Shown: positions 1-64,000 of the stretch, piece after piece
Layout of the letters: the number at the start of each line of letters is the position of its first letter
Position numbering within the stretch: the first letter of the stretch is position 1
Origin: Escherichia phage vB_EcoM_NBG1
Sequence record: MH243438.1
Direction: 5' to 3' (one strand)
DNA: 64,000 nucleotides
Notes under the pieces: generated by a model
What the model was told of the DNA's origin: nothing
Databases searched by the model: none
What the model saw: the letters and a program-made list of their open reading frames with translations, nothing else
Made by a program: the position numbers and the translations under genes

Positions 1-9
1 AATGTTTCC

Positions 10-2223
10 TTATTTGGCCGCTTCCACGGCCTTCATGAATTTAACGATTTGAGCGACCTGTTCTTTGGAAAGAGTACCACGTCGTCCCATGTAGTCTGAC
101 ACAATATGATAATTGGTTTCGAATTCAATAACCATTTTATCATCATTATCGTAAGCATTATCTTTAAGCTTATCGAAAATTTTAGCACACAATTCTAACT
201 TCTTATTCAGGTCTGTATTAGTAGCACCTGCGAATCGATTCCATCCCCAACGATTATTTACTGTTGAGAGTTTTGCAAAGTCTTTACTGATTTCTTTGTT
301 CTTAGAGCTAAAATACTTACTAAGGAAGTTAAGCTCTTCATTACGAGTAATATGATTCAAATAAGGCTGTGCTCTACGACTTGGTGATACATACTCATCA
401 TAATCCACTTTATCGATTAGCGTAATATAGTCATTAATTGATTTTTCGAACAAGCATTCTACTTCGCCAAGTTTACGAACTTTCTTAGCAATCTGTGGAC
501 GAACTACAGTGAACTCTTTAATACCTGACAAATCAGCAATACGGGTCAAGAAATTGGAGTTATAGTTCAACCAACCTTTATCTGAGTCAAGACATTCAGC
601 ATTAGAACGATTACGAACTATAGCATAACCTTGGATTTCATCTGCTTCACTTGCCGGAATAAAGAGGTCTTCTGATACCCAAACGTCATTTTCATTCTTA
701 AAGAATCGATGAGCACTTGGCGATTTAGGACGAGGCTCATTAGTCCGTTTCCTGACTTCAATCCATGGCTTAACGATTTGTAAAAGCTCTGAAGTCTTGT
801 ACATGTTAATGTTGTCGCCATCAAAGATAACTTTAAGGCGTTCCAGAAGTTTCATTGCATCTTCGTCTGTAGGGTCAACGAATAGTACACTTTTACCAAA
901 ACCGCGTGGAACTTTACCAGTTAATTTAACCTCGTCTTTAGACATTTCAATTGAATTAAGAGCTCGCATTAATGGAACGCGTCCCTTAACGTCGTCAATA
1001 ACAATTTCAACATTTTTAATGTTAATGCCAATCAGACTGTTAATTGAAATGGTTGCCGTTGAGCTACCGCTTTCACGAATACGACGAAGACGAGGGGATT
1101 CAACGATATCGTATACGACACCAAGATTACACCACTCAGGCCCCATTTTAAAACGTTTGTACAACTCAGAATAAGTTAGTTGTTCTTTAGAGTATTTCAG
1201 TGATTCAATATTAGACCCGGCCTTTTCCATGTATTTACGAGCGGTATAGCCAAGAGAATCAATTTCACGGAACACATGACGTGGGTATTTACAATCAATC
1301 CATTTCTTAGAATCTTCAGCAAACAATTTAGCATCGATTTCTGCAACGCGTTTATGGATATTTGCTACTGTACGTTTATCAAATGACAATGCTTCACGAG
1401 ACGGGGCTACATCTAGTTCACCCATAGGGAATTTAATATAAGCTGTAGTGCATCGTGTCATCATCCATGTTTGTTCTTTAATAACACTTCCGATTGGATA
1501 TACAATACCACCGTAAACAGCCATGATATTACCGCGTTCACCCCATGGAGCTTCCTTGGCCAAATATACATCGTCAAATTCAGGGAAGTATTTAATATCT
1601 TTAACACCACGAACTTCTGCAATATCACCTAGAGGACGCATAACATATGCAATTTCGGATGCGAACTTTTCAAAATCTTCTGGGTTAACAGGCACAACTA
1701 CTTCAACGCCGGTCCGGTCATCAGGACCCATCTTATCTACAAAGGTCGGCTTAATTTGTGGACCCGTGTCATCTTGGTAGATTACGTAACCACGAACTTC
1801 ACCGTTGTGATAAGACGTAAGGTTAAACGTATCGGTATATGCTAGTGGAGCTTTAGAGCCGAGTCCGAATCCACCAATGAAATCGTTACTCGATGTTTTA
1901 GTTGAAGCAAAATATGAGTTATAGATTCCTGGCTCTTCGTCATTACCTCGAATGGTGAAATCACTCATACCAGGACCAAAGTCTCGAACTACAAAACGTG
2001 GGTCTAAACGACCTGGAGCCTGAACAATAAACTTATCAGTGCAACCATTAAGAATTTGTCCATCGATACAGTTTGTGATTAATTCACGTACGCAAGCCAA
2101 TTCTTTGTTTGTATAAAGGTCATTAGACAAAATCTTATAAACTTTACTATTGCCTTGAATAGTAAATGCTGTGCTTTTACCACCAGAACCAATAATCGTT
2201 TCTTTAGCCGTTTCAATAATCAT
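10..2223 (-). CDS. rIIA: rIIA protein (GHKL-type ATPase N-terminal domain)
   Basis: 737-aa ORF; Bergerat-fold motifs ELITNCIDG, RDFGPGMS, GGFGLG; resembles remembered T4 rIIA N-terminus; first gene of T4 map. Confidence 0.88.
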   Translation of the reverse strand: MIIETAKETIIGSGGKSTAFTIQGNSKVYKILSNDLYTNKELACVRELITNCIDGQILNGCTDKFIVQAPGRLDPRFVVRDFGPGMSDFTIRGNDEEPGIYNSYFASTKTSSNDFIGGFGLGSKAPLAYTDTFNLTSYHNGEVRGYVIYQDDTGPQIKPTFVDKMGPDDRTGVEVVVPVNPEDFEKFASEIAYVMRPLGDIAEVRGVKDIKYFPEFDDVYLAKEAPWGERGNIMAVYGGIVYPIGSVIKEQTWMMTRCTTAYIKFPMGELDVAPSREALSFDKRTVANIHKRVAEIDAKLFAEDSKKWIDCKYPRHVFREIDSLGYTARKYMEKAGSNIESLKYSKEQLTYSELYKRFKMGPEWCNLGVVYDIVESPRLRRIRESGSSTATISINSLIGINIKNVEIVIDDVKGRVPLMRALNSIEMSKDEVKLTGKVPRGFGKSVLFVDPTDEDAMKLLERLKVIFDGDNINMYKTSELLQIVKPWIEVRKRTNEPRPKSPSAHRFFKNENDVWVSEDLFIPASEADEIQGYAIVRNRSNAECLDSDKGWLNYNSNFLTRIADLSGIKEFTVVRPQIAKKVRKLGEVECLFEKSINDYITLIDKVDYDEYVSPSRRAQPYLNHITRNEELNFLSKYFSSKNKEISKDFAKLSTVNNRWGWNRFAGATNTDLNKKLELCAKIFDKLKDNAYDNDDKMVIEFETNYHIVSDYMGRRGTLSKEQVAQIVKFMKAVEAAK

Positions 2224-2235
2224 ATTTTTCTCTCA

Positions 2236-2436
2236 TCACAAGTTACGTTTAAAAATTTCTGCCACTTCGAGAAGTTCTTCTTTAGTAGCTGTATCGGTTT
2301 GTATTTTATATCGAATTTCTTTAAAGCGTTCTTTAAAGGACTCTGCTGACTCGATATCAAAAAATCTTTGGATAAGCCGGAATTCCCGGAGCACTGCTTT
2401 ATCAAAAAGTTCCAAGTCCACGTTATATGTTCTCAT
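2236..2436 (-). CDS. hypothetical small protein (rIIA.1 position)
   Basis: 66-aa ORF directly downstream of rIIA, same strand; no recognisable motif. Confidence 0.5.
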   Translation of the reverse strand: MRTYNVDLELFDKAVLREFRLIQRFFDIESAESFKERFKEIRYKIQTDTATKEELLEVAEIFKRNL

Positions 2437-2528
2437 AATATTCTCTTCAGTAGATTCCTAGGGCACTATTACTAAAGACCATATAATCTATCATCTTATG
2501 TGTAATAGTGCCTCAGGCTATTCAGGAT

Positions 2529-3629
2529 TTACGCTGTGAAGATTTTATCCCACATCGCAACAACTGCATCTCGATTATACTTCTTCCATACTGCTTCAGC
2601 ACGTTTAACTCGAGCTTCGTATGTGTCAGTGAATTCTAATACAGCTTTTGTGTAAAGCGCAACTACTTCTTTCTTAGGAGTAGAGGAATCAATTTCTACA
2701 CGCACAGTATCTGGGTCATATTCGAATGTCGCGTGCGGATAATCCTTAAAAACTAACTGAATCACAGGGACACCTTTAGAGATGGCTTCAATAGAACTAT
2801 TCTCTACCGTACCCGTGTCAGGACACGTATTAATAAGTGCTTTAGCTGTTTTAAGACGTTCCATGATTTCACTGTGTGGAGCATCAATAATAACAGGATA
2901 CTTAGCCGGTGGTGCCCATTTACTAGGACAGTATCCTACACCATTTTCGCCTAGTGCTTTAATCGCTTCAAGAGCAACATCAGTACGACGCATTTTAGTG
3001 TCATAACGTTGTGCACTAATAATCAGATCAGTCGCCGTAAGAACTTCAGGTTTATCATTCAAACAAATAACCGGATAATCTTCGGCTTCAAACAACGGAT
3101 TTGCTCGCCAATAATCATAATCAATTTTGTCAGTCAGACCTGAAGTCATATAACAATATTTGCGTTCAAATTCACGGAAGGCTTTAGTAGGAGCATAACT
3201 CTTACCACCGTTCTTATGAATTTGAATAGTCTGGTCCCAAATTTGAACAATGCCACGAGATACCGGTTCAAATGGTGTTGCCATAAAATTCTTATGAACT
3301 TTAGAGAGACCCGCGTCTTTAATTGCCTGAACGGTTAGTTTAGTCGGTTCCATAGTAACAACAAAATCATATTCATGGATGCCGGCTAGTTCAACAATCT
3401 TACGAGCCATAGTATAACTCATACCTAGACTGAATTTAGTCAGATGACCAACAGGATGATGATTAACCTTCCAATCACCAAATGTGTCATTATCAAAACC
3501 GATATAATCAATATCAGCACCGATGGACACAAGATATTTCAACACATTTAAATGTACTGCTTCAAGACCACCTTGTACACGTTCTGGGTTAAATGGGACT
3601 GCACGAGATGGGATAAACATAACTTTCAT
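2529..3629 (-). CDS. putative glycosyltransferase (candidate DNA hmC sugar transferase)
   Basis: 366-aa ORF; N-terminus MKVMFIPSRA..GGLE loosely resembles T4 alpha-glucosyltransferase start; sits in an insert between rIIA.1 and gene 39 that T4 lacks. Confidence 0.55.
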   Translation of the reverse strand: MKVMFIPSRAVPFNPERVQGGLEAVHLNVLKYLVSIGADIDYIGFDNDTFGDWKVNHHPVGHLTKFSLGMSYTMARKIVELAGIHEYDFVVTMEPTKLTVQAIKDAGLSKVHKNFMATPFEPVSRGIVQIWDQTIQIHKNGGKSYAPTKAFREFERKYCYMTSGLTDKIDYDYWRANPLFEAEDYPVICLNDKPEVLTATDLIISAQRYDTKMRRTDVALEAIKALGENGVGYCPSKWAPPAKYPVIIDAPHSEIMERLKTAKALINTCPDTGTVENSSIEAISKGVPVIQLVFKDYPHATFEYDPDTVRVEIDSSTPKKEVVALYTKAVLEFTDTYEARVKRAEAVWKKYNRDAVVAMWDKIFTA

Positions 3630-3654
3630 AATTAAGCCTTATTAAAATTAAAAT

Positions 3655-3674
3655 TAAGCTCCCGAAGGAGCTTA
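3655..3674 (-). terminator. UUCG-tetraloop stem-loop at end of gene 39 (possible terminator/RNA stability element)
   Basis: minus RNA AAGCUCC-UUCG-GGAGCUU followed by A/U-rich tract; overlaps gene 39 stop. Confidence 0.4.
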
Positions 3675-5489
3675 GGACATCCATTCTTTACGAAGTTCTG
3701 AATCATCACCCATCAACATTTCAAAGAGTTCTTTCCAATTTTCAGGAAGTTTAACTACGTCGTACACAGGGTTCTGAATCATTTCACGATATTCTGACTT
3801 TTCAAGGGAGCCCAATCCCTTGATGTATCGAATACTATGCTTAGGCAGTGTATCTTTAACTTCTTCATACTCAGCTACAGTATAAAACCATTTTTGAGTT
3901 TTGCCAATTTGTGCAATAATTACAGGCGTTTTAACAAAGCGAATACGTCCTTGTTCGAACAATTCAGGCCAATTACTAAAGAAAGCAAGCAAAGCCGGAT
4001 AGATACTTCCAAGACCGTCGTGATCTGCATCAGTCATAATTGCAATATTACGATAGTTCGTATTCTCTGCCTTTTCACCAAGAATAAGACCTGTGATAGC
4101 ACAGATATCAAAGAGCTCTTTGTTCTTCATCATATCAGCATATGACATACCCCAGCTATTCATCACCTTACCACGTAATGGGAATCCGCCGTGTAGTTCA
4201 CGGTCACGAACATCAATGAGATAACCAATTGCCGAATCACCTTCCGTTAAGAACAATGTCGTATCTGCATCTTTACCACATTGGTTAGCTTTAATATGCT
4301 TATGAACCTTAGCTTTAGTTGCCTTTTTAGCTGCTTTAGTTTCTGCAGCCTTTTCTGCCGCCAATTTACGAGCTAATGCTGCTTCAACAATAGGCATAAT
4401 CAAGGCTTCGTTTTTAAGAAGTGCCTGAGCAATTTTCTTAGCATCTAATTGGATATGATTACGAATATCACCATACGTTGACGTTAAACGTTCTTTAGTC
4501 TGAGAATCAAAACGCATGTTGCTCATGTCTCTAATAAACATCAACATTGTGAGGCATTCTTTAACACGAGCTTTAGTGACTTCAATACCCTTATATTTCT
4601 TTTTAATACCCGGTAAAAGATGTTCGCAGATATCATCCATTACACATTCAACATGATGACCACCATTTTTAGTATGGATGTTATTCACATAAGTTAAATG
4701 ACGGAAGCCATCTGGTGATGTTGTGAATGCTATAGAGACTTTATCATTTTCTTGAATGATGTTATCTTCACCAAATTGTTTAGCAAATCGTTTAAAATTA
4801 CCATCAACCTTTTTACCATTAAATGTGAACTTGATATCAGGATAAACGACTGCCAATGTTTGAAGTCGGTCTAAAGTAATATCTAAATAAATTTGAGATA
4901 AATTATGCTCTTCAAATGAAGAGAAATCAGGAGTGAAGATTACTTTAGTGCCTTTACCTTTAGATTTCTTAGAAGACCATGATTTGTTTTCCATTCCGTT
5001 TGAACAGTTAACAGTGATTTCATTTTCGCCATCTGACGTGATGCCTGTAAACAACGTAGAGAAGATATTAGTTAAACTACTCCCGACGCCGTTCATACCA
5101 CCAGTCTTGCGTTCAGAATCATCACCAAAGTTACCACCAGCCTTTGGAATAGTCCAGGCCGCTACAGGACCAGGAATTTGTTCACCTGTTTGGTCGGTAA
5201 CTAAACCTTGAGGAATACCACGTCCGTTATCTTCCACCGAAACTTGATTATTTTTAATTTGCACATCAATTTTATTTGCAAACTTAAATGATGTACGAAT
5301 AGCTTCATCAACCGAGTTGTCAATAATCTCATCGATTAATTTAACCAGACCAGGAACATATTCAACTTGTTGATATTTACCAAACAAAAAACGCTCATGT
5401 GCTTCTTTAGCAGAAGAACCAATATACATACCACTACGTTTCTTAATATGTTCTACATCTGACAATACCTTAATTTCATTTTTAATCAT
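3672..5489 (-). CDS. 39: DNA topoisomerase II large subunit (gene 39 fused with gene 60 region)
   Basis: 605-aa ORF; GHKL ATPase motifs EIIDNSVDEA, EDNGRGIP, GGMNGVGSS plus TOPRIM-like C-terminal part; single uninterrupted ORF. Confidence 0.9.
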   Translation of the reverse strand: MIKNEIKVLSDVEHIKKRSGMYIGSSAKEAHERFLFGKYQQVEYVPGLVKLIDEIIDNSVDEAIRTSFKFANKIDVQIKNNQVSVEDNGRGIPQGLVTDQTGEQIPGPVAAWTIPKAGGNFGDDSERKTGGMNGVGSSLTNIFSTLFTGITSDGENEITVNCSNGMENKSWSSKKSKGKGTKVIFTPDFSSFEEHNLSQIYLDITLDRLQTLAVVYPDIKFTFNGKKVDGNFKRFAKQFGEDNIIQENDKVSIAFTTSPDGFRHLTYVNNIHTKNGGHHVECVMDDICEHLLPGIKKKYKGIEVTKARVKECLTMLMFIRDMSNMRFDSQTKERLTSTYGDIRNHIQLDAKKIAQALLKNEALIMPIVEAALARKLAAEKAAETKAAKKATKAKVHKHIKANQCGKDADTTLFLTEGDSAIGYLIDVRDRELHGGFPLRGKVMNSWGMSYADMMKNKELFDICAITGLILGEKAENTNYRNIAIMTDADHDGLGSIYPALLAFFSNWPELFEQGRIRFVKTPVIIAQIGKTQKWFYTVAEYEEVKDTLPKHSIRYIKGLGSLEKSEYREMIQNPVYDVVKLPENWKELFEMLMGDDSELRKEWMS

Positions 5490-5530
5490 GTTGTCTCCTC
5501 GTTATGAAGGTATTCTATCATCCGAAATCT

Positions 5531-5553
5531 AAAGCAAAAAGGGCCGAAGCCCT
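5531..5553 (-). terminator. intrinsic terminator-like hairpin (UUCG loop) followed by U tract
   Basis: minus RNA AGGGC-UUCG-GCCCU then UUUUUGCUUU. Confidence 0.5.
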
Positions 5554-5999
5554 TATTTAAATTTAATTTTCTGAAGTGCATCAATTGCAGCCAAACGCCC
5601 TTGTTCACTTTTAACTGTAATGACCACATCGCCTGATACGATCACCGAACCATCAACAAATTCTATGGAGCCTTTTTTGAAATCGACAGCTGTATCTGGT
5701 TCCGGAACTTCTTCAAAGAATTTAAATTCTGCACCATAAAGCAGAATATCACCTTGCATACTATGAATAGTTCGGCCGTAATCGCCTACGGCTTCTACAG
5801 CAATAACCGAAACACCGTAACCAATCATCTCTTCCACAATAAAATCTTTGGACAATAAAGTAGTATGCAGATTAGTATTAAGACGTTTACCAGTCGTATT
5901 AAGAATTCTCAAGAAATTATCTTCTTGACCTTTGATAATACGGTATTTCTTACCAACTTCAAAACCTTTAAAACCTTTAAAAGCCGTATTAAAAGCCAT
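5553..5999 (-). CDS. hypothetical protein
   Basis: 148-aa ORF, compact spacing, same strand. Confidence 0.55.
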   Translation of the reverse strand: MAFNTAFKGFKGFEVGKKYRIIKGQEDNFLRILNTTGKRLNTNLHTTLLSKDFIVEEMIGYGVSVIAVEAVGDYGRTIHSMQGDILLYGAEFKFFEEVPEPDTAVDFKKGSIEFVDGSVIVSGDVVITVKSEQGRLAAIDALQKIKFK

Positions 6000-6001
6000 A
6001 A

Positions 6002-6181
6002 TTAACCCTTCTTAAGTAAGTCGTAAAAACCACCATTCACATGTTTAGGAGCAGAAACCCGACGAGTAGACAGACGATGACATTCAGGGCAAACATCGTT
6101 TTCTCGTTCAGAAATTCTTTTAATTTTTTCATATTCATGACCACAATCTTCAGATTGACATTTATAGTCGTATATCGGCAT
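6002..6181 (-). CDS. small zinc-ribbon protein (CxxC..CxxC)
   Basis: 59-aa ORF found by manual translation ([24 protein letters not shown]); ATG overlaps upstream stop as TAATG. Confidence 0.5.
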   Translation of the reverse strand: MPIYDYKCQSEDCGHEYEKIKRISERENDVCPECHRLSTRRVSAPKHVNGGFYDLLKKG

Positions 6182-6594
6182 TATTGTTCCTTAAAATGTG
6201 CTTTCAACATTTGATACAAAGACCATGCCTGGTCGTTATTTTCGATAGTAATTGTCATCACCGGAAATTCAGACAATTCGTCAAGTTCACCAGAATCTTG
6301 CTCTTCGGACGCTTGATATGGATTTCCAACTTCGTCAAAGAACTCTGCTTCATTCGTGGAGAGCCAGATAAAGTTTTCATCAAGGATATCACCGCCTGTT
6401 GCGTATCCAACCATACCAGTAGATGTCACAATTTTAGTAGGACGACCAAGATGGTCAACATCTAATACTTTAAATGGTTCCATGCCAAGACGACGTGCAT
6501 AAATCCCATTATCAGTGTGGTCTTTAATAAACTCTTCTTGGGCACGTTTATCTTTAAATTGGTACCATGAGTTAACGCGGAATTTATTAGCCAT
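6181..6594 (-). CDS. hypothetical protein
   Basis: 137 aa from ATG at 6594 (MANKFRVNS..), which overlaps upstream stop as TAATG; ORF-track start at 6612 is a TTG. Confidence 0.55.
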
Positions 6595-6821
6595 TAGTAA
6601 GTTTCCTTCCAATAAGTTGTACCATTTTCAGTGATTTCACGGAAGATACCATAGATAGGCATTTCGTCGCCGAGTTTTTCGTAAACGTAAACCACTTCGG
6701 TGTAGCATAAAAATTCGGTCCAGTTTTTCTGTACAACAACTAAATCAGGATTAAACAGAACATCTTCAAACTCATCGATGTTTGAATCAGTAGTTACGTT
6801 TTTAATGATTTGACGTTTCAT
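6594..6821 (-). CDS. hypothetical protein
   Basis: 75 aa from ATG at 6821 (MKRQIIKNV..) preceded by AGGAGA SD; ORF-track 5' extension would run into the promoter. Confidence 0.5.
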
Positions 6822-6849
6822 AATATTCTCCTCTTGTTTTGATAGGTCT

Positions 6850-6878
6850 ATAGTATCATAGACCATAGTTGTTGTACA
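6850..6878 (-). promoter_or_regulatory. early promoter (TGTACA-N17-TACTAT) with GGTCTAT/ATAGACC inverted repeat
   Basis: -10 at 6850-6855 and -35 at 6873-6878 read on minus strand. Confidence 0.45.
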
Positions 6879-7403
6879 TCATTTTAGCAAAATAAAATCA
6901 ACTTGTTCTGCCAATGAACGTCTAAACATTAATTGACAACTTCCGAGGATGAAATCAGGTGCTTCATAGACCGCGATGTAGTATCCTTTAGCTTTCAAGA
7001 GTTCAACATCCACCTGGTCATCAAACCATGCATAAACCGCGTCAACACTTTCAAATCCAAAATAGAACTCTTGAGCCCAATCTTCGTTCAATTCAAATGT
7101 GTGCTCAATTCTATAGTATCTTAAGATATTTTGTTCAAGGAGTTTGTCTTCATTTACTGTAGGACGATTAGGGACATTATAGTTGTCACCGTGATGGTAG
7201 AAGTTACCTGAGATTATCCCATGTTTATCAAGGAACTCCCATGTTTCTTCAGAGTTATCGGTGCCCGACCAACCGTATGGCGAACGAGGTTCTTTATTCC
7301 AAGAGGTTTCCCAAATTCTGACGGCTTTACCGTCTTCGATAGCAATTCCTGGTAATGATTCACGTTGAGTACAAAAACTACGTTCTACGCGGTAAACTAA
7401 CAT
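6879..7403 (-). CDS. hypothetical protein
   Basis: 174-aa ORF; SD AGGAGA lies inside a 13-bp inverted repeat with the upstream promoter spacer. Confidence 0.6.
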   Translation of the reverse strand: MLVYRVERSFCTQRESLPGIAIEDGKAVRIWETSWNKEPRSPYGWSGTDNSEETWEFLDKHGIISGNFYHHGDNYNVPNRPTVNEDKLLEQNILRYYRIEHTFELNEDWAQEFYFGFESVDAVYAWFDDQVDVELLKAKGYYIAVYEAPDFILGSCQLMFRRSLAEQVDFILLK

Positions 7404-7407
7404 ATTA

Positions 7408-7458
7408 TTCTCCTCTGGTTGATACGGTTATAATATCAAAACCAGAGGAGAAGTAAAC
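7408..7458 (-). promoter_or_regulatory. early promoter (GTTTAC-N17-TATTAT) whose spacer is a perfect 13-bp inverted repeat of the downstream SD region
   Basis: arms 7408-7420 (contains SD AGGAGA) and 7440-7452 (promoter spacer); -10 at 7430-7435; -35 at 7453-7458. Confidence 0.55.
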
Positions 7459-7462
7459 AACT

Positions 7463-7882
7463 TTATGCAAAAGATGCTGGACAATATTTTTTGATTTGGA
7501 ACTCAGGAACTACCATGAACTGTCCAGCGAAAACGATGTTATAAAGCTTAACACCATCTTCTACCCATTGGTCCGAAATAAAACCAGCAACTTGATTCGT
7601 TGTCCATGGAGACCCGTCAGTTGCAGCAGCAATAGTAAATTCATGGTCTTTTACAACTAAAACAGACCTGCACAGTTTCCATTTGAACGCACGTTCTTCT
7701 GGCTCAATGAACTGGCTTTTAACGTAACCAATGTTACCATCGGCGTCACGAACTTTAACTTGGTTACGACCAAAAACCGGATCACTCACAGAAAGAACTT
7801 CAACCAACTTCCCAGCAACTTTAGAGCGAGAAGCATCCGATACGTGTACATAATCACCAATAGAGAGATTTGCAATATTCAT
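7463..7882 (-). CDS. MotB-like protein, paralog 1 (KOW-like N-terminus)
   Basis: 139 aa; N-terminal IGDYVHVSDASRSKVAGKLVEV and C-terminal GFISDQWVEDGVKLYNIVF shared with the next ORF; T4 motB map position. Confidence 0.55.
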   Translation of the reverse strand: MNIANLSIGDYVHVSDASRSKVAGKLVEVLSVSDPVFGRNQVKVRDADGNIGYVKSQFIEPEERAFKWKLCRSVLVVKDHEFTIAAATDGSPWTTNQVAGFISDQWVEDGVKLYNIVFAGQFMVVPEFQIKKYCPASFA

Positions 7883-7891
7883 AATAATTCC

Positions 7892-8389
7892 TTAAGCTTT
7901 ACGAGGAGACACATAGCGAGTGATTTCAGATTCTTCAACAACTCGGAAGTCACCTAAGAATACAATATTGTATAGCTTTTTACCATCTTCTACCCATTGG
8001 TCACTAATGAAGCCGCACATAGTATCAGTTTTGCTTGGATAACCGTATTCGTCGATGTAATCAAATTCTTTATCGGTTATAAATTCAACGCCTTTGCAAA
8101 GGGCCCATTTGAACTGTGTAGTAGGCTCAACGATATCGCTTGAAGCAAAGTGTGCAGGTGCAACTTCTTCGCTTGAAGCAAATTGAACTCGTATATGTTT
8201 TTCCAGGAATTTAGGACTCACGTAAGCATACTGGGCATCTTGTCCGCCAAAACTGGGCATGATTCGAACTTTAACTTCTTTAACACGTCCCATGCCGTTA
8301 GTACGAAGCCCTGCTACTTCAACCAGACGACCTGCAGCTTTAGAACGAGAAGCAGGAGATACACGAAGGATTTCACCAATAGTAATCAT
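7892..8389 (-). CDS. MotB-like protein, paralog 2
   Basis: 165 aa; shares SRSKAAGRLVEV and GFISDQWVEDGKKLYNIVF with paralog 1. Confidence 0.55.
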   Translation of the reverse strand: MITIGEILRVSPASRSKAAGRLVEVAGLRTNGMGRVKEVKVRIMPSFGGQDAQYAYVSPKFLEKHIRVQFASSEEVAPAHFASSDIVEPTTQFKWALCKGVEFITDKEFDYIDEYGYPSKTDTMCGFISDQWVEDGKKLYNIVFLGDFRVVEESEITRYVSPRKA

Positions 8390-8417
8390 AATTTCTCTCT
8401 TTGTTTAAATTGAATTC

Positions 8418-8446
8418 ACTATACTCCATCCATCCTTGGATGTACA
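8418..8446 (-). promoter_or_regulatory. early sigma70-like promoter, PeSL-type variant (TTGTACA-N17-TATAGT)
   Basis: minus strand TTGTACATCCAAGGATGGATGGAGTATAGT, about 25 nt upstream of the ATG at 8389. Confidence 0.55.
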
Positions 8447-8449
8447 ACA

Positions 8450-8944
8450 TTAATTAAGGATATTAACCACAGCACTACGCGGAACTACACTAAAATCACC
8501 TGCATGAACTACGTTCAGAAGTTCAACACCGTCTTCAATCCACTGATCAGTTACCCATCCACAAACTGGACCTGCGAACGGACGTCGAATTGAAACAGCT
8601 TTACACAACAAATCAGTAGGCTCAATAGGCTTAATCAGAGTACCGTACATACAAGCGATATCCATATCAATACAGATGTCTTTAACGGGTTCTACTTCTT
8701 CAATCAACAGTTCAAAGTCTGTGCTTGGAAGGGCGGTAGTAGAAATTGTACCATATGAATTTTTAATTTCTAAGAATAACCAAGGGCCTTCAGCTTGTTT
8801 GATGAAGTTAACAATAGTGAAACTGTTACCTTGAGTGGCACCTAAAATTTCACAAAACTTTTCATAAGCTCGCACTGAAGCACCGTACCAGTTGATTTGT
8901 TTTTCGTCTTTCAGGATGTAAGTAGCCGTAGTATTGATATTCAT
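8450..8944 (-). CDS. MotB C-terminal-domain-like protein, paralog 3
   Basis: 164 aa; C-terminus GWVTDQWIEDGVELLNVVHAGDF matches paralogs 1 and 2; N-terminus unrelated; own PeSL-type promoter. Confidence 0.55.
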   Translation of the reverse strand: MNINTTATYILKDEKQINWYGASVRAYEKFCEILGATQGNSFTIVNFIKQAEGPWLFLEIKNSYGTISTTALPSTDFELLIEEVEPVKDICIDMDIACMYGTLIKPIEPTDLLCKAVSIRRPFAGPVCGWVTDQWIEDGVELLNVVHAGDFSVVPRSAVVNILN

Positions 8945-8975
8945 AATGTTTTTCCTGTTTGGTTAAGATAGAAAG

Positions 8976-9005
8976 ATTATACTCCAACCATCCTTGGTTG
9001 TAAAC
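8976..9005 (-). promoter_or_regulatory. early promoter cassette (GTTTAC-N17/18-TATAAT with internal inverted repeat)
   Basis: minus strand AGTTTACAACCAAGGATGGTTGGAGTATAAT; identical 30-nt copies at 50967-50996 and 51987-52015. Confidence 0.6.
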
Positions 9006-9010
9006 TGATT

Positions 9011-9688
9011 TTATCGCTGTTTTACACTTAACGGGTCAGGATTCTCAGGGACATCTTCAAGGTCAAGCGCATAACGCTGAGCATATTTTAACATCAAAAT
9101 ATCTTTAGCGCAATCATGAATACTATCATGGGCAACAAATCCTTTTAGCGTACCCATCGGTAATGGACACGTACTTAATCCTCGTGTCAACGAGTAAGCT
9201 TCGATTGCCGTACGAATATCGCGTTGAGCCCAGAATTTAACCGGTTCTAATTTATCAGTATCAATATCTGGTTCAAGAACACCTTCATCACGATAGAGGT
9301 CACGAATCAAATCGACCAATATCGGGAAGTCAAAGCTCATACCACGGCACCACATCTGTGATTTCCATTGGTCAACTTTATTAGCTCGGCAATAGTCTAA
9401 AAAGATTTTAATGCCTTCAAGCGTAGTGACATCGTCTTCAGACGGAGCCAAGTTTTTACGTGCTTCAGCCGATTGTTCTTTCCACCATTTCATAGTGGAT
9501 TTAGCGAAAACTCGCTTCCCTTTCTGAGAAGCTAAATTAAATTTAATTCGCTTACCTCGTTGAACAAGTTCTTCAAATGATTCAACAACTTCAGGGTCGG
9601 AATTATATGCAATAACCGCAAGGTCAATAACAGCCGCTTTTGATGTATTGCCGAATGTTTCAAAATCTATAATAACATCAGTGCTCAT
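9011..9688 (-). CDS. dexA: exonuclease A (DnaQ-like 3'-5' exonuclease)
   Basis: 225 aa; Exo I motif IIDFETFG; T4 dexA length and position. Confidence 0.85.
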   Translation of the reverse strand: MSTDVIIDFETFGNTSKAAVIDLAVIAYNSDPEVVESFEELVQRGKRIKFNLASQKGKRVFAKSTMKWWKEQSAEARKNLAPSEDDVTTLEGIKIFLDYCRANKVDQWKSQMWCRGMSFDFPILVDLIRDLYRDEGVLEPDIDTDKLEPVKFWAQRDIRTAIEAYSLTRGLSTCPLPMGTLKGFVAHDSIHDCAKDILMLKYAQRYALDLEDVPENPDPLSVKQR

Positions 9689-9697
9689 AATTTTCTC

Positions 9698-11011
9698 TCA
9701 AATAAAATGGACGTCAAAACGACCACGAGTTGTGCCGACATACAATAACTGTTTAGCTAATTCTGAATCGGCATAATGGATACACGGTGTATAAACAAAG
9801 GCCGTGTCAACAGACATACCCTGGGCCTTATGGAAGGTTGATACTGGTAGTGCCTTCACCTTAGTGAACATACGTTTAGCATCCCAGAATTCGCTCCATG
9901 GAGCTTTACCACCTTTATTCCAGAATTTGTATGTTTCTGCGGTCTTAGCCAAAAACAAATTGAATTTATAAAGCTCTTCTTCAGAAGAAATAACCTTTAT
10001 ATCTTCGCGGATGTATTCTTCATCATCCCCATATGTTTCTACTGTAAGATTCCAGTATCGTATCATATATTCGCCTGAAACACCACGTGCTTTAACGAAT
10101 GTAGACGTTTCTACAGCATCTCGAATACGAACGAATTGCCCGTTATTGAAAAGCATTTCGGTCATATTTTTTCCATCTAGCTTGTACGTCTTAGTAAACG
10201 GCTCTTGTAGAACAATGACTTCGTCTTTAATAAATGGTTTTTCTGTTTCAAGAAGTTTTCGGCGAATAATTGAATTCAACTTGTCCACCGACTTATTTGT
10301 GAATGCCATCATTCGATTTTCGAAAAGGTCTTCAGGAGTTTTAACGACGTTAAAATAGTTCATCATATACGATTTAAGGTCTGTATATCCGTGAACACCG
10401 TGTCCATCAACTACTTTATCGTAAATCCATTTGCCATTACGAATATCAGTCGCAACATCAATAATTGGTGCATTGCTACGTTTAACTTCTGTAAGGTTGC
10501 ATTGCACGAAGTCTTTGTGAGTGAAGAAAGGACTTAGATACGCAGTTGATTCGCCTGGGTCTACCGGACGAATCTGGCATCGGTCGCCGATTCCAATTAC
10601 TGTGCACCATTTAGGGATACTAGCTAACATTATTTTAAACAGAGAACGGTCGCACATTGACGCTTCATCAAATAACAGTACACGACACAATGCTAAGTCG
10701 GGGACCTTTTTCTGTTCAAATAATACGTTTTCTTCGTATGTAGTTGGGTTGATTTTAAGAATGCTATGAATAGTCGATGCTTCTTGACCCGCAAGTTTGC
10801 TTAGAACCTTTTTAGCAGCATGTGTAGGGGCTGCTAAAATAATACCTGATTCTCCGGCAGAAATAAGAGCTTCAACGATGAATCTAGTAAGGGTTGTTTT
10901 ACCTGTACCAGCAGGCCCGTTAATAGTTACGTGATGTTTCTTTTCTTTAATAGCGTTCATAACAACGTTGAAGGCGTTTTTCTGGCCTTCAGTCAAATCA
11001 TCAAATTTCAT
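9698..11011 (-). CDS. dda: Dda DNA helicase (SF1)
   Basis: 437 aa; Walker A INGPAGTGKTT; T4 Dda length and position. Confidence 0.9.
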   Translation of the reverse strand: MKFDDLTEGQKNAFNVVMNAIKEKKHHVTINGPAGTGKTTLTRFIVEALISAGESGIILAAPTHAAKKVLSKLAGQEASTIHSILKINPTTYEENVLFEQKKVPDLALCRVLLFDEASMCDRSLFKIMLASIPKWCTVIGIGDRCQIRPVDPGESTAYLSPFFTHKDFVQCNLTEVKRSNAPIIDVATDIRNGKWIYDKVVDGHGVHGYTDLKSYMMNYFNVVKTPEDLFENRMMAFTNKSVDKLNSIIRRKLLETEKPFIKDEVIVLQEPFTKTYKLDGKNMTEMLFNNGQFVRIRDAVETSTFVKARGVSGEYMIRYWNLTVETYGDDEEYIREDIKVISSEEELYKFNLFLAKTAETYKFWNKGGKAPWSEFWDAKRMFTKVKALPVSTFHKAQGMSVDTAFVYTPCIHYADSELAKQLLYVGTTRGRFDVHFI

Positions 11012-11319
11012 CGTAAAGTCCCTGCAATTGGAATACTAACAATACGGCCTGTGTCCAGGATTCGTTGATACAATCTTTGCGTCTCCGCATCTAGTTTAAC
11101 GTGTTTCATTTCAAGCTTATTAAACCAGAACTTACGCGGAGTTTCAACCATTCTTAGAACTCCCATTTTTAAATCTGTTTTATACTGTGTTTTCAAAGTA
11201 TCGAAAACTTTATCTGCAATATCCTTTCTAAAAAATACTGCAGGACGATGTTCATCAAGTGGAACCGGGGCAGTAAATCCTTCCATATCTCGATAAACTA
11301 TTGCATATACATAAACCAT
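11008..11319 (-). CDS. hypothetical protein (dda.1 position)
   Basis: 103-aa ORF, start overlaps dda stop. Confidence 0.55.
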   Translation of the reverse strand: MVYVYAIVYRDMEGFTAPVPLDEHRPAVFFRKDIADKVFDTLKTQYKTDLKMGVLRMVETPRKFWFNKLEMKHVKLDAETQRLYQRILDTGRIVSIPIAGTLR

Positions 11320-11321
11320 AA

Positions 11322-12068
11322 TTAACCTTTAATCAGTTGGAATAATGATGCGCTAAGTGGTAAGCCACGTTTCAATTTTAATTTACCAATAAAACCAATC
11401 TTTTCAAACCGTTGCAGACCTTGGATAACTTTATCATATGTATCGAAAAGCGATTCAGCGTCAGTTAATTTAGTTTTAGTTTTCCAGTCAGAGCCTTTAA
11501 GAAGAACGTTAAGTTTAGTAAGTTCATGGCCTTCTGCTTGATGTGAGCCATTAATGCGTGCTTTCAAAGCAACAATTCTAAGTTTAGATTCGTTAGATAA
11601 AGGTTGATTTTTCATCATGTTCGCCATATGCTTAACACGATTTTCACGTTTTGCTCGGATTTTTAAAATAGTACCATAAACATTTTTAATTTGGGCCCAT
11701 TTCTTCTCGTCGAGATTAAGTTTCTCTACTTTACGGGCAGAAGGATTAGCGATACGTCTTGCAATGGCATCACGTTTCTCAATAAGTTCTTCTAATGTTA
11801 AATCAGAACGAGCCGTGTTATATTTTTTCTTAACTGGGATAACATTACCTTTAATGTAGCCTATATCATTATTAAAACGTTCTAAGGATAATTTCTCACC
11901 TTCAACAGAGTTATTGAAAGATTCACCTGAGTAAGCGCAGACCTTTTGATCAAGAATGTTTTTAAGGTAATTAAAGTCTAAGTTAAAATCCTTAGAGCGT
12001 CTCTTCGCAGAAGCTCTGGTGTGGTCAAGACGACGATTGATTTTGTTAATTTTATTATTTGATAACAT
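11322..12068 (-). CDS. Srd-like protein (syntenic with T4 srd)
   Basis: 248 aa, basic; position after dda as in T4; degenerate HNH-like patch CAYSGE..ERFNNDIGY..GNVIPV lacks catalytic His. Confidence 0.45.
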   Translation of the reverse strand: MLSNNKINKINRRLDHTRASAKRRSKDFNLDFNYLKNILDQKVCAYSGESFNNSVEGEKLSLERFNNDIGYIKGNVIPVKKKYNTARSDLTLEELIEKRDAIARRIANPSARKVEKLNLDEKKWAQIKNVYGTILKIRAKRENRVKHMANMMKNQPLSNESKLRIVALKARINGSHQAEGHELTKLNVLLKGSDWKTKTKLTDAESLFDTYDKVIQGLQRFEKIGFIGKLKLKRGLPLSASLFQLIKG

Positions 12069-12222
12069 AATATTTTCCTCTGTCTTACGGACGTTAAGGT
12101 CATTTAGCTGATAGGTCTATAATATCATGCCCTCAGGTAGTGTACACTCTTTTTTCGTAAAAATGCTTTAATTTTTTATGTGTTATAATGGTTCTGAGTT
12201 CCATCCGGTTATTCCAATTCAG

Positions 12223-12831
12223 TCAGTAACTGACAATAGACAGATTCCAGATTGTATAACGTCCATCCTGAATAATAGAATCTACACGCAGTGTAGTCCC
12301 TATAGGGAGCATAAATTCACATTCGTCAGATATAAGTCTAGCATTAGACCGTCTTGTCGCTTCAGGGAAAGCTCCATTGAACTCACAAGATGGCGCAGCC
12401 AGAATCATGTTAAGCATATGTTCACGGAAGTTGAAAGCAAATGGTGCATCTTTGATGCAGAACATATTAAATGTTCCGTAAAAATTATACGAAGCAAAGT
12501 TACGTGCTACACCGAACACTGGGCTGAAGCTCATTACTCTGTCAAATTTAATAATACTACCAATGCCTTTATCATCGAGTGTAGCCATAGTTTTCTTAGA
12601 GATTCCACGATACATTGTCTCAGGAACAGAAGACGTCCAATTTCTACGAACGATTGAACTTAACTCCTGTTGAATACAGTCTGGCTTGTTTTCCATACAC
12701 TGCCACAGTACACTTTGTTCAATGTCGCTGAATTGACTATCAATTTCGTACTGCAATACATCTTGATATTCGGGGTTTTGAGCACGACGAACCATTTCTT
12801 CAATTTCACACTCGTTATACGGCATAAACAT
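12223..12831 (-). CDS. modA: ADP-ribosyltransferase ModA-like
   Basis: 202 aa; R-S-E ART signature (ETMYRG, RVMSFSP, SDECEF); tandem paralog of next ORF; modA/modB order assumed from T4. Confidence 0.7.
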   Translation of the reverse strand: MFMPYNECEIEEMVRRAQNPEYQDVLQYEIDSQFSDIEQSVLWQCMENKPDCIQQELSSIVRRNWTSSVPETMYRGISKKTMATLDDKGIGSIIKFDRVMSFSPVFGVARNFASYNFYGTFNMFCIKDAPFAFNFREHMLNMILAAPSCEFNGAFPEATRRSNARLISDECEFMLPIGTTLRVDSIIQDGRYTIWNLSIVSY

Positions 12832-12888
12832 TTAGGTTTCTCCTGTGGTTGATAAAGGTATAGTATCATCGTTGGTAGAGTTTGTACA

Positions 12889-13470
12889 CTAAAAATTCAA
12901 CATTTTCAAATGAATGATTTTGTATAACCGAGATAAAGGGTCATATTCTAAGTCTTCAATTTCCACAATCTCAAATCTAGAGATACCTGAGACCATGTAC
13001 TCTTGTTCAGATTCAATCATATCTAGGACATCGATACGAGCTTCTTCCATAACATGCTTAGGGTTCTTTCCGGCGAGTACAATGTTAACCATGTTTTGGT
13101 AGTAATCAAAAATGAACGGAGCATTCCTGAGACTAAGAATAGTGTACGTCTGATATTCCCAACTCCCAGAGAATTGACGAGCTGTACTGAAATCAGTTGT
13201 GAACGATGTTACTCGTCCAGGAGACCAATGGCATCCAACAGAAAGAAGTGAAAGACGTTCTACTTCTTCTGGAGTTACACCACGGTAGAGTTCTACTGGT
13301 ACTGTAGAAGTCATATGCTTACGAACAAGATGGTCTAATTCATAGTGGAAATCCGGGTCTTCCTTAGAATCGGTGCAAGCCCAGAGAATGTTTTGTTCTT
13401 GGCGGGTGAATTTGCTATCAATCAGATTTGTTAGGTATTCACGTTCTTGAAGTTCAGATTGACATGTCAT
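12889..13470 (-). CDS. modB: ADP-ribosyltransferase ModB-like
   Basis: 193 aa; ART signature (VELYRG, RVTSFTTD, ESEQEY); paralog of previous ORF. Confidence 0.7.
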   Translation of the reverse strand: MTCQSELQEREYLTNLIDSKFTRQEQNILWACTDSKEDPDFHYELDHLVRKHMTSTVPVELYRGVTPEEVERLSLLSVGCHWSPGRVTSFTTDFSTARQFSGSWEYQTYTILSLRNAPFIFDYYQNMVNIVLAGKNPKHVMEEARIDVLDMIESEQEYMVSGISRFEIVEIEDLEYDPLSRLYKIIHLKMLNF

Positions 13471-13497
13471 GATAGACCTCCATTTAAAGATAAGCCT

Positions 13498-13526
13498 ATC
13501 ATAACACGAGAGGAGGGAATGTAAAC
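13498..13526 (-). promoter_or_regulatory. early promoter upstream of modB-like gene (GTTTAC-N17-TATGAT)
   Basis: spacer contains CCTCC complementary to the downstream GGAGG SD. Confidence 0.5.
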
Positions 13527-13690
13527 TACTTTTTAAGCTTTCCTACTAAAGGTCCATCAGGGCCAGGTTGTTCTAACATGAATAAGGATGCTTTAAAAAG
13601 CAATGTCAACCCTTTCACCATTCGATACCATGTCTCAAAGTCTTTTTCCTTGATTTCTAGTAAGAATTTCTCTTTCAATTTCTCTTTCAT
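13526..13690 (-). CDS. small hypothetical protein (54 aa)
   Basis: manually translated MKEKLKEKFLLEIKEKDFETWYRMVKG..; ATG overlaps upstream stop as ATGA; below ORF-track size cutoff. Confidence 0.3.
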   Translation of the reverse strand: MKEKLKEKFLLEIKEKDFETWYRMVKGLTLLFKASLFMLEQPGPDGPLVGKLKK

Positions 13691-13866
13691 TTCCAAGGAC
13701 TCCATGGTGGAGGGTCATCATAATAAGAGGCGAGGTCTTTCAGGACATCTAATGGTAAACTAAAGCCATGACGCTGTATAATACTATCTAGTTCATCAAC
13801 AAGTTCACTACGATGCACTTTAGGAGCCTCAACTTCAGGCTCGTCAAACATACTCATAAGGTCCAT
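13687..13866 (-). CDS. hypothetical protein
   Basis: 59 aa from ATG at 13866 (MDLMSMFDEPE..), placed directly after the upstream stop. Confidence 0.45.
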   Translation of the reverse strand: MDLMSMFDEPEVEAPKVHRSELVDELDSIIQRHGFSLPLDVLKDLASYYDDPPPWSPWK

Positions 13867-13867
13867 A

Positions 13868-14332
13868 TTACTCACCTAAATAAAAACTAGGCTGCTCGGA
13901 GAATGTTTCTAGCGCTACACCTTTTGTCTTAAAAAATTTCCAAATAGCTCGTTGCAAATGGATTAAATCTGCTAATGATGTAATAAAGTATTTTTTGGCA
14001 AAATACTTATGGTCTCGCTTTTCAAACAAGTCTAAACGCTTTTCAGGATTCACATAAACGGCATTTTCCGTAGATTCATAACCTAAGTCCTTTATGCCTT
14101 CTTCAAGACTAAACGGAGAATTTTTAGAACGAGTAATAGCTCCAACTCGCTCTACACGAATTTTGTAACCTTTAGGAATCTGCAATTTGCAGAATTCTTC
14201 TACGATATATTGCGGATTATTTAGACTTTTGTTAATGAGAATAGCTATTTCTAGTGGAGTCTTATCTTCTACTGGTATATGTTTAAACGACTTGGCTTCA
14301 AGCAAATACATTTTAAATAACATAGCATCCAT
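13868..14332 (-). CDS. hypothetical protein
   Basis: 154-aa ORF. Confidence 0.6.
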   Translation of the reverse strand: MDAMLFKMYLLEAKSFKHIPVEDKTPLEIAILINKSLNNPQYIVEEFCKLQIPKGYKIRVERVGAITRSKNSPFSLEEGIKDLGYESTENAVYVNPEKRLDLFEKRDHKYFAKKYFITSLADLIHLQRAIWKFFKTKGVALETFSEQPSFYLGE

Positions 14333-14511
14333 TATAATTTCCTCGATGGTTCACCCATATAAAGTTTTACAATACGTTCGCCTTCATCTTCGACGAGCTT
14401 TTCTTCATGTTTCTGGAATTCTTTAGCCATATTCTCTTCAAGAACATCCAGCCAATCTTCTGGACCGACACCATCGTCCCAGCTTTTAAACCATTTAACT
14501 ATCTTGTTCAT
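14332..14511 (-). CDS. hypothetical protein
   Basis: 59 aa from ATG 14511 (MNKIVKWFKSWDD..), SD GGGAG, ATGA overlap with upstream stop. Confidence 0.45.
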   Translation of the reverse strand: MNKIVKWFKSWDDGVGPEDWLDVLEENMAKEFQKHEEKLVEDEGERIVKLYMGEPSRKL

Positions 14512-14756
14512 TCGCAGCTCCCTGAGCTTGAACCACAATCAGAATAACTTGACCCAGAATCACCAGGCCAAGACGATACGTATGAATGATTATAACTTGA
14601 AGAGCTTGAAGCATTAACCTGTTTTGTTTTTGGACGAACAACTTCTTCCATCATTCCGTCACCGATATATTCCCAACTTTTTTCGTGTGTATCAGGAATA
14701 GGCATCATACCTTCGCCCGGTTTAACAGCAAACAACTTCTTCAGCATCGTAAGCAT
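14508..14756 (-). CDS. hypothetical protein
   Basis: 82 aa from ATG 14756 (MLTMLKKLF..), SD GAGGAA; longer ORF-track version overlaps the neighbouring gene. Confidence 0.45.
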   Translation of the reverse strand: MLTMLKKLFAVKPGEGMMPIPDTHEKSWEYIGDGMMEEVVRPKTKQVNASSSSSYNHSYVSSWPGDSGSSYSDCGSSSGSCE

Positions 14757-14949
14757 TAATTGTTCCTCGAACAAAACGAACACCACCGTCATCCCAGCGG
14801 ATTTCGGCATTAAATTTGACGTCTTCACCATCCATCATGAATGAGTGTACGACTACATCATCGTAATATCCAAGACAGTATTTCAACGAAACTTCTTGAG
14901 CAATCAAAGCACCTAATGTGTTATTAGGTTTAATCCAACGATTTAACAT
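14722..14949 (-). CDS. hypothetical protein
   Basis: 75 aa from ATG 14949 (MLNRWIKPNN..), SD AGGAGA 5 nt upstream. Confidence 0.5.
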   Translation of the reverse strand: MLNRWIKPNNTLGALIAQEVSLKYCLGYYDDVVVHSFMMDGEDVKFNAEIRWDDGGVRFVRGTINAYDAEEVVCC

Positions 14950-15013
14950 ATTGTTCTCCTCTTGAGTAAGTAAGAATATATTAACACAGTTTTTAGTGGT
15001 TGTAAACTGTAGA

Positions 15014-15046
15014 AACAAAAAAAAAAGGAATCCCGAAGGATTCCTT
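15014..15046 (-). terminator. intrinsic terminator after soc
   Basis: minus RNA 9-bp stem AAGGAAUCC-UUCG-GGAUUCCUU followed by U9. Confidence 0.7.
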
Positions 15047-15053
15047 AAATTAT

Positions 15054-15290
15054 TTAACCGCTTACTGGTGTAGGGGTAAACATTGCAGCGTTCTTAGTTT
15101 TCCAGTCAGCTGCATCAGAAACTACAGTAGAATAAGCTGCCTTTTCTGATGGAAAGATTTGGTAATGAGAATCTGCAATCCGATGTTCGTTTGAATAAAT
15201 CTCAAACGGCACAGAAACTTCCATACCTTTAACTTCTTTGCCTTCACCAGCCGGATGTGTAAAGGTTTTGATATTAACGTAACCACCCAT
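15054..15290 (-). CDS. soc: small outer capsid protein Soc
   Basis: 78 aa; GYVNIKTF..HYQIFPSEKAAYSTV matches remembered T4 Soc; TATAAATA late promoter upstream and UUCG terminator downstream. Confidence 0.85.
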   Translation of the reverse strand: MGGYVNIKTFTHPAGEGKEVKGMEVSVPFEIYSNEHRIADSHYQIFPSEKAAYSTVVSDAADWKTKNAAMFTPTPVSG

Positions 15291-15321
15291 AATTAACTCC
15301 TTTGTTGTTTAATTACAGGTG

Positions 15322-15329
15322 TATTTATA
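15322..15329 (-). promoter_or_regulatory. T4-type late promoter TATAAATA (soc)
   Basis: exact TATAAATA on minus strand about 32 nt upstream of soc ATG. Confidence 0.65.
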
Positions 15330-15335
15330 ACTTAA

Positions 15336-15857
15336 TCAGTAACCATTATCCTGACGTTCAAAGTTGTGTTGGTTTTTCAAGTAGTAAAGTTTAAAGATTT
15401 CTTCAGCGGAAAGACCCAGACCTTGGAACATATTCAGAACAAAGTGGAGGATATCAATCATCTCGAATTTAATTTCAAGCTGGTCTTCAGGAGACAGTTC
15501 ATCGATACGACGATTACGATATTCAGCATGTTGTGCTTTCCATGGCTTCCATACACTGCTGGCGGCTTTTTCACCATTGCTCATACCGCCAAGTGAAGTC
15601 AGCAGTTCACGGAATTCATCATCAATATAATCTTTCTGATTACGCAGCCAATCAACAACATCACCAGCAGTAGCCAATTCATCAGGATGTTTGTTATGTT
15701 CAGGCTTGTCATTTGCCAGACGAACTTGTAAAGATTTCTGCATATCAAGCATTACCTGCAGTGGGTCTTTATCTTCGTGAATCAGAGCATTAAAATAAGC
15801 TTCTTCTGCTTTATCAACACCAGAAATAAGTTGTGAACATTCGTTAAAGTGCGCCAT
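15336..15857 (-). CDS. 56: dCTP pyrophosphatase (dCTPase/dUTPase, MazG-like)
   Basis: 173 aa from MAHFNEC..; strong resemblance to remembered T4 gp56; SD AAAGGA. Confidence 0.85.
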   Translation of the reverse strand: MAHFNECSQLISGVDKAEEAYFNALIHEDKDPLQVMLDMQKSLQVRLANDKPEHNKHPDELATAGDVVDWLRNQKDYIDDEFRELLTSLGGMSNGEKAASSVWKPWKAQHAEYRNRRIDELSPEDQLEIKFEMIDILHFVLNMFQGLGLSAEEIFKLYYLKNQHNFERQDNGY

Positions 15858-15947
15858 TATTTTTCCTTTCAATTCAGTATAAGAGAGTTTAATTCTAACA
15901 TTAATTTTATAAAGCGTAATAAATAATAAGGTAACTAAGGAGATATT

Positions 15948-16145
15948 ATGTTTAAACTTCCATCGTTAATCAACGCTATTAAAGGCAATAAAAAGAAAAC
16001 TGCTATCGCTGCAATAGTTGTAGGTGGCATTATTTCATGGAACTTCGGGATTGCACCATTGTTAGTTGCCCATGGTGTTATGGTTCCTTCTGTTCCATTG
16101 GATACTGTGGTTGACCTAGCTTTTGCTGTTATAGGGCTTGTTTAA
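15948..16145 (+). CDS. small hydrophobic membrane protein (plus strand)
   Basis: 65 aa; strong SD AAGGAG 5 nt before ATG; two predicted TM segments; only plausible plus-strand gene; 3' end overlaps primase stop. Confidence 0.45.
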   Translation: MFKLPSLINAIKGNKKKTAIAAIVVGGIISWNFGIAPLLVAHGVMVPSVPLDTVVDLAFAVIGLV

Positions 16146-17164
16146 ATCTTCGAATAACGAGATAATCTCATTTTAGCATGCAACCCACTTGAAATATTCT
16201 GTTTCATATATTCTAAAATTTCTTGTGGTGTTGCATTTTCTTTCATTACCATATCATTCACATCCTTTGAACTCCATGGAGCTCTATCCCAGAACATGAC
16301 ACGTTCGCCTGCATCAACTAATCGCTTCATGCGAGCTATAGTATCTGGATGCCTAGGTTCATTATCCATTACCCATACCCGACGTTCTTTAAATGGTACC
16401 ACATCTAAATCTATTGAGCCGCCTGTAATAGCGATTGCATTGGGTATGAATAAACTATCAATAGGGCCTTCCATTACCCAGACGTCTCCTTCCTTAACAC
16501 GTTCAACACCATAAATTTTTGTTGCAGACTCAAACGCTTTAATAGTGATATATTTCTGAGGAGCATCTTTACGAAGTGCACGTCCTTGGAATGACTCGGC
16601 CTTCCCATCTTTATTAAAAATAGGAATAACTAAACGCGGTTCGGGGATCTCTTTCTTATACGTACCAGGTTGAATCTTGTTGACCAATTTAGGCCATTCT
16701 AATGTGAACCATAATCTGTTCCATGATTCTTTAGGAATACACCGAGACTTAACATATTTCACAATAGGATGCTCTTCAGGCAGCTTGTCCAGACGAGAAC
16801 AAGACGGCAAAGAATTTATAGTCTTTTTCTCCGGTTCTGGTTTATGTTCAGGAACCTTTTCAATCTTTGGTTCCATTCTAGCTTTTTCTTTACGAACTTC
16901 CATTAGATACTCGCGATAAAGCTCTTCATCATACTCTTTTAAGTATCCGGAAATTGTATTGTGGTATTGACAGTTATAGCAATGTACATTACCAGGAGTA
17001 CCGCCATAATACCATCCGCGAGCTTTCATTGCATCTGTCTGGGAGTCGCCACAAACTGGACATCGAAATGTTAATTTAAATGTACTTGAATTATTGATTT
17101 GTCTAAAACGAGGTAGGTGAGAAAACGCACGATAAGCAAATTCATTATCTATCCATTCAGCCAT
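16142..17164 (-). CDS. 61: DNA primase
   Basis: 340 aa; zinc ribbon CPVCGDS..CYNC followed by TOPRIM region; T4 gp61 size and position. Confidence 0.9.
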   Translation of the reverse strand: MAEWIDNEFAYRAFSHLPRFRQINNSSTFKLTFRCPVCGDSQTDAMKARGWYYGGTPGNVHCYNCQYHNTISGYLKEYDEELYREYLMEVRKEKARMEPKIEKVPEHKPEPEKKTINSLPSCSRLDKLPEEHPIVKYVKSRCIPKESWNRLWFTLEWPKLVNKIQPGTYKKEIPEPRLVIPIFNKDGKAESFQGRALRKDAPQKYITIKAFESATKIYGVERVKEGDVWVMEGPIDSLFIPNAIAITGGSIDLDVVPFKERRVWVMDNEPRHPDTIARMKRLVDAGERVMFWDRAPWSSKDVNDMVMKENATPQEILEYMKQNISSGLHAKMRLSRYSKI

Positions 17165-17203
17165 AGTATTCTCCAGAGGCCTTAAATTAATAAGGCCATC
17201 TTA

Positions 17204-17698
17204 TCACAACTTATTAATATTTACTTTAATTCGCTTTCTTTTCTTGGAAGGAATTTGTTCGGGTCCTTTATTTACAATTGCACCTGTAGTAGTTCCTGAT
17301 GCAATAGCTTGAGGGCTGCCACCTGAATCGCCAGCAACCATATCCTCAAATAAAGGGAGCTCTTTAAATATTTCTTTCTGTTGTTCTTCCGTAATGTTAT
17401 AGCGTGAAGCTACAGCACTCCAGGCAGACATCATTGAGGCCATTCCATTAAGACCTGGAACAGTGCTCATCATTCGCTTCATTGAACGAACTGAAGCATG
17501 AAAAGGTGTATAAGCCGCTTTCTCTTCAGGAGTAGAAGGACGTTTAAGAACACTTCCACGTTCATCGATGATTTTGGCTTCGTATGCTTTCCATTCGGTA
17601 AAAGGTTTTTGCATTAGTCGAATAAACTTATATGCGTAAACAGAATCTATTGCAGTGTTAATAATACCCATAGGTACCTCCTGAGTATATTTAATCAA
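17204..17698 (-). CDS. hypothetical protein (61.1 position)
   Basis: 164-aa ORF with basic C-terminal tail KKRKRIKVNINKL. Confidence 0.6.
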   Translation of the reverse strand: MIKYTQEVPMGIINTAIDSVYAYKFIRLMQKPFTEWKAYEAKIIDERGSVLKRPSTPEEKAAYTPFHASVRSMKRMMSTVPGLNGMASMMSAWSAVASRYNITEEQQKEIFKELPLFEDMVAGDSGGSPQAIASGTTTGAIVNKGPEQIPSKKRKRIKVNINKL

Positions 17699-17888
17699 TC
17701 ACAAAGATCGCTTTATCACCATTTATATCTGTGACTTCATATGTAGTGCCTTCATACTGTGGAATATTCCAAATTACACCATCATTAGCTTTTACGCTAA
17801 TATGGCATTGGTGTTTTGAAACAACTTCATAATCTTCAAAACTTGTAAAAACACTAATTTTAGAACCAGTGCAAATTGCAGTAGTCAT
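17691..17888 (-). CDS. hypothetical protein
   Basis: 65-aa ORF. Confidence 0.5.
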   Translation of the reverse strand: MTTAICTGSKISVFTSFEDYEVVSKHQCHISVKANDGVIWNIPQYEGTTYEVTDINGDKAIFVID

Positions 17889-17889
17889 T

Positions 17890-18549
17890 TTAACCTCGAT
17901 TCATAAATGCATTAAATATTTGGTCATCAACAGAAATTTCTAATTCGACTTCAATTGCTTCAGCCTTTTCTTCAGGTGGTAATTCGTATCCACACACTAC
18001 AATTTTTTCATCGATATCAAAATATACAGAAGCAATACGATTAATGTTACTTTCAGTTAAGTCTAAATCAACATCAACATCTTTTTGACCTACACTTAAA
18101 GGATAACTAATACGGGTTATTTTATTATCTTTAACAAAGAGTCCACCAACATACTCTGTACTGCGTTTGAAGTTTACACGTTTCCGAATTGAAAGATATG
18201 ATACATCTTTACCGTGAGCTCGGCTCATAGGACATAATGAATAGCTAGAATAAGAGATGTCAAATCCTACACCTTCAATATGAGCCAACGTGTCATGATT
18301 AAACCAATTATAATCATATGCCAAATCCATTATATTGTAATATGTGAAAGGCACAGGATTAACATCATATGTTGTACCTTTAAAATCGGCCCAGGCAACG
18401 ATTTCGTTATCTTTAACAATTACAAAAATTACACCAATATGATATCCGTTATTATTTTCGTTCGGCGTTATATTATAACATTGTGCATTAGGAAATTTAC
18501 CATATTTAAATGGTGCGTTTTTGTGCATATAATAAATCATATTATTCAC
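17890..18549 (-). CDS. hypothetical protein (syntenic with T4 61.2 region)
   Basis: 219-aa ORF, AT-rich; precise start uncertain. Confidence 0.55.
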   Translation of the reverse strand: MNNMIYYMHKNAPFKYGKFPNAQCYNITPNENNNGYHIGVIFVIVKDNEIVAWADFKGTTYDVNPVPFTYYNIMDLAYDYNWFNHDTLAHIEGVGFDISYSSYSLCPMSRAHGKDVSYLSIRKRVNFKRSTEYVGGLFVKDNKITRISYPLSVGQKDVDVDLDLTESNINRIASVYFDIDEKIVVCGYELPPEEKAEAIEVELEISVDDQIFNAFMNRG

Positions 18550-18835
18550 CTGTGATTTCGGTTACGATATCTTTGTTATCGAAATTAGGGTCACAATACA
18601 AAACATAGTTGTACTGCATGATACCACCAGACTTAAGTTGTTCAACAACTTTATTAACCATATTAGGACGGTCTCGTTTAGTGATGTTCATGATATCAGA
18701 GAAGATTTGTTGTTCAACATCTTCTTGATTTGCAGTCATTGACCACTCACAGAGGTCTTTATCATAACCTGCCGTAACTGGAGCCGGTGCACATGATACT
18801 GCAAGTAAGATTGCTGCCAATGATAACTTTTTCAT
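18542..18835 (-). CDS. sp: Spackle-like periplasmic protein (signal peptide/lipobox)
   Basis: 97 aa; N-terminal signal peptide with LAVSC lipobox-like cleavage site; size and position as T4 sp; own early promoter. Confidence 0.5.
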   Translation of the reverse strand: MKKLSLAAILLAVSCAPAPVTAGYDKDLCEWSMTANQEDVEQQIFSDIMNITKRDRPNMVNKVVEQLKSGGIMQYNYVLYCDPNFDNKDIVTEITGE

Positions 18836-18864
18836 TTTAACTCCTTAGTTGATTTGATAGGACT

Positions 18865-18894
18865 ACTATACTATAGTCCATCTATAATGTAAAC
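18865..18894 (-). promoter_or_regulatory. early promoter upstream of spackle-like gene (GTTTAC-N18-TATAGT)
   Basis: minus strand GTTTACATTATAGATGGACTATAGTATAGT. Confidence 0.45.
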
Positions 18895-18898
18895 AAGT

Positions 18899-19147
18899 TT
18901 ATTCTTTTTCGCGAATAATAATTACTTGTTGAGGCTGCTGAGCAGATTTCTTTTCGGCAACGATAGACCAAATTAAAGTTCCAATCCAACCAATCATCGT
19001 CCAGTTAAAGAGTAAAGATACAAAGAAGATTGCTGTTGTGCTTTTTGTGCCACGAATAAGTGCGATTACCCAAGGCAACATGTAAATGATGATTGAACCA
19101 ATACCTGCGATTAAAACTGCTACTGAACTAGCTACGAATAATTCCAT
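18899..19147 (-). CDS. superinfection-immunity family membrane protein (Imm-like)
   Basis: 82 aa; YMLPWVIALIRG....LLFNWTMIGWIGTLIWSIV fits the Imm_superinfect pattern. Confidence 0.55.
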   Translation of the reverse strand: MELFVASSVAVLIAGIGSIIIYMLPWVIALIRGTKSTTAIFFVSLLFNWTMIGWIGTLIWSIVAEKKSAQQPQQVIIIREKE

Positions 19148-19208
19148 GTTAATTTCCTCTTGATTTGTTATGTTTATAGTATCTTGTTTTAACTTTTGCG
19201 TAAACCAA

Positions 19209-19577
19209 TTAATTAAATTTGTTTAAACGTTCAATACACTGGACGTAGTTATTCGCGATTTGTTTCTGGGTAGGCTCTTTACCAGTTGTTTCAACATAGC
19301 GAATGAATGCGATTTCAGTAGCCTGTAAGCAATGTTCTTTAACGCGTTGTTCTTTTGACAACGCTACGGTATCAGAATCACGATAACGTTGAGCATGGGC
19401 ATCAGCTTGAATCATTCGATTACCTACAGTAACCGGGTCTTCCACTTCAACTTTAGGTTGGTTGTACTGTTTAACATTCGGATTGTAAATCAGTTGGCCA
19501 ACGTTATTAGGGATAAAGCCATGAGCACCACATCCGGTTAATCCAAATACCATTGCTAAAGCGATTAATTTTTTCAT
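19209..19577 (-). CDS. putative lipoprotein
   Basis: 122 aa; signal peptide with lipobox LTGC. Confidence 0.6.
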   Translation of the reverse strand: MKKLIALAMVFGLTGCGAHGFIPNNVGQLIYNPNVKQYNQPKVEVEDPVTVGNRMIQADAHAQRYRDSDTVALSKEQRVKEHCLQATEIAFIRYVETTGKEPTQKQIANNYVQCIERLNKFN

Positions 19578-19649
19578 TTCAATTTCCTCTGTAGTTGATA
19601 GAAAGATAGTAACACAGTATGTGGGGCTTGTAAACAGTTATTTTTAAAA

Positions 19650-19838
19650 TTATCGAAAATCTGCTTCGAAAACTTTCTCGTCATTAATAAATGCTTTAAC
19701 TAATGCATTGTTCACTTCAGCAAGTTGTACCGTAACCCACTCGATTTCTTCGCGATCACCTGATAACATGATATCTTTAGTGAACATCTCACCGCTTTTA
19801 AACCAACCGATAAAAGTAACTTTAGTTAATTTGCTCAT
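19650..19838 (-). CDS. dmd: Dmd-like antitoxin (inhibitor of RnlA/LsoA-type toxins)
   Basis: 62 aa from MSKLTKVTFIGWFKSGEMFTKDI..; resembles remembered T4 Dmd; ATGA overlap with upstream stop. Confidence 0.55.
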   Translation of the reverse strand: MSKLTKVTFIGWFKSGEMFTKDIMLSGDREEIEWVTVQLAEVNNALVKAFINDEKVFEADFR

Positions 19839-20152
19839 ATTTCCTCGCAAAATGCCCATTCAGCGTGATAAACTGTAGCGCCTTTAGTATCATTCATTTG
19901 AACTACATCTACAGGAGAAATTACTCGATAGAGACGTGGTTCACCTCCATAAGAGCGTGCTGCTCGTCCTGCATAAATCTTTGCTAAACCGATATCTTCA
20001 GTAAAGAATACACGATCCAAGTTTTTCTTACGTCCAGTTTCAGACAGAACTCCTGTTTCTTCAGGAGGACAAAGCATGTTTTCGATGTTAGCTGAACTAC
20101 TTGAACCGTGATAAAAAATCTTAAATTCTGCTTTACAATCGATGGTTTTCAT
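19835..20152 (-). CDS. hypothetical protein
   Basis: 105-aa ORF; SD GGAG inside a perfect 12-bp inverted repeat with the promoter spacer. Confidence 0.6.
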   Translation of the reverse strand: MKTIDCKAEFKIFYHGSSSSANIENMLCPPEETGVLSETGRKKNLDRVFFTEDIGLAKIYAGRAARSYGGEPRLYRVISPVDVVQMNDTKGATVYHAEWAFCEEI

Positions 20153-20158
20153 TTTGTT

Positions 20159-20207
20159 CTCCAGTAGTTGATAGGTCTATAATAACACAACTACTGGAGA
20201 AGTAAAC
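20159..20207 (-). promoter_or_regulatory. early promoter (GTTTAC-N17-TATTAT) with perfect 12-bp inverted repeat pairing spacer and SD
   Basis: arms 20159-20170 (SD GGAG of gene 19835-20152) and 20189-20200 (spacer); -10 at 20179-20184; -35 at 20202-20207. Confidence 0.55.
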
Positions 20208-20582
20208 TTAAAAATGTAATTTAGATATATCTGCGTTGATTTCGTTTTGGTTTGCGTCGTATGCAATTAAACGAACCGCTTTAGATGGGTCATTCAATGC
20301 ATAGAAATGATGGAACATTGCTCGAACGATATCACCATTTACGAGTTCTACCTGGATAGGAGAACCTTTTTCGAGTTGGAAATGTTCATAAGCTTTGATG
20401 GTTCGTAGATAATCAAGTTTTTGATTTCCAGCTCCAACTATTTGTACGATACGTTTGCCCATGTTTTCCATACGAGATACAATAGTTTTAGGAGCAAGAA
20501 TAACGTAGGTTGCCAGCGGAGAAACTACTTCAACAGTTGTGTTTTCGGTGATTGCAGTAAAAATTGCTTGAGACATATTCAT
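20208..20582 (-). CDS. hypothetical protein
   Basis: 124-aa ORF. Confidence 0.6.
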   Translation of the reverse strand: MNMSQAIFTAITENTTVEVVSPLATYVILAPKTIVSRMENMGKRIVQIVGAGNQKLDYLRTIKAYEHFQLEKGSPIQVELVNGDIVRAMFHHFYALNDPSKAVRLIAYDANQNEINADISKLHF

Positions 20583-20645
20583 AATGTTTTCCTCTTGGTT
20601 GGTGTAAGTACATCATATCATGCCTAGAGGAAGATGTAAACCCCG

Positions 20646-20667
20646 AAAGGAGACCGAAGTCTCCTTT
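20646..20667. terminator. UUCG stem-loop after gene 41 (orientation ambiguous)
   Basis: 9-bp stem AAAGGAGAC-CGAA-GTCTCCTTT; T tract follows on plus strand, none on minus strand. Confidence 0.4.
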
Positions 20668-20670
20668 TTA

Positions 20671-22113
20671 TTAAAATTTTAACTCGTTGGCTAAGCTATC
20701 TAGGTCAGCACGTGTTGCTTTGGCTTTACCTACGCGTTCCGTACGATTCACCTCTGCCTGACGCATCTGAGCACCTGCGTTTTCATTTACTGTGTTAGGT
20801 GTGTTCATGCCTTCTTGCTCAATCTCAATCCATTTCTGGTTGCCTTTACGTACACCCATCAGGAATTTATTCCACTTATTCTTATCACCATATCGTGATT
20901 TGATTTGTTTGATAAGTTGTTGTTCAGCTTGTGCAAGTTCTTCGGTTTCAATTACGGCCAACATGAAATCTGCCGTTGCTGGTAAACCTGCTGATTCTGC
21001 GATATCACTCATGTTCATGTCTGAAGCATCCCATGCTGCACGTCCTACTTGAGCTGCAGTCCATAGAACTGTTTCAGATTCTACTGCTAATGCACGAAGT
21101 TCTTCTGCGATAGCTTTAACTAATGTGTAGCTATTTTCAGTGTAAACTCTGATACGACAAGACCCACAAATACCTAAGTAATCAACCATGATTACAGATG
21201 GCACAAAGTTCTTCTTAAGTTTTAACTCATTAAGCAATGCACGAAATGTATTAGCATTAGCTCCGCCAGTAGGATACTGTTTAACTACTAAACGTCCTAA
21301 TGTGGATTTTGAACGCCATTTTTCCATCTTGGCTTTATATTCAGCATAAGATACGTTACCATCATCAATATCATCAAGTGATACGTCAAGCATGTTTGCA
21401 TCTATACGCTTAGCACAAACTTCTTCAGCCATTTCCATGGAAATATAAAGAACATTATGACCTGTTTGAAGATAATCTGCAGCAAGTGAACAAAGGCCTA
21501 AAGATTTACCAACGTTAACACCGGCCATTAAAACATTCAGTGTACCGGTTTCAGCACCACCTTTAGTGATTTTATTCAGAATGTTTAATTTGAACGGGAC
21601 CTTACGTGCCTTGTTCAGATAAGAAAGCCAGCGTGCTTCATAGTCTTCCATCCAGTCATGCCCAACATAACTATCAAACGAAATTGAAAGTGCTTGACGC
21701 ATAATATCAGGAATAGCTCCTACGTCAGGCATTTTCTTGTTACGTTGTTCTGGAGGTAGTTCAGCATTAGACTGAATCTCAATGATTTTGGATGTAGCAT
21801 TATACATCGCTTTTTGCTGGACATATTTCTCAGTTTCTTTAACCAACCATTCGTGGTCTTCAGGAGTATCAGCCAATTTTTCAATTAGGTCTGAAGTTCC
21901 TTTATATTCGGCTTCAGTTAAAGAACTGTTATCTAAAGCCACCTTTAATGCATTGATAGATGGCATTGCATTATATTCGTTAACGTGGCTCTTTATAATT
22001 TTAAAGACATTTTTTGCCGGTCCACGCTCAAAATACTCAGAATCCATATAAGGCCAGACCTTAGAAAAATAAGCCTGGTCATATACGAGATGAGACAAAA
22101 TAATTTCTACCAC
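20671..22113 (-). CDS. 41: replicative DNA helicase (DnaB-like)
   Basis: 480 aa; Walker A LMAGVNVGKSLGL; T4 gp41 size and position. Confidence 0.92.
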   Translation of the reverse strand: MVEIILSHLVYDQAYFSKVWPYMDSEYFERGPAKNVFKIIKSHVNEYNAMPSINALKVALDNSSLTEAEYKGTSDLIEKLADTPEDHEWLVKETEKYVQQKAMYNATSKIIEIQSNAELPPEQRNKKMPDVGAIPDIMRQALSISFDSYVGHDWMEDYEARWLSYLNKARKVPFKLNILNKITKGGAETGTLNVLMAGVNVGKSLGLCSLAADYLQTGHNVLYISMEMAEEVCAKRIDANMLDVSLDDIDDGNVSYAEYKAKMEKWRSKSTLGRLVVKQYPTGGANANTFRALLNELKLKKNFVPSVIMVDYLGICGSCRIRVYTENSYTLVKAIAEELRALAVESETVLWTAAQVGRAAWDASDMNMSDIAESAGLPATADFMLAVIETEELAQAEQQLIKQIKSRYGDKNKWNKFLMGVRKGNQKWIEIEQEGMNTPNTVNENAGAQMRQAEVNRTERVGKAKATRADLDSLANELKF

Positions 22114-22122
22114 GATAACTCC

Positions 22123-22464
22123 TTAAAAGAATTTAAATTTTTTCTTGGTCCGTTCATTAAAAGCTTGTTGTACTTGCATTGTAACACATTTTTCAACATG
22201 TGGTGCAAGTTCTGCTTTTCTGTCCTGGTCAAGAACTGCAAAGTCCATTACGATTTTACCATCAACCCAGTCTAGTTTTGTAATATAGACTATATGATGG
22301 GAACCGTCTTCAAGTGTAATCAGAATCTCTTGAATGACATTTTCCATTGCTGAACGGACAATTTTAAGAGATTCATTAAACACTCGTTCTTTGCGAATGT
22401 CTTCCCCTTCCGAAGAAGGGGATTCATCAACGATTTCTAGATTCAAATCATCGAGATTATTCAT
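22123..22464 (-). CDS. 40: gene 40-position protein (head vertex assembly chaperone-like)
   Basis: 113 aa from ATG 22464 (MNNLDDL..), overlapping uvsX stop; synteny with T4 gene 40. Confidence 0.5.
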   Translation of the reverse strand: MNNLDDLNLEIVDESPSSEGEDIRKERVFNESLKIVRSAMENVIQEILITLEDGSHHIVYITKLDWVDGKIVMDFAVLDQDRKAELAPHVEKCVTMQVQQAFNERTKKKFKFF

Positions 22465-23629
22465 CGAAATCTTCCATTTCGTCAAGGTCGTTTTCTATAT
22501 CTGCTGCAGACGGAGCATCAGAAGTTTTAACTGGAACCTTAGTTGTTGCTTTGCAATTAATAAGGTCGTTAACAGCGTCATCAACTTCTTTAATAGAAGA
22601 GATAGCACCTAGTTTATATTTAGTTTCAATTGCATCTCGGAAAGGTTTGTGTTTAAACAAAGGTCCCCAGAATTCTACACAATCAGTAGCTTTAGCACGC
22701 CATGATTTTTCTTCACGAATCATTTCGCCTGTTTCTTCGTCAAGGAATTCGCGAGCATACCAACCGGCTTTAGGCTTAACTACAAAACCAATTTCAGTTG
22801 CCATTTCTAACAAGCCACTGAATGGGTCGATACCACCATCGAAATTAACCGTGATTGGGAAAGTAGATTTTTCTTTAACGGTGCGAGATTTTTCTGCTTT
22901 CAACGTGAAGTCATAACCGGTCAATTCTGTACCTTCTTTAACCTGACGTTTAGAGATAAAAAATACCGTGTTGGCAGAATAAAGAATACCTGTACCACCA
23001 CCCATAATCTCTTTAGGATATAGTCCGCCGATTTCCATTGCTGTATGGTTGATTGCAACACATGGAATATCTTTAATAGTCAGATAAGGAGTCACAATGC
23101 GGAACAGAGATTTAAGTGCCTTAGCACGAGACATATCACCTACAACTTTCTCGTTCAATGCATCTTCGGTTTCTTTCTTAGATGCAGTATTACCGATTGA
23201 ATCGATAAAGATAATAACTTTATCACCTCGTTCAATCGCGTCAAGCTGATTAGTCATATCAACTTTAAGTTGTTCGACGGACTGAATTGGTGTATGAACT
23301 ACACGGTCTAAATCAACACCCATTGAACGAAAATAAGATTCCGAAGCACCGAATTCCGAATCATAGAACAAACAGATTGCATCTTTATATTTCTTCATAT
23401 ATGCTGCGACCATAGTTAGTCCAAACAATGTTTTAAAATGTTTAGAAGGTGCAGCAAAAATAGTCAAGCCTGATTGCAATCCTGCATTCAGAGCACCACC
23501 TAGTGCAATATTCAACATCGGAATACGAGTAGGGACTTCATCGCGATTATTAAACAGCTTAGACTTAGTCAAGTCTGCAGTCATTTTAGAAGTAGAAGCT
23601 TTAATCAGACGAGATTTTAAATCAGACAT
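22457..23629 (-). CDS. uvsX: UvsX recombinase (RecA-like)
   Basis: 390 aa; RecA-fold with P-loop-like APSKHFKT; T4 UvsX size and position. Confidence 0.92.
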   Translation of the reverse strand: MSDLKSRLIKASTSKMTADLTKSKLFNNRDEVPTRIPMLNIALGGALNAGLQSGLTIFAAPSKHFKTLFGLTMVAAYMKKYKDAICLFYDSEFGASESYFRSMGVDLDRVVHTPIQSVEQLKVDMTNQLDAIERGDKVIIFIDSIGNTASKKETEDALNEKVVGDMSRAKALKSLFRIVTPYLTIKDIPCVAINHTAMEIGGLYPKEIMGGGTGILYSANTVFFISKRQVKEGTELTGYDFTLKAEKSRTVKEKSTFPITVNFDGGIDPFSGLLEMATEIGFVVKPKAGWYAREFLDEETGEMIREEKSWRAKATDCVEFWGPLFKHKPFRDAIETKYKLGAISSIKEVDDAVNDLINCKATTKVPVKTSDAPSAADIENDLDEMEDFDE

Positions 23630-23727
23630 TGTATTTTTCCATAGGCATCATTATATTTTACTCATGTTTAAAAGATAAGACGATTATATACTAATGGTTA
23701 TACAGCATTTAAAACTTTAAATGGCTC

Positions 23728-24276
23728 TTAACGAGCCCATTTGATAATTTCTGTAATCAAATCATTACGTTCGCTTGCGTTAAATCCTATAACTTTGTTA
23801 GCACCATCATGATTAAGTAATTGATACGTTTGGATTTCGTTATGAATTGCAAACTCTTCAAAATGTGAAATGACTGTATTAAAACCGAATGAAGACAAAG
23901 TAATAAGGTCGTCTTCAAAACTTTCAGTCATTTCGTTACGTGTTAAAATAATTGTGAACACATCATGGTTTTGGCAAAGACGAACATAATCCTGTTCATA
24001 AACGTCAAGAACCGAGTCCGCATCTTGTCGAATACGTCCATAAACCCAGTTACTAATATATCCACGGTCTAACAGATAAATCTTAGTAGGGTCTAAATAA
24101 TTCAACATTGTTTCGAAACAGCCAACTTCATTTCGAGACTTAACATCGAAACGTCCATCAACTGTTCGTTTAGGGAAATCAATCTTTACATATCTTTCAC
24201 TAATTTCCATTATGTCATTAATGAAAGTTGTTTTACCAGCGTTATCCGGGCCATCTACTAAAATAATTTTAGCCAT
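23728..24276 (-). CDS. P-loop nucleoside/nucleotide kinase-like protein
   Basis: 182 aa; Walker A VDGPDNAGKTT and DRGY motif typical of dNMP/thymidylate-kinase-like enzymes; sits where T4 has beta-gt. Confidence 0.6.
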   Translation of the reverse strand: MAKIILVDGPDNAGKTTFINDIMEISERYVKIDFPKRTVDGRFDVKSRNEVGCFETMLNYLDPTKIYLLDRGYISNWVYGRIRQDADSVLDVYEQDYVRLCQNHDVFTIILTRNEMTESFEDDLITLSSFGFNTVISHFEEFAIHNEIQTYQLLNHDGANKVIGFNASERNDLITEIIKWAR

Positions 24277-24277
24277 T

Positions 24278-25177
24278 TTATTCCTCGATTACGACATCTT
24301 CGTATTTAGGTATATTATACGGTGAAGAAATTAAAGCATTAAAGTAGATGAACTCACCAAGACCTGGATGAAATACTTCTTCAGGATTTTCGAAATATTG
24401 AATCTTCGGACGTCCTTTAAGAATTTGATAGTACTCAGTTTTAGTTGGTTTAAAAATTCTAATCAGCGCTTCTTCAGGATACTTATTTCTGTCAAAGCTA
24501 TTATTTGGATCGGTTATATAAAGCGGTTGACCTAATTGAATTGCGCATTCAACCACTTGTTCAAAACGATAACATGGGTCACTAATTCGAAATGGATGAA
24601 AAATACCATCTAGATGAATAGGAGCCAAATCACCTACAAGACGCTGCATGATGGAAGGACGTATAACTTTCTGCGTTACGATAATCTTATTACCATCTGC
24701 ACCTGCGTTAACCAGCACTTCTTTTTGACGTTCATTCAACACAGTAGTTTGAAGTGAACGATTAACCGACAACATGTCGGTTTTTAAGAATTCGTCAATA
24801 TAAAAACGTGGTTTATTAGGGTCTGCAGTGATATTGAAATTGAATTCTACATCAAAAGCGCCGTCATATCCGGTGATATCTGTGATTAGAAAATCACAAT
24901 CATAATAAGCAATTAATGAATCAACCACAAATTCATTTTCAGACCAGAAATATTTACGAGTGTTATACGCGTTATCTTTATACCATAATGGAACAAACTT
25001 AAATTCCGGGAAAAGACGTTCGCATTCTTTAATATCAGATGCATTACGTGGATATGTAATCACATCACCTGGATTAGCACGGTGCAAATGAAGTTGGAAG
25101 TTGCCATCCTTAAGGATAGCATACTGTCCAGTTTCATAAGACCGCATACTCAAAATAGGTACGCGGAAAATAGCCAT
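24278..25177 (-). CDS. hypothetical protein (beta-gt syntenic position)
   Basis: 299-aa ORF between the P-loop kinase and gene 42; no confident motif. Confidence 0.6.
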   Translation of the reverse strand: MAIFRVPILSMRSYETGQYAILKDGNFQLHLHRANPGDVITYPRNASDIKECERLFPEFKFVPLWYKDNAYNTRKYFWSENEFVVDSLIAYYDCDFLITDITGYDGAFDVEFNFNITADPNKPRFYIDEFLKTDMLSVNRSLQTTVLNERQKEVLVNAGADGNKIIVTQKVIRPSIMQRLVGDLAPIHLDGIFHPFRISDPCYRFEQVVECAIQLGQPLYITDPNNSFDRNKYPEEALIRIFKPTKTEYYQILKGRPKIQYFENPEEVFHPGLGEFIYFNALISSPYNIPKYEDVVIEE

Positions 25178-25893
25178 TAGTCAAGGAATCCTTTAACATA
25201 ATCAAAATCACGTTCAAACACATGGGCACTTACCATGGTATGAGTATAATCACCAACTTCTACACCACATTCGTTAGCGATATAATGAAGTAATTTTCCT
25301 TGGAGATAAAAATCCAACTGCATAACAACAGCACAGTTCTGAGAACGCATATGACAGTGGGTATAAAGCTTACCATCACGAATATAATAAGTCACTGAGT
25401 CAGTACATGGATATTCAAGCGTTTCGTCTGAATCAAGCAAAGCCTGATCAGAACTTTCTAGAATTTGGAACACAACTCTTCGGGAGTTAGGCTTCTCTTT
25501 AAGTTCTTTTAGAAGAGCTGGTAATTGGGCCGCAATGCGAGGACCATAGAAAGTGTTGAAGTTCGCCGGCAAAACATCTGATTTTGGTTTAGAAATAAAT
25601 TTAGCGACATTAGGATATGCCTTAAACGCTTCTTCTGCGTTGGTACCACCAGAAATCATAAACTTCCAGAAATCTTCAGCATATTCATAAGAGATGCGGT
25701 TAATACGTGGGTCGGTCATTTTGAATGTTGACGGAGTGTCAACAACTACTGTCATAGACCCAATTTCATTACAACGTCCAATACGAGAATCAGTTACGAA
25801 TTCCGGGTTTTCTAAAATTTCACGATTGACTGCTTTAAATGCGGCTTGAAAATCTGCGGCTTTGATATATTTCATTGTGTTATGTTTTCCCAT
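25177..25893 (-). CDS. 42: dCMP hydroxymethylase
   Basis: 238 aa; thymidylate-synthase-like, active-site region EYPCTDS; T4 gp42 position. Confidence 0.85.
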   Translation of the reverse strand: MGKHNTMKYIKAADFQAAFKAVNREILENPEFVTDSRIGRCNEIGSMTVVVDTPSTFKMTDPRINRISYEYAEDFWKFMISGGTNAEEAFKAYPNVAKFISKPKSDVLPANFNTFYGPRIAAQLPALLKELKEKPNSRRVVFQILESSDQALLDSDETLEYPCTDSVTYYIRDGKLYTHCHMRSQNCAVVMQLDFYLQGKLLHYIANECGVEVGDYTHTMVSAHVFERDFDYVKGFLD

Positions 25894-25934
25894 GTTTACC
25901 TCAATACAGTTATTATATACTCAATTCATAAAGC

Positions 25935-26174
25935 TTATTTGAATTTCTTAGTGATGTTGATATAACGTAGAGCTTCGGCATCGATACTTCCAAGAACACT
26001 ATGAAGAAATGCATCAGCGTAGTATTCCAATTGAACAGGTTCTTTAATCACTTTAGCCGCTTTGGTTTCAAACAGGCCCATAAGGGCCTTTTTAAGAATT
26101 TGTTCATTAGTGTTCAGTTTCATAGTCAAAATCTCTTCATTAAGTTGGTGGTTAAAAGTTTTTCTAGAAATCAT
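25935..26174 (-). CDS. hypothetical protein
   Basis: 79-aa ORF, start overlaps stop of the 386-aa gene. Confidence 0.5.
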   Translation of the reverse strand: MISRKTFNHQLNEEILTMKLNTNEQILKKALMGLFETKAAKVIKEPVQLEYYADAFLHSVLGSIDAEALRYINITKKFK

Positions 26175-27331
26175 TCCGGGTACCTCAAAGCGTCATCAGA
26201 GTTAGTTATATCAATAATAGATATAGAGTTTTCTGCTAACCCATTTTTAGATAACTGACGTTTATAATATCTTTCACAATATGTACACGTCGTCCCGCAG
26301 ATTTCATTAGCACAATCGAAATCTGGATGTCTGAACCACCTTTTTTCTAAAAAGCCATCTAACAAAGAGGTTTCAATATTTACTGTATGTGAAAACTCGG
26401 TCTCATTTTCAAGAGTGAAAATGGTCTCTAAAGGCTTCCACAATTCCAACAAATTACCTTCAAACTTTTCAGAAGCATAAGCTTCAAGAACTTTCAAAAT
26501 GTAGTCGGTGCTACCTGTACGTCCTGAAACTTTGAATTGAGTGATACCAATATCATTATAAAGTTTCAAATCTTGAGGACGAACAAAACGAGTTCTCAAC
26601 CAGTTAAATGGGTCTGTATCACGAGCTTTAATGCAGTGTTGCATTGGATATCCATTTAAGGATTTGGCATCATCTACTGTAACATCGGTGCTATGGAAAA
26701 TATAGCAAGAGTCACGATAGCTACAATGTGTTGTATACCCTTTACCAGCATTAGAACAGAACTCATTTACAAGAACTTCAAATATTATATTGTTCTTATT
26801 GCAAAACTCTGCTGCACGCTTCAGGAAAGAAACCGAACGGTTCTTATGAATTCCGCAACAGACTTTTTTGATGTTATATTGGTCATGCAAGTATTTGATT
26901 TGAGTTACAGCATCAACATGTAGAATTGTTGAAACTTCAATCTCAATGTCTTTATTGACTTCACGAACAATTTCCATAACAACAGGATTAGCGATAGTAA
27001 TACGCCATACGCCTATTGACCAAAGATACTGAACATAATCCTGAATAGCTTTCTTCTTCCACTCAACTAGTTCTCTTTTTGAACCAGGATTTATCGTGTT
27101 GAGTGTATAGTTAAAGCAAATACCTAATTCGTTACAACGTTTAACATAATCTTCTAACATCTTTTTGTCAACGTCAGGAAGCCTAAAATCAGGTCTGGCT
27201 GCTACAAAAGCCATTTCTCTTGTAGAGCCATATACTTCGTTTATCAAGCTATTAGGATAAGTTTTATTGAGCTCTACGATTTTATCAAGAAGAGCTAAAT
27301 CAAAATTCGTTCCGATTTTAAAAGTATTCAT
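26171..27331 (-). CDS. Cys-rich hypothetical enzyme (candidate Fe-S/metal-binding protein)
   Basis: 386 aa; Cys clusters CCGIH, FCSNAGKGYTTHCSYRDSC and C-terminal CANEICGTTCTYC (CX3CX-aromatic-C pattern); inside the sugar module. Confidence 0.65.
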   Translation of the reverse strand: MNTFKIGTNFDLALLDKIVELNKTYPNSLINEVYGSTREMAFVAARPDFRLPDVDKKMLEDYVKRCNELGICFNYTLNTINPGSKRELVEWKKKAIQDYVQYLWSIGVWRITIANPVVMEIVREVNKDIEIEVSTILHVDAVTQIKYLHDQYNIKKVCCGIHKNRSVSFLKRAAEFCNKNNIIFEVLVNEFCSNAGKGYTTHCSYRDSCYIFHSTDVTVDDAKSLNGYPMQHCIKARDTDPFNWLRTRFVRPQDLKLYNDIGITQFKVSGRTGSTDYILKVLEAYASEKFEGNLLELWKPLETIFTLENETEFSHTVNIETSLLDGFLEKRWFRHPDFDCANEICGTTCTYCERYYKRQLSKNGLAENSISIIDITNSDDALRYPE

Positions 27332-27387
27332 TTTTTTGCATCTCGCGTTAATTGATGCGATGGTTTTTGCAGGTCTTACTTAAATTA

Positions 27388-27789
27388 TTATAGATTCGGT
27401 TTATATGATTTAAATGTTTCGAATTCGCCTTTATTCATAAGAGCTTTGAATTCGTCAGGACGCATAGCTTTGTCGTCGATAATCCAATCATATACTGGTT
27501 TATGTGTTAGCAAATTATGGTACTTCAAGCCAATGTTTGCCAAGTTCTGAATCAGACTCGGGAGAATGTCAATTGCTATACGACCAGGACCTACTGACTT
27601 CATACCACGAGCAGTGTAAAGCGTTATGGTATGCCCTGCATCATACAGGGCATTAATGGCAGACACCATTTCGACGTCTGGTTTGAAGTTCACGTAATCA
27701 CGATTGTTATTCCACTCTGTTATACAATCATCGACATCAAAACAAAGATTAAGCATGTTTTCTACACGGTGCATTAGATTCGTTCCCAT
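27388..27789 (-). CDS. HAD-superfamily phosphatase (KdsC-like small sugar-phosphate phosphatase)
   Basis: 133 aa; HAD motif I FDVDDCIT, motif II TITLYTAR, motif III/IV K..IIDDKA. Confidence 0.7.
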   Translation of the reverse strand: MGTNLMHRVENMLNLCFDVDDCITEWNNNRDYVNFKPDVEMVSAINALYDAGHTITLYTARGMKSVGPGRIAIDILPSLIQNLANIGLKYHNLLTHKPVYDWIIDDKAMRPDEFKALMNKGEFETFKSYKPNL

Positions 27790-29459
27790 TGATGAGTGAT
27801 ATCGCCACCGATTGGACGATAGGAAACACCAGTTTCTTTATCAGTTAGTACCCATTTACCAGGATTTTTTGTAATCAGAGTAGCCGTTACAGGTTCTGCT
27901 ACGTCATAACTAATAGAGCCGTCTTGAAGTACACGGCCCATGTTACGTAATTGCTTAGTCAGAAGTTCCATACCTTTATAATATGCGGCTACCGCTTTAA
28001 GTGGATTATTCTTGAAATAACCACCTAATGCAATCCAGATAATTGCTACAGCCAAATGATGATATTCATTAAACGAACTCAGCTTTCCATATTTGTAAAC
28101 TAATGGATTGATGTTAATAGTCACATTACAAGTTGTTTCATCAATAGTAAACTGTCCCCAGGTCGGATTAGCGTTGAATTCATCATAACCTGAAACAGCG
28201 TAAAGCACTTTAGCTTCATCATACAATTTTGGCCCGTAAATCTTGGTTTCACCAAAATATCCACGAGGGTCGATAAACTTGACTTCGCCATTATCAGTAA
28301 TCATAGTATTACTGAAGTTCGGGTCGCCATGAATAACAGAGTACTGTCCCTGAGAACGGTTATGATAACGAATAAGGTGTTCTAAAGCTTGTTTCAGCAT
28401 TGGCTTCAGACGTCCAATCTTAGTGTAGTTCACATGTGTGATTTTACCAAATGAATCAATCAACGGTTGAATGCTTTCACAACGATCAATAACTTTCGTA
28501 TAGAATTCTTTAGTGAAATCACGACGAACAGTTTCAGGACTTACAAAATAAGTGTCTGTGCTGAATTTCAGTGCATCTAAAATTGCATCAACAATTTGTG
28601 GACGAGCAAGACTTGATTTGGATTTAATATATTCAAATGCTGGCTTACCTTTAATGCGTTCCATTTCAAAGTTATTTTCATTAACAGAAACTAACTGAGG
28701 AACTGAATCTGATTTCACTTTCAAATACCACGAAATCTCATCTTTCTGAAGAGCTCGTCCCTGTTCGGTTAATGCGAATTTAGTTACAGTTTCTTCACCA
28801 ATTTCAACTGCATTAAAACTACGATTAAGTTCACGAACTTCATGAGCCTTTTCAAGTTTAGGCATATCACCTAAATCAATTAGATTCATAAGCTCTGATT
28901 TATTGAATGCGCCACTGTAAAGGAATTCTACGAAATCACGTCCTTTGCAGTATTCATGAATTTCCTCATCAGTAGAACCCATGTAGAATTCCCAGTCTTT
29001 GAACTGGTAAATTCCCACAACATTACCGCCTGTTGCACCTACATTAGTGATATTTTCACCGTCGAAATTATATCGACATTCGTCACCCTTAACATAGATT
29101 GCGTTAACATTCCAAGACCATGAACCAAAATCGGGAATAATATCACACCAGTTAACAATTACGTTATGGCCGTCTAAATCTTTGTGTAATTTAGCAAGAG
29201 CATAAGCAGAACCATACGCTTCATCAACTGTACGAATAGTCACATTGAACCCTTCTTGCTCGCAATAAGCTCGAACAGTTTCAGCAAATTTTGAATGAAC
29301 TACTACAATAATTTCATCTGCGCCAAGGCCAGAATAAATTGTATACAAATTGCTCAGAATAGTGTCTTGTTTATAGTTAACAAGCACCTTAGGAATATGA
29401 TGCGTTATTGGATACAAACGAGTCGCCAGTCCAGCACCAAGAATAACAGCTTTTTTCAT
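27774..29459 (-). CDS. bifunctional sugar-1-phosphate nucleotidyltransferase / sugar kinase
   Basis: 561 aa; N-terminal ILGAGLATRLYPIT..PK nucleotidyltransferase signature; C-terminal APH/choline-kinase-like VIHGDPNFSNT..FIDPRGYFG. Confidence 0.8.
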   Translation of the reverse strand: MKKAVILGAGLATRLYPITHHIPKVLVNYKQDTILSNLYTIYSGLGADEIIVVVHSKFAETVRAYCEQEGFNVTIRTVDEAYGSAYALAKLHKDLDGHNVIVNWCDIIPDFGSWSWNVNAIYVKGDECRYNFDGENITNVGATGGNVVGIYQFKDWEFYMGSTDEEIHEYCKGRDFVEFLYSGAFNKSELMNLIDLGDMPKLEKAHEVRELNRSFNAVEIGEETVTKFALTEQGRALQKDEISWYLKVKSDSVPQLVSVNENNFEMERIKGKPAFEYIKSKSSLARPQIVDAILDALKFSTDTYFVSPETVRRDFTKEFYTKVIDRCESIQPLIDSFGKITHVNYTKIGRLKPMLKQALEHLIRYHNRSQGQYSVIHGDPNFSNTMITDNGEVKFIDPRGYFGETKIYGPKLYDEAKVLYAVSGYDEFNANPTWGQFTIDETTCNVTININPLVYKYGKLSSFNEYHHLAVAIIWIALGGYFKNNPLKAVAAYYKGMELLTKQLRNMGRVLQDGSISYDVAEPVTATLITKNPGKWVLTDKETGVSYRPIGGDITHQWERI

Positions 29460-29500
29460 GTTGAAGTCCTCATTGGTAAGTAGGAGTATTGTACACTATT

Positions 29501-29644
29501 CTAGTTAAAGCATTCATACTTTGCTTGTAGTCCAATCATAATCCATCCAATTACAAGTGTTGGAATCATTACTGGAGCCGTTAAGCTCCAGTAGATAGTC
29601 ATGACAAGCATCAATAGTAAAAGTCCTATTGTTATTGCTTTCAT
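29501..29644 (-). CDS. small membrane protein (47 aa)
   Basis: manually translated MKAITIGLLLLMLVMTIYWSLTAPVMIPTLVIGWIMIGLQAKYECFN; ATGA overlap with the isomerase stop. Confidence 0.35.
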   Translation of the reverse strand: MKAITIGLLLLMLVMTIYWSLTAPVMIPTLVIGWIMIGLQAKYECFN

Positions 29645-30276
29645 TGTTCGCCTCGTAACATGGCACCTAGTGCACCGCCTGGATGGAACTTAAGGAAATC
29701 ATTAGAGGTAAATCCACGTTCAGACGAAAGGTTGATAGCGAACGTATCGATAAGCGCTAACAACAATGTAGTAGACATTGTCGGAGCTAAAGAGTTCTCG
29801 TCAACTTCTACCGCGATACCGGTACAGAACGTATAATCAAAAAGAGCTTCGTATTCTTGTGGAATGTCAGGGTTACAATGTAACAGAATCTGTTTAACCT
29901 GAGGACGAATCATACGAAGATGTTTAGCAACACCTATCATTTCTTCAGTCTTACCAGAACGACTGATGTGAACTAATACATCATTAGGTGCAATAAATCC
30001 TGCGTCACCATGAGAATAATGCCCAGTGTTCAAGTACATACTTGGGATACCGAGTGAAGCAAAAGTCTCGGAAGCTTTAGTTGCGATATTAGCGTTCTTA
30101 CCAACACCTGTAATAATTACTCGGCTTTCATAATTACTAAGTCCCGGGCGTCGAAGAGTTTCTAGAATAGCATTATAACGAGCAGGGTTTTGACTAATTA
30201 CTTTAGCCATAGTGGCAAGAGATGAAGCTTGTTTTACGATTGCGTCAATAGCGATAGTGATTGGTGTAGTTTTCAT
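29641..30276 (-). CDS. D-arabinose-5-phosphate isomerase (SIS domain only, KdsD/GutQ-like)
   Basis: 211 aa; ITGVGKNANIATKASETFASLGIPS, ISRSGKTEE and FHPGGALG align with remembered E. coli KdsD SIS domain; no CBS domains. Confidence 0.85.
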   Translation of the reverse strand: MKTTPITIAIDAIVKQASSLATMAKVISQNPARYNAILETLRRPGLSNYESRVIITGVGKNANIATKASETFASLGIPSMYLNTGHYSHGDAGFIAPNDVLVHISRSGKTEEMIGVAKHLRMIRPQVKQILLHCNPDIPQEYEALFDYTFCTGIAVEVDENSLAPTMSTTLLLALIDTFAINLSSERGFTSNDFLKFHPGGALGAMLRGEQ

Positions 30277-30316
30277 ATTTCTCTCATTTAATTAGTTGGC
30301 CGTCCTTGGCATTATA

Positions 30317-33028
30317 TCAAAAATCAAACATATCGAACAGAGATGCTTTCTTCTCGTAATCGAGTTTAGCTGCTGATGTGAATCCTTCAAGTGGTTTAAT
30401 AAATGTCTTCTCAAGGAGAACAGTGTAGTCCATCCAATGAAGTACGTCGTCTTTAATTAAATCTGTGATTTCAGTACCAGAAGGCCATGCGATACATTTA
30501 TCACCGAATGGGTTTCCTTCACGTAAAGGCAGAACATATACTTTTTCACCTTCTACAACTTGTGGTGCATCAATATTACCTTTGATAGCTCGGTTATACG
30601 TCAGAATTCCACGAATATGGAACGGGCATTTAGGACCCGGGAATCCACCTACGTCGTATTTAGCAATGTTATTCGCAGAAGATACCGACGCGATGCTAAT
30701 ATAATTCAATTGACGGAATTCTTTTTCAAACTCTTTAAAATATTCTTGTAATGATTCTTCACCTTCTTGAAGCATACGACGAATACATTCTTTAAGAGCT
30801 TTCTGTACTGCTTTAGGAGTCGAAGATTTCTGAGTCTCTAGACCCATGATTTTGAGTTTAGGCTCAGCGTAACGAGTGCCTTCCATATCCCACACGTTTA
30901 ATGCATAACGTTTCTTACCAGTCCAGAATCCACCAATACCTTTAGAACCGAGCGGAGGACCAGCGATAGCTTCTCGGTCCATGAACATTAAGTGTTGTTT
31001 ATTGTTCATGTATTCACACATTTCACGGAAACCTTTATCAATAGCTGGTTCCATACGTTCACGTGCAAACTTATCTAAGAAGTCTACCCAATGGTTGGTA
31101 TCACGGAATTTAGATTCACCAACCTTATCAATAATTTTATCAGCAGATACGTAAATAGAGTCTGTATCACCATATAGAACGAAAGCTTCGCCTTCTGTAC
31201 CACAAACTTCATTCAGATATTCATTAACTTTACGTTCAATCCACTGTAAAGCCATTTGTCCGAATGTTGTGATTGCAGTAGCATTACGCAAATCGTAATA
31301 ACGGAACCATACGTTACCAAGTGCACCATAAAGCGAGTTGATAAGCAATTTACGGTTAATTTGTGCAGTCATACCTGCAACTTCAGTACGTTGAGCTCTG
31401 AACAACATTTCATTAAGAGATTTAGCAGACAACTTTTTAATCTTTTCTTTAATCTCATCACTGAAGTCGAAACGATAATCAACATCTAATGGTTCGTCAA
31501 CAGAAAGATTAGGATTATGCAATGCCTCTTTAATTATTTCACAATTACGTTGAGCTGCAAGCATGTAACCTTTATGTTCTTTACGTTGGTTAAAGACCTT
31601 AGTGATTTCAGTTGGAACTACACCATCACGGTCTTTATAATACATCATGCCGTTAGGAGAGCAACTGTACACATCTGAAGGACGTTCAGCGATTGCGTTA
31701 ATATAATCATGCAGTGGAGCTACTTTAAACGTTCCTGCTATTGTTTCCGGGCTAATATTCACTTGGCGAATAATACTTGGATACAGAGATGTAAGGTCGA
31801 AACTCATTACATATTTGTATCGATTTGGAATAGGTTCCTTAACAAAAGCGCCAGGATAAGGTTGAACCGGGTGAGAACGACCTTGTGGAATCACCTTGTT
31901 CTGCTCTTTAAGGCTATTAAAAATAATAGCATCCCATGTTTTAATTGGGCTAAACACAGATTGAATCTGTATCTTAGCATAATAACCCATGTCCAAACTC
32001 AAGTTGATGAACTGACGCTTAGCATCAATTTGCAATACACGATACACGTCGATAATGTTATAAGAAATATATCGTTGGTGATTGCTTTCACGAAGCTTAG
32101 AAATAGGGCCGTCATATTTCAGTTTACCAACGTTCAATTCAAATTCTGAAATGTAATCCAGAGAATACGACGGTTGATTGGTAAAAGAGAATTTTTTGTA
32201 AAGGTCAATGTAATCAAGAACAGAGATACCGAACAATGTAATGATTTCACGAGAACCATACATGTTTTCGATAACTTTAACACGAGTTTTACGATGTGGC
32301 GATAAACGTTTCGCAGTAGATTCGCCAAAAATATTCTTGATTCGGTTATACACATATGGAATATCAAATGACTCAACGTTCCATCCAGTCAAAATGACAG
32401 GAGTTTTCTGTTGCCAGAAGTTGAGATATTCCATCAATAATTCTTTTTCATTATCAAACGGCATATAAACAATTTTGTCGATAATTTCGGATGGAACTTC
32501 ATCACCACCTTGTTCTTGAAGCTTAGCAGCGATTTCAATAGACCATTCTTCTACATTACCGTATGGAGAATTCAATAGATCAAATACGTAGAACCTGTCA
32601 TCAATTGAGTCATAATGGGTGATAGCATCAATCGGATGTTTTGCTTGTGACGGCTCAGGGAACCCGTCCGGAGATGTTACTTCGATGTCGAAGTTAGCCA
32701 CACGAATTTTTGTATGGTCATATTTGATTTCATAGTTATAAGTGTCAGACAAATACGCCAATTTGAAATCGTCCATGCCAAGTGCTTCAAGTCCGATATC
32801 TTCCATGCGTTTAATCCATTGGGAAGCATCACGCATATTAGCGAACAGCTTACGAGTACACGGCTTACCGTAGATATCGAAATATTTCGTAGCCTGACTT
32901 TCTGGACAATGAGCAAACAGTGATGGTTTATATTCTACTTCACGAGTACGTTCACGGCCATTAGAATCGATGTAACGTTCAAAAATTGAATCACCAATCT
33001 GTTCAACCGTTAAGTAAAATTCTTTCAT
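30317..33028 (-). CDS. 43: DNA polymerase (family B)
   Basis: 903 aa; exonuclease motif FDIE and polymerase motif YGDTDS; T4 gp43 size. Confidence 0.95.
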   Translation of the reverse strand: MKEFYLTVEQIGDSIFERYIDSNGRERTREVEYKPSLFAHCPESQATKYFDIYGKPCTRKLFANMRDASQWIKRMEDIGLEALGMDDFKLAYLSDTYNYEIKYDHTKIRVANFDIEVTSPDGFPEPSQAKHPIDAITHYDSIDDRFYVFDLLNSPYGNVEEWSIEIAAKLQEQGGDEVPSEIIDKIVYMPFDNEKELLMEYLNFWQQKTPVILTGWNVESFDIPYVYNRIKNIFGESTAKRLSPHRKTRVKVIENMYGSREIITLFGISVLDYIDLYKKFSFTNQPSYSLDYISEFELNVGKLKYDGPISKLRESNHQRYISYNIIDVYRVLQIDAKRQFINLSLDMGYYAKIQIQSVFSPIKTWDAIIFNSLKEQNKVIPQGRSHPVQPYPGAFVKEPIPNRYKYVMSFDLTSLYPSIIRQVNISPETIAGTFKVAPLHDYINAIAERPSDVYSCSPNGMMYYKDRDGVVPTEITKVFNQRKEHKGYMLAAQRNCEIIKEALHNPNLSVDEPLDVDYRFDFSDEIKEKIKKLSAKSLNEMLFRAQRTEVAGMTAQINRKLLINSLYGALGNVWFRYYDLRNATAITTFGQMALQWIERKVNEYLNEVCGTEGEAFVLYGDTDSIYVSADKIIDKVGESKFRDTNHWVDFLDKFARERMEPAIDKGFREMCEYMNNKQHLMFMDREAIAGPPLGSKGIGGFWTGKKRYALNVWDMEGTRYAEPKLKIMGLETQKSSTPKAVQKALKECIRRMLQEGEESLQEYFKEFEKEFRQLNYISIASVSSANNIAKYDVGGFPGPKCPFHIRGILTYNRAIKGNIDAPQVVEGEKVYVLPLREGNPFGDKCIAWPSGTEITDLIKDDVLHWMDYTVLLEKTFIKPLEGFTSAAKLDYEKKASLFDMFDF

Positions 33029-33085
33029 TTAATTTCCTTTAGACGAGTTATTGTCTTTTGTTTGTTGATGAACTTATTATACTCC

Positions 33086-33107
33086 AAATGGGACCGAAGT
33101 CCCATTG
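33086..33107 (-). other. intercistronic UUCG stem-loop between regA and gene 43
   Basis: 9-bp stem with CGAA/UUCG loop, no U tract; adjacent to a TTATACTCCAA promoter-cassette remnant. Confidence 0.4.
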
Positions 33108-33109
33108 CT

Positions 33110-33487
33110 TTAATTACCAATTGTATATTTTGCTTTCAGAGTCCAGTCATCTTTCTGTTTAAAAGAGATAACACGGAAGTTATTAGTCAGGCCAAACAGA
33201 TCTTCACGAGCGGAGTCTTCAATAACAATCAAGCCCCAGTCTTCAAGCAACTGAGCAATCGAATCACGTCGTTGGTAGTCTTCACCATTGATATCAACTT
33301 GACGTCCGTCCATACGCAGCATTTCTTTAAAGTGGACGATGTAGTATTTACCTTGCTTTTGGAGGATATGACAGGACTGATAAAGGATTTTATCCTTGTT
33401 ATTAGCGATACCCATACGGGTCAGAGTCTCTTTGACTTTCAGAAAATCTTCAGGGTTCTTCAATTTAATTTCGATCATTTTTACCAT
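33110..33487 (-). CDS. regA: RegA translational repressor
   Basis: 125 aa; near-identical to remembered T4 RegA ([28 protein letters not shown]). Confidence 0.9.
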
Positions 33488-34044
33488 TCCAATGCTAATT
33501 TTTTAAATTGTTTTTGTTCTTTCACATTTTTTGTAACTTCTTTGAGAAACTCATCAGTGACCATGGCCTTCAGTTCTTTAAGGACTATTGGCAGCTTGTT
33601 ATTTTTTTCAAGGAGCCGCTTATACTCGGTAGCATCATTCATGTTGATTGTGTAATGTTTCATCAACAATTTGATAACTAGTAACTCTGAAGTGTCTTCA
33701 ACCAGTTTAGCCCATTTAGAGAATCGTCGGCCACGCGGAATGGCGGCCATCATGTAGTTGAAGTGTGCTTCATCACTTAATTCAGAACCGACCAAGTTCA
33801 TCATGTAAACTGCGGGCATACATTCTGGAAACTGGGACAATGAGTTTTCAACCATAAATTTTGAGTAGTCAACCTGAGCAATTGACATCGATTTCTTTTC
33901 ATTAATTGCGTTAATGATTTTAAAGAATTCGTTCTCAGGTTTTTCTTTAAACATGTCAGCACATTTTTGAATCGCATCAGCGTCGTTAGACTTCCATGCG
34001 ATTTGGTGCTCGTTAAGTTGGACGTCATCATCAAATAAGTTCAT
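33481..34044 (-). CDS. 62: clamp loader small subunit
   Basis: 187 aa; T4 gp62 length and position; overlaps regA start. Confidence 0.85.
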
Positions 34045-34045
34045 A

Positions 34046-35008
34046 TTATTTCCAAGTCAATTCACAAGTCAATTGAAGAAGCATATACATAACATGTAAT
34101 TCAATATTACTAGCTAGTCCATGAAACTTATTATTTTCACCTGCAATTTCATAAAGCGAAATAATACTTTTACCTGGTGCGACTTTGTCATAACACTCAG
34201 AAACTAATTTATCGATGAACCATGAATAATCAGCGGCATATTTTGGAGCTAATGCACGAAGCTGTTTGATATCTTTATTTTTCATTGCTTCTATGACATC
34301 ATCTACCGTGCCACGATCATTGGTTACAATCGACAAAATACCTGCATCAAGAACACCTTTAGACGAGTACTGGTCTAATTGACCAATTGTACGACGAAAG
34401 TCCGGGAAGTTCTTTTTAACCAGAGCTGCAACAACTTTCATATCAGCGATTTCGATATTTTCGTTCTTACAGATTTCAACCATACGATGAATCATTTTCT
34501 TCATCATTGAGATTTTATCTTCTTCGGTTGGACGTCCGAATTCGATAACTCGACAACGACTACGTAACGGTTCGATAATTCCATCGATGTTGTTGGCAGT
34601 AATAATAATAGAACAGTTACTAGAGAATTCTTCCATGAATGTACGAAGGTGACGTTGTGATTCAGCGAGGCCACTACGGTCAAATTCATCAATAACAATA
34701 ACTTTAGGCTTGCCTTCCATTGAGACTGAACGAGCGAATGCAGTTAATGGACCACGCACAAAATCAATCTTACAATCAGAACCGTTGACGAACATCATTT
34801 CGGCATTGATATCATTACATAATGCTTTTGCTACGGTTGTTTTACCGGTACCAGGAGATGGAGAGTGTAAAATAATATGAGGAAGTTTTCCTTTAGATAC
34901 TAAAGACTTGAATGTTTCATGGTCATACGCAGGCAGAATACATTCGTCAATGGAAGAAGGACGATATTTCTGTTCTAGAATGTGTTCTTTGGAATTGATA
35001 GTAATCAT
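34046..35008 (-). CDS. 44: clamp loader large subunit (AAA+)
   Basis: 320 aa; Walker [11 protein letters not shown]; T4 gp44 size and position. Confidence 0.9.
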
Positions 35009-35083
35009 GTAATTTTCCTCATTATCATTAAACTGGAGGATTTCTCCTCCATAATCGTATCACAATAAACGTAAAGCTTTGAC

Positions 35084-35770
35084 TTAGAAGTCGTGAGTAG
35101 AATCGGCTTCCATCGCAATAACATAACTTACTTGAGAGCTTTCAAACTTAGCTGCAACTTTATCACCAGCTCCCCACAACATTACTTTATAGTTACCTGG
35201 CTGGATTTTCATATTAGCCATATTGATTACGAAGTTAAAGTTATTAGAACCGTCATAATCAGTAAGAGTCAAAGAATACTTAGGACGAGTTAGTCCGGAA
35301 TCTTCAACTTTATTATAGCCATTGATAACAATTTTACCATCTTTATTTGTAATAGCAATTGTATCAATCTGAAGACCACGTGAAACTCGAAGCAATTGTT
35401 GAAGGTCTTCAGCTTTAATTTCAGTAATCACAGAAGCCACTGGGAATTGAATTGGCTTATTAGGAAAAACAATGGTGCTCTTGTCGGCAGCAGGCCAATA
35501 AACTGTGGAACGTGTATCTGCAATTTTAATATTGCCATCAGTATGCATTGAAATTTCGGCATCATCAGACACTAGACTCAAAATGCTTAAGAAGCTATTC
35601 AAATCATAAAGTGCTACGTCAAAATCAATTTCATCAGAGATATTTGCTTCCGCATAAGTGGTGCCATTAACTGCACGAGTCATAATAAATTTACCTTGAC
35701 TCAGCAGAATGCCAGAGTTAATAGAGGCAAAGTTTTTCAGAATAGCGATAGTATCTTTAGACAGTTTCAT
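35084..35770 (-). CDS. 45: sliding clamp
   Basis: 228 aa from MKLSKDTIAILKNFASINSGI, closely matching remembered T4 gp45; ORF-track 5' extension rejected. Confidence 0.9.
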   Translation of the reverse strand: MKLSKDTIAILKNFASINSGILLSQGKFIMTRAVNGTTYAEANISDEIDFDVALYDLNSFLSILSLVSDDAEISMHTDGNIKIADTRSTVYWPAADKSTIVFPNKPIQFPVASVITEIKAEDLQQLLRVSRGLQIDTIAITNKDGKIVINGYNKVEDSGLTRPKYSLTLTDYDGSNNFNFVINMANMKIQPGNYKVMLWGAGDKVAAKFESSQVSYVIAMEADSTHDF

Positions 35771-35812
35771 TTTATTTCCTTTCAAGACAATTCAAAGTTT
35801 ATAACAAATTTA

Positions 35813-36229
35813 TTATGCAGCAACCATCTGCTTTTTAATAGCTTCAGGCAGTGATTCAATATATTCTGGAATTTTAGAAGCAACAATTTCGCCAGCTGCA
35901 ATTAGTTGTTCGTCGGCATCAACACAGTAAAAATCTTCAAGGCGTTCAGAACCGTCTTTATCAAGAACGATTTTAGCACCTGCTTCGATAGAATCTTTAT
36001 AGTGCTTACGCATCAAATGAATCCACATATCAGACACATCGTTATCAATAAAACCATAAATCATAAAACGAGTTTCTTGTGGCAAAGATTGGAGTTTTTT
36101 AGCACTTGCGTCATCACAATGCAGGACCCATGCTTTACGAACACGATTATGGTTATGCGGGTTAGCGTCAGTACGGATAGAAGTAACTTTCAGATCAGCA
36201 GCGGTAAAACCTTTAGCAGTAGTAAACAT
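35813..36229 (-). CDS. RNA polymerase-binding protein RpbA-position protein
   Basis: 138-aa ORF in the position of T4 rpbA; sequence identity not verified. Confidence 0.5.
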   Translation of the reverse strand: MFTTAKGFTAADLKVTSIRTDANPHNHNRVRKAWVLHCDDASAKKLQSLPQETRFMIYGFIDNDVSDMWIHLMRKHYKDSIEAGAKIVLDKDGSERLEDFYCVDADEQLIAAGEIVASKIPEYIESLPEAIKKQMVAA

Positions 36230-36241
36230 ATTATTTCTCTC

Positions 36242-36442
36242 TTATTCGTAGAAGTCGGTAACTGTCCATGCGGAATTGCGATTAGACATTATTTTATTAT
36301 ACTCATCTTTAAAAGCAGATTTGAGCATTTGTTCAGTAACAATATGTTCTTCACCTGAAAACGTATTGGTCAAAACATATTTTTTAATTTCAGGGACAAC
36401 GAGAAGATGTTGTCCAGTTGAATACTCCATGTTGTTCTCCAT
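36242..36442 (-). CDS. hypothetical protein
   Basis: 66-aa ORF. Confidence 0.5.
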   Translation of the reverse strand: MENNMEYSTGQHLLVVPEIKKYVLTNTFSGEEHIVTEQMLKSAFKDEYNKIMSNRNSAWTVTDFYE

Positions 36443-36484
36443 TTAATTTGATGTGGTCATTATAACCACATCGTGTTAAAGCGT

Positions 36485-38173
36485 TTATGAAACAGTCATT
36501 ACAGTAAATCGTCCAACTTTGCTCATCTGAAGATGTTGTCCATAACGTTGAGGGTCATGGTCTCTATGAGAGATAATGAACACATTAGTATTTTGTAAAC
36601 TACCAAGGATGGTATCTATAGCCTTAACAGCTTCAGAATCCACAGCGCCGTCAAAAACTTCATCTAAAATCAGAGTGTTGATTTTAACACCAGAAACCTT
36701 TTCAGCAATATCTCGCCATGTAAACAACAGTGCGATATCGATACGTGCTTTTTCACCTTGACTAAATGAAGCATAACTGAACTCTTCACGGCCACGTGAT
36801 TTTATAGACTCATTGAATTCTTCGTCAATAGAAAACACGTAATCGGCTTCCATGATTTTAAGATAATGGTTAATCTGCTTATTGAACAAAGGCACGTATT
36901 TTTTAATGATAGCACCTTTAATACCAGAATCTTTTAACATATCTGTGATAATACCACGATGGTATTTTTCAAGAACGATGTCTGATTTTGTTTTAATGAT
37001 TTTATCAAGTTCTTTTTGAAGCAAAGCTATCTCATCAGCATGGTCGATAAATTCTGCTGAGGCTTGCTCTATTGCAGCTTTAACTTTCTTAGCTTTATCA
37101 ATAGTGGCAATCATTGCTTGTTTCTTGGTACGAATATCAGATGCAAGGTCCTGTTTAGTCTTAACATTAGCTCTATATTCGTCCACTAGGACACTCAGAT
37201 TATCTCTGTGACAGGTAAGTTGCTCGAATGAGTGATTACATTCATGAAGCTTATCGGTAATCTTAGAGACAATAGGATCACCCTGGTGCAACTGTGATGC
37301 ACAAGTAGGACATGTACCGCCATCATGATACATCTTAATAACTTTGTTATATGAGTCAATTTTAGATTTAATCAAGAATGCTTCTTGTCCTATCTTGTCG
37401 AATGCCTCAGTAGGGTCTTCATCAAGAACGATATTAAGTAGTCGCTCATTAGCTTCTTCGATTTCTGCTTTTAATGAACGAGCTTCTTTGGCTAGGTCGT
37501 CATACATATTCTGTAGACGCGCTACATTATCACCGGATAATTTCTTTTGACGTTCGATATTCTCATTATAAATCTTAATTTGTTGGATAACACCATCTTT
37601 CTTGGCGTCGAGAACTTGCCCCTGGGAATTAAGTTCTCGAACTTGAGACTTATTGATTTTATCCATTTCAGCGAGCGTGCCAACTTCTAAAAGGTCTTCG
37701 ACAAGTTTTCTACGAGCAGGGGTGCTAAGAGCCATGAAAGGGGTATACCCTGCCGTCCCAAGCACAACGATTTGTTTAAAAGACGCGTATGACATTCCGA
37801 TGCTACGTTCAAATTCTTCTTGGAAGTCACGACTGCTGGCAGATTCATCGAGACGAACACCGTCAACGGAGATTTCGAAAATATTGGGCTTTTGGCCACG
37901 TTTAATGAAGTATTTTTTATCATCGAATTCCATCCAAAGCTCAACTAAGAGCTCTTTCTTGTTCGTGCTATTAATGATTTGTCCTTTCTTAACATCACGA
38001 AATGGTTTACCGAAAAGTCCGAAAGTAATGGCTTCTAACATCGTAGATTTACCACCGCCATTTTTACCAGTGATTAATGTCTTTTGGACTTTATCTAATT
38101 GGATATCAATAGGATTCCCACCTACCGACATGATGTTTTGATAACGAACACGATTTAATTTAAATGATTTCAT
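36485..38173 (-). CDS. 46: recombination endonuclease subunit (Rad50/SbcC-like ATPase)
   Basis: 562 aa; Walker A GKNGGGKST, long coiled-coil middle; T4 gp46 size. Confidence 0.9.
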   Translation of the reverse strand: MKSFKLNRVRYQNIMSVGGNPIDIQLDKVQKTLITGKNGGGKSTMLEAITFGLFGKPFRDVKKGQIINSTNKKELLVELWMEFDDKKYFIKRGQKPNIFEISVDGVRLDESASSRDFQEEFERSIGMSYASFKQIVVLGTAGYTPFMALSTPARRKLVEDLLEVGTLAEMDKINKSQVRELNSQGQVLDAKKDGVIQQIKIYNENIERQKKLSGDNVARLQNMYDDLAKEARSLKAEIEEANERLLNIVLDEDPTEAFDKIGQEAFLIKSKIDSYNKVIKMYHDGGTCPTCASQLHQGDPIVSKITDKLHECNHSFEQLTCHRDNLSVLVDEYRANVKTKQDLASDIRTKKQAMIATIDKAKKVKAAIEQASAEFIDHADEIALLQKELDKIIKTKSDIVLEKYHRGIITDMLKDSGIKGAIIKKYVPLFNKQINHYLKIMEADYVFSIDEEFNESIKSRGREEFSYASFSQGEKARIDIALLFTWRDIAEKVSGVKINTLILDEVFDGAVDSEAVKAIDTILGSLQNTNVFIISHRDHDPQRYGQHLQMSKVGRFTVMTVS

Positions 38174-38424
38174 ATGTATTCTCTTCGAATGAAGTCCTCT
38201 ACATATTTTAACATGTCATCTCTATCAGCAAAATATTCATCTAGTTCTGCATACATAACAACACCTGGTGCGTACTCACAGGTAACATACATTGTTCCAA
38301 AGAAACGAGGAGTTGATTCCTCGTAATTCTCAGTCCATTCAACGATACCAATATAACCGTCACCAATACTAAATTCATGACGATGGATTTCATAATCAGT
38401 CTTCGTCATTATACGCATCCTCAA
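38170..38424 (-). CDS. hypothetical protein
   Basis: 84-aa ORF overlapping the gp46 start. Confidence 0.55.
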   Translation of the reverse strand: MRMRIMTKTDYEIHRHEFSIGDGYIGIVEWTENYEESTPRFFGTMYVTCEYAPGVVMYAELDEYFADRDDMLKYVEDFIRREYI

Positions 38425-38653
38425 TACACGCTTCAGCCATTTTAAGAATAGAGCCGGGAGTATCGTTGTCCATTATATTAAAGCTAAATTCAATAGCCCA
38501 GTCGGTGCAGACATGAACTGCTTTAACTTCATTGCCTTCAACGCGTAATGGCTCAATCCAATACTTGATGGTGTTCTCGAATCCATCATCATCTTTAACG
38601 TCTATTTCAACTTCAAGCCCGAGCCCAGCATTGTTAAATTCATCTAAAGTCAT
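38396..38653 (-). CDS. hypothetical protein
   Basis: 85-aa acidic ORF. Confidence 0.55.
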   Translation of the reverse strand: MTLDEFNNAGLGLEVEIDVKDDDGFENTIKYWIEPLRVEGNEVKAVHVCTDWAIEFSFNIMDNDTPGSILKMAEACIEDAYNDED

Positions 38654-39669
38654 TGTGTTGCCTCAATATAAAGTTCGTTGGAATATTTGACCAGCGCTTC
38701 TCTGTCTTCGTCTGAGATATCTGGAATCGCGTCAATATATTCTTTAATGATATCTTGAAGTGATTTAATCTCGATTTCCTGGTCATCATCAGATTCAACA
38801 CTGTTATCAACTTTAGAAACCATACGAAGAGAGTGAACTACTTTTTCAAGTTCAGATTCAAACTTAGTCAACTCTGAATCAATTTCTGATACTATAACAC
38901 GTACGGCTAGATTAGTATAATCAGAATAATTAATTTTGCCTTTAAACGGATAAGTGATTCGTCGATGCCATGTTGTTTCATTAGGAATAAATTCCATACG
39001 TTCAACATCAGTGTCAAATACCCAGAATCCGCGCGGGTCGTTCTCGTCACCTGCAGTAAGGGTCCATGGTGTCCCAATATATTTGACGTTAGCAGCTTCA
39101 GAGATTGTGTGGAAGTGGCCAGACCAGACTTGTTTATAGGTCTTTAAGAAATCAGGTTCAAGCCCATGAGACTTCATTCCTTTATAGAAATAAAAGCCAT
39201 TCAGTTCCCAGTGCCCAACACAATACGCTGCGGAAGAAGTCTTGATGTGCTCTAAGATTTCACCTGTATTTTCTTCACACATCCATGGAACGATATCAAT
39301 CAGACATCCGTCAAAATCTACAGTAGTCGGATGCTCGTAAATAGTAAAGTTTTCAAATTGAGTTAACAATTCAGAAACAGTGTTAGGTGTTATTGTATTC
39401 TTAAACGCCATGTCATGGTTTCCTATCGTGACATGAACGTGAATGCCTGCTTTAGAAATCATATCAACGATTTCACGATTGAATTCCATTGTACGATGTG
39501 TTATTGCTTTACGGACGTCAAACCAATCGCCGTACTGAATCCAAGTTTTAATCCCGTGTTTCTTAGAGTATTCAATTGCTTGACGAATACCATCACGTTG
39601 AATATCTTGAACCCATGGGTCGTCTTGTTTGACTCCGATATGGAAGTCGCCTAAGTGCAAAATTTTCAT
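38650..39669 (-). CDS. 47: recombination endonuclease subunit (Mre11/SbcD-like nuclease)
   Basis: 339 aa; phosphoesterase motifs LHLGDFHIG, GNHD; T4 gp47 size. Confidence 0.9.
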   Translation of the reverse strand: MKILHLGDFHIGVKQDDPWVQDIQRDGIRQAIEYSKKHGIKTWIQYGDWFDVRKAITHRTMEFNREIVDMISKAGIHVHVTIGNHDMAFKNTITPNTVSELLTQFENFTIYEHPTTVDFDGCLIDIVPWMCEENTGEILEHIKTSSAAYCVGHWELNGFYFYKGMKSHGLEPDFLKTYKQVWSGHFHTISEAANVKYIGTPWTLTAGDENDPRGFWVFDTDVERMEFIPNETTWHRRITYPFKGKINYSDYTNLAVRVIVSEIDSELTKFESELEKVVHSLRMVSKVDNSVESDDDQEIEIKSLQDIIKEYIDAIPDISDEDREALVKYSNELYIEATQ

Positions 39670-39710
39670 ATTATTTCCTCATTAGTTAATTCATTCTATC
39701 ATCCGTTTAT

Positions 39711-39740
39711 AAAGCAAAAAAGGAACTCCGAAGAGTTCCT
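39711..39740 (-). terminator. intrinsic terminator upstream of gene 47
   Basis: minus RNA AGGAACUC-UUCG-GAGUUCCU followed by UUUUUUGCUUU. Confidence 0.6.
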
Positions 39741-39912
39741 ATCCACATAGTACACCGTACAGAGGCTCATTTGAACTTTTAAATCGAATGGGCTTGTATG
39801 TAATAGTTCCTTCGGCTTTAGCTTTATCATAAGACTCTTTAAAACGTCTCATTCTTTCTGCTTTGCCTTTACGGATTTTATCGAAATTTTCAGAAGTCGG
39901 GATGTTCGTCAT
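39739..39912 (-). CDS. small basic protein (57 aa)
   Basis: manually translated MTNIPTSENFDKIRKGKAERMRRFKESYDKAKAEG..; SD GAGAGGTG; stop lies in the terminator hairpin. Confidence 0.35.
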   Translation of the reverse strand: MTNIPTSENFDKIRKGKAERMRRFKESYDKAKAEGTITYKPIRFKSSNEPLYGVLCG

Positions 39913-39951
39913 GCATAAGCACCTCTCAGAAAATGCCTAAATCAATTTCTC

Positions 39952-40173
39952 TCATCGTTTCCACCATTTCTTAACTTGAAATGAATCAACCCACACGAGT
40001 TGTTTTGGGTCTGCCTTTACAATAGGCGGACAAATTTCTGTAATAGAACCGTCGTGATATTCCTTTTCAGAAATTTTAACACAAAGAGGACCTCCCAATT
40101 TAAGGGTGAACCCTGCGTTCAGCTTCAGACGTTTAAACTTTGTTTGAACTAGCGCCATTAATGATGTCCTCAA
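39952..40173 (-). CDS. hypothetical protein
   Basis: 73-aa ORF. Confidence 0.45.
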   Translation of the reverse strand: MRTSLMALVQTKFKRLKLNAGFTLKLGGPLCVKISEKEYHDGSITEICPPIVKADPKQLVWVDSFQVKKWWKR

Positions 40174-40456
40174 TAGCCTGACGAGTAGTAACCCACTGGA
40201 TTTTAATTAACTTGTCATTGTATGGTTGTCGTAGAATATCCCGAGATTTCTTAATAGCATATTCGTAAGCTTCGAAGTTGTTTTGAATTGCTGCTTCTTG
40301 AGCATGAGCATAAAGACGGTTTAGTTCAAAACGATTCTTTTTAAGAATCTTTTCGGATTTTTTACGTGCTTCAGCTTCATTTTTCTTTTGGATTTCTTGT
40401 AGCATTTTAGCTACTGCATCTTCTGCTTCTTTATTTTCAATAATCTCGGTAGTCAT
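40133..40456 (-). CDS. hypothetical protein
   Basis: 107-aa ORF, predicted helical. Confidence 0.5.
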   Translation of the reverse strand: MTTEIIENKEAEDAVAKMLQEIQKKNEAEARKKSEKILKKNRFELNRLYAHAQEAAIQNNFEAYEYAIKKSRDILRQPYNDKLIKIQWVTTRQAIEDIINGASSNKV

Positions 40457-40457
40457 A

Positions 40458-40673
40458 TTATCTCATTAAATTAAAATAAAAACGTCCATCCTCTTCAATA
40501 CAGAACTCATATTCAACTGGAGTCCCGTTTATCGAAAATGACACGTCATGTGGGTTCAAAGGGTCGATGTCAAAATTAATTTTAAATTCACGACCCAACA
40601 GTTTTACCAAATAAGGGATTGCTTCGTCAAAAGGTTCTTCTAAGTAGTTAGAGATGTCAATTGTCATCCTCAT
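40458..40673 (-). CDS. hypothetical protein
   Basis: about 71 aa from an internal ATG; the ORF-track 5' extension overlaps the gene 55 3' end. Confidence 0.4.
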
Positions 40674-41214
40674 ATAAAAAATCCAAACTAGGCGAATCGC
40701 TAACAACTTCCTTCTTTTCAGCCCCAGGAGCTTTATAAGCGGATTCTTCATAATGCGTCATTTTATCGTAGATGTCTTGAATAAACGTTTCATCTACCAA
40801 CGCTACCATATCATCGTCATGACTGTCGTAGACATTATGAACGAAGTAACTATATTTCTTTGCAACTTCCTTACGTTCTTTTTTGATACGTTGGACAAAA
40901 GCATTAAAACAAGCTCGAGTTATGTATGCATGTGGGTTATTGTACTTAGTTTCGTCGAAATTATGAAGTCCCTTAATAGAGGCTTCAATCCCATCTGCAA
41001 TCATCTCCTGCTTCCAAGACTGGGTATATCCTGAAAAGTTGAAACGTTTGGACAGGCCTTCGGCGATAAGCATAATTGCTAAACCGATAGTATCATTCTG
41101 ACGAATAATTTTGTTTGGGTCTTTATTATTTAAGAGCTCCTTTTTCCACTCGATTATAGCGGCGAGAAGCTCTTTATTATTCACATAGTTATTTTTAGGT
41201 TTTTGTTCAGTCAT
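40657..41214 (-). CDS. 55: late sigma factor gp55
   Basis: 185 aa from [17 protein letters not shown]; long stretches match remembered T4 gp55 ([45 protein letters not shown]). Confidence 0.9.
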
Positions 41215-41286
41215 AAGTACCTCTTGGCTCAATTCATAGGTCTATTATATCATAATATTTAGAGACCTATCTTAAAGCACGAGATA

Positions 41287-41556
41287 CTATCGGAGCAAAC
41301 AATAAGCCTGAAACACTTTTTCCATTAAACGTTTGAACTCATGGATATCGATATAAAGCTCAGTAAGACCGGCATTATAAAGAAAATCTAAAAAGTTCTC
41401 ATGTGTTTCGTTATAGTCGCCTTCGTTTAATTGAGATACATGAGTTTCCCAAAAACCAACACCTTTAACGAATGGAAAATACGTGACTTTCATGTATTCG
41501 TCAACATAAAATTCGCCCAGCTTTTCTTCAGTTATACTGATTCGAGTTAATTTCAT
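41287..41556 (-). CDS. hypothetical protein
   Basis: 89-aa ORF. Confidence 0.55.
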   Translation of the reverse strand: MKLTRISITEEKLGEFYVDEYMKVTYFPFVKGVGFWETHVSQLNEGDYNETHENFLDFLYNAGLTELYIDIHEFKRLMEKVFQAYCLLR

Positions 41557-41780
41557 TCTAGTTCCTTTGCTGCTTCAAGAGCAGCATCCAGCGAATCAAA
41601 TTGGTCAACGAAATCAATATTCAACGCATCGTCAACCGTAGCATATAACCACCATTGTTTGAATTCGTATTCTAGAATAAATCCAGGACCTTCAATCTGA
41701 GGAAGACCTAGACTATTTGTACCAACTTCGTAACCAGCTAGACGCAGGTCATTAATCAAAGTTTCTGTTAATACGCTCAT
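41553..41780 (-). CDS. hypothetical protein
   Basis: 75-aa acidic ORF. Confidence 0.55.
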   Translation of the reverse strand: MSVLTETLINDLRLAGYEVGTNSLGLPQIEGPGFILEYEFKQWWLYATVDDALNIDFVDQFDSLDAALEAAKELE

Positions 41781-42109
41781 TTTACCGCCTTAACAATTTT
41801 AAGGTCAACGAATTTTTTCTTACGTTGATTTTTCATACGACGGATAGTCTTTTCAGAGATTTCATGTTTCTGATAAGCTTTAGATTCAACACCAAATGCA
41901 GCAACGTCAAATTCAGAAAGAATATATTGTACTAGAATTTCACGAATAGAATTACGTCCAATTTTCTGGTCGTGTTTTTGCATGATTTCATAAAGACGGA
42001 ATTCCCACGCATCAAGAACTTGAGGAGTAACAATATTGCCAGATTCCAGAAGAGCAACAACTTTATCGAAAGCGAAAGAATTAACTACGTTTTTGATTTT
42101 AGTAGACAT
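41777..42109 (-). CDS. hypothetical protein
   Basis: 110 aa from ATG 42109 (MSTKIKNVVNS..) with SD GAGGAAAA. Confidence 0.55.
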   Translation of the reverse strand: MSTKIKNVVNSFAFDKVVALLESGNIVTPQVLDAWEFRLYEIMQKHDQKIGRNSIREILVQYILSEFDVAAFGVESKAYQKHEISEKTIRRMKNQRKKKFVDLKIVKAVK

Positions 42110-42175
42110 ATTATTTTCCTCGGTTATTTTATTATCCAACGAGAGAATTATACTCATCTCTCAAGAGTTTGTATA

Positions 42176-42415
42176 CTATTTTTTAAGCATGAAAAGTAAG
42201 TAATTTGTATCACGTGGAGTAATATCAACACCCATATCAAAGATGCCTTTATAGATTGGGTATTTGTTTTCGGTTGTATCGAAGCTGAAACTATTTCCAT
42301 CACATCTAACAGTAATAGCATCTGTTAAAATGTCATACTCAATCCTAACAATTGAATCCCCAATTTTAACGTCGAGGTGTTTTTTGAATTTGATAAAATC
42401 TAATTCTTGGGCCAT
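42176..42415 (-). CDS. hypothetical protein
   Basis: 79-aa ORF. Confidence 0.55.
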   Translation of the reverse strand: MAQELDFIKFKKHLDVKIGDSIVRIEYDILTDAITVRCDGNSFSFDTTENKYPIYKGIFDMGVDITPRDTNYLLFMLKK

Positions 42416-42478
42416 GATATTTTCCTCATTTTAAGACGATAGGAAGTCATGTTATTATCTTCCTATCGTTGTACATTA

Positions 42479-42691
42479 TTAACCGAACTTTTTAGCGCCT
42501 TTCCAGCCTTCGTACATAACTGCGCAAGTCAATAGCACGGCATGTTGGCATTCTTTGTATTTGTAAATCCAGAACCAGCGTAAAAAGTCTTCATCCTCAA
42601 CACCGTTGAGTTTCATATTGGCAAAGAATTCGGCACGTTCTTCACGAAGCTTTTGCGATAACATAGATTCAGGATTCATTTTGTGTTCCAC
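42479..42691 (-). CDS. hypothetical protein
   Basis: 70-aa ORF. Confidence 0.5.
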   Translation of the reverse strand: MEHKMNPESMLSQKLREERAEFFANMKLNGVEDEDFLRWFWIYKYKECQHAVLLTCAVMYEGWKGAKKFG

Positions 42692-42810
42692 GCCCCATTT
42701 TCATCGATGAACTTAATCCAGTCATTTACAGACCATTTAGTTGTATCACCCTTTGGATTAACATTTAAAGTATATAATCCCTGCTTAAAAAGCATTCGTT
42801 TGATATTCAT
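42676..42810 (-). CDS. small hypothetical protein
   Basis: 44 aa from ATG 42810 (MNIKRMLFKQGLY..) with SD GAGGAAA. Confidence 0.35.
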   Translation of the reverse strand: MNIKRMLFKQGLYTLNVNPKGDTTKWSVNDWIKFIDENGAWNTK

Positions 42811-42817
42811 AATTTCC

Positions 42818-43111
42818 TCAACTGTAACGATAACATTCGTTAGCTTTACGTTTGGCTTCAGTATGAGAAGTATTATAATCATACTCTTCTTTACTGTAAA
42901 CATCTTTTTTCAACTTACGAACTTCTTTGCGGAGTTGTCGATTCATTTCGTTCTTGACTTCAGAATCAACGCCTTTCATACGTTTCCATTTATCTGAGCG
43001 GAAGATGTTTTCAACCATGTCTTTGTGGCTAACACCGTCAGGAGCTTTACGCTTACCAAAATAGTCGTAATCGCGAACTTTCAAATCTTTACGACGATAT
43101 GTTTTACCCAT
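42818..43111 (-). CDS. lysine/arginine-rich basic protein
   Basis: 97 aa from ATG 43111 (MGKTYRRKDLKVRDYDYFGKRK..), SD GAGG. Confidence 0.5.
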   Translation of the reverse strand: MGKTYRRKDLKVRDYDYFGKRKAPDGVSHKDMVENIFRSDKWKRMKGVDSEVKNEMNRQLRKEVRKLKKDVYSKEEYDYNTSHTEAKRKANECYRYS

Positions 43112-43118
43112 AAGTACC

Positions 43119-43367
43119 TCAGAGGTTGATTGATACAACGCGTTTGATAAAATTCACTTCACTTACTGAAAGGTCTTTAAGACCGATTGATTCTAAACGC
43201 TGAGTAAGCGTCAACATCGGGATATAATCCCAATGAGTTTTATTTGCTTGATAAGTACGAACGCCATTAGCAATTTCAACATGCAAATCGGAAATGGTAA
43301 CGAATACCGGACGTTCGTCATTAACTTTAAGGGTTAGAACAACTTTCTTTGAATCTAAACTAATCAT
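43119..43367 (-). CDS. hypothetical protein
   Basis: 82-aa ORF. Confidence 0.55.
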   Translation of the reverse strand: MISLDSKKVVLTLKVNDERPVFVTISDLHVEIANGVRTYQANKTHWDYIPMLTLTQRLESIGLKDLSVSEVNFIKRVVSINL

Positions 43368-43546
43368 GACTTAATTTCCTTCGCAATTGAACAGAAGATA
43401 CCACGGTCACAAAGCATTTCACCAATTTCTGGATATTTGATTGAACGGTACCAAACATCCAGGCTTGAAACTTTGGTTATCTGTATTGCATTACCGTTGA
43501 CAGAATAGTACTGGTCAACCTTAATTTCTTTATCTTCAATTGTCAT
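43364..43546 (-). CDS. hypothetical protein
   Basis: 60-aa ORF, first gene after the terminator at 43677-43706. Confidence 0.5.
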   Translation of the reverse strand: MTIEDKEIKVDQYYSVNGNAIQITKVSSLDVWYRSIKYPEIGEMLCDRGIFCSIAKEIKS

Positions 43547-43576
43547 TTTATTTTCCTCTATAGTAAGATGGTGTTA

Positions 43577-43605
43577 ATCTTAACATATCTATCGAGGATG
43601 TAAAC
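43577..43605 (-). promoter_or_regulatory. early promoter (GTTTACA-N16-TAAGAT)
   Basis: first promoter after the terminator at 43677-43706, upstream of gene 43364-43546. Confidence 0.4.
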
Positions 43606-43676
43606 TGGTTTTATGAAAATATTTTTGATTTGAGAGGGGCACAAGGAGATAGTGAAGTGAAGATTCCAATGGATTA

Positions 43677-43706
43677 TATTAGAAATGAGATAAAGAAGAC
43701 CAGGCG
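43677..43706 (-). terminator. intrinsic terminator after nrdH-like gene
   Basis: GC-rich 7-bp stem GACCAGG-UGCCG-CCUGGUC followed by UUCUUUAUCU on minus strand. Confidence 0.6.
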
Positions 43707-43714
43707 GCACCTGG

Positions 43715-44038
43715 TCAATCTTCTATGATATCGGAGTCATATCCTAATGAAATCAAGGACTTTTTAAACTCTGCAATATTCTTTTGTTTCTTATCATTTA
43801 AAAATATGACAGGATAACGAATATTAAGTGAAGTGAATCCTGCACGTTTAGCAAGAGATACGATTAAAGGACGGTCATATTCAATCTTACCATTATTAGT
43901 GAGGACTTTATAAAATGTATAAGGAGCATTGAGCTCCTTTAAAAGTTTTGTAACAGCATAACATCCTGGACAACGTCCTACTTCTTCAGGGATGCCATAG
44001 ATTTCAATCTTGTTCTTTAAGTTCGAGTTTTGTTCCAC
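43715..44038 (-). CDS. nrdH: glutaredoxin-like protein NrdH-like
   Basis: redox motif CPGC in KIEIYGIPEEVGRCPGCYAV; probable GTG start at 44038 with AAGGAA SD; ORF-track N-terminal extension overlaps the upstream gene. Confidence 0.5.
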   Translation of the reverse strand: MEQNSNLKNKIEIYGIPEEVGRCPGCYAVTKLLKELNAPYTFYKVLTNNGKIEYDRPLIVSLAKRAGFTSLNIRYPVIFLNDKKQKNIAEFKKSLISLGYDSDIIED

Positions 44039-44321
44039 GAGAAATAATTCCTTGGTAAGCCCAATAAGGAGGATTAACAGAATCCTCACCAGAGTTTTCT
44101 TCAGGAAAATAAACCTGGATAACAAATCCAGACTCATCAAAGGTAAAATAAACCGTAGGCAGTTCACCTAACAAATCGGCACGAGCGTTGATTTCTTCGA
44201 GGTCTTGTTCACGTCCAGCCCAAAAACTAGGATTTAGATTACATTCGTAAAAATAATAGTCATTACCGAACATATCAAACCCCTTCCAACTCTCTACCAC
44301 ATACCGCTCAAAACTAATCAT
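44004..44321 (-). CDS. hypothetical protein
   Basis: 105-aa acidic ORF. Confidence 0.55.
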   Translation of the reverse strand: MISFERYVVESWKGFDMFGNDYYFYECNLNPSFWAGREQDLEEINARADLLGELPTVYFTFDESGFVIQVYFPEENSGEDSVNPPYWAYQGIISRGTKLELKEQD

Positions 44322-44323
44322 AA

Positions 44324-44539
44324 TTAAGCCTTTTTATCAAGAACAGAATTCAGTTTATTAGTAATTTTGTCCAAACGTTCATTGAATTCGCTGGAGGATA
44401 AACCCTTTTCCGGAGAAATTAAACTAATCACGAAAAATACACCAGTAAAAGGAATAAGAAAAATAGCTCCAACTGCCATAAACAAAAAGAACGTTACAGT
44501 TGTAAGAAAATCAGCTAAACCTTTACGAAATTTGTACAT
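44324..44539 (-). CDS. small membrane protein
   Basis: 71 aa with one hydrophobic TM segment. Confidence 0.5.
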   Translation of the reverse strand: MYKFRKGLADFLTTVTFFLFMAVGAIFLIPFTGVFFVISLISPEKGLSSSEFNERLDKITNKLNSVLDKKA

Positions 44540-44649
44540 ATTTACCCTTAATTAACTAAGCATTGATAATCATTAAACTATATTGCGAATAAAATTCTGG
44601 ACCAAAACGAAAAATCATATCATTTATAGTATCCATAATGTAATTCAAT

Positions 44650-45120
44650 TTAATCATGTTTCCACACCCCATCGGTATTTGACCAAAGTCGCTGATTATC
44701 TGATCCTCGCCACAGCTTTTTGGTCGGAAGATTTTTCTCATACTTCCCATCAATAATAACATCAACATATTTAAGCATTTCTAGTTGTTTAATATCTTCA
44801 AACTTATATCCTGTCCACAACCAAATGCTTTTACTGGGATAAAGATTTTTAATAGTTTGAACCACAGAGTGAATCACATCTCGGTTATCAGGATAGAGAG
44901 GGTCACCTCCGGTTATAGTCAATCCTTCTATATAATCATTATTCAAACATTCAATTAATTGTTCTAGTGTTTCACCAGTGAATGGAATACCATTTCTAGC
45001 ATTCCATGTTGATTTATTATAACACCCTTCACATTTATGCAAACAACCTGTAACGAAAAGAACGACCCTGCAACCAGGGCCATTCACAAAATCGCAAGGA
45101 TAAAATCTATCATAATTCAT
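44650..45120 (-). CDS. nrdG: anaerobic ribonucleotide reductase activating protein (radical SAM)
   Basis: 156 aa; radical SAM cluster CLHKCEGC; start overlaps nrdD stop. Confidence 0.85.
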   Translation of the reverse strand: MNYDRFYPCDFVNGPGCRVVLFVTGCLHKCEGCYNKSTWNARNGIPFTGETLEQLIECLNNDYIEGLTITGGDPLYPDNRDVIHSVVQTIKNLYPSKSIWLWTGYKFEDIKQLEMLKYVDVIIDGKYEKNLPTKKLWRGSDNQRLWSNTDGVWKHD

Positions 45121-46934
45121 TGGTGTTTAACCCTATGCATGATTTCTTTATTTTTACCGAGATTAAATCCGCGTTCGTTCGGATTTCCCAAATAGCCGCA
45201 TGTTCTTCTTATTGTGTTCATCTTTTTAGGATCAGTTTCTCCACAGATAGAACAAACAAATCCGTTTTCAGTAGGAGTCATTTCATGAGTACTTCCGCAT
45301 GTAAAACATTTATCTACTGGCATATTAACACCAAAATAATCTAAATGTTGTGCAGCATAATCCCACACGGCCTCAAGACCTTTTAAGTTATTTTTCATAT
45401 CAGGAAGTTCAACATAAGAAATGTGACCACCTGTCGCAATGAAATGATATGGCGCTTCACGAGAAATCTTTTCAAACGGAGTAATATTTTCTTCTACTGA
45501 AACGTGGAAACTGTTAGTGTACCAGCCTTTATCGGTAACATATTTTACACTTCCATATTTTTCTGTATCAAGTTTACAGAAGCGGTAACAAAGGTTTTCA
45601 GCAGGAGTCGAATATAAACTAAAAGCAAATCCAGTTCTTTCAGTCCATTGCTTAAGATGAGCATTCATTTTAGTTAAAATTTCTTGTCCAATATCACGAC
45701 CAACAAGAATATTCAATTCGTGAATACCAATGTATCCTAAAGACACTGAACTTCTACCGTTTTTAAATAACTCAATTATGTCGTCATCAGGTTTAAGACG
45801 AACCCCGAATGCACCTTCTTGGTAAAGAATAGGAGCAACAGTCGCTTTAACTCCTTTTAAGGAACTAATTCTACACATCAAAGCTTCAAAACACAGGTCC
45901 ATTCGTTCGTTAAATAGCTCAACAAATTTCTGTTCATTGAACTGTGTTCCAATATAAGAATCTAACGCAATACGAGGAAGATTCAGTGTTACAACACCAA
46001 GATTATTACGTCCATCAAGAATTTCATTACCAGTCGAATCTTTCCATACGCTCAAGAAACTACGGCAACCCATCGGAGAAACAGGAACTGAAGAACCGGT
46101 AATAGCTTTATTATTCTTAACCGAAATAATGTCAGGATACATTCTTTTGCTTGCACATTCTAACGCAAGTTGTTTAATATCATAGTTTGGATCATCTTTA
46201 TAAAGATTAACACCTTCTTCAACAAACATAACAAGCTTAGGGAAAATAGGAGTTATCCCATCACGACCAAGACCTTTAATACGATTTTTCAGAATTGCTT
46301 TCTGAATCATTCGTTCAGTCCAGTCAGTTCCCGTACCAAATGTAATTGTTACAAAAGGCGTTTGCCCGTTTGAACTAAAAAGAGTATTTACTTCATATTC
46401 ATAAGCTTGGAATGCATCGTATACATCTTTTTCTGTTTTAGATTGAGCATAATTCAACGCATCAGCGATTTGCCATTTTTCTGCATCCTCAATATGTTTT
46501 GCATAGGTGCGTTTAACATAAGGAGAAAGTACTTTATCTACATTAGCAAAAGTCGTTCCGCCGTATTGATGGGAAGCAACTTGTGCAGTAATTTGTGCCA
46601 TAACTGCAGTAGCAACACCAATCGATTTAGGCGTTTCAATTTGAGCATTGCCTAATTTAAATCCGTTCTCAAGCATCCCCTTTAAATCGACTAAACAGCA
46701 ATTAGTAAATGGAAGAGCAGGGGAATAATCAATATCGTGGAAATGGATAATTCCGCTTTCGTGTGCTTTCATAATAAAAGACGGGACCATATTTTTGGCA
46801 ATGTGTTTAGACACAATACCAGCCATAAGGTCCCGTTGAGTTGGAAAAACACGAGAATCTTTATTAGCATTCTCGTTTAAAAGGTCTTTATTAGTTTTAT
46901 GAATCAGTCCTTCAATTTCTTTTTCAATTTTCAT
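45117..46934 (-). CDS. nrdD: anaerobic ribonucleoside-triphosphate reductase
   Basis: 605 aa; glycyl radical site RRTCGYLG; C-terminal zinc site CFTCGS..CSICG; uninterrupted ORF (no intron). Confidence 0.92.
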   Translation of the reverse strand: MKIEKEIEGLIHKTNKDLLNENANKDSRVFPTQRDLMAGIVSKHIAKNMVPSFIMKAHESGIIHFHDIDYSPALPFTNCCLVDLKGMLENGFKLGNAQIETPKSIGVATAVMAQITAQVASHQYGGTTFANVDKVLSPYVKRTYAKHIEDAEKWQIADALNYAQSKTEKDVYDAFQAYEYEVNTLFSSNGQTPFVTITFGTGTDWTERMIQKAILKNRIKGLGRDGITPIFPKLVMFVEEGVNLYKDDPNYDIKQLALECASKRMYPDIISVKNNKAITGSSVPVSPMGCRSFLSVWKDSTGNEILDGRNNLGVVTLNLPRIALDSYIGTQFNEQKFVELFNERMDLCFEALMCRISSLKGVKATVAPILYQEGAFGVRLKPDDDIIELFKNGRSSVSLGYIGIHELNILVGRDIGQEILTKMNAHLKQWTERTGFAFSLYSTPAENLCYRFCKLDTEKYGSVKYVTDKGWYTNSFHVSVEENITPFEKISREAPYHFIATGGHISYVELPDMKNNLKGLEAVWDYAAQHLDYFGVNMPVDKCFTCGSTHEMTPTENGFVCSICGETDPKKMNTIRRTCGYLGNPNERGFNLGKNKEIMHRVKHQ

Positions 46935-47404
46935 TTTAAACTCTTTCTAAGCTGCTTTTTGAATGAAGCTATTAATTGTGTTTTAGTATCAGATTCATTA
47001 TATTCAAATCCTCTTTGAAGCATCTCAGCCATCATTTCCTCTTTACCTAGTCTTGAGAACTCTTTAGTTTTGTCTGGAACAAAATTAGGATGGATATTAT
47101 TATCAGAATAATCTTGTTTCAAATAAGCAAGAAGAGCTTCAAGCCATTTGAGGTAGTCGACATCACGACCTTTAAGACCAGAACGGTTGAACTTATGCTT
47201 CATTTGGCCTTCTGCTGCGTTGCACAGATTACAGAGTAACCCACGAACTCTACCTGCTTTTGGCCCGTTTAATTCGTGGTCGTGGTCAAGATGGTTACCT
47301 TGAACATCAGGGTCTAATTCACGGTGGCAAATAGGACACTTACCGTTCTGTGCATCATAAAATTTTTGTTTTTCTTCTTTGTATAATTTGCCAGATAATA
47401 ACAT
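46931..47404 (-). CDS. 49: endonuclease VII (Holliday junction resolvase)
   Basis: 157 aa; CPIC..HLDHDH..CNLCN zinc/His-Me finger motifs; TATAAATA late promoter and SD-sequestering hairpin upstream. Confidence 0.9.
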   Translation of the reverse strand: MLLSGKLYKEEKQKFYDAQNGKCPICHRELDPDVQGNHLDHDHELNGPKAGRVRGLLCNLCNAAEGQMKHKFNRSGLKGRDVDYLKWLEALLAYLKQDYSDNNIHPNFVPDKTKEFSRLGKEEMMAEMLQRGFEYNESDTKTQLIASFKKQLRKSLK

Positions 47405-47409
47405 AATAA

Positions 47410-47440
47410 ACCCTTACCATATTAGATAAGGGTATTTATA
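47410..47440 (-). promoter_or_regulatory. late promoter TATAAATA plus SD-sequestering hairpin upstream of gene 49
   Basis: TATAAATA at 47433-47440; inverted repeat ACCCTTA/TAAGGGT (47410-47433) with the gene 49 SD AAGGG in the 3' arm. Confidence 0.6.
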
Positions 47441-47442
47441 AT

Positions 47443-47622
47443 TTAATAAATGTTATAAAAGTCACGATGGAAACGTTTGTATTGACGAATCATTCTTTTA
47501 GTAGGACGTGTTACCGAAATGATTGAAGTCCTCATGTTCGGATTGTTTGGAGCACCAATTATAACAAATTTCCAAGATTTTTGGCCGTTTGTTCTTTCGC
47601 CAAAAAATAATGCAGTTTTCAT
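47443..47622 (-). CDS. small basic protein, paralog 1
   Basis: 59 aa (MKTALFFGERTNGQKSWKFVIIGAP..VTRPTKRMIRQYKRFHRDFYNIY) by manual translation; shares RPTKR..FY..Y with ORF 48047-48217. Confidence 0.4.
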   Translation of the reverse strand: MKTALFFGERTNGQKSWKFVIIGAPNNPNMRTSIISVTRPTKRMIRQYKRFHRDFYNIY

Positions 47623-47631
47623 AATAAGCCC

Positions 47632-48045
47632 TTAACTTAAACGTCTTTCTAAATATTCAATGTATTCCGCTGCGGCTTGCATCAGATTACCTTCATAACC
47701 GTCATTATTTTCTTGACCGGCTAATTTAGCTAAAGCATAAGAAATACGTTCACCTTCGAATTCGCCAAGTCCACCATCACAAACTACTTGGTCAATTTCT
47801 TCGAGTTCATCTATTGAATGGGATTCCCAGAAGCACCAAAGAGAAGTATCACGGTCATAGATGCAAAGTTTCTCACCTGTGTTCAACATCACTTCGTTAA
47901 TGCCATGGTCGCCATAACCATCTTCGGTAGTAGTACCAATTACCTTGATGATTGTTCCTTTCTTTAATTCAGGAAACTTGACTTGTAGTTCTTCATCTTC
48001 TTTAACAATCTTGAACCATTTACCGCGAGTTTCAGAAATATTCAT
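47632..48045 (-). CDS. hypothetical protein
   Basis: 137 aa from ATG 48045 (MNISETRGKWFKIVKEDEEL..). Confidence 0.55.
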   Translation of the reverse strand: MNISETRGKWFKIVKEDEELQVKFPELKKGTIIKVIGTTTEDGYGDHGINEVMLNTGEKLCIYDRDTSLWCFWESHSIDELEEIDQVVCDGGLGEFEGERISYALAKLAGQENNDGYEGNLMQAAAEYIEYLERRLS

Positions 48046-48046
48046 A

Positions 48047-48217
48047 TCAATATTCTCTATAAAAGTTACGATGAGAACGTTTAGCTTTGCGAAGCTGACG
48101 TTTAGTAGGACGAACTGTAAATGGTTGTCCAGAGAAAAAATTAGGATCGGTTTTAATAAGCAAATACCAATCATGTTTGCCATTTTTTAATAAACGGTAC
48201 AATAATTTAACTTGCAT
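48047..48217 (-). CDS. small basic protein, paralog 2
   Basis: 56 aa from ATG 48217 (MQVKLLYRLLKNGKHDWYLLIK..TVRPTKRQLRKAKRSHRNFYREY). Confidence 0.4.
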   Translation of the reverse strand: MQVKLLYRLLKNGKHDWYLLIKTDPNFFSGQPFTVRPTKRQLRKAKRSHRNFYREY

Positions 48218-48345
48218 AATAATCTCTTCCCATTTCCATATCAATTAATTCATTTATTGAAGGTTCATCATAACACGTTTCTTCGTCGTTGTAAACTGTT
48301 TCGACGTCTGGCTCGACCGTCTCCCATCGAGCCGAATACCACGGT

Positions 48346-48702
48346 TTAACCGCGGAGCTTATTGAGCTCTTCATAATCAATCCAGGATTCTAACCCAGAT
48401 GGCAGGTCACATTCGATGTTCCACAGAAGCTCTTCAATGGCTTGTAGACGATTGAGTTCTTCAACGGTAATAGTAACCATTGGTTCAACCGGTTTTGCCT
48501 TTTTAACCATCATGTCATTCATCAGGACGTACAAGTCGTCACGAACAACGGTATCATTCCAACCCCATGATTTGGCTGCATACGCTAATGATGATGGGAG
48601 CACATTTAAAACTTCAATAATAGATGGAGATTCAGGACCAAGCTCAGATACACAAACTTCGTATACATCTTGGAAATCTTTAAGATTTAATGAATATGTC
48701 AT
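48346..48702 (-). CDS. hypothetical protein
   Basis: 118-aa acidic ORF; its start region is a 22-nt duplicate of the nrdC 3' end. Confidence 0.55.
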   Translation of the reverse strand: MTYSLNLKDFQDVYEVCVSELGPESPSIIEVLNVLPSSLAYAAKSWGWNDTVVRDDLYVLMNDMMVKKAKPVEPMVTITVEELNRLQAIEELLWNIECDLPSGLESWIDYEELNKLRG

Positions 48703-48721
48703 TTAAAATATTCTCGCAGTT
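48700..48721 (-). repeat. 22-nt direct repeat copy A (CATTTAAAATATTCTCGCAGTT)
   Basis: identical to 49015-49036; contains ATG of gene 48346-48702. Confidence 0.8.
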
Positions 48722-49017
48722 TATTGTTCTACACATGCACAGGAAACTTCGAAATCAGGACCGTCGTACTTCCAGTGATATTCACCAACAGGAATCCAGT
48801 CACCATGCTCGTTTTCTTCATAGTCCTCAGGCTCAAGGCCAACGAATCGCCATTGGACACCGATGATTCTATTACCCATCATTACTCGAAATTCGCCCCA
48901 TGGATTATCAATAGCATACTGAATATCGTTCTTAGCACGAGAGCACATTTCTTGATATAACAAAGTTTCTAATTCGTCCTGGTCATAAGGGCCTGGGAAA
49001 GTTAAATCGATATTCAT
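48721..49017 (-). CDS. hypothetical protein
   Basis: 98-aa acidic ORF with C-terminal CAC; ATGA overlap with nrdC stop. Confidence 0.55.
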   Translation of the reverse strand: MNIDLTFPGPYDQDELETLLYQEMCSRAKNDIQYAIDNPWGEFRVMMGNRIIGVQWRFVGLEPEDYEENEHGDWIPVGEYHWKYDGPDFEVSCACVEQ

Positions 49018-49277
49018 TTAAAATATTCTCGCAGTTGGTCAAATCCACCAATGTGACTTCCGTCAGGAGCAAACACTTGAGGCATCGTCAATCCAACATG
49101 TGTTTCACGTCCAAGCTTAGCCAGAAGCTCAGCAATTTTCTCATCGTCGAACACACCTTTTTCTGGCATAACATTAATGAATTCGAATGGTTGTTTCTTA
49201 ACAGTCAGCAATCGTTTCGCATTATCACAATAAATGCATTTATGAATAGTAGAGTCATACCCGTACACTTTAAACAT
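49014..49277 (-). CDS. nrdC: thioredoxin/glutaredoxin NrdC
   Basis: 87 aa from MFKVYGYDSTIHKCIYCDNAKRLL, near-identical to remembered T4 NrdC; CIYC redox motif. Confidence 0.88.
   Translation of the reverse strand: MFKVYGYDSTIHKCIYCDNAKRLLTVKKQPFEFINVMPEKGVFDDEKIAELLAKLGRETHVGLTMPQVFAPDGSHIGGFDQLREYFK
49015..49036 (-). repeat. 22-nt direct repeat copy B (3' end of nrdC plus ATG of downstream gene)
   Basis: identical to 48700-48721; encodes the nrdC C-terminus QLREYFK. Confidence 0.8.
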
Positions 49278-49683
49278 TATTTTTCCTTTCATCAATTAAA
49301 TATGCAATGCCAAATACAATACATGTAATAAAACCTGTGATACAGATAGAAACCAACAACACTGTACCAAAGAACCAAATCAAGTTATCTTTAGTAGTTT
49401 GTTTGATATCCATCTCACGAATTTCTATAGCTATCGTATCACCTTTATTCAGAAGCGTATAAAACGATGGCGATACACGTCTGTCAAAAACTCGTCCTTG
49501 CTCATCTTTATAGACTGCAATAAATTCTAATTTAGAATATTTTCCTGTAGATTGACCTGAGATTAGCTCTACTACCTCCACAGGAATTACTTTAGTTTCC
49601 ATGTAAGTATTCTGGCTGTTCCAAATGAATGGAATAATAGCAAAAACTAAAGCTGCGATAAAACAACGAAAGCTATATCTCAT
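49270..49683 (-). CDS. membrane protein
   Basis: 137 aa; N- and C-terminal hydrophobic TM segments. Confidence 0.55.
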   Translation of the reverse strand: MRYSFRCFIAALVFAIIPFIWNSQNTYMETKVIPVEVVELISGQSTGKYSKLEFIAVYKDEQGRVFDRRVSPSFYTLLNKGDTIAIEIREMDIKQTTKDNLIWFFGTVLLVSICITGFITCIVFGIAYLIDERKNNV

Positions 49684-49988
49684 TATAATGTTCTCTCAAA
49701 TTTGTGGAAGCATTTACGGCATTTCAATTTCAAGTTATCACTGGTCCAGTTAACCAGTTGGACTTGGATAGTTCCACATTCCGGACATGGATGTTTTGCT
49801 GCCGATTTGGCAGCATTTTCACGTCGTTCAACCATTTTCATTATTTCGTTCCATGCTGGAGGAACGAACTCTTCTTCACCATGAATTTTATCTCGCTGAA
49901 CAAATTCAATCTTTGAACTATCATCAATAAACTTAACCAAGTCATGATTAGTGCTCATATCAATATCCTCTAAAAGACGTAGTTTCAT
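49683..49988 (-). CDS. zinc-ribbon protein
   Basis: 101 aa; CPECG..CRKCFHKF. Confidence 0.55.
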   Translation of the reverse strand: MKLRLLEDIDMSTNHDLVKFIDDSSKIEFVQRDKIHGEEEFVPPAWNEIMKMVERRENAAKSAAKHPCPECGTIQVQLVNWTSDNLKLKCRKCFHKFERTL

Positions 49989-50938
49989 TATAAAACCTCA
50001 ATGGCATTTCGTAAACCATCCGCTTTCGCATTCAGAGCTTTTAACGATTTAGTTTGTTCTTTAATCTGAGCTTCGACTTCTTTCAGACGAGATTTGAGAT
50101 ATTCACGTTCTTCGGCCATAATATCTACCTTTTCTGCTTTAGGTTCTTTAATAGGCTTAGGCTTATACGTATTAGGGTTCTTCAACTTAATTTGAATGCG
50201 AGAACTGAATAACATCGAACCGTTATCTTCGGTTTCATCATGCATTTCTACCACGTCCATGATTCTTAACATCATGCGAAGTTTATAAGACAGCGAACGA
50301 ACGGTTTTATTGTGCTTCTTAATTTCTTCAGCTTTCATGGTGCCGAGATTACGTGAGTAATAATAAGGAACCTGAATATCAATTGATAATGATGCAGTAC
50401 CATTACCGGTTGGTTTGAACACTGCAGTAACCCAATCTTTAGCATGAACTGTATTTGTACGATCATCGCCGCCTGTGAATAATTTACGAGAATGTTTAAA
50501 AAGCATATTCACTTGGTTATTGAATTCACAAGCAAATTTATCAGCAAATTTAGTTTCAGGAATGGTAGATAACCAATCAGCCAAATGAGTCTTTTTAACA
50601 TCATTAACAATAGTGAATTCAACCAAATCGGTTTTAGATGTCACAGATTTAATAAAGCTCGGCTTCATAAAGTTTTTAATGTTATCGCGAGCTACAGTAG
50701 AAGATAATAAACGAGAACGTTTGAACCATTGAAGCAGTGTCCCTAATGAATGAGAATATGCATTTTGAGTATCTTTACAGATATGATTTTCTTGGCCTAT
50801 GTATGTACCAAAATCTCGAAGAATACCACTTACTACATCTCGGTGTGGAACATCAAATCCTAGTGCACCAGAAGCACGTTGGGCATGAACGTTAGCGATA
50901 AGACCTGCAAAGTATTCAATGTAATGTGAACGTGTCAT
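49988..50938 (-). CDS. hypothetical protein with C-terminal coiled coil
   Basis: 316-aa ORF with its own PeSL-type promoter at 50967-50996. Confidence 0.65.
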   Translation of the reverse strand: MTRSHYIEYFAGLIANVHAQRASGALGFDVPHRDVVSGILRDFGTYIGQENHICKDTQNAYSHSLGTLLQWFKRSRLLSSTVARDNIKNFMKPSFIKSVTSKTDLVEFTIVNDVKKTHLADWLSTIPETKFADKFACEFNNQVNMLFKHSRKLFTGGDDRTNTVHAKDWVTAVFKPTGNGTASLSIDIQVPYYYSRNLGTMKAEEIKKHNKTVRSLSYKLRMMLRIMDVVEMHDETEDNGSMLFSSRIQIKLKNPNTYKPKPIKEPKAEKVDIMAEEREYLKSRLKEVEAQIKEQTKSLKALNAKADGLRNAIEVL

Positions 50939-50966
50939 AATATTTTCCTCTCGTTAAGATAAATTC

Positions 50967-50996
50967 ATTATACTCCAACCATCCTTGGTTGTAAAC
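50967..50996 (-). promoter_or_regulatory. early promoter cassette (identical PeSL-type copy)
   Basis: plus strand TTATACTCCAACCATCCTTGGTTGTAAAC; upstream of ATG 50938. Confidence 0.6.
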
Positions 50997-51000
50997 TATT

Positions 51001-51960
51001 TTATGATTTTAATGCATTCATTGCGTTAAAAAGTTTAGAATACTGCAACTGGAGATTCGTTACAACACTTTGAGCATCACGAAGCTTAGCTTGTGCTTTG
51101 TCAAGTTCAACAGACAGTTGGTCCATAGTGGCCTTGATTTGATTGTAATGGTAATCTTCGGCCGGAAGAAGGTCATTAGAAACATTTAGTTTTACTGCAG
51201 ACAGTTTGCACACATTTGGCAAACCTTTAAACATTGATTTAGCCGAAGTAGAATAAGCACTTAGGACTTCGGCTTGTTCAATTGGGGTCCCAGTAAGCGA
51301 TGCTTCAAACAATGCATTTTCCTTTTTAAGATTTTGATAGTATTCAGAGTCTTTGTGCCACCATGGCGCAGGAACCTTTTTACCAATAGATACACGAGCC
51401 TGGATAGCGATATTGCCCTTATTCTTGATAGGGTCGATAATATTAAGCTCACGAGAATAAATTGCTTTAATCTGGTGAATATTATCACCTAAAACTTCCA
51501 ACGCTTGGTGGAATACACGAGCAACGTTATCATTCTTAGGTTTATACGTGAGAGTGAACTCGTTCTCACTGATAACCATGATTTCCAACTTATCGTAAGT
51601 ATATTTCAAATGTTTCATGTTAATTGCTTGAGGACGAATACGAGAAGCAATGGCCATCAGATTGTTAAGGTTATTCCGGAACTGCTTAGCGAAATATTGT
51701 CCTTCACCGCCAATACAAAAATTACGAAGTTTCTGTTTGGCCAATAAACGGCTGAACTCGCCATTTTTAATGAACTCTTTAACGGGTGTGTTAGTAACGC
51801 ATTCAAATTGAGTAAACTTACGAGAATTAATCCCATAATACGAACAGATTTCCTCAATCTCTTCAGGAGTCTTTACAGGCATACGGATAGGATTAGGTCC
51901 TGGAGTATATGCGTTCGAGGTAAATTCTTTGATAAGTTCTCTACGTGTAATAAAAGCCAT
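51001..51960 (-). CDS. hypothetical protein with C-terminal coiled coil
   Basis: 319-aa ORF with its own PeSL-type promoter at 51987-52015. Confidence 0.65.
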   Translation of the reverse strand: MAFITRRELIKEFTSNAYTPGPNPIRMPVKTPEEIEEICSYYGINSRKFTQFECVTNTPVKEFIKNGEFSRLLAKQKLRNFCIGGEGQYFAKQFRNNLNNLMAIASRIRPQAINMKHLKYTYDKLEIMVISENEFTLTYKPKNDNVARVFHQALEVLGDNIHQIKAIYSRELNIIDPIKNKGNIAIQARVSIGKKVPAPWWHKDSEYYQNLKKENALFEASLTGTPIEQAEVLSAYSTSAKSMFKGLPNVCKLSAVKLNVSNDLLPAEDYHYNQIKATMDQLSVELDKAQAKLRDAQSVVTNLQLQYSKLFNAMNALKS

Positions 51961-51986
51961 TTTATATTCCTCATGTTGAAAAATTT

Positions 51987-52015
51987 ATTATACTCCAACC
52001 ATCCTTGGTTGTACA
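51987..52015 (-). promoter_or_regulatory. early promoter cassette (identical PeSL-type copy)
   Basis: plus strand TTATACTCCAACCATCCTTGGTTGTACA; upstream of ATG 51960. Confidence 0.6.
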
Positions 52016-53011
52016 TCATTCCTTAAGAAGTTTTACTACTTGAATAAGATTAGCTCGTTCTGTTTTATTTTTACCATTTAAGCCTGCTAATCGTGAGATT
52101 TCATCGTCAGTCTGTTGAATAGTTACATTAAGTTCGTTAATCAAAGCTTCAAAGTATTTGATTTGCTCAGCATGTTTTGATTCAAATTTCTGAACAGGAA
52201 TAACGTCTTGGTTCAGTTCATCAATAAGGTCTTTAAGAGCATCTTCTTGGTTGATATCATATTCAACTTCTTTTATTTCTTCAACGAGCTCGTCTTTATA
52301 TCTAACGTCTTTTAGTCCTGGTGCTGGTCCTGAAATCTCTTCTTTAAGAGTACAAACATATCCAATACGGTATCCAATGCCGTCTCGCTTGATATCAACT
52401 TCGTCGATAAATCCACAATGTTTAAGCCCGGAGCCGATTATGTCAAAATATCCTTGACGTCGTCCTTCAAACGTTACACGAACTACTAAGACAGTTTTAC
52501 CTGCAACCTTTTGAAGCTCACATTTATAAAAGTCAGTTGAACCTGAATAACGTGGATTAGTTTTAAAGTTCATCTGACGATCTAGGCCCATTTGTAAGCG
52601 TGCTGTTACGGCCATAAAACGTGTTTGGTTCTCGTTAAGATGAGCAACAATCCATTTCAAAGGCATTTTACACTGTTCACGGCCGAACAAATCAGTACGT
52701 CCTAAATTACGCAGGATATTGTTAGAGTTAATCATCGACAGAACGTTAAGTTTATTCAGCGCGCTGAAGATTCCATCGGCCATTGATTTTCCGTAACCTT
52801 TACACGCTTTAATAAGTGCTCGCGGTAGATTAGTATAGATTTCAGACGGCATATGAAAATCAAATTTACTAACCAGTAATTGATGAACTTGGATAGCAAT
52901 TTGTTCATAATTAAGTGCTCTGCGATCATTATGGTCTTTAAACCACACTTTAATCTGTGAAGCACATAAACCGTTAATTTCATGTTTTACCGCATCAGAT
53001 GTAATGCTCAT
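52016..53011 (-). CDS. hypothetical protein with C-terminal coiled coil
   Basis: 331-aa ORF; degenerate PeSL-like element upstream (53041-53070). Confidence 0.65.
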   Translation of the reverse strand: MSITSDAVKHEINGLCASQIKVWFKDHNDRRALNYEQIAIQVHQLLVSKFDFHMPSEIYTNLPRALIKACKGYGKSMADGIFSALNKLNVLSMINSNNILRNLGRTDLFGREQCKMPLKWIVAHLNENQTRFMAVTARLQMGLDRQMNFKTNPRYSGSTDFYKCELQKVAGKTVLVVRVTFEGRRQGYFDIIGSGLKHCGFIDEVDIKRDGIGYRIGYVCTLKEEISGPAPGLKDVRYKDELVEEIKEVEYDINQEDALKDLIDELNQDVIPVQKFESKHAEQIKYFEALINELNVTIQQTDDEISRLAGLNGKNKTERANLIQVVKLLKE

Positions 53012-53073
53012 AACTATTTCCTCAGATTGAATTGGAACTCAAAACCATTATAACCCGTCCTTGGGTAAAGCGT

Positions 53074-53601
53074 TTATGCGTGAACCGTCTTTAAACGTTC
53101 TTCAAATTTCCGAAGAGTACTAATACGTTCTGCTTTCTGTTTTGTATAGTTTGCAATACGTTCTGAAGTGAGAGCGTATCGTTCGTTTACTGTTTCTTTC
53201 ATGAAGTCAGGGATTTCACGAGAAGCTTTAATTTCATCAAACTTATCGAGTACTGCCTGGTCTTCAGCAATTAAATTTTCGTACATCTCGATATCTTTCT
53301 TGATGAAGTCGATATCTTCCTGGGTTACTTTGGATAAACGAGATGCTTTATCCTTTTTGTACTGCTCGTTAGTTTCACGAGACCAGAATAATGTACGTTT
53401 TTTGTTAGTGTTTTTGTAGACTTCCACAATTCCAACTGAATCGATGATAACAATCCAATTCCAGCGAGATTTGAAAATCTGACCTCCGTCCACGGTAATC
53501 TCGTTACCATAAGCAATGTCATTAAAGAACTTACTTTGTGCTTCAGATTTAAATTTACCGTCGTTATAATTTACCAGGTTGAAAATATCTTTAGCGTTCA
53601 T
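53074..53601 (-). CDS. hypothetical protein
   Basis: 175-aa ORF with early promoter GTTTAC-N17-TATTAT upstream. Confidence 0.6.
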   Translation of the reverse strand: MNAKDIFNLVNYNDGKFKSEAQSKFFNDIAYGNEITVDGGQIFKSRWNWIVIIDSVGIVEVYKNTNKKRTLFWSRETNEQYKKDKASRLSKVTQEDIDFIKKDIEMYENLIAEDQAVLDKFDEIKASREIPDFMKETVNERYALTSERIANYTKQKAERISTLRKFEERLKTVHA

Positions 53602-53659
53602 GTTTTACCTCCAGTAGTTGATAGGTCTATAATAACATAACCATAGACCTTGTAAACAA

Positions 53660-53947
53660 CTAAAAGAAACTTTTTTCGGTATTTTTTCCACTGAACCAAA
53701 CAGACTTCGGGATTTTTTGTAATTTTTCAGATTTAAGTTTCTCTTCCTGTTCTTTCTTATATACACCCTTGTCGTACTGGAGCATCTCTATGGCATTCTT
53801 TTGCAAACGATCTAAGGTAATTAAGGCTTTAGTTTTTCCTTTCAAGGAAGAGTCCTGGCGAACCTCCTCACTATATTGCATCGTAGAACTAACCATACGA
53901 TGAGCATACAGTTCGACTGCGGCTTTAATTTTTTGCATAAAATCCAT
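53660..53947 (-). CDS. hypothetical protein
   Basis: 95-aa ORF. Confidence 0.55.
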   Translation of the reverse strand: MDFMQKIKAAVELYAHRMVSSTMQYSEEVRQDSSLKGKTKALITLDRLQKNAIEMLQYDKGVYKKEQEEKLKSEKLQKIPKSVWFSGKNTEKSFF

Positions 53948-54084
53948 AACATATCCTCTTTGATTTGTACATCATTATTTTAAATATTTCTATGCCCTCA
54001 GTAGGTTCCTGGTGTCCTTCTTTGAGGTAAGCCATATGATTATTCATCTTTATGGCTTTTGTTACCTCAGAACTTCCTATAAGC

Positions 54085-55086
54085 TTATTTCAGTAAAGTT
54101 ACTTCAGAGATTTCCTCCCAACCATCTTTATCAGTTGAAATAAAATCTGCTACATAAAGAGCGGTACGTAATGATACATTGCGAAGACGAGATACATTAG
54201 CCTTCATCCAGGACAATGCTTTGTACGTTTCTGCATCCGTCAGGCCACGTTTCTGCATCATGTCAGTAGATAATATTACATCTTCAACTCGAACCATAAT
54301 CTCTTCATTAGAGTGTACTCCAAGGTCGAGATACACTGAACGAGATACTAAAGCTTGAAGGTGTGGAGCAAGTTTCGAACCCCGTTCTAACTCTTTATCG
54401 ATATCAACGTTTGTAATGAAAACGATAGTACCTTCAAACTCAAATTCTTTATCAATACCCTTATCCTCGAGATAAGATGACGCAGTGCTCCAACAAACTT
54501 TGCGTTTATCGCCTGTATCTAATGCTGCTTTAAGAAGGTTCAAGATGTCCATATCTGAGAATACGTCAACGTCGTCGATTAAGAGAACGCTGTCTGCATC
54601 ACGGTTGAGCCAAAGTTGTTCGTAAAGGCCAATACCAGAGATTTTACCATTAATGCTTTTGTATTTGATGAAACCATTACCATTAGCATTATTAAGTGCT
54701 TTATCCAGAGAGTACGTCTTACCAATACCGGCTGCACCTGAAATAATGAGTGAACGAATTTTGCCATCGATAATGCCATTCGTCATCATGTTCATTACTT
54801 TAAAGCGTTTGTTGATACGAGTTTTCATATCTTCAGCGCTTTCAATAACTGCAACTGGTGACGTCTCAACTCCTTCCATTACGATGTCTGATTTGAAGAC
54901 CCATACTCCACGTTCAGAACCATCAATCATAACGAAAATTTTACCATCACCTAAGTGGGAACATTCAGGATTAAGCTTTGCCGGGAACCATGTCTTTGTG
55001 GCGACATAAGAACCAGAGATTTCGTTATTACGATAGATACCTTTTTTGATTTGAACGTTGAACATTTTATTCTCCAATTTACTCAT
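54085..55086 (-). CDS. P-loop NTPase (AAA-like ATPase)
   Basis: 333 aa; Walker A ISGAAGIGKT and Walker B VLLIDDVD, preceded by an about 110-aa N-terminal domain. Confidence 0.7.
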   Translation of the reverse strand: MSKLENKMFNVQIKKGIYRNNEISGSYVATKTWFPAKLNPECSHLGDGKIFVMIDGSERGVWVFKSDIVMEGVETSPVAVIESAEDMKTRINKRFKVMNMMTNGIIDGKIRSLIISGAAGIGKTYSLDKALNNANGNGFIKYKSINGKISGIGLYEQLWLNRDADSVLLIDDVDVFSDMDILNLLKAALDTGDKRKVCWSTASSYLEDKGIDKEFEFEGTIVFITNVDIDKELERGSKLAPHLQALVSRSVYLDLGVHSNEEIMVRVEDVILSTDMMQKRGLTDAETYKALSWMKANVSRLRNVSLRTALYVADFISTDKDGWEEISEVTLLK

Positions 55087-55163
55087 TTCGTTTCGATAGG
55101 TCTATAATAACATATCCTAAAAGCATGTACACTACTTTTTTAAAAATATTTTAACCCCCTAAA

Positions 55164-55178
55164 GGGACCCGAAGGTCC
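55164..55178 (-). terminator. UUCG-tetraloop hairpin after the late 88-aa gene
   Basis: minus RNA GGACC-UUCG-GGUCC followed by UUUAGGGGGUU. Confidence 0.4.
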
Positions 55179-55184
55179 TCGCAT

Positions 55185-55451
55185 TTACTTATCGCACTTA
55201 GCAACATAATTAGGCATATCACAGAATACGGAGCGAGTAACTATTCGTCCCTTTGACCATGCTTCAGTTGCTTGTCCGGCCGTGCTATTAATATAGCTTG
55301 ATTTGATATTCTCAATACCCTGAGAATGTGATGCATTTACCGAACCGTTGGAAGGCCCAGAAGACTGGTTACCACCAGCTCCTGTACCTGTGGTAGCACC
55401 AACAGAGAATGCCATCATTACTGCGAATAAACCAATTACTAATTTTTTCAT
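55185..55451 (-). CDS. small secreted Gly/Ser-rich protein with C-terminal Cys pair
   Basis: 88 aa; signal peptide MKKLVIGLFAVMMAFSVGA; CDMPNYVAKC; TATAAATA late promoter upstream and UUCG hairpin downstream. Confidence 0.6.
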   Translation of the reverse strand: MKKLVIGLFAVMMAFSVGATTGTGAGGNQSSGPSNGSVNASHSQGIENIKSSYINSTAGQATEAWSKGRIVTRSVFCDMPNYVAKCDK

Positions 55452-55482
55452 ATTTACCTCAAGTTAAGAGTTATTTATCTAC

Positions 55483-56472
55483 TTATTTATAGTAAGAATT
55501 ATGATTTTCGAGATAGACTTGCTCAAGGAAATCATCCCAGAAACTCATATCTACTTTTTGTTGCATACCGTTCTTAGCGGCTTGTTCTGATGCTTGTTCT
55601 ACCTGGTCAACAATGACTTCCAGGAATTCTTGTACAGTTTTAAACGTATGTTTACCAAGCTTAACATCGAGAATAAATGGAGCATCCTGAAGTGGGTAAA
55701 CCAAGTCACCGGTTTTGTAAATTTCCAATAATTGAAGTCCACCACGACATGCATGACTCAATGCTTTCCAGTCAATACCTTCGTTAGCTTCTGCCTTACG
55801 AGCACGTTCACCATAGTTCTCTTCCAGTTTAACCAGGATGGCATTGAACTCTTTATTGGTTAACGTATCTTGGAATTTACGGTCTAACAGATTATAGAAT
55901 GTTTGCTTACCTGTTTTCTCGTTTTCGGTTTCAATCCACGAAGCAAATTCACCTACAGGCAGAACATTCTTCATATGTGATAAACGAATTACTGCGCCAT
56001 TATCAAAGTATTGTCCCCATTCATTAGAACGTTTAAGGGCTTGACGAAGAACAGCCAGTCGAGAACCCTTGACACCGTATTTAGAAGCTTGCTTACGGAC
56101 ATACCCCAAATAAGATTTCATGTTAGTGGTATAGAAACGAGACCTGTTATCTTGAATATACTTCCACACGTCAGGCAAATCAGATTTAACCACTAGACTT
56201 GGTGGAGTGTGAAGCATATCTAATGCGACAGTTTCACCATCCGCAGCTAGTTTAAAGAAATATTTGAGACTATACAACTCATGGTCCACGTCGTCTTTTG
56301 TGTTCTTAGAAGATGTGTTATTCGTGTTCTTGCTCATGTGTTCTTTAACGTTACCGGTCAAGATATCACGAGCATGAGGGACATAAATTTCTTTAAAATC
56401 GACGTCAGATTCAGGAGTAGACGTTCCATAAAGGTGGCTACCAAAGTAGCCTTTCATAATTGTTTTCATCAT
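55483..56472 (-). CDS. Pol-beta-superfamily nucleotidyltransferase
   Basis: 329 aa; N-terminal GYFGSHLYGTSTPESDVDF fits the NTase-fold GS-x9-SDxD signature. Confidence 0.7.
   Translation of the reverse strand: MMKTIMKGYFGSHLYGTSTPESDVDFKEIYVPHARDILTGNVKEHMSKNTNNTSSKNTKDDVDHELYSLKYFFKLAADGETVALDMLHTPPSLVVKSDLPDVWKYIQDNRSRFYTTNMKSYLGYVRKQASKYGVKGSRLAVLRQALKRSNEWGQYFDNGAVIRLSHMKNVLPVGEFASWIETENEKTGKQTFYNLLDRKFQDTLTNKEFNAILVKLEENYGERARKAEANEGIDWKALSHACRGGLQLLEIYKTGDLVYPLQDAPFILDVKLGKHTFKTVQEFLEVIVDQVEQASEQAAKNGMQQKVDMSFWDDFLEQVYLENHNSYYK
55484..55491 (-). promoter_or_regulatory. T4-type late promoter TATAAATA (88-aa secreted protein gene)
   Basis: exact TATAAATA on minus strand about 33 nt upstream of ATG 55451. 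Confidence 0.55.
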
Positions 56473-56942
56473 TTAGCCTTATATTCAAGAGTAGGACAGA
56501 CTTTTTCTTTACGAGCTTTAAGGTATTCGCCTATTAATGATTTCTTACGTTCAATAGGCTCAAGTCCATTTTTAATTCGTTCTTGGTTTTGCGCAATGAG
56601 CTCAATTTCTTTATAATATTTTCTGTCGTTATATTTGTCTAACAGCCAAGACGGACCAATTACCAACCCGGTAGCAATAAAAGCCATGACTGCTACAATT
56701 AAAATGCCCACACCAATTGAGGCCGGAACTAATGTCCATAGACTGCTAAAAACAAAGAATTTAGTTAAAATTTCCTGGCCAATGATTGTGACTGCTGCTA
56801 AAATCGCAAATCCAATAATTGAAGCAGCCAATACCGGGATTAACGTTTTCCAAAAATAAGCACACAACGTTTTCGGACGATTCCATGTACTATTGAACGC
56901 GGCATAAATTTTAAAGTGCCAAGAGTTTTCATTGATAATCAT
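56469..56942 (-). CDS. membrane protein (3 predicted TM helices)
   Basis: 157 aa; hydrophobic segments and a basic C-terminal tail; stop overlaps NTase start (ATGA). Confidence 0.6.
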   Translation of the reverse strand: MIINENSWHFKIYAAFNSTWNRPKTLCAYFWKTLIPVLAASIIGFAILAAVTIIGQEILTKFFVFSSLWTLVPASIGVGILIVAVMAFIATGLVIGPSWLLDKYNDRKYYKEIELIAQNQERIKNGLEPIERKKSLIGEYLKARKEKVCPTLEYKAK

Positions 56943-56951
56943 AATAATTCC

Positions 56952-57482
56952 TTATTTCAAAGTTGGGATAATAGAATCGAGATAAGCTTTAAGAGCAACT
57001 GCTTCATCTTTGTCTAATGTAATGATATGCTGACGAAGGTCATCAATTTGGCGAATAACTACGACATCACCGTCTTCATAAGAAGGATTAACGCCTAGGA
57101 CTGTTGTATAGTCAGGGCGGTCCTGATTTGTAATAAAAGCATTACGGCATTTAGCCCATTGAAGTTTGGCCTTTTTGGCAGTTTCAGATTCTATGAATTC
57201 TTTCACCTTAGTGACGAATGTTTTCCAATTATTGATAGAAAGGCATTCATCTTCTGTTTCGATATTAACCCCACTATAAAGACCGTGATAAAAACGAACT
57301 TGAAGGTCTTCATCAATGTTAATTACAGATGCATGGCCGGGCGGATTGAGTTTCAAAATCTTGTCCAGTTCCATAGGAAGAATAGTAACAGCATCATCTT
57401 CTTGTGTCAGAACGTAAGCATAACCACGTTTTTCGATACATAAATCGCCAAACAACTCGGTTGTTTCAATTACAGTTTTCAT
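56952..57482 (-). CDS. hypothetical protein
   Basis: 176 aa from ATG 57482 (MKTVIETTELF..). Confidence 0.6.
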   Translation of the reverse strand: MKTVIETTELFGDLCIEKRGYAYVLTQEDDAVTILPMELDKILKLNPPGHASVINIDEDLQVRFYHGLYSGVNIETEDECLSINNWKTFVTKVKEFIESETAKKAKLQWAKCRNAFITNQDRPDYTTVLGVNPSYEDGDVVVIRQIDDLRQHIITLDKDEAVALKAYLDSIIPTLK

Positions 57483-57483
57483 A

Positions 57484-57663
57484 TTATTCACCAATTAAAG
57501 TTTCAACAAAATTCACCAAATCATTCAGACAAGCATCAACCTGATTTTCATAAAAGTCTTCGTTATCATTTACTGCATGATAAGCTACATCATTCAAATC
57601 TGAATCGGCTTCACGTAAGTTACGGATAAGTTCCATCAATTTATTAGCTTGTTCACGGGTCAT
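57484..57663 (-). CDS. small acidic protein
   Basis: 59 aa (MTREQANKLMELIRNLREADSDLND..) by manual translation. Confidence 0.4.
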   Translation of the reverse strand: MTREQANKLMELIRNLREADSDLNDVAYHAVNDNEDFYENQVDACLNDLVNFVETLIGE

Positions 57664-57827
57664 TTTACCATACTCGTTTCAATAAGATTCACTATGCCGT
57701 TTACCATGTTATAAGTAAACATCGGATAATTGTATTGTACTACAACATAAGAGATAAGCAAAAGTTTCATTTTGTTCTCCGTTCGTTTTGGTAGGACTAC
57801 TATAACATAATCCTACCAAGATGTAAA

Positions 57828-58034
57828 CTACCGATTGTGTTTTAAATGTTGATAAAGTTCTTCAACTTGTTTAGGGTCCAAAACAATTAGGTCATTTTCT
57901 TGACGAAGATAAATCCATCCCTTATCCCCAGGTCCATTTTTACAAAACATCACCACCATATCATCATCTTCAGCGCTTTCAGGTAAAAGTTCAAGTACAC
58001 CGTCTTCAGATTTTCCAGTATAATCGTAAAGCAT
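57828..58034 (-). CDS. hypothetical protein
   Basis: 68 aa from ATG 58034 (MLYDYTGKSEDG..), SD GAGGA. Confidence 0.5.
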   Translation of the reverse strand: MLYDYTGKSEDGVLELLPESAEDDDMVVMFCKNGPGDKGWIYLRQENDLIVLDPKQVEELYQHLKHNR

Positions 58035-58041
58035 AATATCC

Positions 58042-58221
58042 TCACATAATCTCGTTAACATACATTTGCAATTCGGAGTGGGCGATGGTCATCTTTTTCA
58101 TAGCTCTGTTAATGTCGATGTCTCCATCTTCGCAACCATGAGCATTTTCCCAATCAGATACCGCATTAGCGTACTCTTCAATCAAAAACATTAACTTTGA
58201 AATCTTTTCTTTACGCGTCAT
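58042..58221 (-). CDS. hypothetical protein
   Basis: 59 aa from ATG 58221 (MTRKEKISKL..); SD GAGGAG inside the promoter-spacer inverted repeat. Confidence 0.45.
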   Translation of the reverse strand: MTRKEKISKLMFLIEEYANAVSDWENAHGCEDGDIDINRAMKKMTIAHSELQMYVNEIM

Positions 58222-58225
58222 AATG

Positions 58226-58277
58226 TTCTCCTCTAGTAAGTAAGGACTACTATAACACAACCTGAGGAGAAGTAAAC
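58226..58277 (-). promoter_or_regulatory. early promoter (GTTTAC-N17-TATAGT) with spacer/SD inverted repeat
   Basis: spacer arm 58261-58271 complementary to SD arm 58226-58236 (8 of 11 contiguous). Confidence 0.5.
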
Positions 58278-58322
58278 TGATAGATGCCAAAAAGCCCCAA
58301 CCATAAGGAAGGGGCTAGTAAA

Positions 58323-58625
58323 TTAGATAGATGTAGGCTCTAATTTTATTTTCATGAACTCGGCAAATTGTCTGGCTGTTTTTATGCCTTGTTCATGACA
58401 TTCAAATGCATCATCACAGGGGCTATTTTTGTAATGCTTTGCCATATACTTATAGAATTTTTCAGAATTCTCGACATTTTGAATTTCAAACAAAGTATAT
58501 ACGTTTTTAATCCCTGATTCCATAAAGTTATCAAAATATGGGTCAACATATGCAGTGCCAACAATAGGAGTTGTTACTGCAAAAAACCCCAGCATCACCA
58601 TGACGGCTATCGCTCTTAAGGCCAT
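58323..58625 (-). CDS. rI: lysis inhibition regulator RI-like membrane/periplasmic protein
   Basis: 100 aa; N-terminal signal-anchor MALRAIAVMVMLGFFAV; position just before tk as in T4; identity not verified. Confidence 0.55.
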   Translation of the reverse strand: MALRAIAVMVMLGFFAVTTPIVGTAYVDPYFDNFMESGIKNVYTLFEIQNVENSEKFYKYMAKHYKNSPCDDAFECHEQGIKTARQFAEFMKIKLEPTSI

Positions 58626-58637
58626 ATAGGCCTCCTG

Positions 58638-58850
58638 TTAATTTTGGCCAGTATTTATTTTTCGCCTTTGGACGGCCTTAACATCTGCGAGGTATTTTTC
58701 CAGCTTGCGCTTGCGTGTATAATCAGCTTTAGAACCAGTTTGACGGATATCCTCGTTTAAATGAGAAATAGAATGTCCTAATTCTCTTCGGATTTCATCC
58801 AATTGGGTTACAGTAAGATTACGAAGTTGTCTTTCGTTTAATTGCTGCAT
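58638..58850 (-). CDS. hypothetical protein (rI.1 position)
   Basis: 70-aa basic ORF. Confidence 0.5.
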
Positions 58851-58877
58851 ATATACCTCTTGGTTAGATATTAGTAT

Positions 58878-59459
58878 TTATAACAATCCTGTTAAATCAT
58901 TCCAATGCTTCCGGCATAATGACACATATCTATCGGTATCACCAATTTCAATTTGACTGCCATCTGTAATTGGAAGACCGTCTTCCGTGACTCTAGCTAC
59001 CATTGTGGCCTTTTTACCACAATGACAGACACCTTTAAGTTCAACAAGCTTATCGGCAATAGCCATTAATGCTTGAGAACCTTCAAATAGATTACCTTTA
59101 AAATCTGTTCGTAGTCCATATGCCATTACCGGCACATTGTATACGTCAACAATACGACTAAGTTGATACACCTTTTCAGTAGTTAAGAACTGAGCTTCGT
59201 CAACAAATACGCAGTGAATATCCTTTTGTGCTGCAGCCCATTTATAGAATTCAAAGATATCCATGTCTTTTGTAATTATATTGGCGTCCTGACGAATACC
59301 AATACGAGAGACTATTTCACCTTTTGAATCGCGAGTATCAATAGCCGGTTTAAGAACTAATACACCCATGCCACGTTCTTTATAGTTATGTGCGGCAGTA
59401 AGTAATGAAGCAGACTTACCAGCGTTCATAGCGGCATAGGTAAAAATTAAACTAGCCAT
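58878..59459 (-). CDS. tk: thymidine kinase
   Basis: 193 aa; P-loop AMNAGKS; zinc site CHCGKKA..CRKHW; strong similarity to remembered bacterial/T4 Tk. Confidence 0.9.
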   Translation of the reverse strand: MASLIFTYAAMNAGKSASLLTAAHNYKERGMGVLVLKPAIDTRDSKGEIVSRIGIRQDANIITKDMDIFEFYKWAAAQKDIHCVFVDEAQFLTTEKVYQLSRIVDVYNVPVMAYGLRTDFKGNLFEGSQALMAIADKLVELKGVCHCGKKATMVARVTEDGLPITDGSQIEIGDTDRYVSLCRKHWNDLTGLL

Positions 59460-59468
59460 AAGAGTCCC

Positions 59469-59651
59469 TTATAGTGAATTCACGTAGTCAATGAGTTCTT
59501 GTTCTTTCCTGTCAAATGATTCCAACAATGCTTGATATTCTTCGTCCGTCAAAGGAGCATATTCATCATACGCATTGGTGGCTGCTTGCTCATCCAATAG
59601 GTCATGGATAAGTTCAAACAGTTTAGTTTTCTCTTCTTTAGTCAATTTCAT
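59469..59651 (-). CDS. hypothetical protein
   Basis: 60-aa acidic ORF. Confidence 0.5.
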   Translation of the reverse strand: MKLTKEEKTKLFELIHDLLDEQAATNAYDEYAPLTDEEYQALLESFDRKEQELIDYVNSL

Positions 59652-59875
59652 TTAGGTTCACCTTCTTTAACGAAATCTGGGTAAGGGTAAAATCCTGAGT
59701 AAAACCATTCACCTTTATGATTGCTACAACCTTTGTTCGAACAGTAACACCAATAATCAAAATCACAAGCCATTTCGTCATTGCATAAAGCAAAAACTAC
59801 AGGCCATTCGCATTTTTCGCATTTAGCACCTGTAAGAATTTTTGTTTGACTCATAGCCATGTCACCTTTAAGCAA
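59648..59875 (-). CDS. Cys-rich small protein (putative zinc-binding)
   Basis: 75 aa with 10 Cys (CEKCEW..CNDEMACDFDYWCYCSNKGC). Confidence 0.5.
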   Translation of the reverse strand: MLKGDMAMSQTKILTGAKCEKCEWPVVFALCNDEMACDFDYWCYCSNKGCSNHKGEWFYSGFYPYPDFVKEGEPK

Positions 59876-60078
59876 TATTCTTCTACATGTTGTTTACGGC
59901 CTTTCTTATCAATAAAGGTATATTCAACGAATGTTCCGATGTAGTCTTTATCTACATCATGTGGACTATTAATTGGACATTTAGTACGACAAATGCGTTC
60001 CCATTGACGAATAATTACTGCCTTATTCTTTGGATCGTATGGATGTGGATAATGTATATTCATAATAACGGTTCCCAA
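59851..60078 (-). CDS. hypothetical protein
   Basis: 75-aa ORF. Confidence 0.5.
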   Translation of the reverse strand: MGTVIMNIHYPHPYDPKNKAVIIRQWERICRTKCPINSPHDVDKDYIGTFVEYTFIDKKGRKQHVEEYCLKVTWL

Positions 60079-60557
60079 TCAACAATCACAATTTCTAGTT
60101 TAGTAGAATACGTATCTAAAATCTCTTCGATGACATCCCAGTTTCCACCACCAATACCTGCACCAATTCTTGGCATATAAATTACAGGCTTTGTTATCTT
60201 ATTCTTTCCGAATTCATTTAATTCTATTATACAATTCATTAAAGCAGAGTACTCAAAATTAGGTCCCGGCTCAAACTGTGTATAAAGATTAAAGCAATAA
60301 GCTTTATAGGTCTTAAAATATTTTTCATAAACCGAATAAGTCCCGAGTTTAGACTTGTCTCCGAATTCGGTTTGAAGTTTATCGGCTTCTAAAATTTTTG
60401 GATAAGCCTTTGCTAATTGGCCTGCTACACCGGCGCCCATTGTATGAAAACAATTACACCCATGAGCAATATTATTACCTTTAGAAAACAGGGCGACAAT
60501 ATCGCCCTTGATATAGTTTTTAATCACTTGCTGCAAGTCCTCTATTATAAGAGTCAA
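60060..60557 (-). CDS. macro domain protein (putative ADP-ribose binding/hydrolase)
   Basis: 165 aa; macro-domain signatures NNIAHGCNCFHTMGAGVAGQ and PRIGAGIGGG. Confidence 0.7.
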   Translation of the reverse strand: MTLIIEDLQQVIKNYIKGDIVALFSKGNNIAHGCNCFHTMGAGVAGQLAKAYPKILEADKLQTEFGDKSKLGTYSVYEKYFKTYKAYCFNLYTQFEPGPNFEYSALMNCIIELNEFGKNKITKPVIYMPRIGAGIGGGNWDVIEEILDTYSTKLEIVIVDWEPLL

Positions 60558-60867
60558 CTAGACGGTCCACCATAGAATTGCATGCTGCCTTATCTTTAGG
60601 TTCCGCCACTGAGCATTCTAATATTTGCCATTTTTTATAGTATCTTTTAATTAAGGTAGACGCCTTGAACCTACTAGACGCCCCATCTTTTTCTCCGTCT
60701 TTATACGCGTATAACAATTTTTGTGAAAAATCTACTTTACACTCTTGACTTTTACCACAATAATCAGACGCCGTTCTGTTTGTATACTCCGTTACATCAG
60801 TATATGTAGTATTAGCAAGAGCGTTAAATGAAACCAAGCTAACTATTAAAGCCAACATTTTGGTCAT
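60520..60867 (-). CDS. small secreted protein with 4 Cys (vs position)
   Basis: 115 aa; signal peptide MTKMLALIVSLVSFNALA. Confidence 0.55.
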   Translation of the reverse strand: MTKMLALIVSLVSFNALANTTYTDVTEYTNRTASDYCGKSQECKVDFSQKLLYAYKDGEKDGASSRFKASTLIKRYYKKWQILECSVAEPKDKAACNSMVDRLVDSYNRGLAASD

Positions 60868-61406
60868 TCTTTTATTTCCAGTAGTTTATTTGATTTAAGG
60901 TAATTAGCCTTTTCTAGGACTTCAGAAGCATATTTACTTCCAGCACTTGTCTTCCATCCCGCATTATATGAGGATATAGCTTTTCTTATATCCCCGTTAT
61001 GTATATTTAACCAATAAGAAAATTCGATATAAGCCCATCTGGCTGAATTAGACCGCTTAGATAGCATTTTCTTAATTTGGGCATCAGTCATATTATAACC
61101 AAGCTGGTTAATTCTTGCCCTCATTGTTGGTAGATAATTTTGGAACATTCCATACGCATGGTGACCTTTCTTATCTTTAAGATTAATACCGGCAGATGAT
61201 TCCTGCCATAGTATTGCGGCCATTATGTATCCAAGTCCTTTCTTATGCATATTTTCATGCGTTTTAAATTTTCCGTCCTTAGAAAACTGTTCCCCAAACT
61301 GATAAGCATAATTCAAGTTATCGAGTTGGACATTACTAAAAGTATGCTCGGAGCTATGTGCTGATAACGAAAGAGCAAATAGACCAGCGAGTAGTGCTTT
61401 TCTCAT
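60864..61406 (-). CDS. secreted lytic transglycosylase (SLT domain)
   Basis: 180 aa; signal peptide; SLT motifs LWQESS, AYGMFQ, SYNAG. Confidence 0.7.
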   Translation of the reverse strand: MRKALLAGLFALSLSAHSSEHTFSNVQLDNLNYAYQFGEQFSKDGKFKTHENMHKKGLGYIMAAILWQESSAGINLKDKKGHHAYGMFQNYLPTMRARINQLGYNMTDAQIKKMLSKRSNSARWAYIEFSYWLNIHNGDIRKAISSYNAGWKTSAGSKYASEVLEKANYLKSNKLLEIKE

Positions 61407-61414
61407 GTTTACCT

Positions 61415-61873
61415 CTAGATTTTAATCACTGCTTTAGAAGCTTTTCCTGGTAGTCGTTTACTGTTAATAATAGCCATTCTGCATTGAAGAGTCTTCATTT
61501 TGAATGCCGGATTTTCGCGACAAACTGTAAGTCCTAACCAAAGATTTCCGTCAGTTATTTCTAAACGGCCTGGACGATACTCGACACCTTCGACAAAATC
61601 TTCATCAACATCTGGACGTGCCGGCATTGATAAAAATTCTGCAACTTCTTTAACGTGATTTTTTACTTTATGAAATAATTCAAAAACGTAATTCTCATCT
61701 ATTTCTCTCTGGATGGCACGATCTAAGAGATGTTGAGAATACTTGATATGAAAGCCTGGTAGTCCAAGAGACTTTGCAGCATCTTTTATACCGGCATTTA
61801 TTTTGCGGAACTCCGTTTCAAAGATTCGACGGAGTTTATTACGGCGGATAAAAACTTCCGAATTGATAGTCAT
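61415..61873 (-). CDS. regB: RegB endoribonuclease
   Basis: 152 aa from MTINSEVFIRRNKLRR, near-identical to remembered T4 RegB; ORF-track start at 61897 is a TTG. Confidence 0.85.
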   Translation of the reverse strand: MTINSEVFIRRNKLRRIFETEFRKINAGIKDAAKSLGLPGFHIKYSQHLLDRAIQREIDENYVFELFHKVKNHVKEVAEFLSMPARPDVDEDFVEGVEYRPGRLEITDGNLWLGLTVCRENPAFKMKTLQCRMAIINSKRLPGKASKAVIKI

Positions 61874-61880
61874 TTTGATT

Positions 61881-61930
61881 TCTCCTCTAGTTGACAAGTC
61901 TATAGTAACACAACTAGAGGAGAAGTAAAC
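61881..61930 (-). promoter_or_regulatory. regB early promoter (GTTTAC-N17-TACTAT) with perfect 13-bp spacer/SD inverted repeat
   Basis: arms 61881-61893 (regB SD GAGGAG) and 61911-61923 (spacer); -10 at 61902-61907; -35 at 61925-61930. Confidence 0.6.
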
Positions 61931-62229
61931 TACTCTTTGAAAGGAATTAACTTTTTAACTGCTTTAGATACTTCGTCACGAACCTGATGGAAGTTCTTGA
62001 GCTGTTCAAGGCGTTGTTCGTAATACGCAATCTCATCTTCTTCAAGACAATCGTCAGCGTCTTCTTTCAGATATGCCTTGTACTCATTAAAGAGGGCCCA
62101 TAGGCGGTTCTCAAAGTCATCAAGGCTTTGAATTTTCTTGTGCTTCGGAACAAGGCCAAAAGGATTGCTTTCAGTTATGCGTCTAGATGCTTCATAATGA
62201 GTTCCAAAGCCTGATAGGATTTGAGCCAT
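61930..62229 (-). CDS. hypothetical protein
   Basis: 99-aa ORF. Confidence 0.55.
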
Positions 62230-62495
62230 TAGTATTTTTCCTCAGGTCGAAATACTGCACGACATGCCCACATGCTGGCTTCTTTTAGATGTTGCTTAGC
62301 ATACTTAAGAGCCTGTACTGCATCCATATCTTCTTTGGTTTGTTGCTCTGTTTCATTTTCTTTCAAGATATATGCTTCTTCAATCAGAGCATCAAACAAC
62401 AATCCAAGACGGACTTCTGCATCTTTAATAGCGTTCACTTTACCGATTTTATCATCGGTATGCGGCTTGTAGCCTTTGATGTCTTCAATCGACAT
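62229..62495 (-). CDS. hypothetical protein
   Basis: 88 aa from internal ATG 62495 ([15 protein letters not shown]..), SD GAGGAAA; longer version overlaps the upstream ORF. Confidence 0.45.
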
Positions 62496-62709
62496 AAGGA
62501 ATTTCCTCATCGGTGGCAAGGTCATATTCGACCAATTGGATAGGCTCATTAATACCATATCCACGTACAGTGATATCAGTTGCCGGATAGTTTCCAGTAA
62601 TATCACCCATTCTAAATGCTTCAATGAATGATTGCTCGCCTGAGCAACTAAACCAGGCGGCAAAACATTTTAAAACATCTTCAGACCCTTCTATAATCAA
62701 TTTAGCCAT
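62485..62709 (-). CDS. hypothetical protein
   Basis: 74-aa acidic ORF. Confidence 0.5.
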   Translation of the reverse strand: MAKLIIEGSEDVLKCFAAWFSCSGEQSFIEAFRMGDITGNYPATDITVRGYGINEPIQLVEYDLATDEEIPYVD

Positions 62710-63071
62710 TATAGACTCTCAGTAAAGGTACGAGCGATAACGTCGCGCTGCTGTTCCGGAGTCAGAGAGTTAAAGCGAACTGCATAACCGGATACACGGA
62801 TGGTCAACTGCGGATATTTTTCTGGATGCTTAACTGCATCTTCCAGAGTTTCACGACGCAGAACATTAACGTTCAGGTGTTGACCACCTTCAATTTTAAC
62901 TTTAGGTTGATGTTCAATTTCAATTTCACGGGCATTCAAACCGTAGAAAATTTCCGGGTCTACAATAGCGTCTTCTTTAAAAGTCTTAGAGACAATAATC
63001 CGGGCTTGAGTACCGTCTTCAAAATAAATAGTGCCTTTGTGTGTGCCTTCAAGAATTTGATATGCTTTCAT
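62709..63071 (-). CDS. autonomous glycyl radical cofactor (GrcA/YfiD-like)
   Basis: 120 aa; glycyl-radical motif [27 protein letters not shown]; C-terminal half closely resembles remembered E. coli GrcA. Confidence 0.85.
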
Positions 63072-63077
63072 ATAACC

Positions 63078-63386
63078 TCAATTAGAAAATAAATTTATCC
63101 AAGTTTTTTCTTTAATCAAAAATGGGTCGGAATTAAACGCCATTAAACTTTGAGTGATTAATCCCTTAAATGGCCCATCAATAAATTCCATTTTGAAATG
63201 TGGAATACTAGTCATCAACCGTGCATTAGGAGCAGTACAAAGAACCTGCTGCCCTGCGAACGGACCTTTAGTCAAACGGTATCGTTTAGGTTTAAAATGG
63301 TAAATCTCGTAATTTTCTACAAGGGCCCTTTTATTGCATACTGGGCTGGTATAACAATATTCAAAAACTTCAATAGTGGTCATCAT
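63078..63386 (-). CDS. hypothetical protein
   Basis: 102-aa ORF. Confidence 0.55.
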   Translation of the reverse strand: MMTTIEVFEYCYTSPVCNKRALVENYEIYHFKPKRYRLTKGPFAGQQVLCTAPNARLMTSIPHFKMEFIDGPFKGLITQSLMAFNSDPFLIKEKTWINLFSN

Positions 63387-63922
63387 TGCATTCCAATCAC
63401 AAAAAATTGAGGACGAGCATTACCGCCGATGCAATATTTGCTTTTGCAACAGTGTTGGACTGTTTTAATATGTACATTGTAAATCTTATCCATATCAGGA
63501 GCTTTAATAGGCTCGTCAATTATATACAGAATACGAGAAAGCGTTAATCCACGGAATTTAGAACCTTCATTGCCAATAAAACTACGAACAGAATCAGTAA
63601 ATAAACGGAATCGAATATCGTCGCTAGAATAACGAGAAAATTCTTTTTCAATGTTGCCAGCAGAAATTTTAGCATAAGCTGAAGTATTAGAAAGAACAAT
63701 AACTGTTCCGCCATCATACAGCCAATTAGCAGCAAAGTTAGTCACAGCAATTGATTTACCTGATTGTCGGCCGCCGTCTAAACGAAGTGTACAGTACTGC
63801 TTGAGTACGTCTTCAAATGGTGGGACGTAACCGTTCTTACAAATTTCTTCTACTCTAGCATCAGAATGGTGTGTAAAAGCATTCATCAGGGATAGATAAG
63901 GTCCAGTTAAAAATGTTCTCAT
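63383..63922 (-). CDS. hypothetical protein with P-loop-like motif
   Basis: 179 aa from ATG 63922 (MRTFLTG..); GGRQSGKS Walker-A-like segment. Confidence 0.5.
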   Translation of the reverse strand: MRTFLTGPYLSLMNAFTHHSDARVEEICKNGYVPPFEDVLKQYCTLRLDGGRQSGKSIAVTNFAANWLYDGGTVIVLSNTSAYAKISAGNIEKEFSRYSSDDIRFRLFTDSVRSFIGNEGSKFRGLTLSRILYIIDEPIKAPDMDKIYNVHIKTVQHCCKSKYCIGGNARPQFFVIGMQ

Positions 63923-64000
63923 ATTATTTCTCTTAAGGTTGGGGCCCTTCCGTGGCACATGTTAGGTCCTTCGACTCGCTATGTAAACCCATTACCGCAT

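Follow-up and report, generated by a model that had tools for sequence, protein, structure and literature searches.

Three consecutive accessory genes, for proteins of 316, 319 and 331 aa (ORF1, ORF2 and ORF3), lie in the hyperplastic pin-nrdC-mobD region of a T-even phage of the Mosigvirus type, and their presence raises two questions: whether the three are related to one another and what they do for the phage. Here, we analyse them within a 64-kb stretch of the phage DNA (the window; Table 1). Our data identify ORF1, ORF2 and ORF3 as Mosigvirus versions of T4 nrdC.3, nrdC.5 and nrdC.6, respectively; the three gene families are already known, and the superfamily link that we add among them is new and modest. 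From their context and the activity of one T4 relative, we infer that the three products are most likely proteins made before replication that inhibit the defence sensors of the host. Taken together, identity, remote paralogy, pre-replicative expression and a defence-inhibitor role form a combination that we hold to be rather probable. These results extend current views and overturn none of them.

Table 1. Positions of the genes, protein modules and promoters in the window
Feature	Position	Strand	Basis
ORF1, 316 aa, T4 nrdC.3 ortholog	49988..50938	-	BLASTP, phrog_1435, PF26897
ORF1 C-terminal coiled-coil module, aa 267-316	49991..50140	-	Heptad pattern
ORF1 promoter cassette and one copy of the direct repeat bracketing ORF2	50958..51000	-	σ70 consensus, repeats
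ORF2, 319 aa, Mosigvirus-type NrdC.5 family member	51001..51960	-	Pfam DUF7235 / PF23882, phrog_2351
ORF2 C-terminal coiled-coil module, aa 267-319	51004..51162	-	Heptad score and AF2
ORF2 promoter cassette and second direct-repeat copy	51978..52020	-	σ70 consensus, repeats
ORF3, 331 aa, Mosigvirus-type NrdC.6 family member	52016..53011	-	BLASTP, phrog_2257, PF26899
ORF3 C-terminal helical module, aa 278-331, predicted helix-turn-helix	52019..52180	-	AF2
ORF3 promoter, MotA-type (middle)	53047..53075	-	Sequence and alignment to T4

Identity of the three genes

The three reading frames, which a sequence-only reading had picked out, are real and conserved genes: each is preceded by a GAGG Shine-Dalgarno sequence about 8 nt 5' of its ATG, hundreds of T-even genomes keep them, and dN/dS values of 0.06-0.23 indicate purifying selection and give no support to positive selection. 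In ORF2, dN and dS are both raised, which suggests allele exchange. The same reading had recognised no similarity to other proteins, and this proved wrong. ORF1 is 57% identical to T4 nrdC.3 (BLASTP, E 3e-121) and matches phrog_1435 (E 6e-105); precomputed Pfam PF26897 is found on its homologs, which occur in 653 phage records, every one of them T-even-like (tblastn), and its stop codon and the start codon of the nrdC.2 homolog overlap at 49988, as expected for an nrdC.3 ortholog. ORF2 is matched by DUF7235 along the full length of the profile (positions 1-307 of 307, E 1.1e-122) and by phrog_2351 (E 1e-98), and BLASTP aligns it with T4 NrdC.5, itself a DUF7235 match (E 5e-126), at 25% identity over 308 aa (E 6.5e-10). 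ORF3 is 29% identical to T4 nrdC.6 (BLASTP, E 5e-19) and matches phrog_2257 (E 1.2e-127); its homologs carry precomputed PF26899, and the family motif NQ-R-x2-A-x2-ARL-x2-G-x3-QM-FKT is invariant.

Gene order agrees with these assignments. ORF1 and ORF3 keep the synteny of the T4 early/middle genes nrdC.3/nrdC.4 (phrog_1435, PF26897) and nrdC.6 (phrog_2257, PF26899), and ORF2 sits between the nrdC.6-like and nrdC.3 genes, which is the T4 order minus nrdC.4; unlike in T4, the window has no nrdC.4, and an nrdC.7-like gene has been relocated beside nrdC. A first, word-indexed search with ORF2 returned only relatives of at least 80% identity, and among 1.84 billion proteins ORF2 matched only 9 cluster representatives. 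Locus searches in IMG/VR gave two loci with ORF2 alone and four with the ORF2/T4 alignment, too few for our purpose, and the comparative work was therefore based on GenBank phage records.

C-terminal coiled coils had been proposed for all three proteins. The proposal holds for ORF1, in which an unbroken heptad pattern scores 0.88 (equalled by 1% of shuffles), and for ORF2 (0.95, equalled by 0%), in which a helix at residues 267-318 (pLDDT 74-89) is also the sole confident segment of an AF2 model that is poor overall (pLDDT 51 even with 56 sequences). The heptad score of the ORF3 C-terminus is lower (0.72, equalled by 13% of shuffles and alone not significant), and AF2 predicts two helices there (281-307 and 313-330) in a helix-turn-helix arrangement. 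The ORF3 model (pLDDT 71) places ahead of these C-terminal helices (281-330) a helical N-domain (3-141), a ββαββ unit (162-222) and a disordered segment (226-277); an acidic linker insertion makes the protein 36-56 aa longer than its T4 and T6 counterparts.

GenBank often names homologs of these proteins 'thioredoxin', 'tail sheath' and the like, and taken at face value such labels would make ORF1-3 structural, replication or other housekeeping proteins, a reading that we consider highly improbable. The labels are annotation errors passed on, wrong because they were derived from the gene names nrdC.x: Pfam searches found no thioredoxin or structural domain, and no enzyme or structural-protein signatures and no DNA-binding or known regulator domains were detected with Pfam, PHROG and further profile and fold searches. 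Homology to structural or housekeeping proteins, named beforehand as the finding that would overturn an effector role, was looked for in Pfam, PHROG and, by sequence and fold, in the PDB, and no relative was found; the structure prediction and Foldseek comparison proposed earlier likewise matched no solved fold and linked the ORF3 model to proteins of T4-like phages. In addition, the T4 homologs survive transposon insertion, and genes of this set are absent or truncated in some viable phages. Our assignments correct a widespread 'thioredoxin' mis-annotation of nrdC.3/.5/.6-type genes.

Promoters and repeat cassettes

Each gene had also been credited with a strong early promoter of its own, which is true of two. 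Upstream of ORF1, the elements TTTACA (-35, 50995-50990) and TATAAT (-10, 50972-50967) match the σ70 consensus at 11 of 12 positions across a 17-nt spacer that contains the hairpin CAACCA-AGGA-TGGTTG; upstream of ORF2, TGTACA (52015-52010) and TATAAT (51992-51987) match at 10 of 12 across the same 17-nt hairpin spacer, and this cassette overlaps the ORF3 stop codon. The hairpin has 5-6 bp, an AGGA loop and compensatory changes between copies. An identical 26-mer is present in both cassettes, with three exact copies in the window against none expected, and additional cassette copies lie at 8976 and 8418; MotB-like transcription-factor paralogs in other parts of the window also have this cassette as their promoter. 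ORF2 is bracketed by the direct-repeat family D2 (43 nt, 88% match, spacing 1020 nt). T4 nrdC.5, in contrast to the ORF2 gene, has no such early-promoter cassette, and no promoter-like sequence was found in the 110 nt upstream of it.

The claim of an early promoter fails for ORF3, for which a -35 hexamer 17 bp upstream of the -10 element is absent. Its TATAAT (53052-53047) is preceded by a MotA-box-like aaacGCTTTA (53075-53066) at a 13-nt spacing, and the spacer includes the imperfect hairpin ACCCA-AGGA-CGGGT. The MotA box is defined as (a/t)(a/t)(a/t)TGCTTtA, 12 ±1 bp from an excellent -10 element, and deviations such as the single mismatch seen here, a C instead of a T before GCTT, are tolerated (PMC2988021). 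Furthermore, the ORF3 promoter aligns with CCGCTTTA-N12-TATAAT upstream of T4 nrdC.7; the start predicted there, 23 nt ahead of the ATG, falls at T4 position 53325, which is the mapped middle promoter PnrdC.7 (Table 1 of PMC2988021). On this alignment, the ORF3 promoter is the predicted ortholog of the T4 middle promoter PnrdC.7 and is of the MotA type. ORF1 and ORF2 would be transcribed from near-identical σ70 early cassettes and ORF3 from a MotA-dependent middle promoter together with read-through; all three proteins would then be produced before replication. No intrinsic terminators were found between the three genes.

The cassettes recall those known from T4-type phages as PeSL, for promoter-early stem-loop (Arbiol et al. 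2010, PMC2839356; Comeau et al. 2014, PMC4122927). Both are near-identical short intergenic promoter modules, repeated in a hyperplastic region around variable genes, and in both a σ70 early promoter is followed by a Shine-Dalgarno sequence and ATG, here for ORF1 and ORF2 and not for ORF3. The stem-loop is comparable only in part: here the hairpin is placed between the -35 and -10 elements, within the spacer, whereas in PeSL it forms an upstream terminator-like element, and no T-run follows it. A further difference is that the ORF3 cassette is MotA-type, for which the 'PmSL' of phage nt-1 may be compared. Recombination footprints around the cassettes are a further likeness and are found in the related phages moha, ACG-C40 and Pinarejo and in the hybrid P0049; in moha, an extra gene has been inserted and the junction duplicated. 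The repeated promoter cassettes may serve as recombination substrates by which genes at the locus would be gained, lost and exchanged, and ORF2 offers a concrete case of an accessory gene bracketed by identical promoter cassettes that bears on accessory-gene swapping in T-even phages.

Proposed remote relationship of the three families

The absence of mutual similarity noted earlier stands at the level of BLASTP, by which ORF1-3 do not match one another (best E 3.1), and gives way to detectable remote homology once intermediates are used. We compared the nrdC.3, nrdC.4, nrdC.5 and nrdC.6 families (C3, C4, C5 and C6) and the Marfa gp080 / IME523 gp085 family (B), whose genes occupy the nrdC.3 position in their phages. 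C3 and C4 align in hhalign with 96-97% probability (E 4e-10, about 240 columns), and in HH comparisons B aligns with C3 (86.6%, E 4.5e-6, 260 collinear columns), C4 (80.9%, E 1.3e-5) and C5 (95.1%, E 3.4e-8). The C6 HMM matches IME523 gp085 (P 6.5e-11; reversed controls 0.03) across the central helix, the ββαββ unit and the C-terminus. At an inclusion threshold of 1e-4, iterative profile searching from B recruits C5 (1e-10) and C4 (5e-7), and iteration from C6 halted after recruiting IME523 gp085 alone; all reversed decoys stayed above the threshold, none being better than 0.1 in the run from B. The ORF3 model matches the 335-aa IME523 protein with full-length coverage (Foldseek, E 9.7e-9) as well as proteins of about 300-335 aa from other T4-like phages, and some targets are common to the ORF2 and ORF3 models, although Foldseek matches of the ORF2 model, given its pLDDT of 51, were counted as weak support only.

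These links leave a different origin to be weighed, namely that ORF1-3 are unrelated ORFans gathered by PeSL-like cassette shuffling, their apparent homology reflecting composition and a shared or exchanged coiled-coil module. Direct profile-profile comparisons of C3-C5, C3-C6 and C5-C6 are not significant (E 0.002-0.07), nor is C4-C6 by hhalign, and the C4-C5 hhalign result is unstable, dropping from 87.7% to 11.6% with a deeper alignment. The C-terminus has a share in the strongest signals between families, and the last 70 residues contribute much of the B-C5 signal, so domain swapping, not whole-gene descent, could explain part of the links. Cassette repeats do flank ORF2, and the locus does contain chimeric genes. 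One of them, the natural nrdC.5::nrdC.3 chimera of P0049, can create false bridges: a strong match of C3 to T4 NrdC.5 (E 9e-17) was discarded because it was non-collinear and due to this chimera in the alignment, and the inclusion of C5 in the iteration started from C4 was not relied on since the same protein may affect it. Against an origin from unrelated genes, the C3-C4 and B-C3/C4 alignments are collinear over 230-260 columns that lie outside the coiled coil, the C6 match to IME523 gp085 takes in the central helix and ββαββ unit, the Foldseek matches are full-length, the ORF2 and ORF3 AF2 models agree in the order of their secondary-structure elements, and the best reversed decoy of any run reached only 0.009 (from C4). 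We regard such an origin as decidedly unlikely.

Our profile comparisons thus give modest support to a reading of ORF1-3 as remote paralogs within one superfamily restricted to T4-like phages and seen through bridges in Klebsiella and Enterobacter phages. The superfamily probably arose by tandem duplication of a single ancestral gene, and T4-like phages of Klebsiella and Enterobacter would still have a gene of the ancestral type standing alone upstream of nrdC.2. The predicted common layout starts with a helical N-domain, which is variable; a conserved helix (F/N-R-x5-L-x3-S/A-R-L) then leads to the ββαββ unit, and a linker, disordered and hypervariable, connects this unit to a C-terminal module that is conserved and in which a P-x-E-x2-H/Y motif would be joined to a coiled coil of about 45 aa ending in L-x2-A-x3-L-K.

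Proposed function in host defence

An anti-defence or host-takeover role had been suggested on the grounds of independent strong early promoters. Early promoters are found for only two of the three, and the genes are remote paralogs of known T4 genes, not unrelated ORFans; the suggestion itself is favoured by the context and by T4 NrdC.5, which overcomes Dsr1 of E. coli ECOR17: a deletion mutant regains plating on cells with Dsr1 when T4 nrdC.5 is supplied from a plasmid (Srikant, Guegler & Laub 2022, PMC9391042). [quoted passage not shown] Dsr1 senses the major capsid proteins of phages through a TPR domain that is homologous to the one in Avs7 (PMC12803255), which makes a blocker produced early plausible. 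In the same region, gp49.2 inhibits OLD and nrdC.1 inhibits Septu. Against a defence role of the other genes, HIDEN-SEQ assigned the T4 anti-defence activity of the locus to nrdC.1 and reported none for nrdC.3, nrdC.4 and nrdC.6.

With T4 NrdC.5 and the SIR2/TPR protein Dsr1 as the template, each protein would form oligomers through the coiled coil at its C-terminus, and its divergent portion, made up of the N-terminal and ββαββ regions, would block an anti-phage sensor or effector of the host by binding to it, other paralogs and alleles covering other host defences. DSAD1, an SPbeta-phage inhibitor of DSR2, binds this defence-associated sirtuin and blocks its activation by a structural-protein trigger. 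It provides a working analogy for NrdC-family proteins, whose direct binding is putative and for which no sequence or fold relation to DSAD1 was found.

ORF1-3 might instead be host-takeover or phage-physiology factors, acting on host transcription, the nucleoid or metabolism or required only in certain growth conditions, with the anti-Dsr1 effect of NrdC.5 indirect or peculiar to that protein. Many T4 takeover genes are likewise expressed in the early or middle period, T4 nrdC.3 to nrdC.6 are non-essential and dispensable in the laboratory, and the cassette shared with the MotB-like paralogs fits such a role; the effect of T4 NrdC.5 on Dsr1 could be indirect. However, none of the domains expected of regulators or enzymes was detected, the sole known phenotype of any family member is defence evasion, and the locus is rich in proven anti-defence genes. 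Moreover, the families diverge extremely between genera whereas flanking genes remain 77-83% identical, and an arms race fits this pattern better than a conserved host target does. A takeover role is unlikely in our judgement.

Within the preferred defence-inhibitor reading, a more specific arrangement can be tentatively put forward as possible: NrdC.3/.4/.5/.6 may constitute a modular anti-defence family of T4-like phages, in which a conserved coiled-coil tail would oligomerise the protein or dock it to a common partner, fast-diverging N-terminal heads would each be directed at a different immune sensor and the cassettes would shuffle specificities. If so, ORF1 and ORF3 would inhibit defences so far without a matched phage counter-measure. 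If the superfamily is real, its architecture, in which the head varies and the coiled-coil tail is conserved, is defined enough to be dissected, and the experimental T4 NrdC.5-Dsr1 anchor justifies testing the array of paralogs and alleles that hundreds of T-even phages of the therapeutic type carry for their effect on host range.

Gene identity and conservation

The finding of three consecutive minus-strand genes is real but largely explained: ORF1, ORF2 and ORF3 each fall into a T-even gene family that is already known and named, and for one of these families an anti-defence activity has been published. What is new is modest, namely the exact cassette structure around ORF2 and evidence uniting the nrdC.3, nrdC.4, nrdC.5 and nrdC.6 families in a single superfamily of shared architecture. 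Across its 3.2 kb the region shows 98.6% identity to Escherichia phage vB_Eco_F31; it matched 516 T-even phage records, with Mosigvirus genomes (RB69/JS09-like) as the best matches; its T4 counterpart is the segment annotated nrdC.1 to nrdC.11, with nrdC on one side and mobD on the other. The three ORFs are real genes and lie exactly where the sequence-only reading had placed them. A GAGG ribosome-binding site lies about 8 nt 5' of each, homologs occur in 653 (ORF1), 132 (ORF2) and 741 (ORF3) phage records, and dN/dS values of 0.06-0.23 among Mosigviruses indicate purifying selection.

Coordinates of the three genes, the promoter elements and neighbouring features in the window
Feature	Position	Strand	Length	Remark
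ORF1	49988-50938	minus	316 aa	nrdC.3 family
ORF2	51001-51960	minus	319 aa	nrdC.5 family
ORF3	52016-53011	minus	331 aa	nrdC.6 family
Hairpins, constant AGGA loop	50973-50989, 51993-52009, 53053-53065		5-6 bp	between -35 (or MotA box) and -10; also in comparison loci L001 (T4) and L008
Further promoter-core copies	8976-9001, 8418-8443	minus	26 nt	
MotB-like paralogs preceded by a core copy	8450-8944, 7892-8389			
Third MotB-like paralog	7463-7882			
Second cassette pair	53620-53661, 55095-55136		42 nt	
nrdC.7-like gene	49270-49683			
nrdC.10 homolog	54085-55086		333 aa	
Direct repeat	48699-48721, 49014-49036		23 nt	perfect
ORF between the repeats	48721-49017		98 aa	

The absence of similarity to recognised proteins, as first perceived, did not survive database comparison. 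ORF1 shares 57% identity with T4 nrdC.3 (BLASTP, E 3e-121), of which it is by sequence the ortholog, and is also related to T4 nrdC.4 (BLASTP, E 8e-5), a gene with no counterpart in the window. ORF2 matches Pfam DUF7235 across its full length (E 1e-122), and T4 NrdC.5, to which it is 25% identical (E 6.5e-10), falls in the same family (E 5e-126). ORF3 matches phrog_2257 and, with 29% identity (E 5e-19), belongs with T4 nrdC.6. The flanking genes are far closer to T4 (nrdC.8, 83%; nrdC.10, 77.5%), which makes the divergence of ORF1-3 unusual. When 1.84 billion proteins were searched exhaustively with the ORF2-family profile (HMMER), no more than nine cluster representatives were recovered. All named homologs of the three families are phage proteins or entries labelled E. 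coli or Shigella, which we take to be phage DNA inside bacterial assemblies.

Several annotation anomalies were observed in this neighbourhood. The nrdC.x genes, these three included, are widely mis-annotated as 'thioredoxin' in GenBank records, and the T6 record labels nrdC.x genes as tail or baseplate proteins; thioredoxin, tail or baseplate domains are absent from the genes so labelled, and the labels stem purely from name or neighbour propagation. The T4 reference nrdC.6 (NC_000866, L001 8067-8894) encodes 275 aa, with a frameshifted, truncated C-terminus relative to the 295-aa protein of T6 and others, and the frameshifted remainder occupies the gap before nrdC.5; the gene is 891 nt in the T4 annotation used by the HIDEN-SEQ supplement, and the discrepancy is due to a difference between strains or to an error in sequencing. 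The nrdC.10 homolog gives weak P-loop AAA/STAND-type NTPase matches, below Pfam thresholds.

Relatedness of the three genes

The sequence-only reading saw no similarity among the three proteins, which holds for BLASTP (best E 3.1) but is superseded by profile links through a bridge family and by structural comparison. Direct profile-profile comparison established homology between the nrdC.3 and nrdC.4 families (96-97% probability, ~240 columns), the remaining direct family pairs being not significant. The exhaustive HMMER search surfaced a 315-aa Klebsiella Marfavirus protein (P0215), from which tblastn led to Enterobacter phage IME523, which encodes a relative of 335 aa (E 2e-9); in both phages this bridge gene is single copy and lies directly 5' of the nrdC.2 homolog, which is the nrdC.3/ORF1 position. 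Profile comparison links the bridge family to those of nrdC.3 (86.6%, E 4.5e-6, 260 collinear columns), nrdC.4 (80.9%, E 1.3e-5) and, chiefly over the C-terminal 70 residues, nrdC.5 (95.1%, E 3.4e-8). The nrdC.6 profile matches IME523 gp085 (P 6.5e-11; reversed sequences, 0.03), and this match takes in the C-terminus as well as the central helix and the ββαββ region. An iterative local search from the bridge family recruited the nrdC.5 and nrdC.4 families in round one, and no reversed decoy scored better than 0.29. A spurious family link produced by the chimeric protein P0049 was removed.

The C-terminal coiled coils proposed for all three proteins are well founded for ORF1 (aa 267-316; 1% of shuffles reach its heptad score of 0.88) and ORF2 (aa 267-319; none reaches its score of 0.95), and weak for ORF3 (0.72, reached by 13%). 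In the AlphaFold2 models, a long helix at 267-318 is the sole confident part of ORF2, and ORF3 carries a helix-turn-helix at 281-330. Both models follow the same element order (N-terminal helices, ββ, α, ββ, disordered linker, C-terminal helix). By Foldseek, the ORF3 model (pLDDT 71) matches a 335-aa IME523 protein (E 9.7e-9), presumably gp085 judging by phage and length, together with ~300-335-aa proteins of Pectobacterium, Acinetobacter, Klebsiella and Yersinia T4-like phages; some of its targets are common to the ORF2 model, itself low-confidence. These matches between predicted structures support the superfamily independently. We consider it likely that a single superfamily, confined to T4-like phages and expanded by tandem duplication in the T4/RB69 lineages, includes all of ORF1-3, with the caveats that a shared C-terminal module supplies part of the signal and that the locus also contains chimeric genes.

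Promoters and cassettes

The upstream regions of ORF1 (TTTACA-17-TATAAT) and ORF2 (TGTACA-17-TATAAT) have in common an identical 26-mer, ACAACCAAGGATGGTTGGAGTATAAT, which occurs in the window as three exact copies and one with three mismatches, against 0 expected. In extended form the two promoter copies are 43-nt direct repeats, 88% identical and spaced by 1020 nt, that bracket ORF2. Their spacer contains the hairpin CAACCA-AGGA-TGGTTG, and across copies and phages the stems show compensatory changes (AACCA/TGGTT, AGCCA/TGGCT, ATCCA/TGGAT, TTCCA/TGGAG). GGAG follows the spacer hairpin in the early cassettes. The hairpin may be a DNA cruciform, an RNA element in read-through transcripts or a processing site.

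The ORF3 upstream region differs (aaacGCTTTA, 13 nt, TATAAT). Its layout is that of a T4 middle promoter, in which the MotA box lies 12 ±1 bp from the -10 (PMC2988021). The ORF3 region aligns with the T4 sequence 5' of nrdC.7, and the start inferred there (T4 position 53325, 23 nt before the ATG) coincides with the mapped middle promoter PnrdC.7 (Table 1, PMC2988021). By sequence, ORF3 has a middle promoter of MotA type, and the earlier assignment of a strong early promoter to each gene is retained for ORF1 and ORF2 and not for ORF3. In T4, nrdC.7 lies between nrdC.8 and nrdC.6, whereas in the window the nrdC.7-like gene, which encodes a membrane protein with 41% identity to T4 nrdC.7, adjoins nrdC and lies between it and nrdC.2; owing to this relocation, the PnrdC.7-type promoter drives ORF3 directly. 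No terminator-like sites were reported in the intergenic gaps that separate ORF1-3, which means that read-through is to be expected too.

The promoter core recurs at two further sites, one copy exact and one with 3 mismatches that include a compensatory hairpin change, which precede two of three tandem MotB-like paralogs; one cassette thus serves two paralog arrays 42 kb apart. A second, different cassette pair (81% identical; TTTACA/TGTACA, 16 nt, TATTAT with TG) lies 5' of the nrdC.8 and nrdC.10 homologs.

Rearrangements at the locus

Three comparison genomes carry rearrangements at this locus. In ACG-C40 (L009 6805-7213) a deletion has left only an N-terminal piece of nrdC.5 next to a C-terminal remnant of nrdC.3, and Pinarejo (L010 7001-7135) retains an unannotated remnant of an ORF3-like C-terminus. 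In moha (L013 5699-5990) the ORF3 and ORF2 homologs are separated by an extra gene for a 66-aa hydrophobic membrane protein, and downstream of this gene the 3' end of ORF2 is present as a second copy together with an ORF1-type (TTTACA) promoter, a duplication that, as read from the sequence, is evidence of recombination between the two cassettes. Together, these rearrangements show footprints of recombination at the cassettes. P0049 is a natural in-frame nrdC.5::nrdC.3 hybrid, and within the locus both dN and dS are highest for ORF2, a pattern consistent with allele exchange. Such footprints at promoter cassettes resemble the PeSL concept (Arbiol et al.; Comeau et al.), except that here the hairpin is placed within the promoter spacer and that one of the cassettes is of MotA type. 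Near nrdC, a direct repeat duplicates the 3' end of that gene (…REYFK, stop/ATG overlap) beyond a small ORF, and this looks like the footprint of a gene insertion.

Possible function

The functional anchors for these families come from the literature only. A T4 clone that has lost nrdC.5 as part of a deletion fails to plate on Dsr1-carrying cells, and nrdC.5 on a plasmid restores plating (PMC9391042). Dsr1 combines a SIR2 NADase with a TPR sensor domain; this domain recognises major capsid proteins of phages and has a homolog in Avs7 (PMC12803255). Elsewhere in this part of the genome, gp49.2 inhibits OLD (PMC13096335) and nrdC.1 inhibits Septu (bioRxiv 10.1101/2025.11.20.689424), and T4 nrdC.3 to nrdC.6 were all scored non-essential (supplement, bioRxiv 10.1101/2025.11.20.689424). 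The initial suggestion of host-takeover or anti-defence effectors was reasonable, and published anti-defence activity of one family bears it out in part. Early or middle expression, non-essentiality, extreme between-genus divergence, an architecture of variable head and conserved tail, and their place within a region of demonstrated anti-defence function suggest that ORF1-3 would most likely be pre-replicative protein inhibitors of host defence proteins, with ORF2 the best candidate for anti-Dsr1 activity.

Follow-up and report, generated by a model that had tools for sequence, protein, structure and literature searches.

Genome context and copies of the repeat

The window (the whole stretch of 64,000 nucleotides that was analysed) corresponds to the early region of a coliphage of the RB69-like T4 type, a Mosigvirus, and shows 98.9% identity to phage vB_Eco_F31. 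Four close copies of a repeated, promoter-like element are located in its motB and nrdC regions, and a related hairpin occurs at two further positions. Coordinates, strand, and content of these features are listed below.

8387-8450, minus strand: cassette copy 4, upstream of the motB-like gene 7892-8389; TGTACA-N17-TATAGT
8427-8442: hairpin of copy 4, CATCCA.AGGA.TGGATG, with a compensatory A-U to U-A change
8450-8944, minus strand: cargo gene between copies 1 and 4, motB.1-like paralogue, 164 aa
8942-9012, minus strand: cassette copy 1, between dexA and the motB.1-like gene 8450-8944; A-rich stretch, core 8976-9005, 5'UTR, ribosome-binding site, ATG at 8944-8942
8985-9000, minus strand: hairpin of copy 1, CAACCA.AGGA.TGGTTG
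30299-30310, minus strand: related hairpin, GCC.AAGGAC.GGC, between gene 43 and the arabinose-5-phosphate-isomerase gene
50936-51005, minus strand: cassette copy 2, upstream of the nrdC.3/nrdC.4-like gene 49988-50938; core 50967-50996, the same as that of copy 1
50976-50991, minus strand: hairpin of copy 2
51001-51960, minus strand: cargo gene between copies 3 and 2, 319 aa, distant homologue of T4 NrdC.5
51958-52020, minus strand: cassette copy 3, upstream of the nrdC.5-like gene 51001-51960; core 51987-52016, -35 element TGTACA, 27 nt the same as in copies 1 and 2
51996-52011: hairpin of copy 3
53053-53066, minus strand: related hairpin, ACCC.AAGGAC.GGGT, within the element 53047-53075, upstream of the nrdC.6-like gene 52016-53011

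On the minus strand, the 30-nt core (GTTTACAACCAAGGATGGTTGGAGTATAAT) reads GTTTAC-N18-TATAAT. The initial annotation had described it as identical at three sites, which holds for 8976-9005 and 50967-50996; the third core starts with ATGTAC and its identity to the others is confined to 27 nt (TACAACC...TATAAT), so that "identical" is wrong for its -35 end. A 29-mer quoted from the repeat matches exactly at 8977-9005 and 50968-50996 and with two mismatches at 51988-52016; the number of exact matches expected in shuffled sequences is 0, and the repeat is therefore not due to chance. Likeness between the copies exceeds 30 nt and covers approximately 70 nt, from an A-rich stretch past the upstream stop codon to the downstream ATG, ending where the flanking coding sequences begin. 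No mutual similarity was detected by BLASTP among the proteins downstream of copies 2 and 3 and the nrdC.6-like protein.

Four degenerate copies had also been proposed. The one at 8418-8447 (copy 4; 26 of 30 bases identical) is a genuine family member, whereas those at 30.3 and 53.05 kb have only the hairpin core in common with the cassette and that at 33.08 kb is a different element. Element 53047-53075 shares the hairpin core CCAAGGACGG, has a MotA-box-like promoter (GCTTTA-N13-TATAAT), and carries a hairpin orthologous to the T4 nrdC.8/nrdC.7 intergenic hairpin TTATACCA.AGGA.TGGTATAA; the hairpin at 30299-30310 lies directly 3' of a TATAAT. Positions 33076-33112 were rejected as a family member, as they comprise the regA/gene 43 intergenic UUCG hairpin followed by GGAGTATAAT, and this 10-mer is all they share with the cassette.

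The dexA-proximal copy 1 is specific to Mosigvirus. A different promoter occupies the same position in T4 and in Dhakavirus C6, which points to spread of the cassette, or to conversion, between two loci at a distance of 42 kb; selection alone could also keep copies 1 and 2 exactly identical. Searches of Rfam gave nothing relevant, either for the whole window at gathering thresholds or for positions 50900-52100 at E values up to 10. In a control scan of IMG/VR with GTTTAC-N(3-9)-AAGGAY-N(3-9)-TATAAT, 105 of the 120 matches listed were chance matches with 0-1 stem pairs, and all 12 of the matches listed that had at least three stem pairs were T4-like.

Promoter-like anatomy

Sigma-70-like sites at 9004-8976 and 50995-50967 match the consensus at 11 of 12 positions (TTTACA-N17-TATAAT) and are the top-scoring sites in both regions; copy 3 matches at 10 of 12 (TGTACA-N17-TATAAT), TGTAC replacing GTTTAC in copies 3 and 4. 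The sites are found 30-40 nt upstream of the ATG of minus-strand genes. GTTTAC, an upstream A-rich stretch, TATAAT, a position 5' of an early gene, and the correct orientation, which together define a T4-type early promoter, were all found. The promoters were called solely by agreement with the consensus, and sites agreeing with it are in total no more numerous in these regions than in shuffled sequences. The initial annotation had read the core as GTTTAC and TATAAT with internal CAACCA/TGGTTG arms, which is correct, N18 in this notation being equivalent to sigma-70 TTTACA-N17-TATAAT, and the arms surround AGGA. Its interpretation as a promoter agrees with the 11/12 matches and with their fit to the T4/RB69 early consensus, and the cassette is probably active as a promoter, judging from these motifs.

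Two other functions were considered and dropped. An intrinsic terminator was rejected, as the stem (-6.9 kcal/mol) is not followed by a T-run and the element is absent among the terminator-like sites in the scan. A 4-codon mini-ORF within the hairpin (ATG GTT GGA GTA TAA) loses its ATG or frame in the GGAC variants and in the T4 copies.

Gene loss between cassette copies

At the nrdC locus, gene 51001-51960 is missing in 21 of 153 related records, each of which has a chimeric copy 3/copy 2 junction. In phage p000v, this junction consists of the left flank of copy 3, the shared 27 nt, and the right flank of copy 2. The 21 deletions may all trace to one event.

At the motB locus, gene 8450-8944 is absent from JK42, PNJ-9, S143_2, AV115, AV118, and G2285. 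The JK42 junction combines the 5' arm of copy 1 (CAACCA) with the 3' arm of copy 4 (TGGATG), which places the crossover within the 10-nt loop core CCAAGGATGG; in PNJ-9 the crossover lies at a different point, within GGAGTATAAT. The sequences of the two junctions differ by one base in the 3' arm and may represent one deletion plus a point mutation. A single-piece junction is present in further phages; carriers of this deletion were counted from single-piece matches alone, since pieces 560 bp apart had been joined.

The suggestion in the initial annotation that the repeats act as recombination substrates for gene shuffling, to be checked by the presence or absence of the flanked genes in related phages, is borne out at both loci: the repeats occur in relatives, the flanked genes vary, and the junctions are exact chimeras or intra-cassette crossovers. 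The concept itself has already been published for promoter-early stem-loops (PeSLs). The events most likely represent homologous or microhomology recombination, and their direction was probably loss rather than gain. Approximately 10 larger indels separate the window from RB69, JK42, and p000v, and the cassette bounds only two of them; it is one among several kinds of breakpoint.

The nested AGGA hairpin

In copies 1-4, a 6-bp stem with an AGGA loop is nested within the spacer between -35 and -10. Across the family the stem measures 4-8 bp, the loop is (A/U)GGA, and the closing pair is CA...UG; the core CA-N-GGA-N-G is invariant, with CANGGANG in 18/18 promoter-context hairpins. At CANGGANG sites on the intergenic sense strand, at least three further stem pairs are present in 15 of 19 cases, compared with 13 of 77 in coding sequence, and no antisense intergenic hairpins were found at such sites. 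Alignment columns 7 and 18 covary (AU6/CG5/UA5/GC2, none unpaired), a score reached by 0 of 500 shuffles; G-U wobbles occur three times on the sense strand and A-C pairs do not occur. Individual hairpins are of low stability (approximately -7 kcal/mol; z-scores -0.7 to -2.0). In an intergenic census of tetraloops in the T4-type genomes scanned, AGGA (11) was the second commonest class after UUCG (30).

The hairpin class is conserved across genera (T4, RB69-like phages, Dhakavirus, Gaprivervirus). There are approximately 11 hairpin-bearing promoters per genome (window plus the rest of F31), every one in early regions. Nearly all hairpins overlap a promoter, with a variable position relative to -35 and -10 and, in two cases, downstream of TATAAT; the hairpin is retained where the promoter register is altered or the -35 element lost (T4 nrdC.4/nrdC.3, window 30299, F31 142562). 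We interpret it as a separately selected, strand-specific element, most probably read as RNA on read-through transcripts from the upstream gene. A search of viral contigs for the nrdC.3/4-like protein found four loci, too few for covariation among orthologues.

Interpretation

We interpret the repeat, with a probability of roughly 0.8, as an early-promoter cassette of approximately 70 bp with a nested hairpin, which serves as end-points for the loss or gain of accessory genes. Host RNA polymerase (sigma-70) would read the T4-type early promoter, short leader, and ribosome-binding site, and the cassette would thus drive minus-strand accessory early genes. Efficient recombination of T4-type phages at very short homologies would make direct-orientation cassettes around a gene act as its deletion end-points; insertion or replacement of a cargo gene would follow when the reaction runs in reverse or when the phage exchanges DNA with a relative infecting the same cell, and the neighbouring gene would keep an intact promoter after every crossover. 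The junctions described above would then be natural, sequence-level examples of the turnover of accessory early genes in T4-type phages with the regulation of the neighbours unbroken: when a crossover falls within a promoter module common to both sites, one gene is lost or gained and a working promoter remains. Since the nrdC.5 counterpart comes and goes and T4 nrdC.5 counters the Dsr1 defence, the cassettes probably help to set the counter-defence repertoire and the host range of therapeutic coliphages.

As to what reads the hairpin, we infer candidates from its sequence and position. The first, an addition to the cassette explanation and not a replacement for it, is the global RNA-binding regulator CsrA of the host, for which the hairpin would be a binding site on read-through early transcripts; we hold this to be possible, on balance improbable. 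CsrA would bind the loop GGA, possibly bridging to the GGA of the downstream ribosome-binding site approximately 36 nt away, and the transcripts would be repressed or stabilised; alternatively, CsrA would be titrated away by the early RNAs, which are abundant. For E. coli CsrA, the SELEX consensus is RUACARGGAUGU, with GGA in a hairpin loop (PMC6692469). The invariant C-A-N-G-G-A-N-G corresponds to the core of this consensus, the T4 copies read ACAAGGAUGU exactly, a full match to ACARGGAUGU, and the resemblance to CsrA/RsmA hairpins extends to the placement of the CA-N-GGA-N-G core, which occupies the loop of a short hairpin and the pairs that close it. Restriction of the hairpins to the sense strand, and their persistence where the promoter is shifted or has lost its -35 element, are consistent with such a role. 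The likeness is nevertheless to a short consensus only, GGA-containing purine loops also look like ribosome-binding sites, the sites number only some 11 per genome, and neither a link of CsrA to T4-type mRNAs nor binding or CLIP results were found in the literature. Compared with CsrA/RsmA sites, the hairpins are encoded by the phage and lie within promoters, without overlapping the regulated gene's ribosome-binding site. It is rather unlikely that T-even-type AGGA/UGGA-loop hairpins in early and middle promoter spacers are high-affinity sites that, on read-through early transcripts, recruit CsrA to control individual cistrons or soak it up; if they were, they would constitute a phage-encoded interface with the Csr system not previously described.

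A second candidate is a processing or stability signal formed by the hairpin and the GGAG that follows it. The phage endoribonuclease RegB would cut read-through RNA at GG^AG 3' of the stem, uncoupling neighbouring cistrons, and the hairpin would guard the new 3' end of the upstream message. GGAGUAUAAU(G/C/A) is found 3' of the stem in copies 1-4 and GGAGUAUAAU in the orthologues from Dhakavirus and Gaprivervirus; downstream of GGAG, 4-5 of 7 positions fit the RegB/S1 consensus GGAGRAYARAA; and RegB acts on intergenic GGAG of early transcripts, regB being encoded in this type of genome. Hairpins right after stop codons are also said to be typical 3'-end protectors in T4, like the UUCG class reportedly described by Tuerk in 1988, which favours this reading. 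We nonetheless consider it doubtful: GGAG is lacking at window 53053, window 30299, T4 nrdC.5/nrdC.4, and F31 73159, its first G sits paired in the stem, structured sites resist RegB, and the stems are weak. Cleavage by RegB at a GGAU in the loop is unlikely in view of the published survey of T4, in which intergenic GGAU was cut at only 2 of 30 sites (28/30 resistant).

The inverted repeat could instead act as DNA, either as a spacer that tunes promoter strength or as an operator or cruciform for a protein, perhaps one that stimulates recombination. The overlap of nearly all hairpins with promoters, the coincidence of the 3' arms (TGGTTG, TGTGG, TGGTG, TGTGTG) with the GT-rich sequence 5' of -12 in T4 early promoters, and the JK42 crossover inside the loop core are in keeping with this idea, and Arbiol et al. 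(PMC2839356) speculated that the PeSL stem-loop may be a target of recombination proteins. The occurrence of all four Watson-Crick combinations together with G-U and without A-C pairs, however, favours pairing in the sense RNA; in addition, the register relative to -35 and -10 is variable, two hairpins lie downstream of TATAAT, and the conserved loop is asymmetric, which a symmetric operator does not need. We regard a role at the DNA level as unlikely.

That the repeats are leftovers of old tandem duplications with no role in shuffling, the gene-less relatives having arisen by unrelated deletions, is very improbable and was rejected for copies 1-3: although the genes at 7463-8944 are paralogues and a very old paralogy is possible for the nrdC.3, nrdC.4, and nrdC.5 proteins, alike in length and in their C-terminal coiled-coil-like ends, the coding DNA around copies 1-3 has no detectable similarity where the cassette is identical over 27-30 nt, copies 1 and 2 precede unrelated genes 42 kb apart, T4 and Dhakavirus have another promoter at the position of copy 1, and the junction sequences contradict it, with deletion end-points exactly within the cassette and of three different types.

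Comparison with known systems

The AGGA hairpin also occurs in T4, a classic model system, and is a candidate, open to testing, for a post-transcriptional signal that has so far gone unrecognised there. T4 is reported to carry C(UUCG)G intercistronic hairpins, attributed to Tuerk et al. in 1988. Both are tetraloop classes defined by sequence and enriched on the intergenic sense strand; the AGGA hairpins differ in having another loop, weaker stems, and a location inside promoters instead of at terminators.

The consensus of T4 early promoters comprises GTTTAC at -36 to -31, an A-rich UP-like region, TATAAT, and a GT-rich stretch 5' of -12 (Nolan et al. 2006, PMC1524935); Liebig & Ruger (1989) are also cited for it. 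Every defining motif is present in the cassette. For RB69, 57 early promoters were predicted, many of them before novel ORFs (PMC1524935). The published descriptions consulted report neither an inverted repeat conserved in the spacer nor an AGGA loop there, and a keyword search of Nolan et al. likewise found no mention (PMC1524935).

PeSLs have been described for RB49/phi1, T4/PST, and KVP40/nt-1, together with PeSL-mediated shuffling and mini-circles (Arbiol et al. 2010, PMC2839356; Comeau et al. 2014, PMC4122927). Like the cassette, they are short composites in which an A-rich stretch and an early promoter of the sigma-70 type are combined with a stem-loop, a ribosome-binding site, and an ATG, with the Shine-Dalgarno sequence and downstream start codon at the 3' end; they occur in many copies in hyperplastic regions of accessory early genes; and indels between close relatives leave a single chimeric cassette, as seen here in p000v, JK42, and PNJ-9. 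The T4/PST promoter form, TTTACW-N17-TAYWAT, fits the copies in the window. In PeSLs, the stem-loop immediately precedes the promoter and has been shown to act as a transcription terminator; the hairpin described here, by contrast, is nested between -35 and -10 or overlaps -10, lacks a U-tract, and does not appear terminator-like. PeSL stems are of the types G(n)...C(n), A3-4G3...C3T3-4, or AGNA...TCNT, whereas here the loop and closing pairs are conserved (CA-NGGA-NG). Cassette shuffling is a local version of the PeSL mechanism already described for T4-type phages, with a new architecture.

In laboratory evolution of T4, accessory early-gene deletions of 0.7-6 kb, including nrdC.5, arose at direct repeats of 6-10 bp (Srikant et al. 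2022, PMC9391042); loss of such genes alters host range, and T4 nrdC.5 counters Dsr1 (PMC9391042). The repeats used in those deletions are arbitrary, whereas here a functional module of 27-30 nt is used at fixed places in natural isolates and, unlike the T4 microhomology deletions, each crossover restores a predicted working promoter.

Repeat copies in the early region

The window covers the early region, from rIIA to past regB, of a Mosigvirus (RB69-like, T4-type Tevenvirinae); 606 phage records were matched, and identity to Escherichia phage vB_Eco_F31 is 98.9% over window 50000-54000. The minus strand carries nearly all window genes. Two 'hyperplastic' stretches, made up of small accessory early genes, contain the flagged sites.

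Cassette copies, flanked genes and reported variants (window positions)
7.4-9.7 kb: dexA-motB hyperplastic stretch
8387-8450, minus strand: copy 4
8450-8944: 164-aa motB.1-like gene between copies 1 and 4
8942-9012, minus strand: copy 1
48-56 kb: nrdC.x hyperplastic stretch
50936-51005, minus strand: copy 2
51001-51960: 319-aa nrdC.5-like gene between copies 3 and 2
51958-52020, minus strand: copy 3
8418-8447 (variant, within copy 4): true family member, stem CATCCA/TGGATG versus CAACCA/TGGTTG, both sides changed with pairing kept
53047-53075 (variant): hairpin core alone in common, hairpin inside a MotA-box-like middle promoter
30299-30310 (variant): hairpin core alone in common, hairpin immediately 3' of TATAAT

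The initial annotation, which had reported three identical copies and four variants, was essentially right about the repeats. Its 29-mer recurs without mismatch at 8977-9005 and 50968-50996 and with two mismatches at 51988-52016; none of 100 shuffled sequences contained a match. The 30-nt core (minus strand, GTTTACAACCAAGGATGGTTGGAGTATAAT) shows no difference between 8976-9005 and 50967-50996; copy 3 (51987-52016) starts with ATGTAC and has 27 nt in common with the others. One variant belongs to the family, two share the hairpin core, and 33076-33112 was rejected, being the conserved regA/gene 43 UUCG hairpin followed by GGAGTATAAT, an element found in T4 too.

In pairwise alignment, similarity among copies spans ~70 nt and ends at ATG, in the order A-rich stretch (directly after the upstream stop codon), -35, hairpin, -10, leader, ribosome-binding site, ATG. 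BLASTP found no similarity between any two of three proteins, namely the one encoded downstream of copy 2, the one downstream of copy 3, and the next protein along; the only paralogues in the protein comparison are the three genes at 7463-8944. Every gene of the nrdC.x run at 49988-53011 is named 'thioredoxin' in public records, which looks like a name propagated from nrdC; the products are ~320 aa, with coiled-coil-like C-termini, and mutually dissimilar by BLASTP.

Promoter anatomy

Simple consensus scans rank copies 1 and 2 as the top sigma-70-like sites of their own regions (TTTACA-N17-TATAAT, 11/12); copies 3 and 4 score 10/12 and 9/12, and the same regional scans gave no terminator-like calls at the cassette hairpins. 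The motifs agree with the T4/RB69 early-promoter consensus of Nolan et al. 2006 (PMC1524935), where 57 early promoters, many preceding novel ORFs, were predicted in RB69 and no inverted repeat in the spacer is mentioned. From these motifs we infer that the copies would act as promoters.

A second class of early promoter was observed at window 58277, 57828 and 18894 (minus strand; GTTTAC-N17/18-TATAGTAGTCCT), with an inverted repeat covering the -10 box, e.g., GGTAGGA...TCCTACC at 57828. Dhakavirus C6 has its own repeated cassette (~11890 and ~45193; leader CTTTCTA(C/T)CAACT(T)GAGGAGAATA), in the modA region and upstream of an nrdC.4-like gene, both after a hairpin-bearing GTTTAC promoter.

Gene content at the cassettes

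The central idea of the initial annotation, that the repeats are recombination substrates, is supported by direct junction evidence in relatives: recombination between cassette copies appears to change flanked gene content. The proposed comparison of relatives bore this out at both loci. The 319-aa gene 51001-51960 is missing from phage p000v, whose junction is an exact copy-3/copy-2 chimera, consisting of the copy-3 left flank (…GGAATGATGTAC), the shared 27 nt and the copy-2 right flank (GAATCTATCTTAAC…ATGACACGT). A 261-nt query spanning this junction had a single-piece match in 21/153 related records; the gene is present in the rest. The encoded protein is distantly homologous to T4 NrdC.5 (E = 5e-11, 25% identity across 308 residues), and the RB69 counterpart is annotated nrdC.5. 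Loss is the parsimonious direction, since this position is occupied by an nrdC.5-type gene in T4, RB69 and Dhakavirus alike. The copy-3 site of phage moha contains an additional 67-aa ORF, and the cassette there, which precedes the nrdC.5-like gene, now has a copy-2-type left flank that takes in ~24 nt of the coding sequence upstream. Dhakavirus has this ORF too, and a ~55-nt direct repeat (moha 4030-4160 versus 3040-3170) adjoins it.

At the motB locus, the 164-aa gene 8450-8944 is missing from JK42 and PNJ-9, with junctions within the cassette. The JK42 junction joins the 5' arm CAACCA of copy 1 to the 3' arm TGGATG of copy 4, leaving the stem mismatched, and the crossover therefore lies inside the 10-nt core CCAAGGATGG; PNJ-9 retains TGGTTG and switches within GGAGTATAAT. 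Single-piece junction matches were also found in S143_2, AV115, AV118 and G2285. Downstream of dexA, T4 and Dhakavirus C6 have a different early promoter with no hairpin, which argues that the Mosigvirus copy 1 is a lineage-specific arrival, through spread or conversion of an nrdC-type cassette over a distance of 42 kb.

Indel breakpoints recur at the cassette, which is one kind among others. Whole-window comparison with RB69 and JK42 revealed further indels not bounded by it, one flanked by a 23-nt stop/start-junction repeat and one a homing-endonuclease insertion. The 23-nt direct repeat (48699-48721 and 49014-49036; minus strand AACTGCGAGAATATTTTAAATGA), with a ribosome-binding site and ATGA stop/start overlap, flanks a 98-aa gene (48721-49017) absent from RB69 and is a second, promoter-less repeat kind at an indel boundary. 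JK42 46631-47498 holds a SegG homing-endonuclease gene between nrdD and gene 49, absent from the window. JK42 also shows a direct repeat of 81 nt at its gene 43 3' end (29740-30208; copies 388 bp apart), which may be an assembly artefact.

Conservation of the hairpin

The core CCAAGGAYGG occurs at seven window sites, six intergenic on the gene strand. Promoter-context hairpins number five more in the rest of the F31 genome (core CA(A/T)GGA(T/C/A)G) and four in the first 100 kb of T4 (upstream of rIIA.1, nrdC.3, nrdC.4 and nrdC.7). Orthologous hairpins preceding the nrdC.3/4-like gene share a constant core, and their stems differ by genus.

Stem arms upstream of the nrdC.3/4-like gene
Mosigvirus: CAACCA/TGGTTG
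Dhakavirus: CATCCA/TGGATG
T4: CCACA/TGTGG
Gaprivervirus-like: CTTCCA/TGGAGG, one G-U pair

Over three sequence sets, at least three further pairs form at 15/19 intergenic sense-strand CANGGANG sites versus 13/77 in coding sequence; no antisense intergenic site forms the hairpin. One plus-strand hairpin with this core (TACCA.AGGA.TGGTA, 36601-36614), between TTGTAA and TATAGC (spacing 18 nt) and antisense within the gene 46 homologue (itself minus-strand), may reflect chance or mark an antisense promoter.

Covariation was scored on 18 distinct promoter-context hairpins. Columns 7 and 18 (AU 6, CG 5, UA 5, GC 2) and 8 and 17 (CG 13, AU 3, UA 2) are never unpaired, somewhat favoured because the set was chosen partly by stem length; the unselected columns 6 and 19 pair in 16/18. 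In 500 shuffles neither the covariation score nor the paired percentage of the real alignment was attained, and in slid registers pairing drops to 25-44%. An unbiased tetraloop census (sense-strand intergenic hairpins, at least five Watson-Crick pairs; 25.7 kb between genes in four sequence sets, namely the window, F31 60-169 kb, T4 1-100 kb and C6 1-50 kb) gave UUCG 30, AGGA 11, UGGA 2 and any other loop at most 2; CA...UG closes 13/13 (A/U)GGA loops. The hairpin sequence is kept despite shifted promoter register, without a -35 at T4 nrdC.4/nrdC.3, and 3' of TATAAT at window 30299 and F31 142562; it is therefore selected for a function other than hexamer spacing. Each stem is weak (~-7 kcal/mol), and Rfam searches of the whole window and of 50900-52100 matched no family to it.

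Candidate readers of the hairpin

The hairpin is tentatively a putative CsrA binding site, a doubtful assignment: its invariant core is that of the E. coli consensus RUACARGGAUGU, with GGA in the hairpin loop (PMC6692469), and T4 copies match ACAAGGAUGU exactly, but a literature search found no link between CsrA and T4-type transcripts. The phage RegB nuclease cuts early RNAs at intergenic GGAG (consensus GGAGRAYARAA), and GGAGUAUAAU, 3' of the stem, is a partial match; hairpin plus GGAG would be a candidate RegB signal, an unlikely one, as GGAGUAUAAU is missing in several members and just 2/30 T4 intergenic GGAU sites are cut. A DNA-level role, suggested by overlap of the 3' arm with the GT-rich stretch 5' of -12 in T4 early promoters (Nolan et al. 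2006, PMC1524935), is similarly improbable, the strand-specific loop, G-U pairs and variable register favouring RNA.

Relation to known systems

The nearest described system is the PeSL, a composite early-promoter/stem-loop cassette of the hyperplastic regions of RB49/phi1, T4/PST and KVP40/nt-1, where PeSL-PeSL recombination deletes, inserts or swaps ORFs, with mini-circles in RB49 (Arbiol et al. 2010, PMC2839356; Comeau et al. 2014, PMC4122927). The recombination suggested here is mechanistically plausible because T4 was shown experimentally to lose accessory early genes, nrdC.5 among them, by deletions between microhomologies of 6-10 bp that affect host range (Srikant et al. 2022, PMC9391042). 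The Mosigvirus cassette works like a PeSL in four defining features and departs from it in one: the PeSL stem-loop is an upstream terminator, whereas that of the cassette is a hairpin of conserved sequence lying within the spacer. The phenomenon thus belongs to a kind already known, with a new architecture and in a lineage where it was previously undescribed; novelty may lie in the conserved CA-NGGA-NG hairpin class.

Follow-up and report, generated by a model that had tools for sequence, protein, structure and literature searches.

An 88-codon accessory gene in the nrdC.11-nrdC.10 slot of Mosigvirus coliphages, with a gp55-type late promoter motif and a putative Sec-exported product

The 64,000-nt stretch of DNA from phage NBG1 analysed here (the window) contains, between nrdC.11 and nrdC.10, a small gene which we read, with a probability of roughly 60%, as a Mosigvirus accessory cassette that would encode a Sec-exported periplasmic protein with an envelope- or lysis-related role, transcribed from a gp55-type late promoter and bounded downstream by an element of the PeSL type. 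The gene is under purifying selection, an exact late promoter motif precedes it, and the N-terminus of its product has the make-up of a cleavable signal peptide in three phage genera.

Results

The gene and its distribution

The 88-aa ORF (MKKLVIGLFAVMMAFSVGATTGTGAGGNQSSGPSNGSVNASHSQGIENIKSSYINSTAGQATEAWSKGRIVTRSVFCDMPNYVAKCDK) lies at positions 55185..55451 on the minus strand. The phage is a Mosigvirus (an RB69/JS09-type T4-like coliphage), and the slot is delimited upstream by nrdC.11, which encodes an RlaP-like nucleotidyltransferase (55483..56472, minus), and downstream by nrdC.10, which encodes an AAA-type ATPase (54085..55086, minus; the start annotated in relatives is the second ATG, at 55065). 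A GAGG Shine-Dalgarno sequence (55457..55460, minus), 5 nt 5' of the ATG, is kept across the alignment of the homologous loci. In GenBank, counterparts of the ORF such as YP_010076176.1 (phage JK45) are labelled 'hypothetical protein'. The protein is a full-length match (E = 4e-38) to phrog_2243, a family without assigned function that comprises 102 phage records, Escherichia/Shigella T4-type throughout.

The dN/dS ratio of the whole ORF is 0.14 versus both VR7 and 04086, and that of the C-terminal domain is 0.02-0.19 at dS values of 0.87-2.0, which means that the synonymous sites of the homologues are saturated. These ratios correspond to purifying selection, so that the ORF is a real gene and the reading that it is not a gene is ruled out. 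The description from which we started, of a small gene embedded in the early region, holds, the region being the prereplicative nrdC-tk region.

The content of the slot varies among relatives. RB69 has only ORF102c there and the NBG1 window only the 88-aa ORF, while F27, and likewise VR7, have ORF102c and the 88-aa ORF in tandem; the 88-aa ORF is absent from RB69 and T4. Judged from this gene content, it is an accessory cassette in a variable slot.

Pfam, NCBIfam and PADLOC contained nothing useful for the 88-aa protein, and sequence and profile searches of the PDB produced no match with E < 0.3. Among 5.8 billion proteins, a word-indexed search found 17 close relatives only, which came from phage genomes or from contigs of sequencing runs; an HMM profile run exhaustively against 1.84 billion cluster representatives matched the protein's own cluster alone, the scanned GTDB species genomes contained no relative, and IMG/VR contained 2 loci only. 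The phrog_2243 protein is thus without matches outside T4-type coliphages. Literature searches for the locus tags and for phrog_2243 found nothing; those for VR7ORF099c and RB69ORF102c found phage VR7 named and neither ORF mentioned, a T4 omics paper is silent on this part of the genome, and no Mosigvirus transcriptome was among the literature matches listed.

Promoter and timing

The late promoter reported in the earlier note was found as an exact TATAAATA at 55484..55491 (minus), 32 nt 5' of the ATG, where it overlaps the final codons and the TAA stop of nrdC.11 (TAC TAT AAA TAA). The T4-type late promoter (gp55/gp33/gp45) is this same sequence at -13 to -6, with no need of a -35 element (PMC1524935, PMC2988020), and the 8-bp motif by itself defines the promoter and suffices for recognition by gp55 (PMC2988020). 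What distinguishes a late promoter in sequence is present here, namely an exact 8-mer on the coding strand at a short distance 5' of a start codon. The motif occurs four times in the window, always on the coding strand and 24-32 nt before a start codon, and the four copies serve soc, gene 49, rI.1/rI and the 88-aa ORF. Because merely 2.7% of the positions in the window qualify, the placement of four copies out of four has P ~5e-7. A variant late-like motif, GATAAATA (55472..55479, minus), is present 20 nt before the ATG in all the Mosigvirus copies, inside the direct repeat ATAAATAA-GTAG-ATAAATAA; single deviations at -13 occur among T4 late promoters (PMC2988020). A gp55-type late promoter before the 88-aa ORF is, on these sequence grounds, credible.

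It should be considered whether the motif is, instead, a by-product of the Tyr-Lys-stop codons of nrdC.11 that contributes little, in which case the ORF would be prereplicative (early or middle) and would owe its expression to transcription continuing from nrdC.11. Of the eight promoter bases, seven belong to the coding sequence of nrdC.11 and are already there in phages without the gene, so that the match could be, in part, a historical accident: where nrdC.11 has the YYK ending but the ORF is missing, as in T4, RB69 and others, the locus has TATAAATGA in 9 of 9 cases, and in T4, RB69 and JS98-like phages this sequence stands at the homologous spot with no gene behind it. The orthologues of VR7, 212 and 04086 have MotA-box promoters, and neither inspection of the sequence nor a terminator scan revealed a terminator between nrdC.11 and the ORF, so that read-through is possible in NBG1. 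The exact 8-mer is, however, confined to loci where the ORF follows: all 11 Mosigvirus loci with the ORF have TATAAATAA and keep the exact TATAAATA, as against 0/9 of those without it, a contrast that may reflect a single event since the 11 loci are closely related. Moreover, exact motifs are depleted elsewhere in the window (4 observed in all, versus 7.4 expected from shuffled sequence), the other copies all precede known late genes, the 8-bp motif is all that gp55 requires, and 4 nt further on there is a second copy, GATAAATA. We therefore regard the by-product explanation as rather unlikely.

The preferred reading, that of a functional late promoter in NBG1, does not extend to the whole gene family. 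Homologues in Gaprivervirus and Dhakavirus (VR7, 212, 04086) have, in place of the late motif, a MotA-box middle promoter (TGCTTCA, 12 nt, TATAGT or TATAAT; also TGCTTTA, 12 nt, TACAAT) that fits the middle-promoter consensus (PMC2988021). As far as promoter sequences tell, 'late' is a lineage-specific feature and not a property of the family. The designation of the gene as late in the earlier note is thus upheld with respect to a credible gp55-type promoter in this phage, and needs to be qualified for the middle promoter of the other two genera and for the possible read-through from nrdC.11. A single base in the nrdC.11 stop codon, TGA versus TAA, is thus accompanied by a shift in timing class for the gene behind it.

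The downstream boundary

Six nucleotides after the stop codon, the centroid structure has a C(UUCG)G tetraloop hairpin, GGACC-UUCG-GGUCC (55165..55178, minus). Across eight phage lineages, 98% of the alignment cells are paired and compensatory changes occur in 5 of 7 pairs, which confirms the UUCG hairpin previously noticed 3' of the ORF. In NBG1, a G-to-A change has shortened the stem to 5 bp. Taking as an intrinsic terminator a GC-rich hairpin with a run of at least 5-6 U, the U-tract is weak, UUU followed by AGGGGG (the Mosigvirus tail is UUUAGGGGG); UUUUUU is present behind the VR7-type and 04086-type copies. The terminator scan called just a weaker hairpin overlapping this one, and in the T4 annotation the homologous hairpin is a terminator.

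The hairpin is followed by an early-type promoter serving nrdC.10 (TGTACA, 16 nt, TG-n-TATTAT; 55104..55131, minus), whose core ATGTTATTATAGACCTATC has 6 minus-strand occurrences versus 0.05 expected, and the T4 annotation has 'early promoter 54.4' at the matching place. A MotA middle promoter downstream of the hairpin was rejected; its box-to-(-10) spacing would be 8-9 nt, and the early promoter fits better. PeSLs are described in PMC4122927 as a stem-loop with an early sigma-70-like promoter immediately behind it, recurring within the genome and lying beside variable ORFs. The hairpin with its TGTACA-16-TATTAT promoter, the repeated core and the varying ORF content conform to this description. 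In T4 and RB69 the hairpin stands directly 3' of nrdC.11, and it is not a part specific to the 88-aa gene; its sequence context indicates that, together with the early promoter, it is a generic shuffling element of the PeSL type.

The likeness to the PeSL/PmSL mobile regulatory cassettes of T4-type phages (PMC2839356, PMC4122927) goes further: there, too, a hyperplastic region holds a variable ORFan flanked by a stem-loop and an early promoter, copies of the promoter sequence are spread around the genome, and among close relatives the ORFan may be present, absent or in tandem. The upstream boundary of the 88-aa ORF differs, since it consists of the nrdC.11 stop with the late promoter motif and is not a PeSL. 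The corresponding passages of Arbiol et al. 2010 and Comeau et al. 2014 (PMC2839356, PMC4122927) do not describe PeSLs for Mosigvirus.

The arrangement was also compared with that of soc, as the earlier note had done, and the promoter-ORF-hairpin layout was indeed found for soc in the window: TATAAATA at 15322-15329, soc from 15290, a hairpin GGAAUCC-UUCG-GGAUUCC and, behind the hairpin, an early promoter. The layout is identical, with a late promoter, a small ORF and a CUUCGG hairpin all inside an early region. The two units differ in that the soc hairpin has a full U-tract and that of the 88-aa ORF a weak one, and in that the soc promoter is intergenic whereas that of the 88-aa ORF shares bases with the stop codon of nrdC.11.

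The protein

Signal peptides were scored by hand for a positive n-region, an h-region of 7-15 residues and small residues at -3 and -1. The 88-aa protein begins with K2 and K3, continues with a 14-residue hydrophobic core (L4-V17; LVIGLFAVMMAFSV, with a mean Kyte-Doolittle value of 2.76 for the best 12-residue window) and then has V-G-A/T, the slash marking the cleavage site. Residues 1-19 (MKK, LVIGLFAVMMAFSV, GA/T; 55395..55451, minus) are therefore a predicted Sec signal peptide with a signal peptidase I site. The n-, h- and c-regions and the V-x-A/T site are kept in three genera, including the VR7-type and 04086-type proteins, in spite of differing residues. A lipoprotein is excluded because the lipobox Cys is absent.

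Gly, Ser, Thr and Asn abound between residues 20 and 44. Within this stretch, residues 20-31 (55359..55394, minus) form a Gly/Ser/Thr/Ala-rich linker of variable length, with indels of 1-10 residues among homologues; the variant P0016 has a double frameshift within the linker and the remainder of the protein intact. The C-terminal domain, residues 32-88 (PSNGS...SHSQGIENIKSSY...EAW.KGR.VT.SVFC.MP.YV..C.K; 55188..55358, minus), is conserved according to dN/dS and invariant columns. It contains, at residues 77-86, the motif CDMPNYVAKC, whose two Cys are invariant in all homologues and would form a disulphide-closed C-terminal loop (Cys77...Cys86; 55194..55223, minus). The Cys are separated by 8 residues in Mosigvirus versus 7 in Gaprivervirus and Dhakavirus, and we infer the Cys77-Cys86 disulphide from their conservation. 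The AlphaFold2 models have a pLDDT of 48.7 for the full-length and 48.8 for the mature protein, too low to use, and the C-terminal domain may, going by these models, be partly disordered. The signal peptide-like N-terminus, the Gly/Ser/Thr-rich stretch and the C-terminal Cys motif were all as first described. Export to the periplasm is plausible because three phage genera share the signal peptide-like N-terminus, the V-x-A/T site and the Cys pair.

A second alternative is that the N-terminus is not cleaved and acts as a signal anchor or SAR domain, which would tether the protein to the membrane as an antiholin of the RI type or as a factor of lysis inhibition. In RI, the SAR domain stays uncleaved; RI is small, is directed to the periplasm, has two Cys and is encoded in the same genome region (rI, 58323..58625) some 3 kb away, and its gene is reached by its own late promoter, a TATAAATA that overlaps the stop of the upstream early gene tk, much as in the 88-aa ORF. 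The hydrophobic segment of the 88-aa protein is Gly/Ala/Ser-rich, and the protein is likewise small and late and has a Cys pair. On the other side, its h-region has just 14-15 residues, its canonical small-residue -3/-1 site is conserved in three genera, unlike in RI, and hhalign gave a probability of 1.3%, with no sequence or profile similarity to RI; in addition, RI is universal in T-even phages whereas the 88-aa ORF is patchy. An uncleaved anchor is accordingly quite improbable, and membership of the RI antiholin family was rejected on the hhalign comparison.

The preferred reading, a cleaved and exported protein, leaves room for comparison with Sp (spackle, gene 61.3; homologue at 18542..18835), a periplasmic and non-essential protein, which at ~90-100 aa and with a Sec signal peptide resembles the 88-aa protein. 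Its locus and regulation differ, and membership of the Sp family was rejected, as hhalign found no similarity (probability 0.9%).

A bacteriocin- or microcin-like peptide, freed at lysis and acting on neighbouring cells, would be suggested by a loose likeness to microcin V (a body rich in Gly, a C-terminus of the form EAW...GR...C-x8-10-C and a comparable size), but is very improbable: BLASTP against a hand-entered MccV precursor sequence gave no meaningful alignment, the leader is a Sec signal and not of the double-glycine type, and immunity or export genes were not found nearby. Membership of the class II (MccV-like) microcins was thus rejected for want of a double-glycine leader and of homology to MccV/MccL, the comparison being that with the hand-entered MccV sequence.

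That the product is a late-made virion or capsid-decoration protein of the Soc kind, as the shared promoter-ORF-hairpin layout might suggest and in line with the virion-associated option of the earlier note, is hardly believable, given that a Sec-type signal would export the protein from the cytoplasm, where T4-type virions are assembled, that Soc has no signal peptide and is unrelated in sequence (BLASTP against the Soc of the window gave no alignment), and that the gene is missing from RB69 and T4 and has a middle promoter in other genera.

Discussion

The ORF is an ordinary accessory gene, real and swappable, whose product is unlikely to be a part of the virion; our best guess is a putative periplasmic accessory role. 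In the NBG1 lineage, its late transcription would start from the gp55-type promoter built of the last codons and the TAA of nrdC.11, as the statistics of the motif suggest, and would probably be preceded by earlier transcription through read-through from nrdC.11. The transcript would be ended at, or stabilized by, the UUCG hairpin of the PeSL-type boundary. The 88-aa precursor would be exported by Sec and cut by signal peptidase I after VGA19, with TTGTGAGG as the predicted mature N-terminus, yielding a periplasmic product of ~69 aa in which a floppy N-terminal stretch rich in Gly/Ser precedes a constrained domain of 57 residues, the last 12 of which would be a loop closed by a DsbA-made C77-C86 disulphide.

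Since Gaprivervirus and Dhakavirus use a MotA middle promoter, the product appears to be wanted from mid-infection onward, and not specifically at virion assembly. By analogy, one could guess that its binding partner is a conserved component of the E. coli envelope or a periplasmic protein of the phage, and that its purpose might be to control secondary infection or lysis, much as Sp or RI do, with homology to neither.

More tentatively, it is conceivable that the protein represents a structurally new family of periplasmic effectors, unrelated to Sp, Imm and RI, in which a disulphide-looped, flexibly tethered mini-domain binds a conserved component of the E. coli envelope and thereby prevents secondary infection or adjusts lysis, and whose gene was rewired between genera from MotA-middle to gp55-late by recombination at the nrdC.11 stop codon. 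If exported and active, it would be a fourth unrelated small periplasmic effector of T-evens, beside RI, Sp and the spanins, and would offer a handle on an unknown E. coli envelope target; otherwise, it is one among many uncharacterised accessory genes of a hyperplastic region. In either case, the locus illustrates how promoters and hairpins serve as joints for the swapping of ORFan cassettes in T4-type phages. About two-thirds of the Mosigviruses used in phage therapy carry the 88-aa ORF, which would give an exported and active product some relevance in that field.

Results

The 88-aa ORF and its genomic context

The 88-aa ORF is located at 55185..55451 on the minus strand, which carries 107 of the 110 greedy ORFs of the window. 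Along the direction of transcription, the gene order is tk, rI.1, rI, ..., nrdC.11, 88-aa ORF, nrdC.10, ..., nrdC; the locus is the prereplicative nrdC-tk region, and the gene is indeed embedded in the early region, as had been proposed. The surrounding 2.6 kb are 97-99% identical to genomes of Mosigvirus, i.e. RB69/JS09-like T4-type coliphages (e.g. vB_Eco_F31, JK45 and JS09).

All the sequence observations of the earlier note are confirmed at their coordinates. The N-terminus is signal-peptide-like (MKK, LVIGLFAVMMAFSV, G-A|T): the n-region is basic, the hydrophobic core is 14 residues long, and small residues occupy -3 and -1; the mature part is rich in Gly, Ser and Thr, which together with Asn predominate in residues 20-44, and CDMPNYVAKC occupies residues 77-86 at the C-terminus. 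On the minus strand, GAGG lies 5 nt 5' of the ATG, and the exact 8-bp late (gp55) promoter motif TATAAATA is found at 55484-55491 (-), 32 nt 5' of the ATG. The UUCG hairpin (GGACC-UUCG-GGUCC, 55165-55178, minus strand) lies 6 nt past the stop codon.

As for the downstream gene, the mechanical ORF of nrdC.10 starts at 55086 (-) with MSKLENKMFNV... (window 55065-55086); in GenBank relatives the gene is annotated as 981 nt, which places the start at 55065, the second ATG, with GGAG upstream.

Distribution and constraint

The ORF was found by tblastn in 102 phage records, all of Escherichia or Shigella T4-type phages, and matches phrog_2243 (E = 4e-38), a family without assigned function. About 96 of these 102 matches are of the Mosigvirus type, to be compared with 146 records with an nrdC.11 of at least 95% identity, so that roughly two-thirds of the Mosigvirus records contain the ORF. 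Outside Mosigvirus, homologues of 58-66% identity belong to Gaprivervirus (VR7, VR25, 212 and DCP80) and Dhakavirus (04086).

For the window compared with VR7 and with 04086, dN/dS (Nei-Gojobori) is 0.14-0.15 overall and 0.09-0.19 for residues 32-88. Between VR7 and 04086, the C-terminal domain shows dN = 0.026 and dS = 1.29, and this ratio of 0.02 demonstrates that the protein is under strong purifying selection. The linker shows indels of 1-10 residues among homologues and, in one of them (P0016), a frameshift and a compensating frameshift within its Gly/Ser stretch (GDWLPPAPAP) that leave signal peptide and C-domain unchanged; the linker is thus under essentially no sequence constraint. Although much substituted, the N-termini (MKKLVIGLFAVMMAFSVGA|T, MKLKLKVAIGLLAAVMSFGVLA|T, MKMLVIGFLASVMSFSVMA|T) retain their signal-peptide architecture and V-x-A|T site. 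Both Cys are invariant, although the loop between them is 8 residues long in Mosigvirus and 7 in the other homologues. We infer that the protein is exported and that its two Cys form a disulphide.

The protein resembles nothing known. No significant match was present in Pfam, NCBIfam or PADLOC, and sequence and profile searches of the PDB gave nothing below E = 0.3. Among 5.8 billion proteins, 17 relatives were found, all close; among 1.84 billion representatives, searched exhaustively by profile, only its own cluster was found; and the GTDB genomes gave no relative. Two AlphaFold2 runs gave a pLDDT of ~49, too low for a usable model. Kinship with Soc, RI or Sp was rejected, the protein being unrelated to each, as was a likeness to microcin V, which BLASTP did not uphold.

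The probable late promoter

The window contains four copies of TATAAATA, against a mean of 7.4 in shuffled sequence. Each lies on the coding strand, at 24, 28, 31 or 32 nt 5' of a gene start; eligible positions amount to 2.7%, and the 4/4 placement has P ~5e-7. The other copies precede soc (15322), gene 49 (47433) and rI.1-rI (58875), and in T4 late promoters serve soc, gene 49 and rI. Recognition by gp55 is specified by the 8-bp motif alone, which is matched perfectly by 32 of the 50 listed T4 sites (PMC2988020). Taken together, motif counts, placement, the genes behind the other copies and the sufficiency of the 8 bp make late transcription of the 88-aa ORF from the motif at 55484-55491 likely.

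As with the 88-aa ORF, whose motif overlaps the nrdC.11 stop codon, the motif before rI.1 overlaps a stop codon, that of tk. It spans 58875-58882 (-; TTA TAA ATA), 24 nt before rI.1 (58638..58850); a variant, AATAAATA, is found at 58652-58659 (-), 26 nt 5' of the rI start (58323..58625).

In the window, nrdC.11 ends ...TAC TAT AAA TAA. In T4, RB69 and JS98-like phages it likewise ends Tyr-Tyr-Lys, but with a TGA stop, giving TATAAATGA; there is no ORF behind it, and a CUUCGG hairpin and an early promoter come immediately afterwards, annotated in T4 as 'terminator' and 'early promoter 54.4'. Among the loci fetched, all the 11 ORF-bearing Mosigvirus loci read TATAAATAA, whereas all the 9 ORF-less loci with the YYK ending read TATAAATGA, a contrast which may reflect a single event because the ORF-bearing loci are closely related. 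Compared with RB69, the extra DNA starts right after TATAAAT and ends within the hairpin, in which one compensated pair differs (GGGCC/GGCCC against GGACC/GGUCC). A second motif copy, GATAAATA, at 55472-55479, 4 nt past the first, corresponds in the alignment to the -10 region of VR7-type promoters.

Late timing does not extend to the whole family. The gene is preceded in VR7, VR25 and 212 by AAGTGCTTCA, 12 nt and TATAGT or TATAAT, and in 04086 by AAATGCTTTA, 12 nt and TACAAT, which agree with the consensus of MotA-box middle promoters, (a/t)(a/t)(a/t)TGCTTtA with the -10 element 12 +/- 1 bp away (PMC2988021). In addition, no terminator was found in the window between nrdC.11 and the ORF, and therefore earlier expression by read-through is also expected. 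Considering both, the phage seems to need the product from the middle of infection on.

A PeSL-type cassette

In hairpin sequences of 8 lineages, picked and aligned by hand, a stem of 7 bp enclosing (C)UUCG(G) is kept, with 98% of cells paired and compensatory changes in 5 of the 7 pairs; no shuffle or register shift matched this covariation. The hairpin tail is UUUAGGGGG in Mosigvirus, against UUUUUU in VR7-type and 04086-type copies, so that the Mosigvirus hairpin would be a weak terminator at best. At the hairpin base (55179, minus strand), the window has A and 10 other Mosigvirus loci G (GAGGACC against GGGGACC); the resulting A-C mismatch reduces the stem from 6-7 to 5 bp.

Directly 3' of the hairpin is TGTACA, 16 nt, TG-n-TATTAT. 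The early promoter core ATGTTATTATAGACCTATC occurs, with at most 3 mismatches, in 6 copies on the minus (coding) strand (6841, 12110, 20170, 41235, 53620 and 55095; 0.05 expected). It is a dispersed early promoter of the PeSL type, whose repeats could mediate cassette shuffling. PeSLs, cassette-boundary elements, are described as a stem-loop and a repeated early promoter beside a variable ORFan (Arbiol et al., PMC2839356; Comeau et al., PMC4122927), a description which the 55165-55178 hairpin and the repeated promoter beside the 88-aa ORF fit. Hairpins with the CCUUCGGG tetraloop number 3 on the coding (minus) strand (3661-3668, 15032-15039 and 55168-55175; 0.56 expected), one 3' of soc and one 3' of the 88-aa ORF.

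As the PeSL model predicts, the nrdC.11-nrdC.10 slot is modular: it is empty in T4, contains only ORF102c in RB69 and only the 88-aa ORF in the window, JK45 and JS09, and holds both in tandem in F27, in the same order as in VR7. RB69ORF102c (72 aa, without a signal-peptide-like N-terminus) is a conserved ~70-aa protein (MKTKMLEMIREAGDKGL...), an alternative or tandem occupant of the slot. Absent from the window, it is found at 9008-9226 of the RB69 locus (L007) and, directly 3' of the exported-type ORF, at 1091-1309 of the F27 locus (L040) and 1893-2099 of the VR7 locus (L003).

Possible role

The 88-aa ORF is a constrained coding gene with a conserved signal-peptide architecture and Cys pair, preceded by a correctly placed exact late motif and behaving as a cassette. 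Judged from sequence, its product would be an accessory protein, small and exported, encoded on an ORFan cassette that is bounded by a PeSL and has a late promoter overlapping a stop codon. The interpretation offered in the earlier note is thus partly supported; a virion-associated role is unlikely, given that the assembly of T4-type particles is cytoplasmic.

Transcribed late and by read-through, the gene would yield a precursor exported by Sec and cleaved after A19, in which DsbA would make the C77-C86 disulphide loop. Our guess is that a conserved target in the envelope is bound by the small domain, with an effect on secondary infection or on the control of lysis. Three points led to this guess: the known small exported T-even proteins (RI, Sp, holin ectodomain, spanins) all act there; members of the family come only from Escherichia and Shigella phages; and dN between genera is very low although dS is saturated, which suggests a conserved partner.

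Elsewhere in the window, a 122-aa ORF at 19209-19577 (-) has a lipoprotein-type signal (MKKLIALAMVFGLTGC) and adjoins the Sp (spackle) homologue at 18542..18835.
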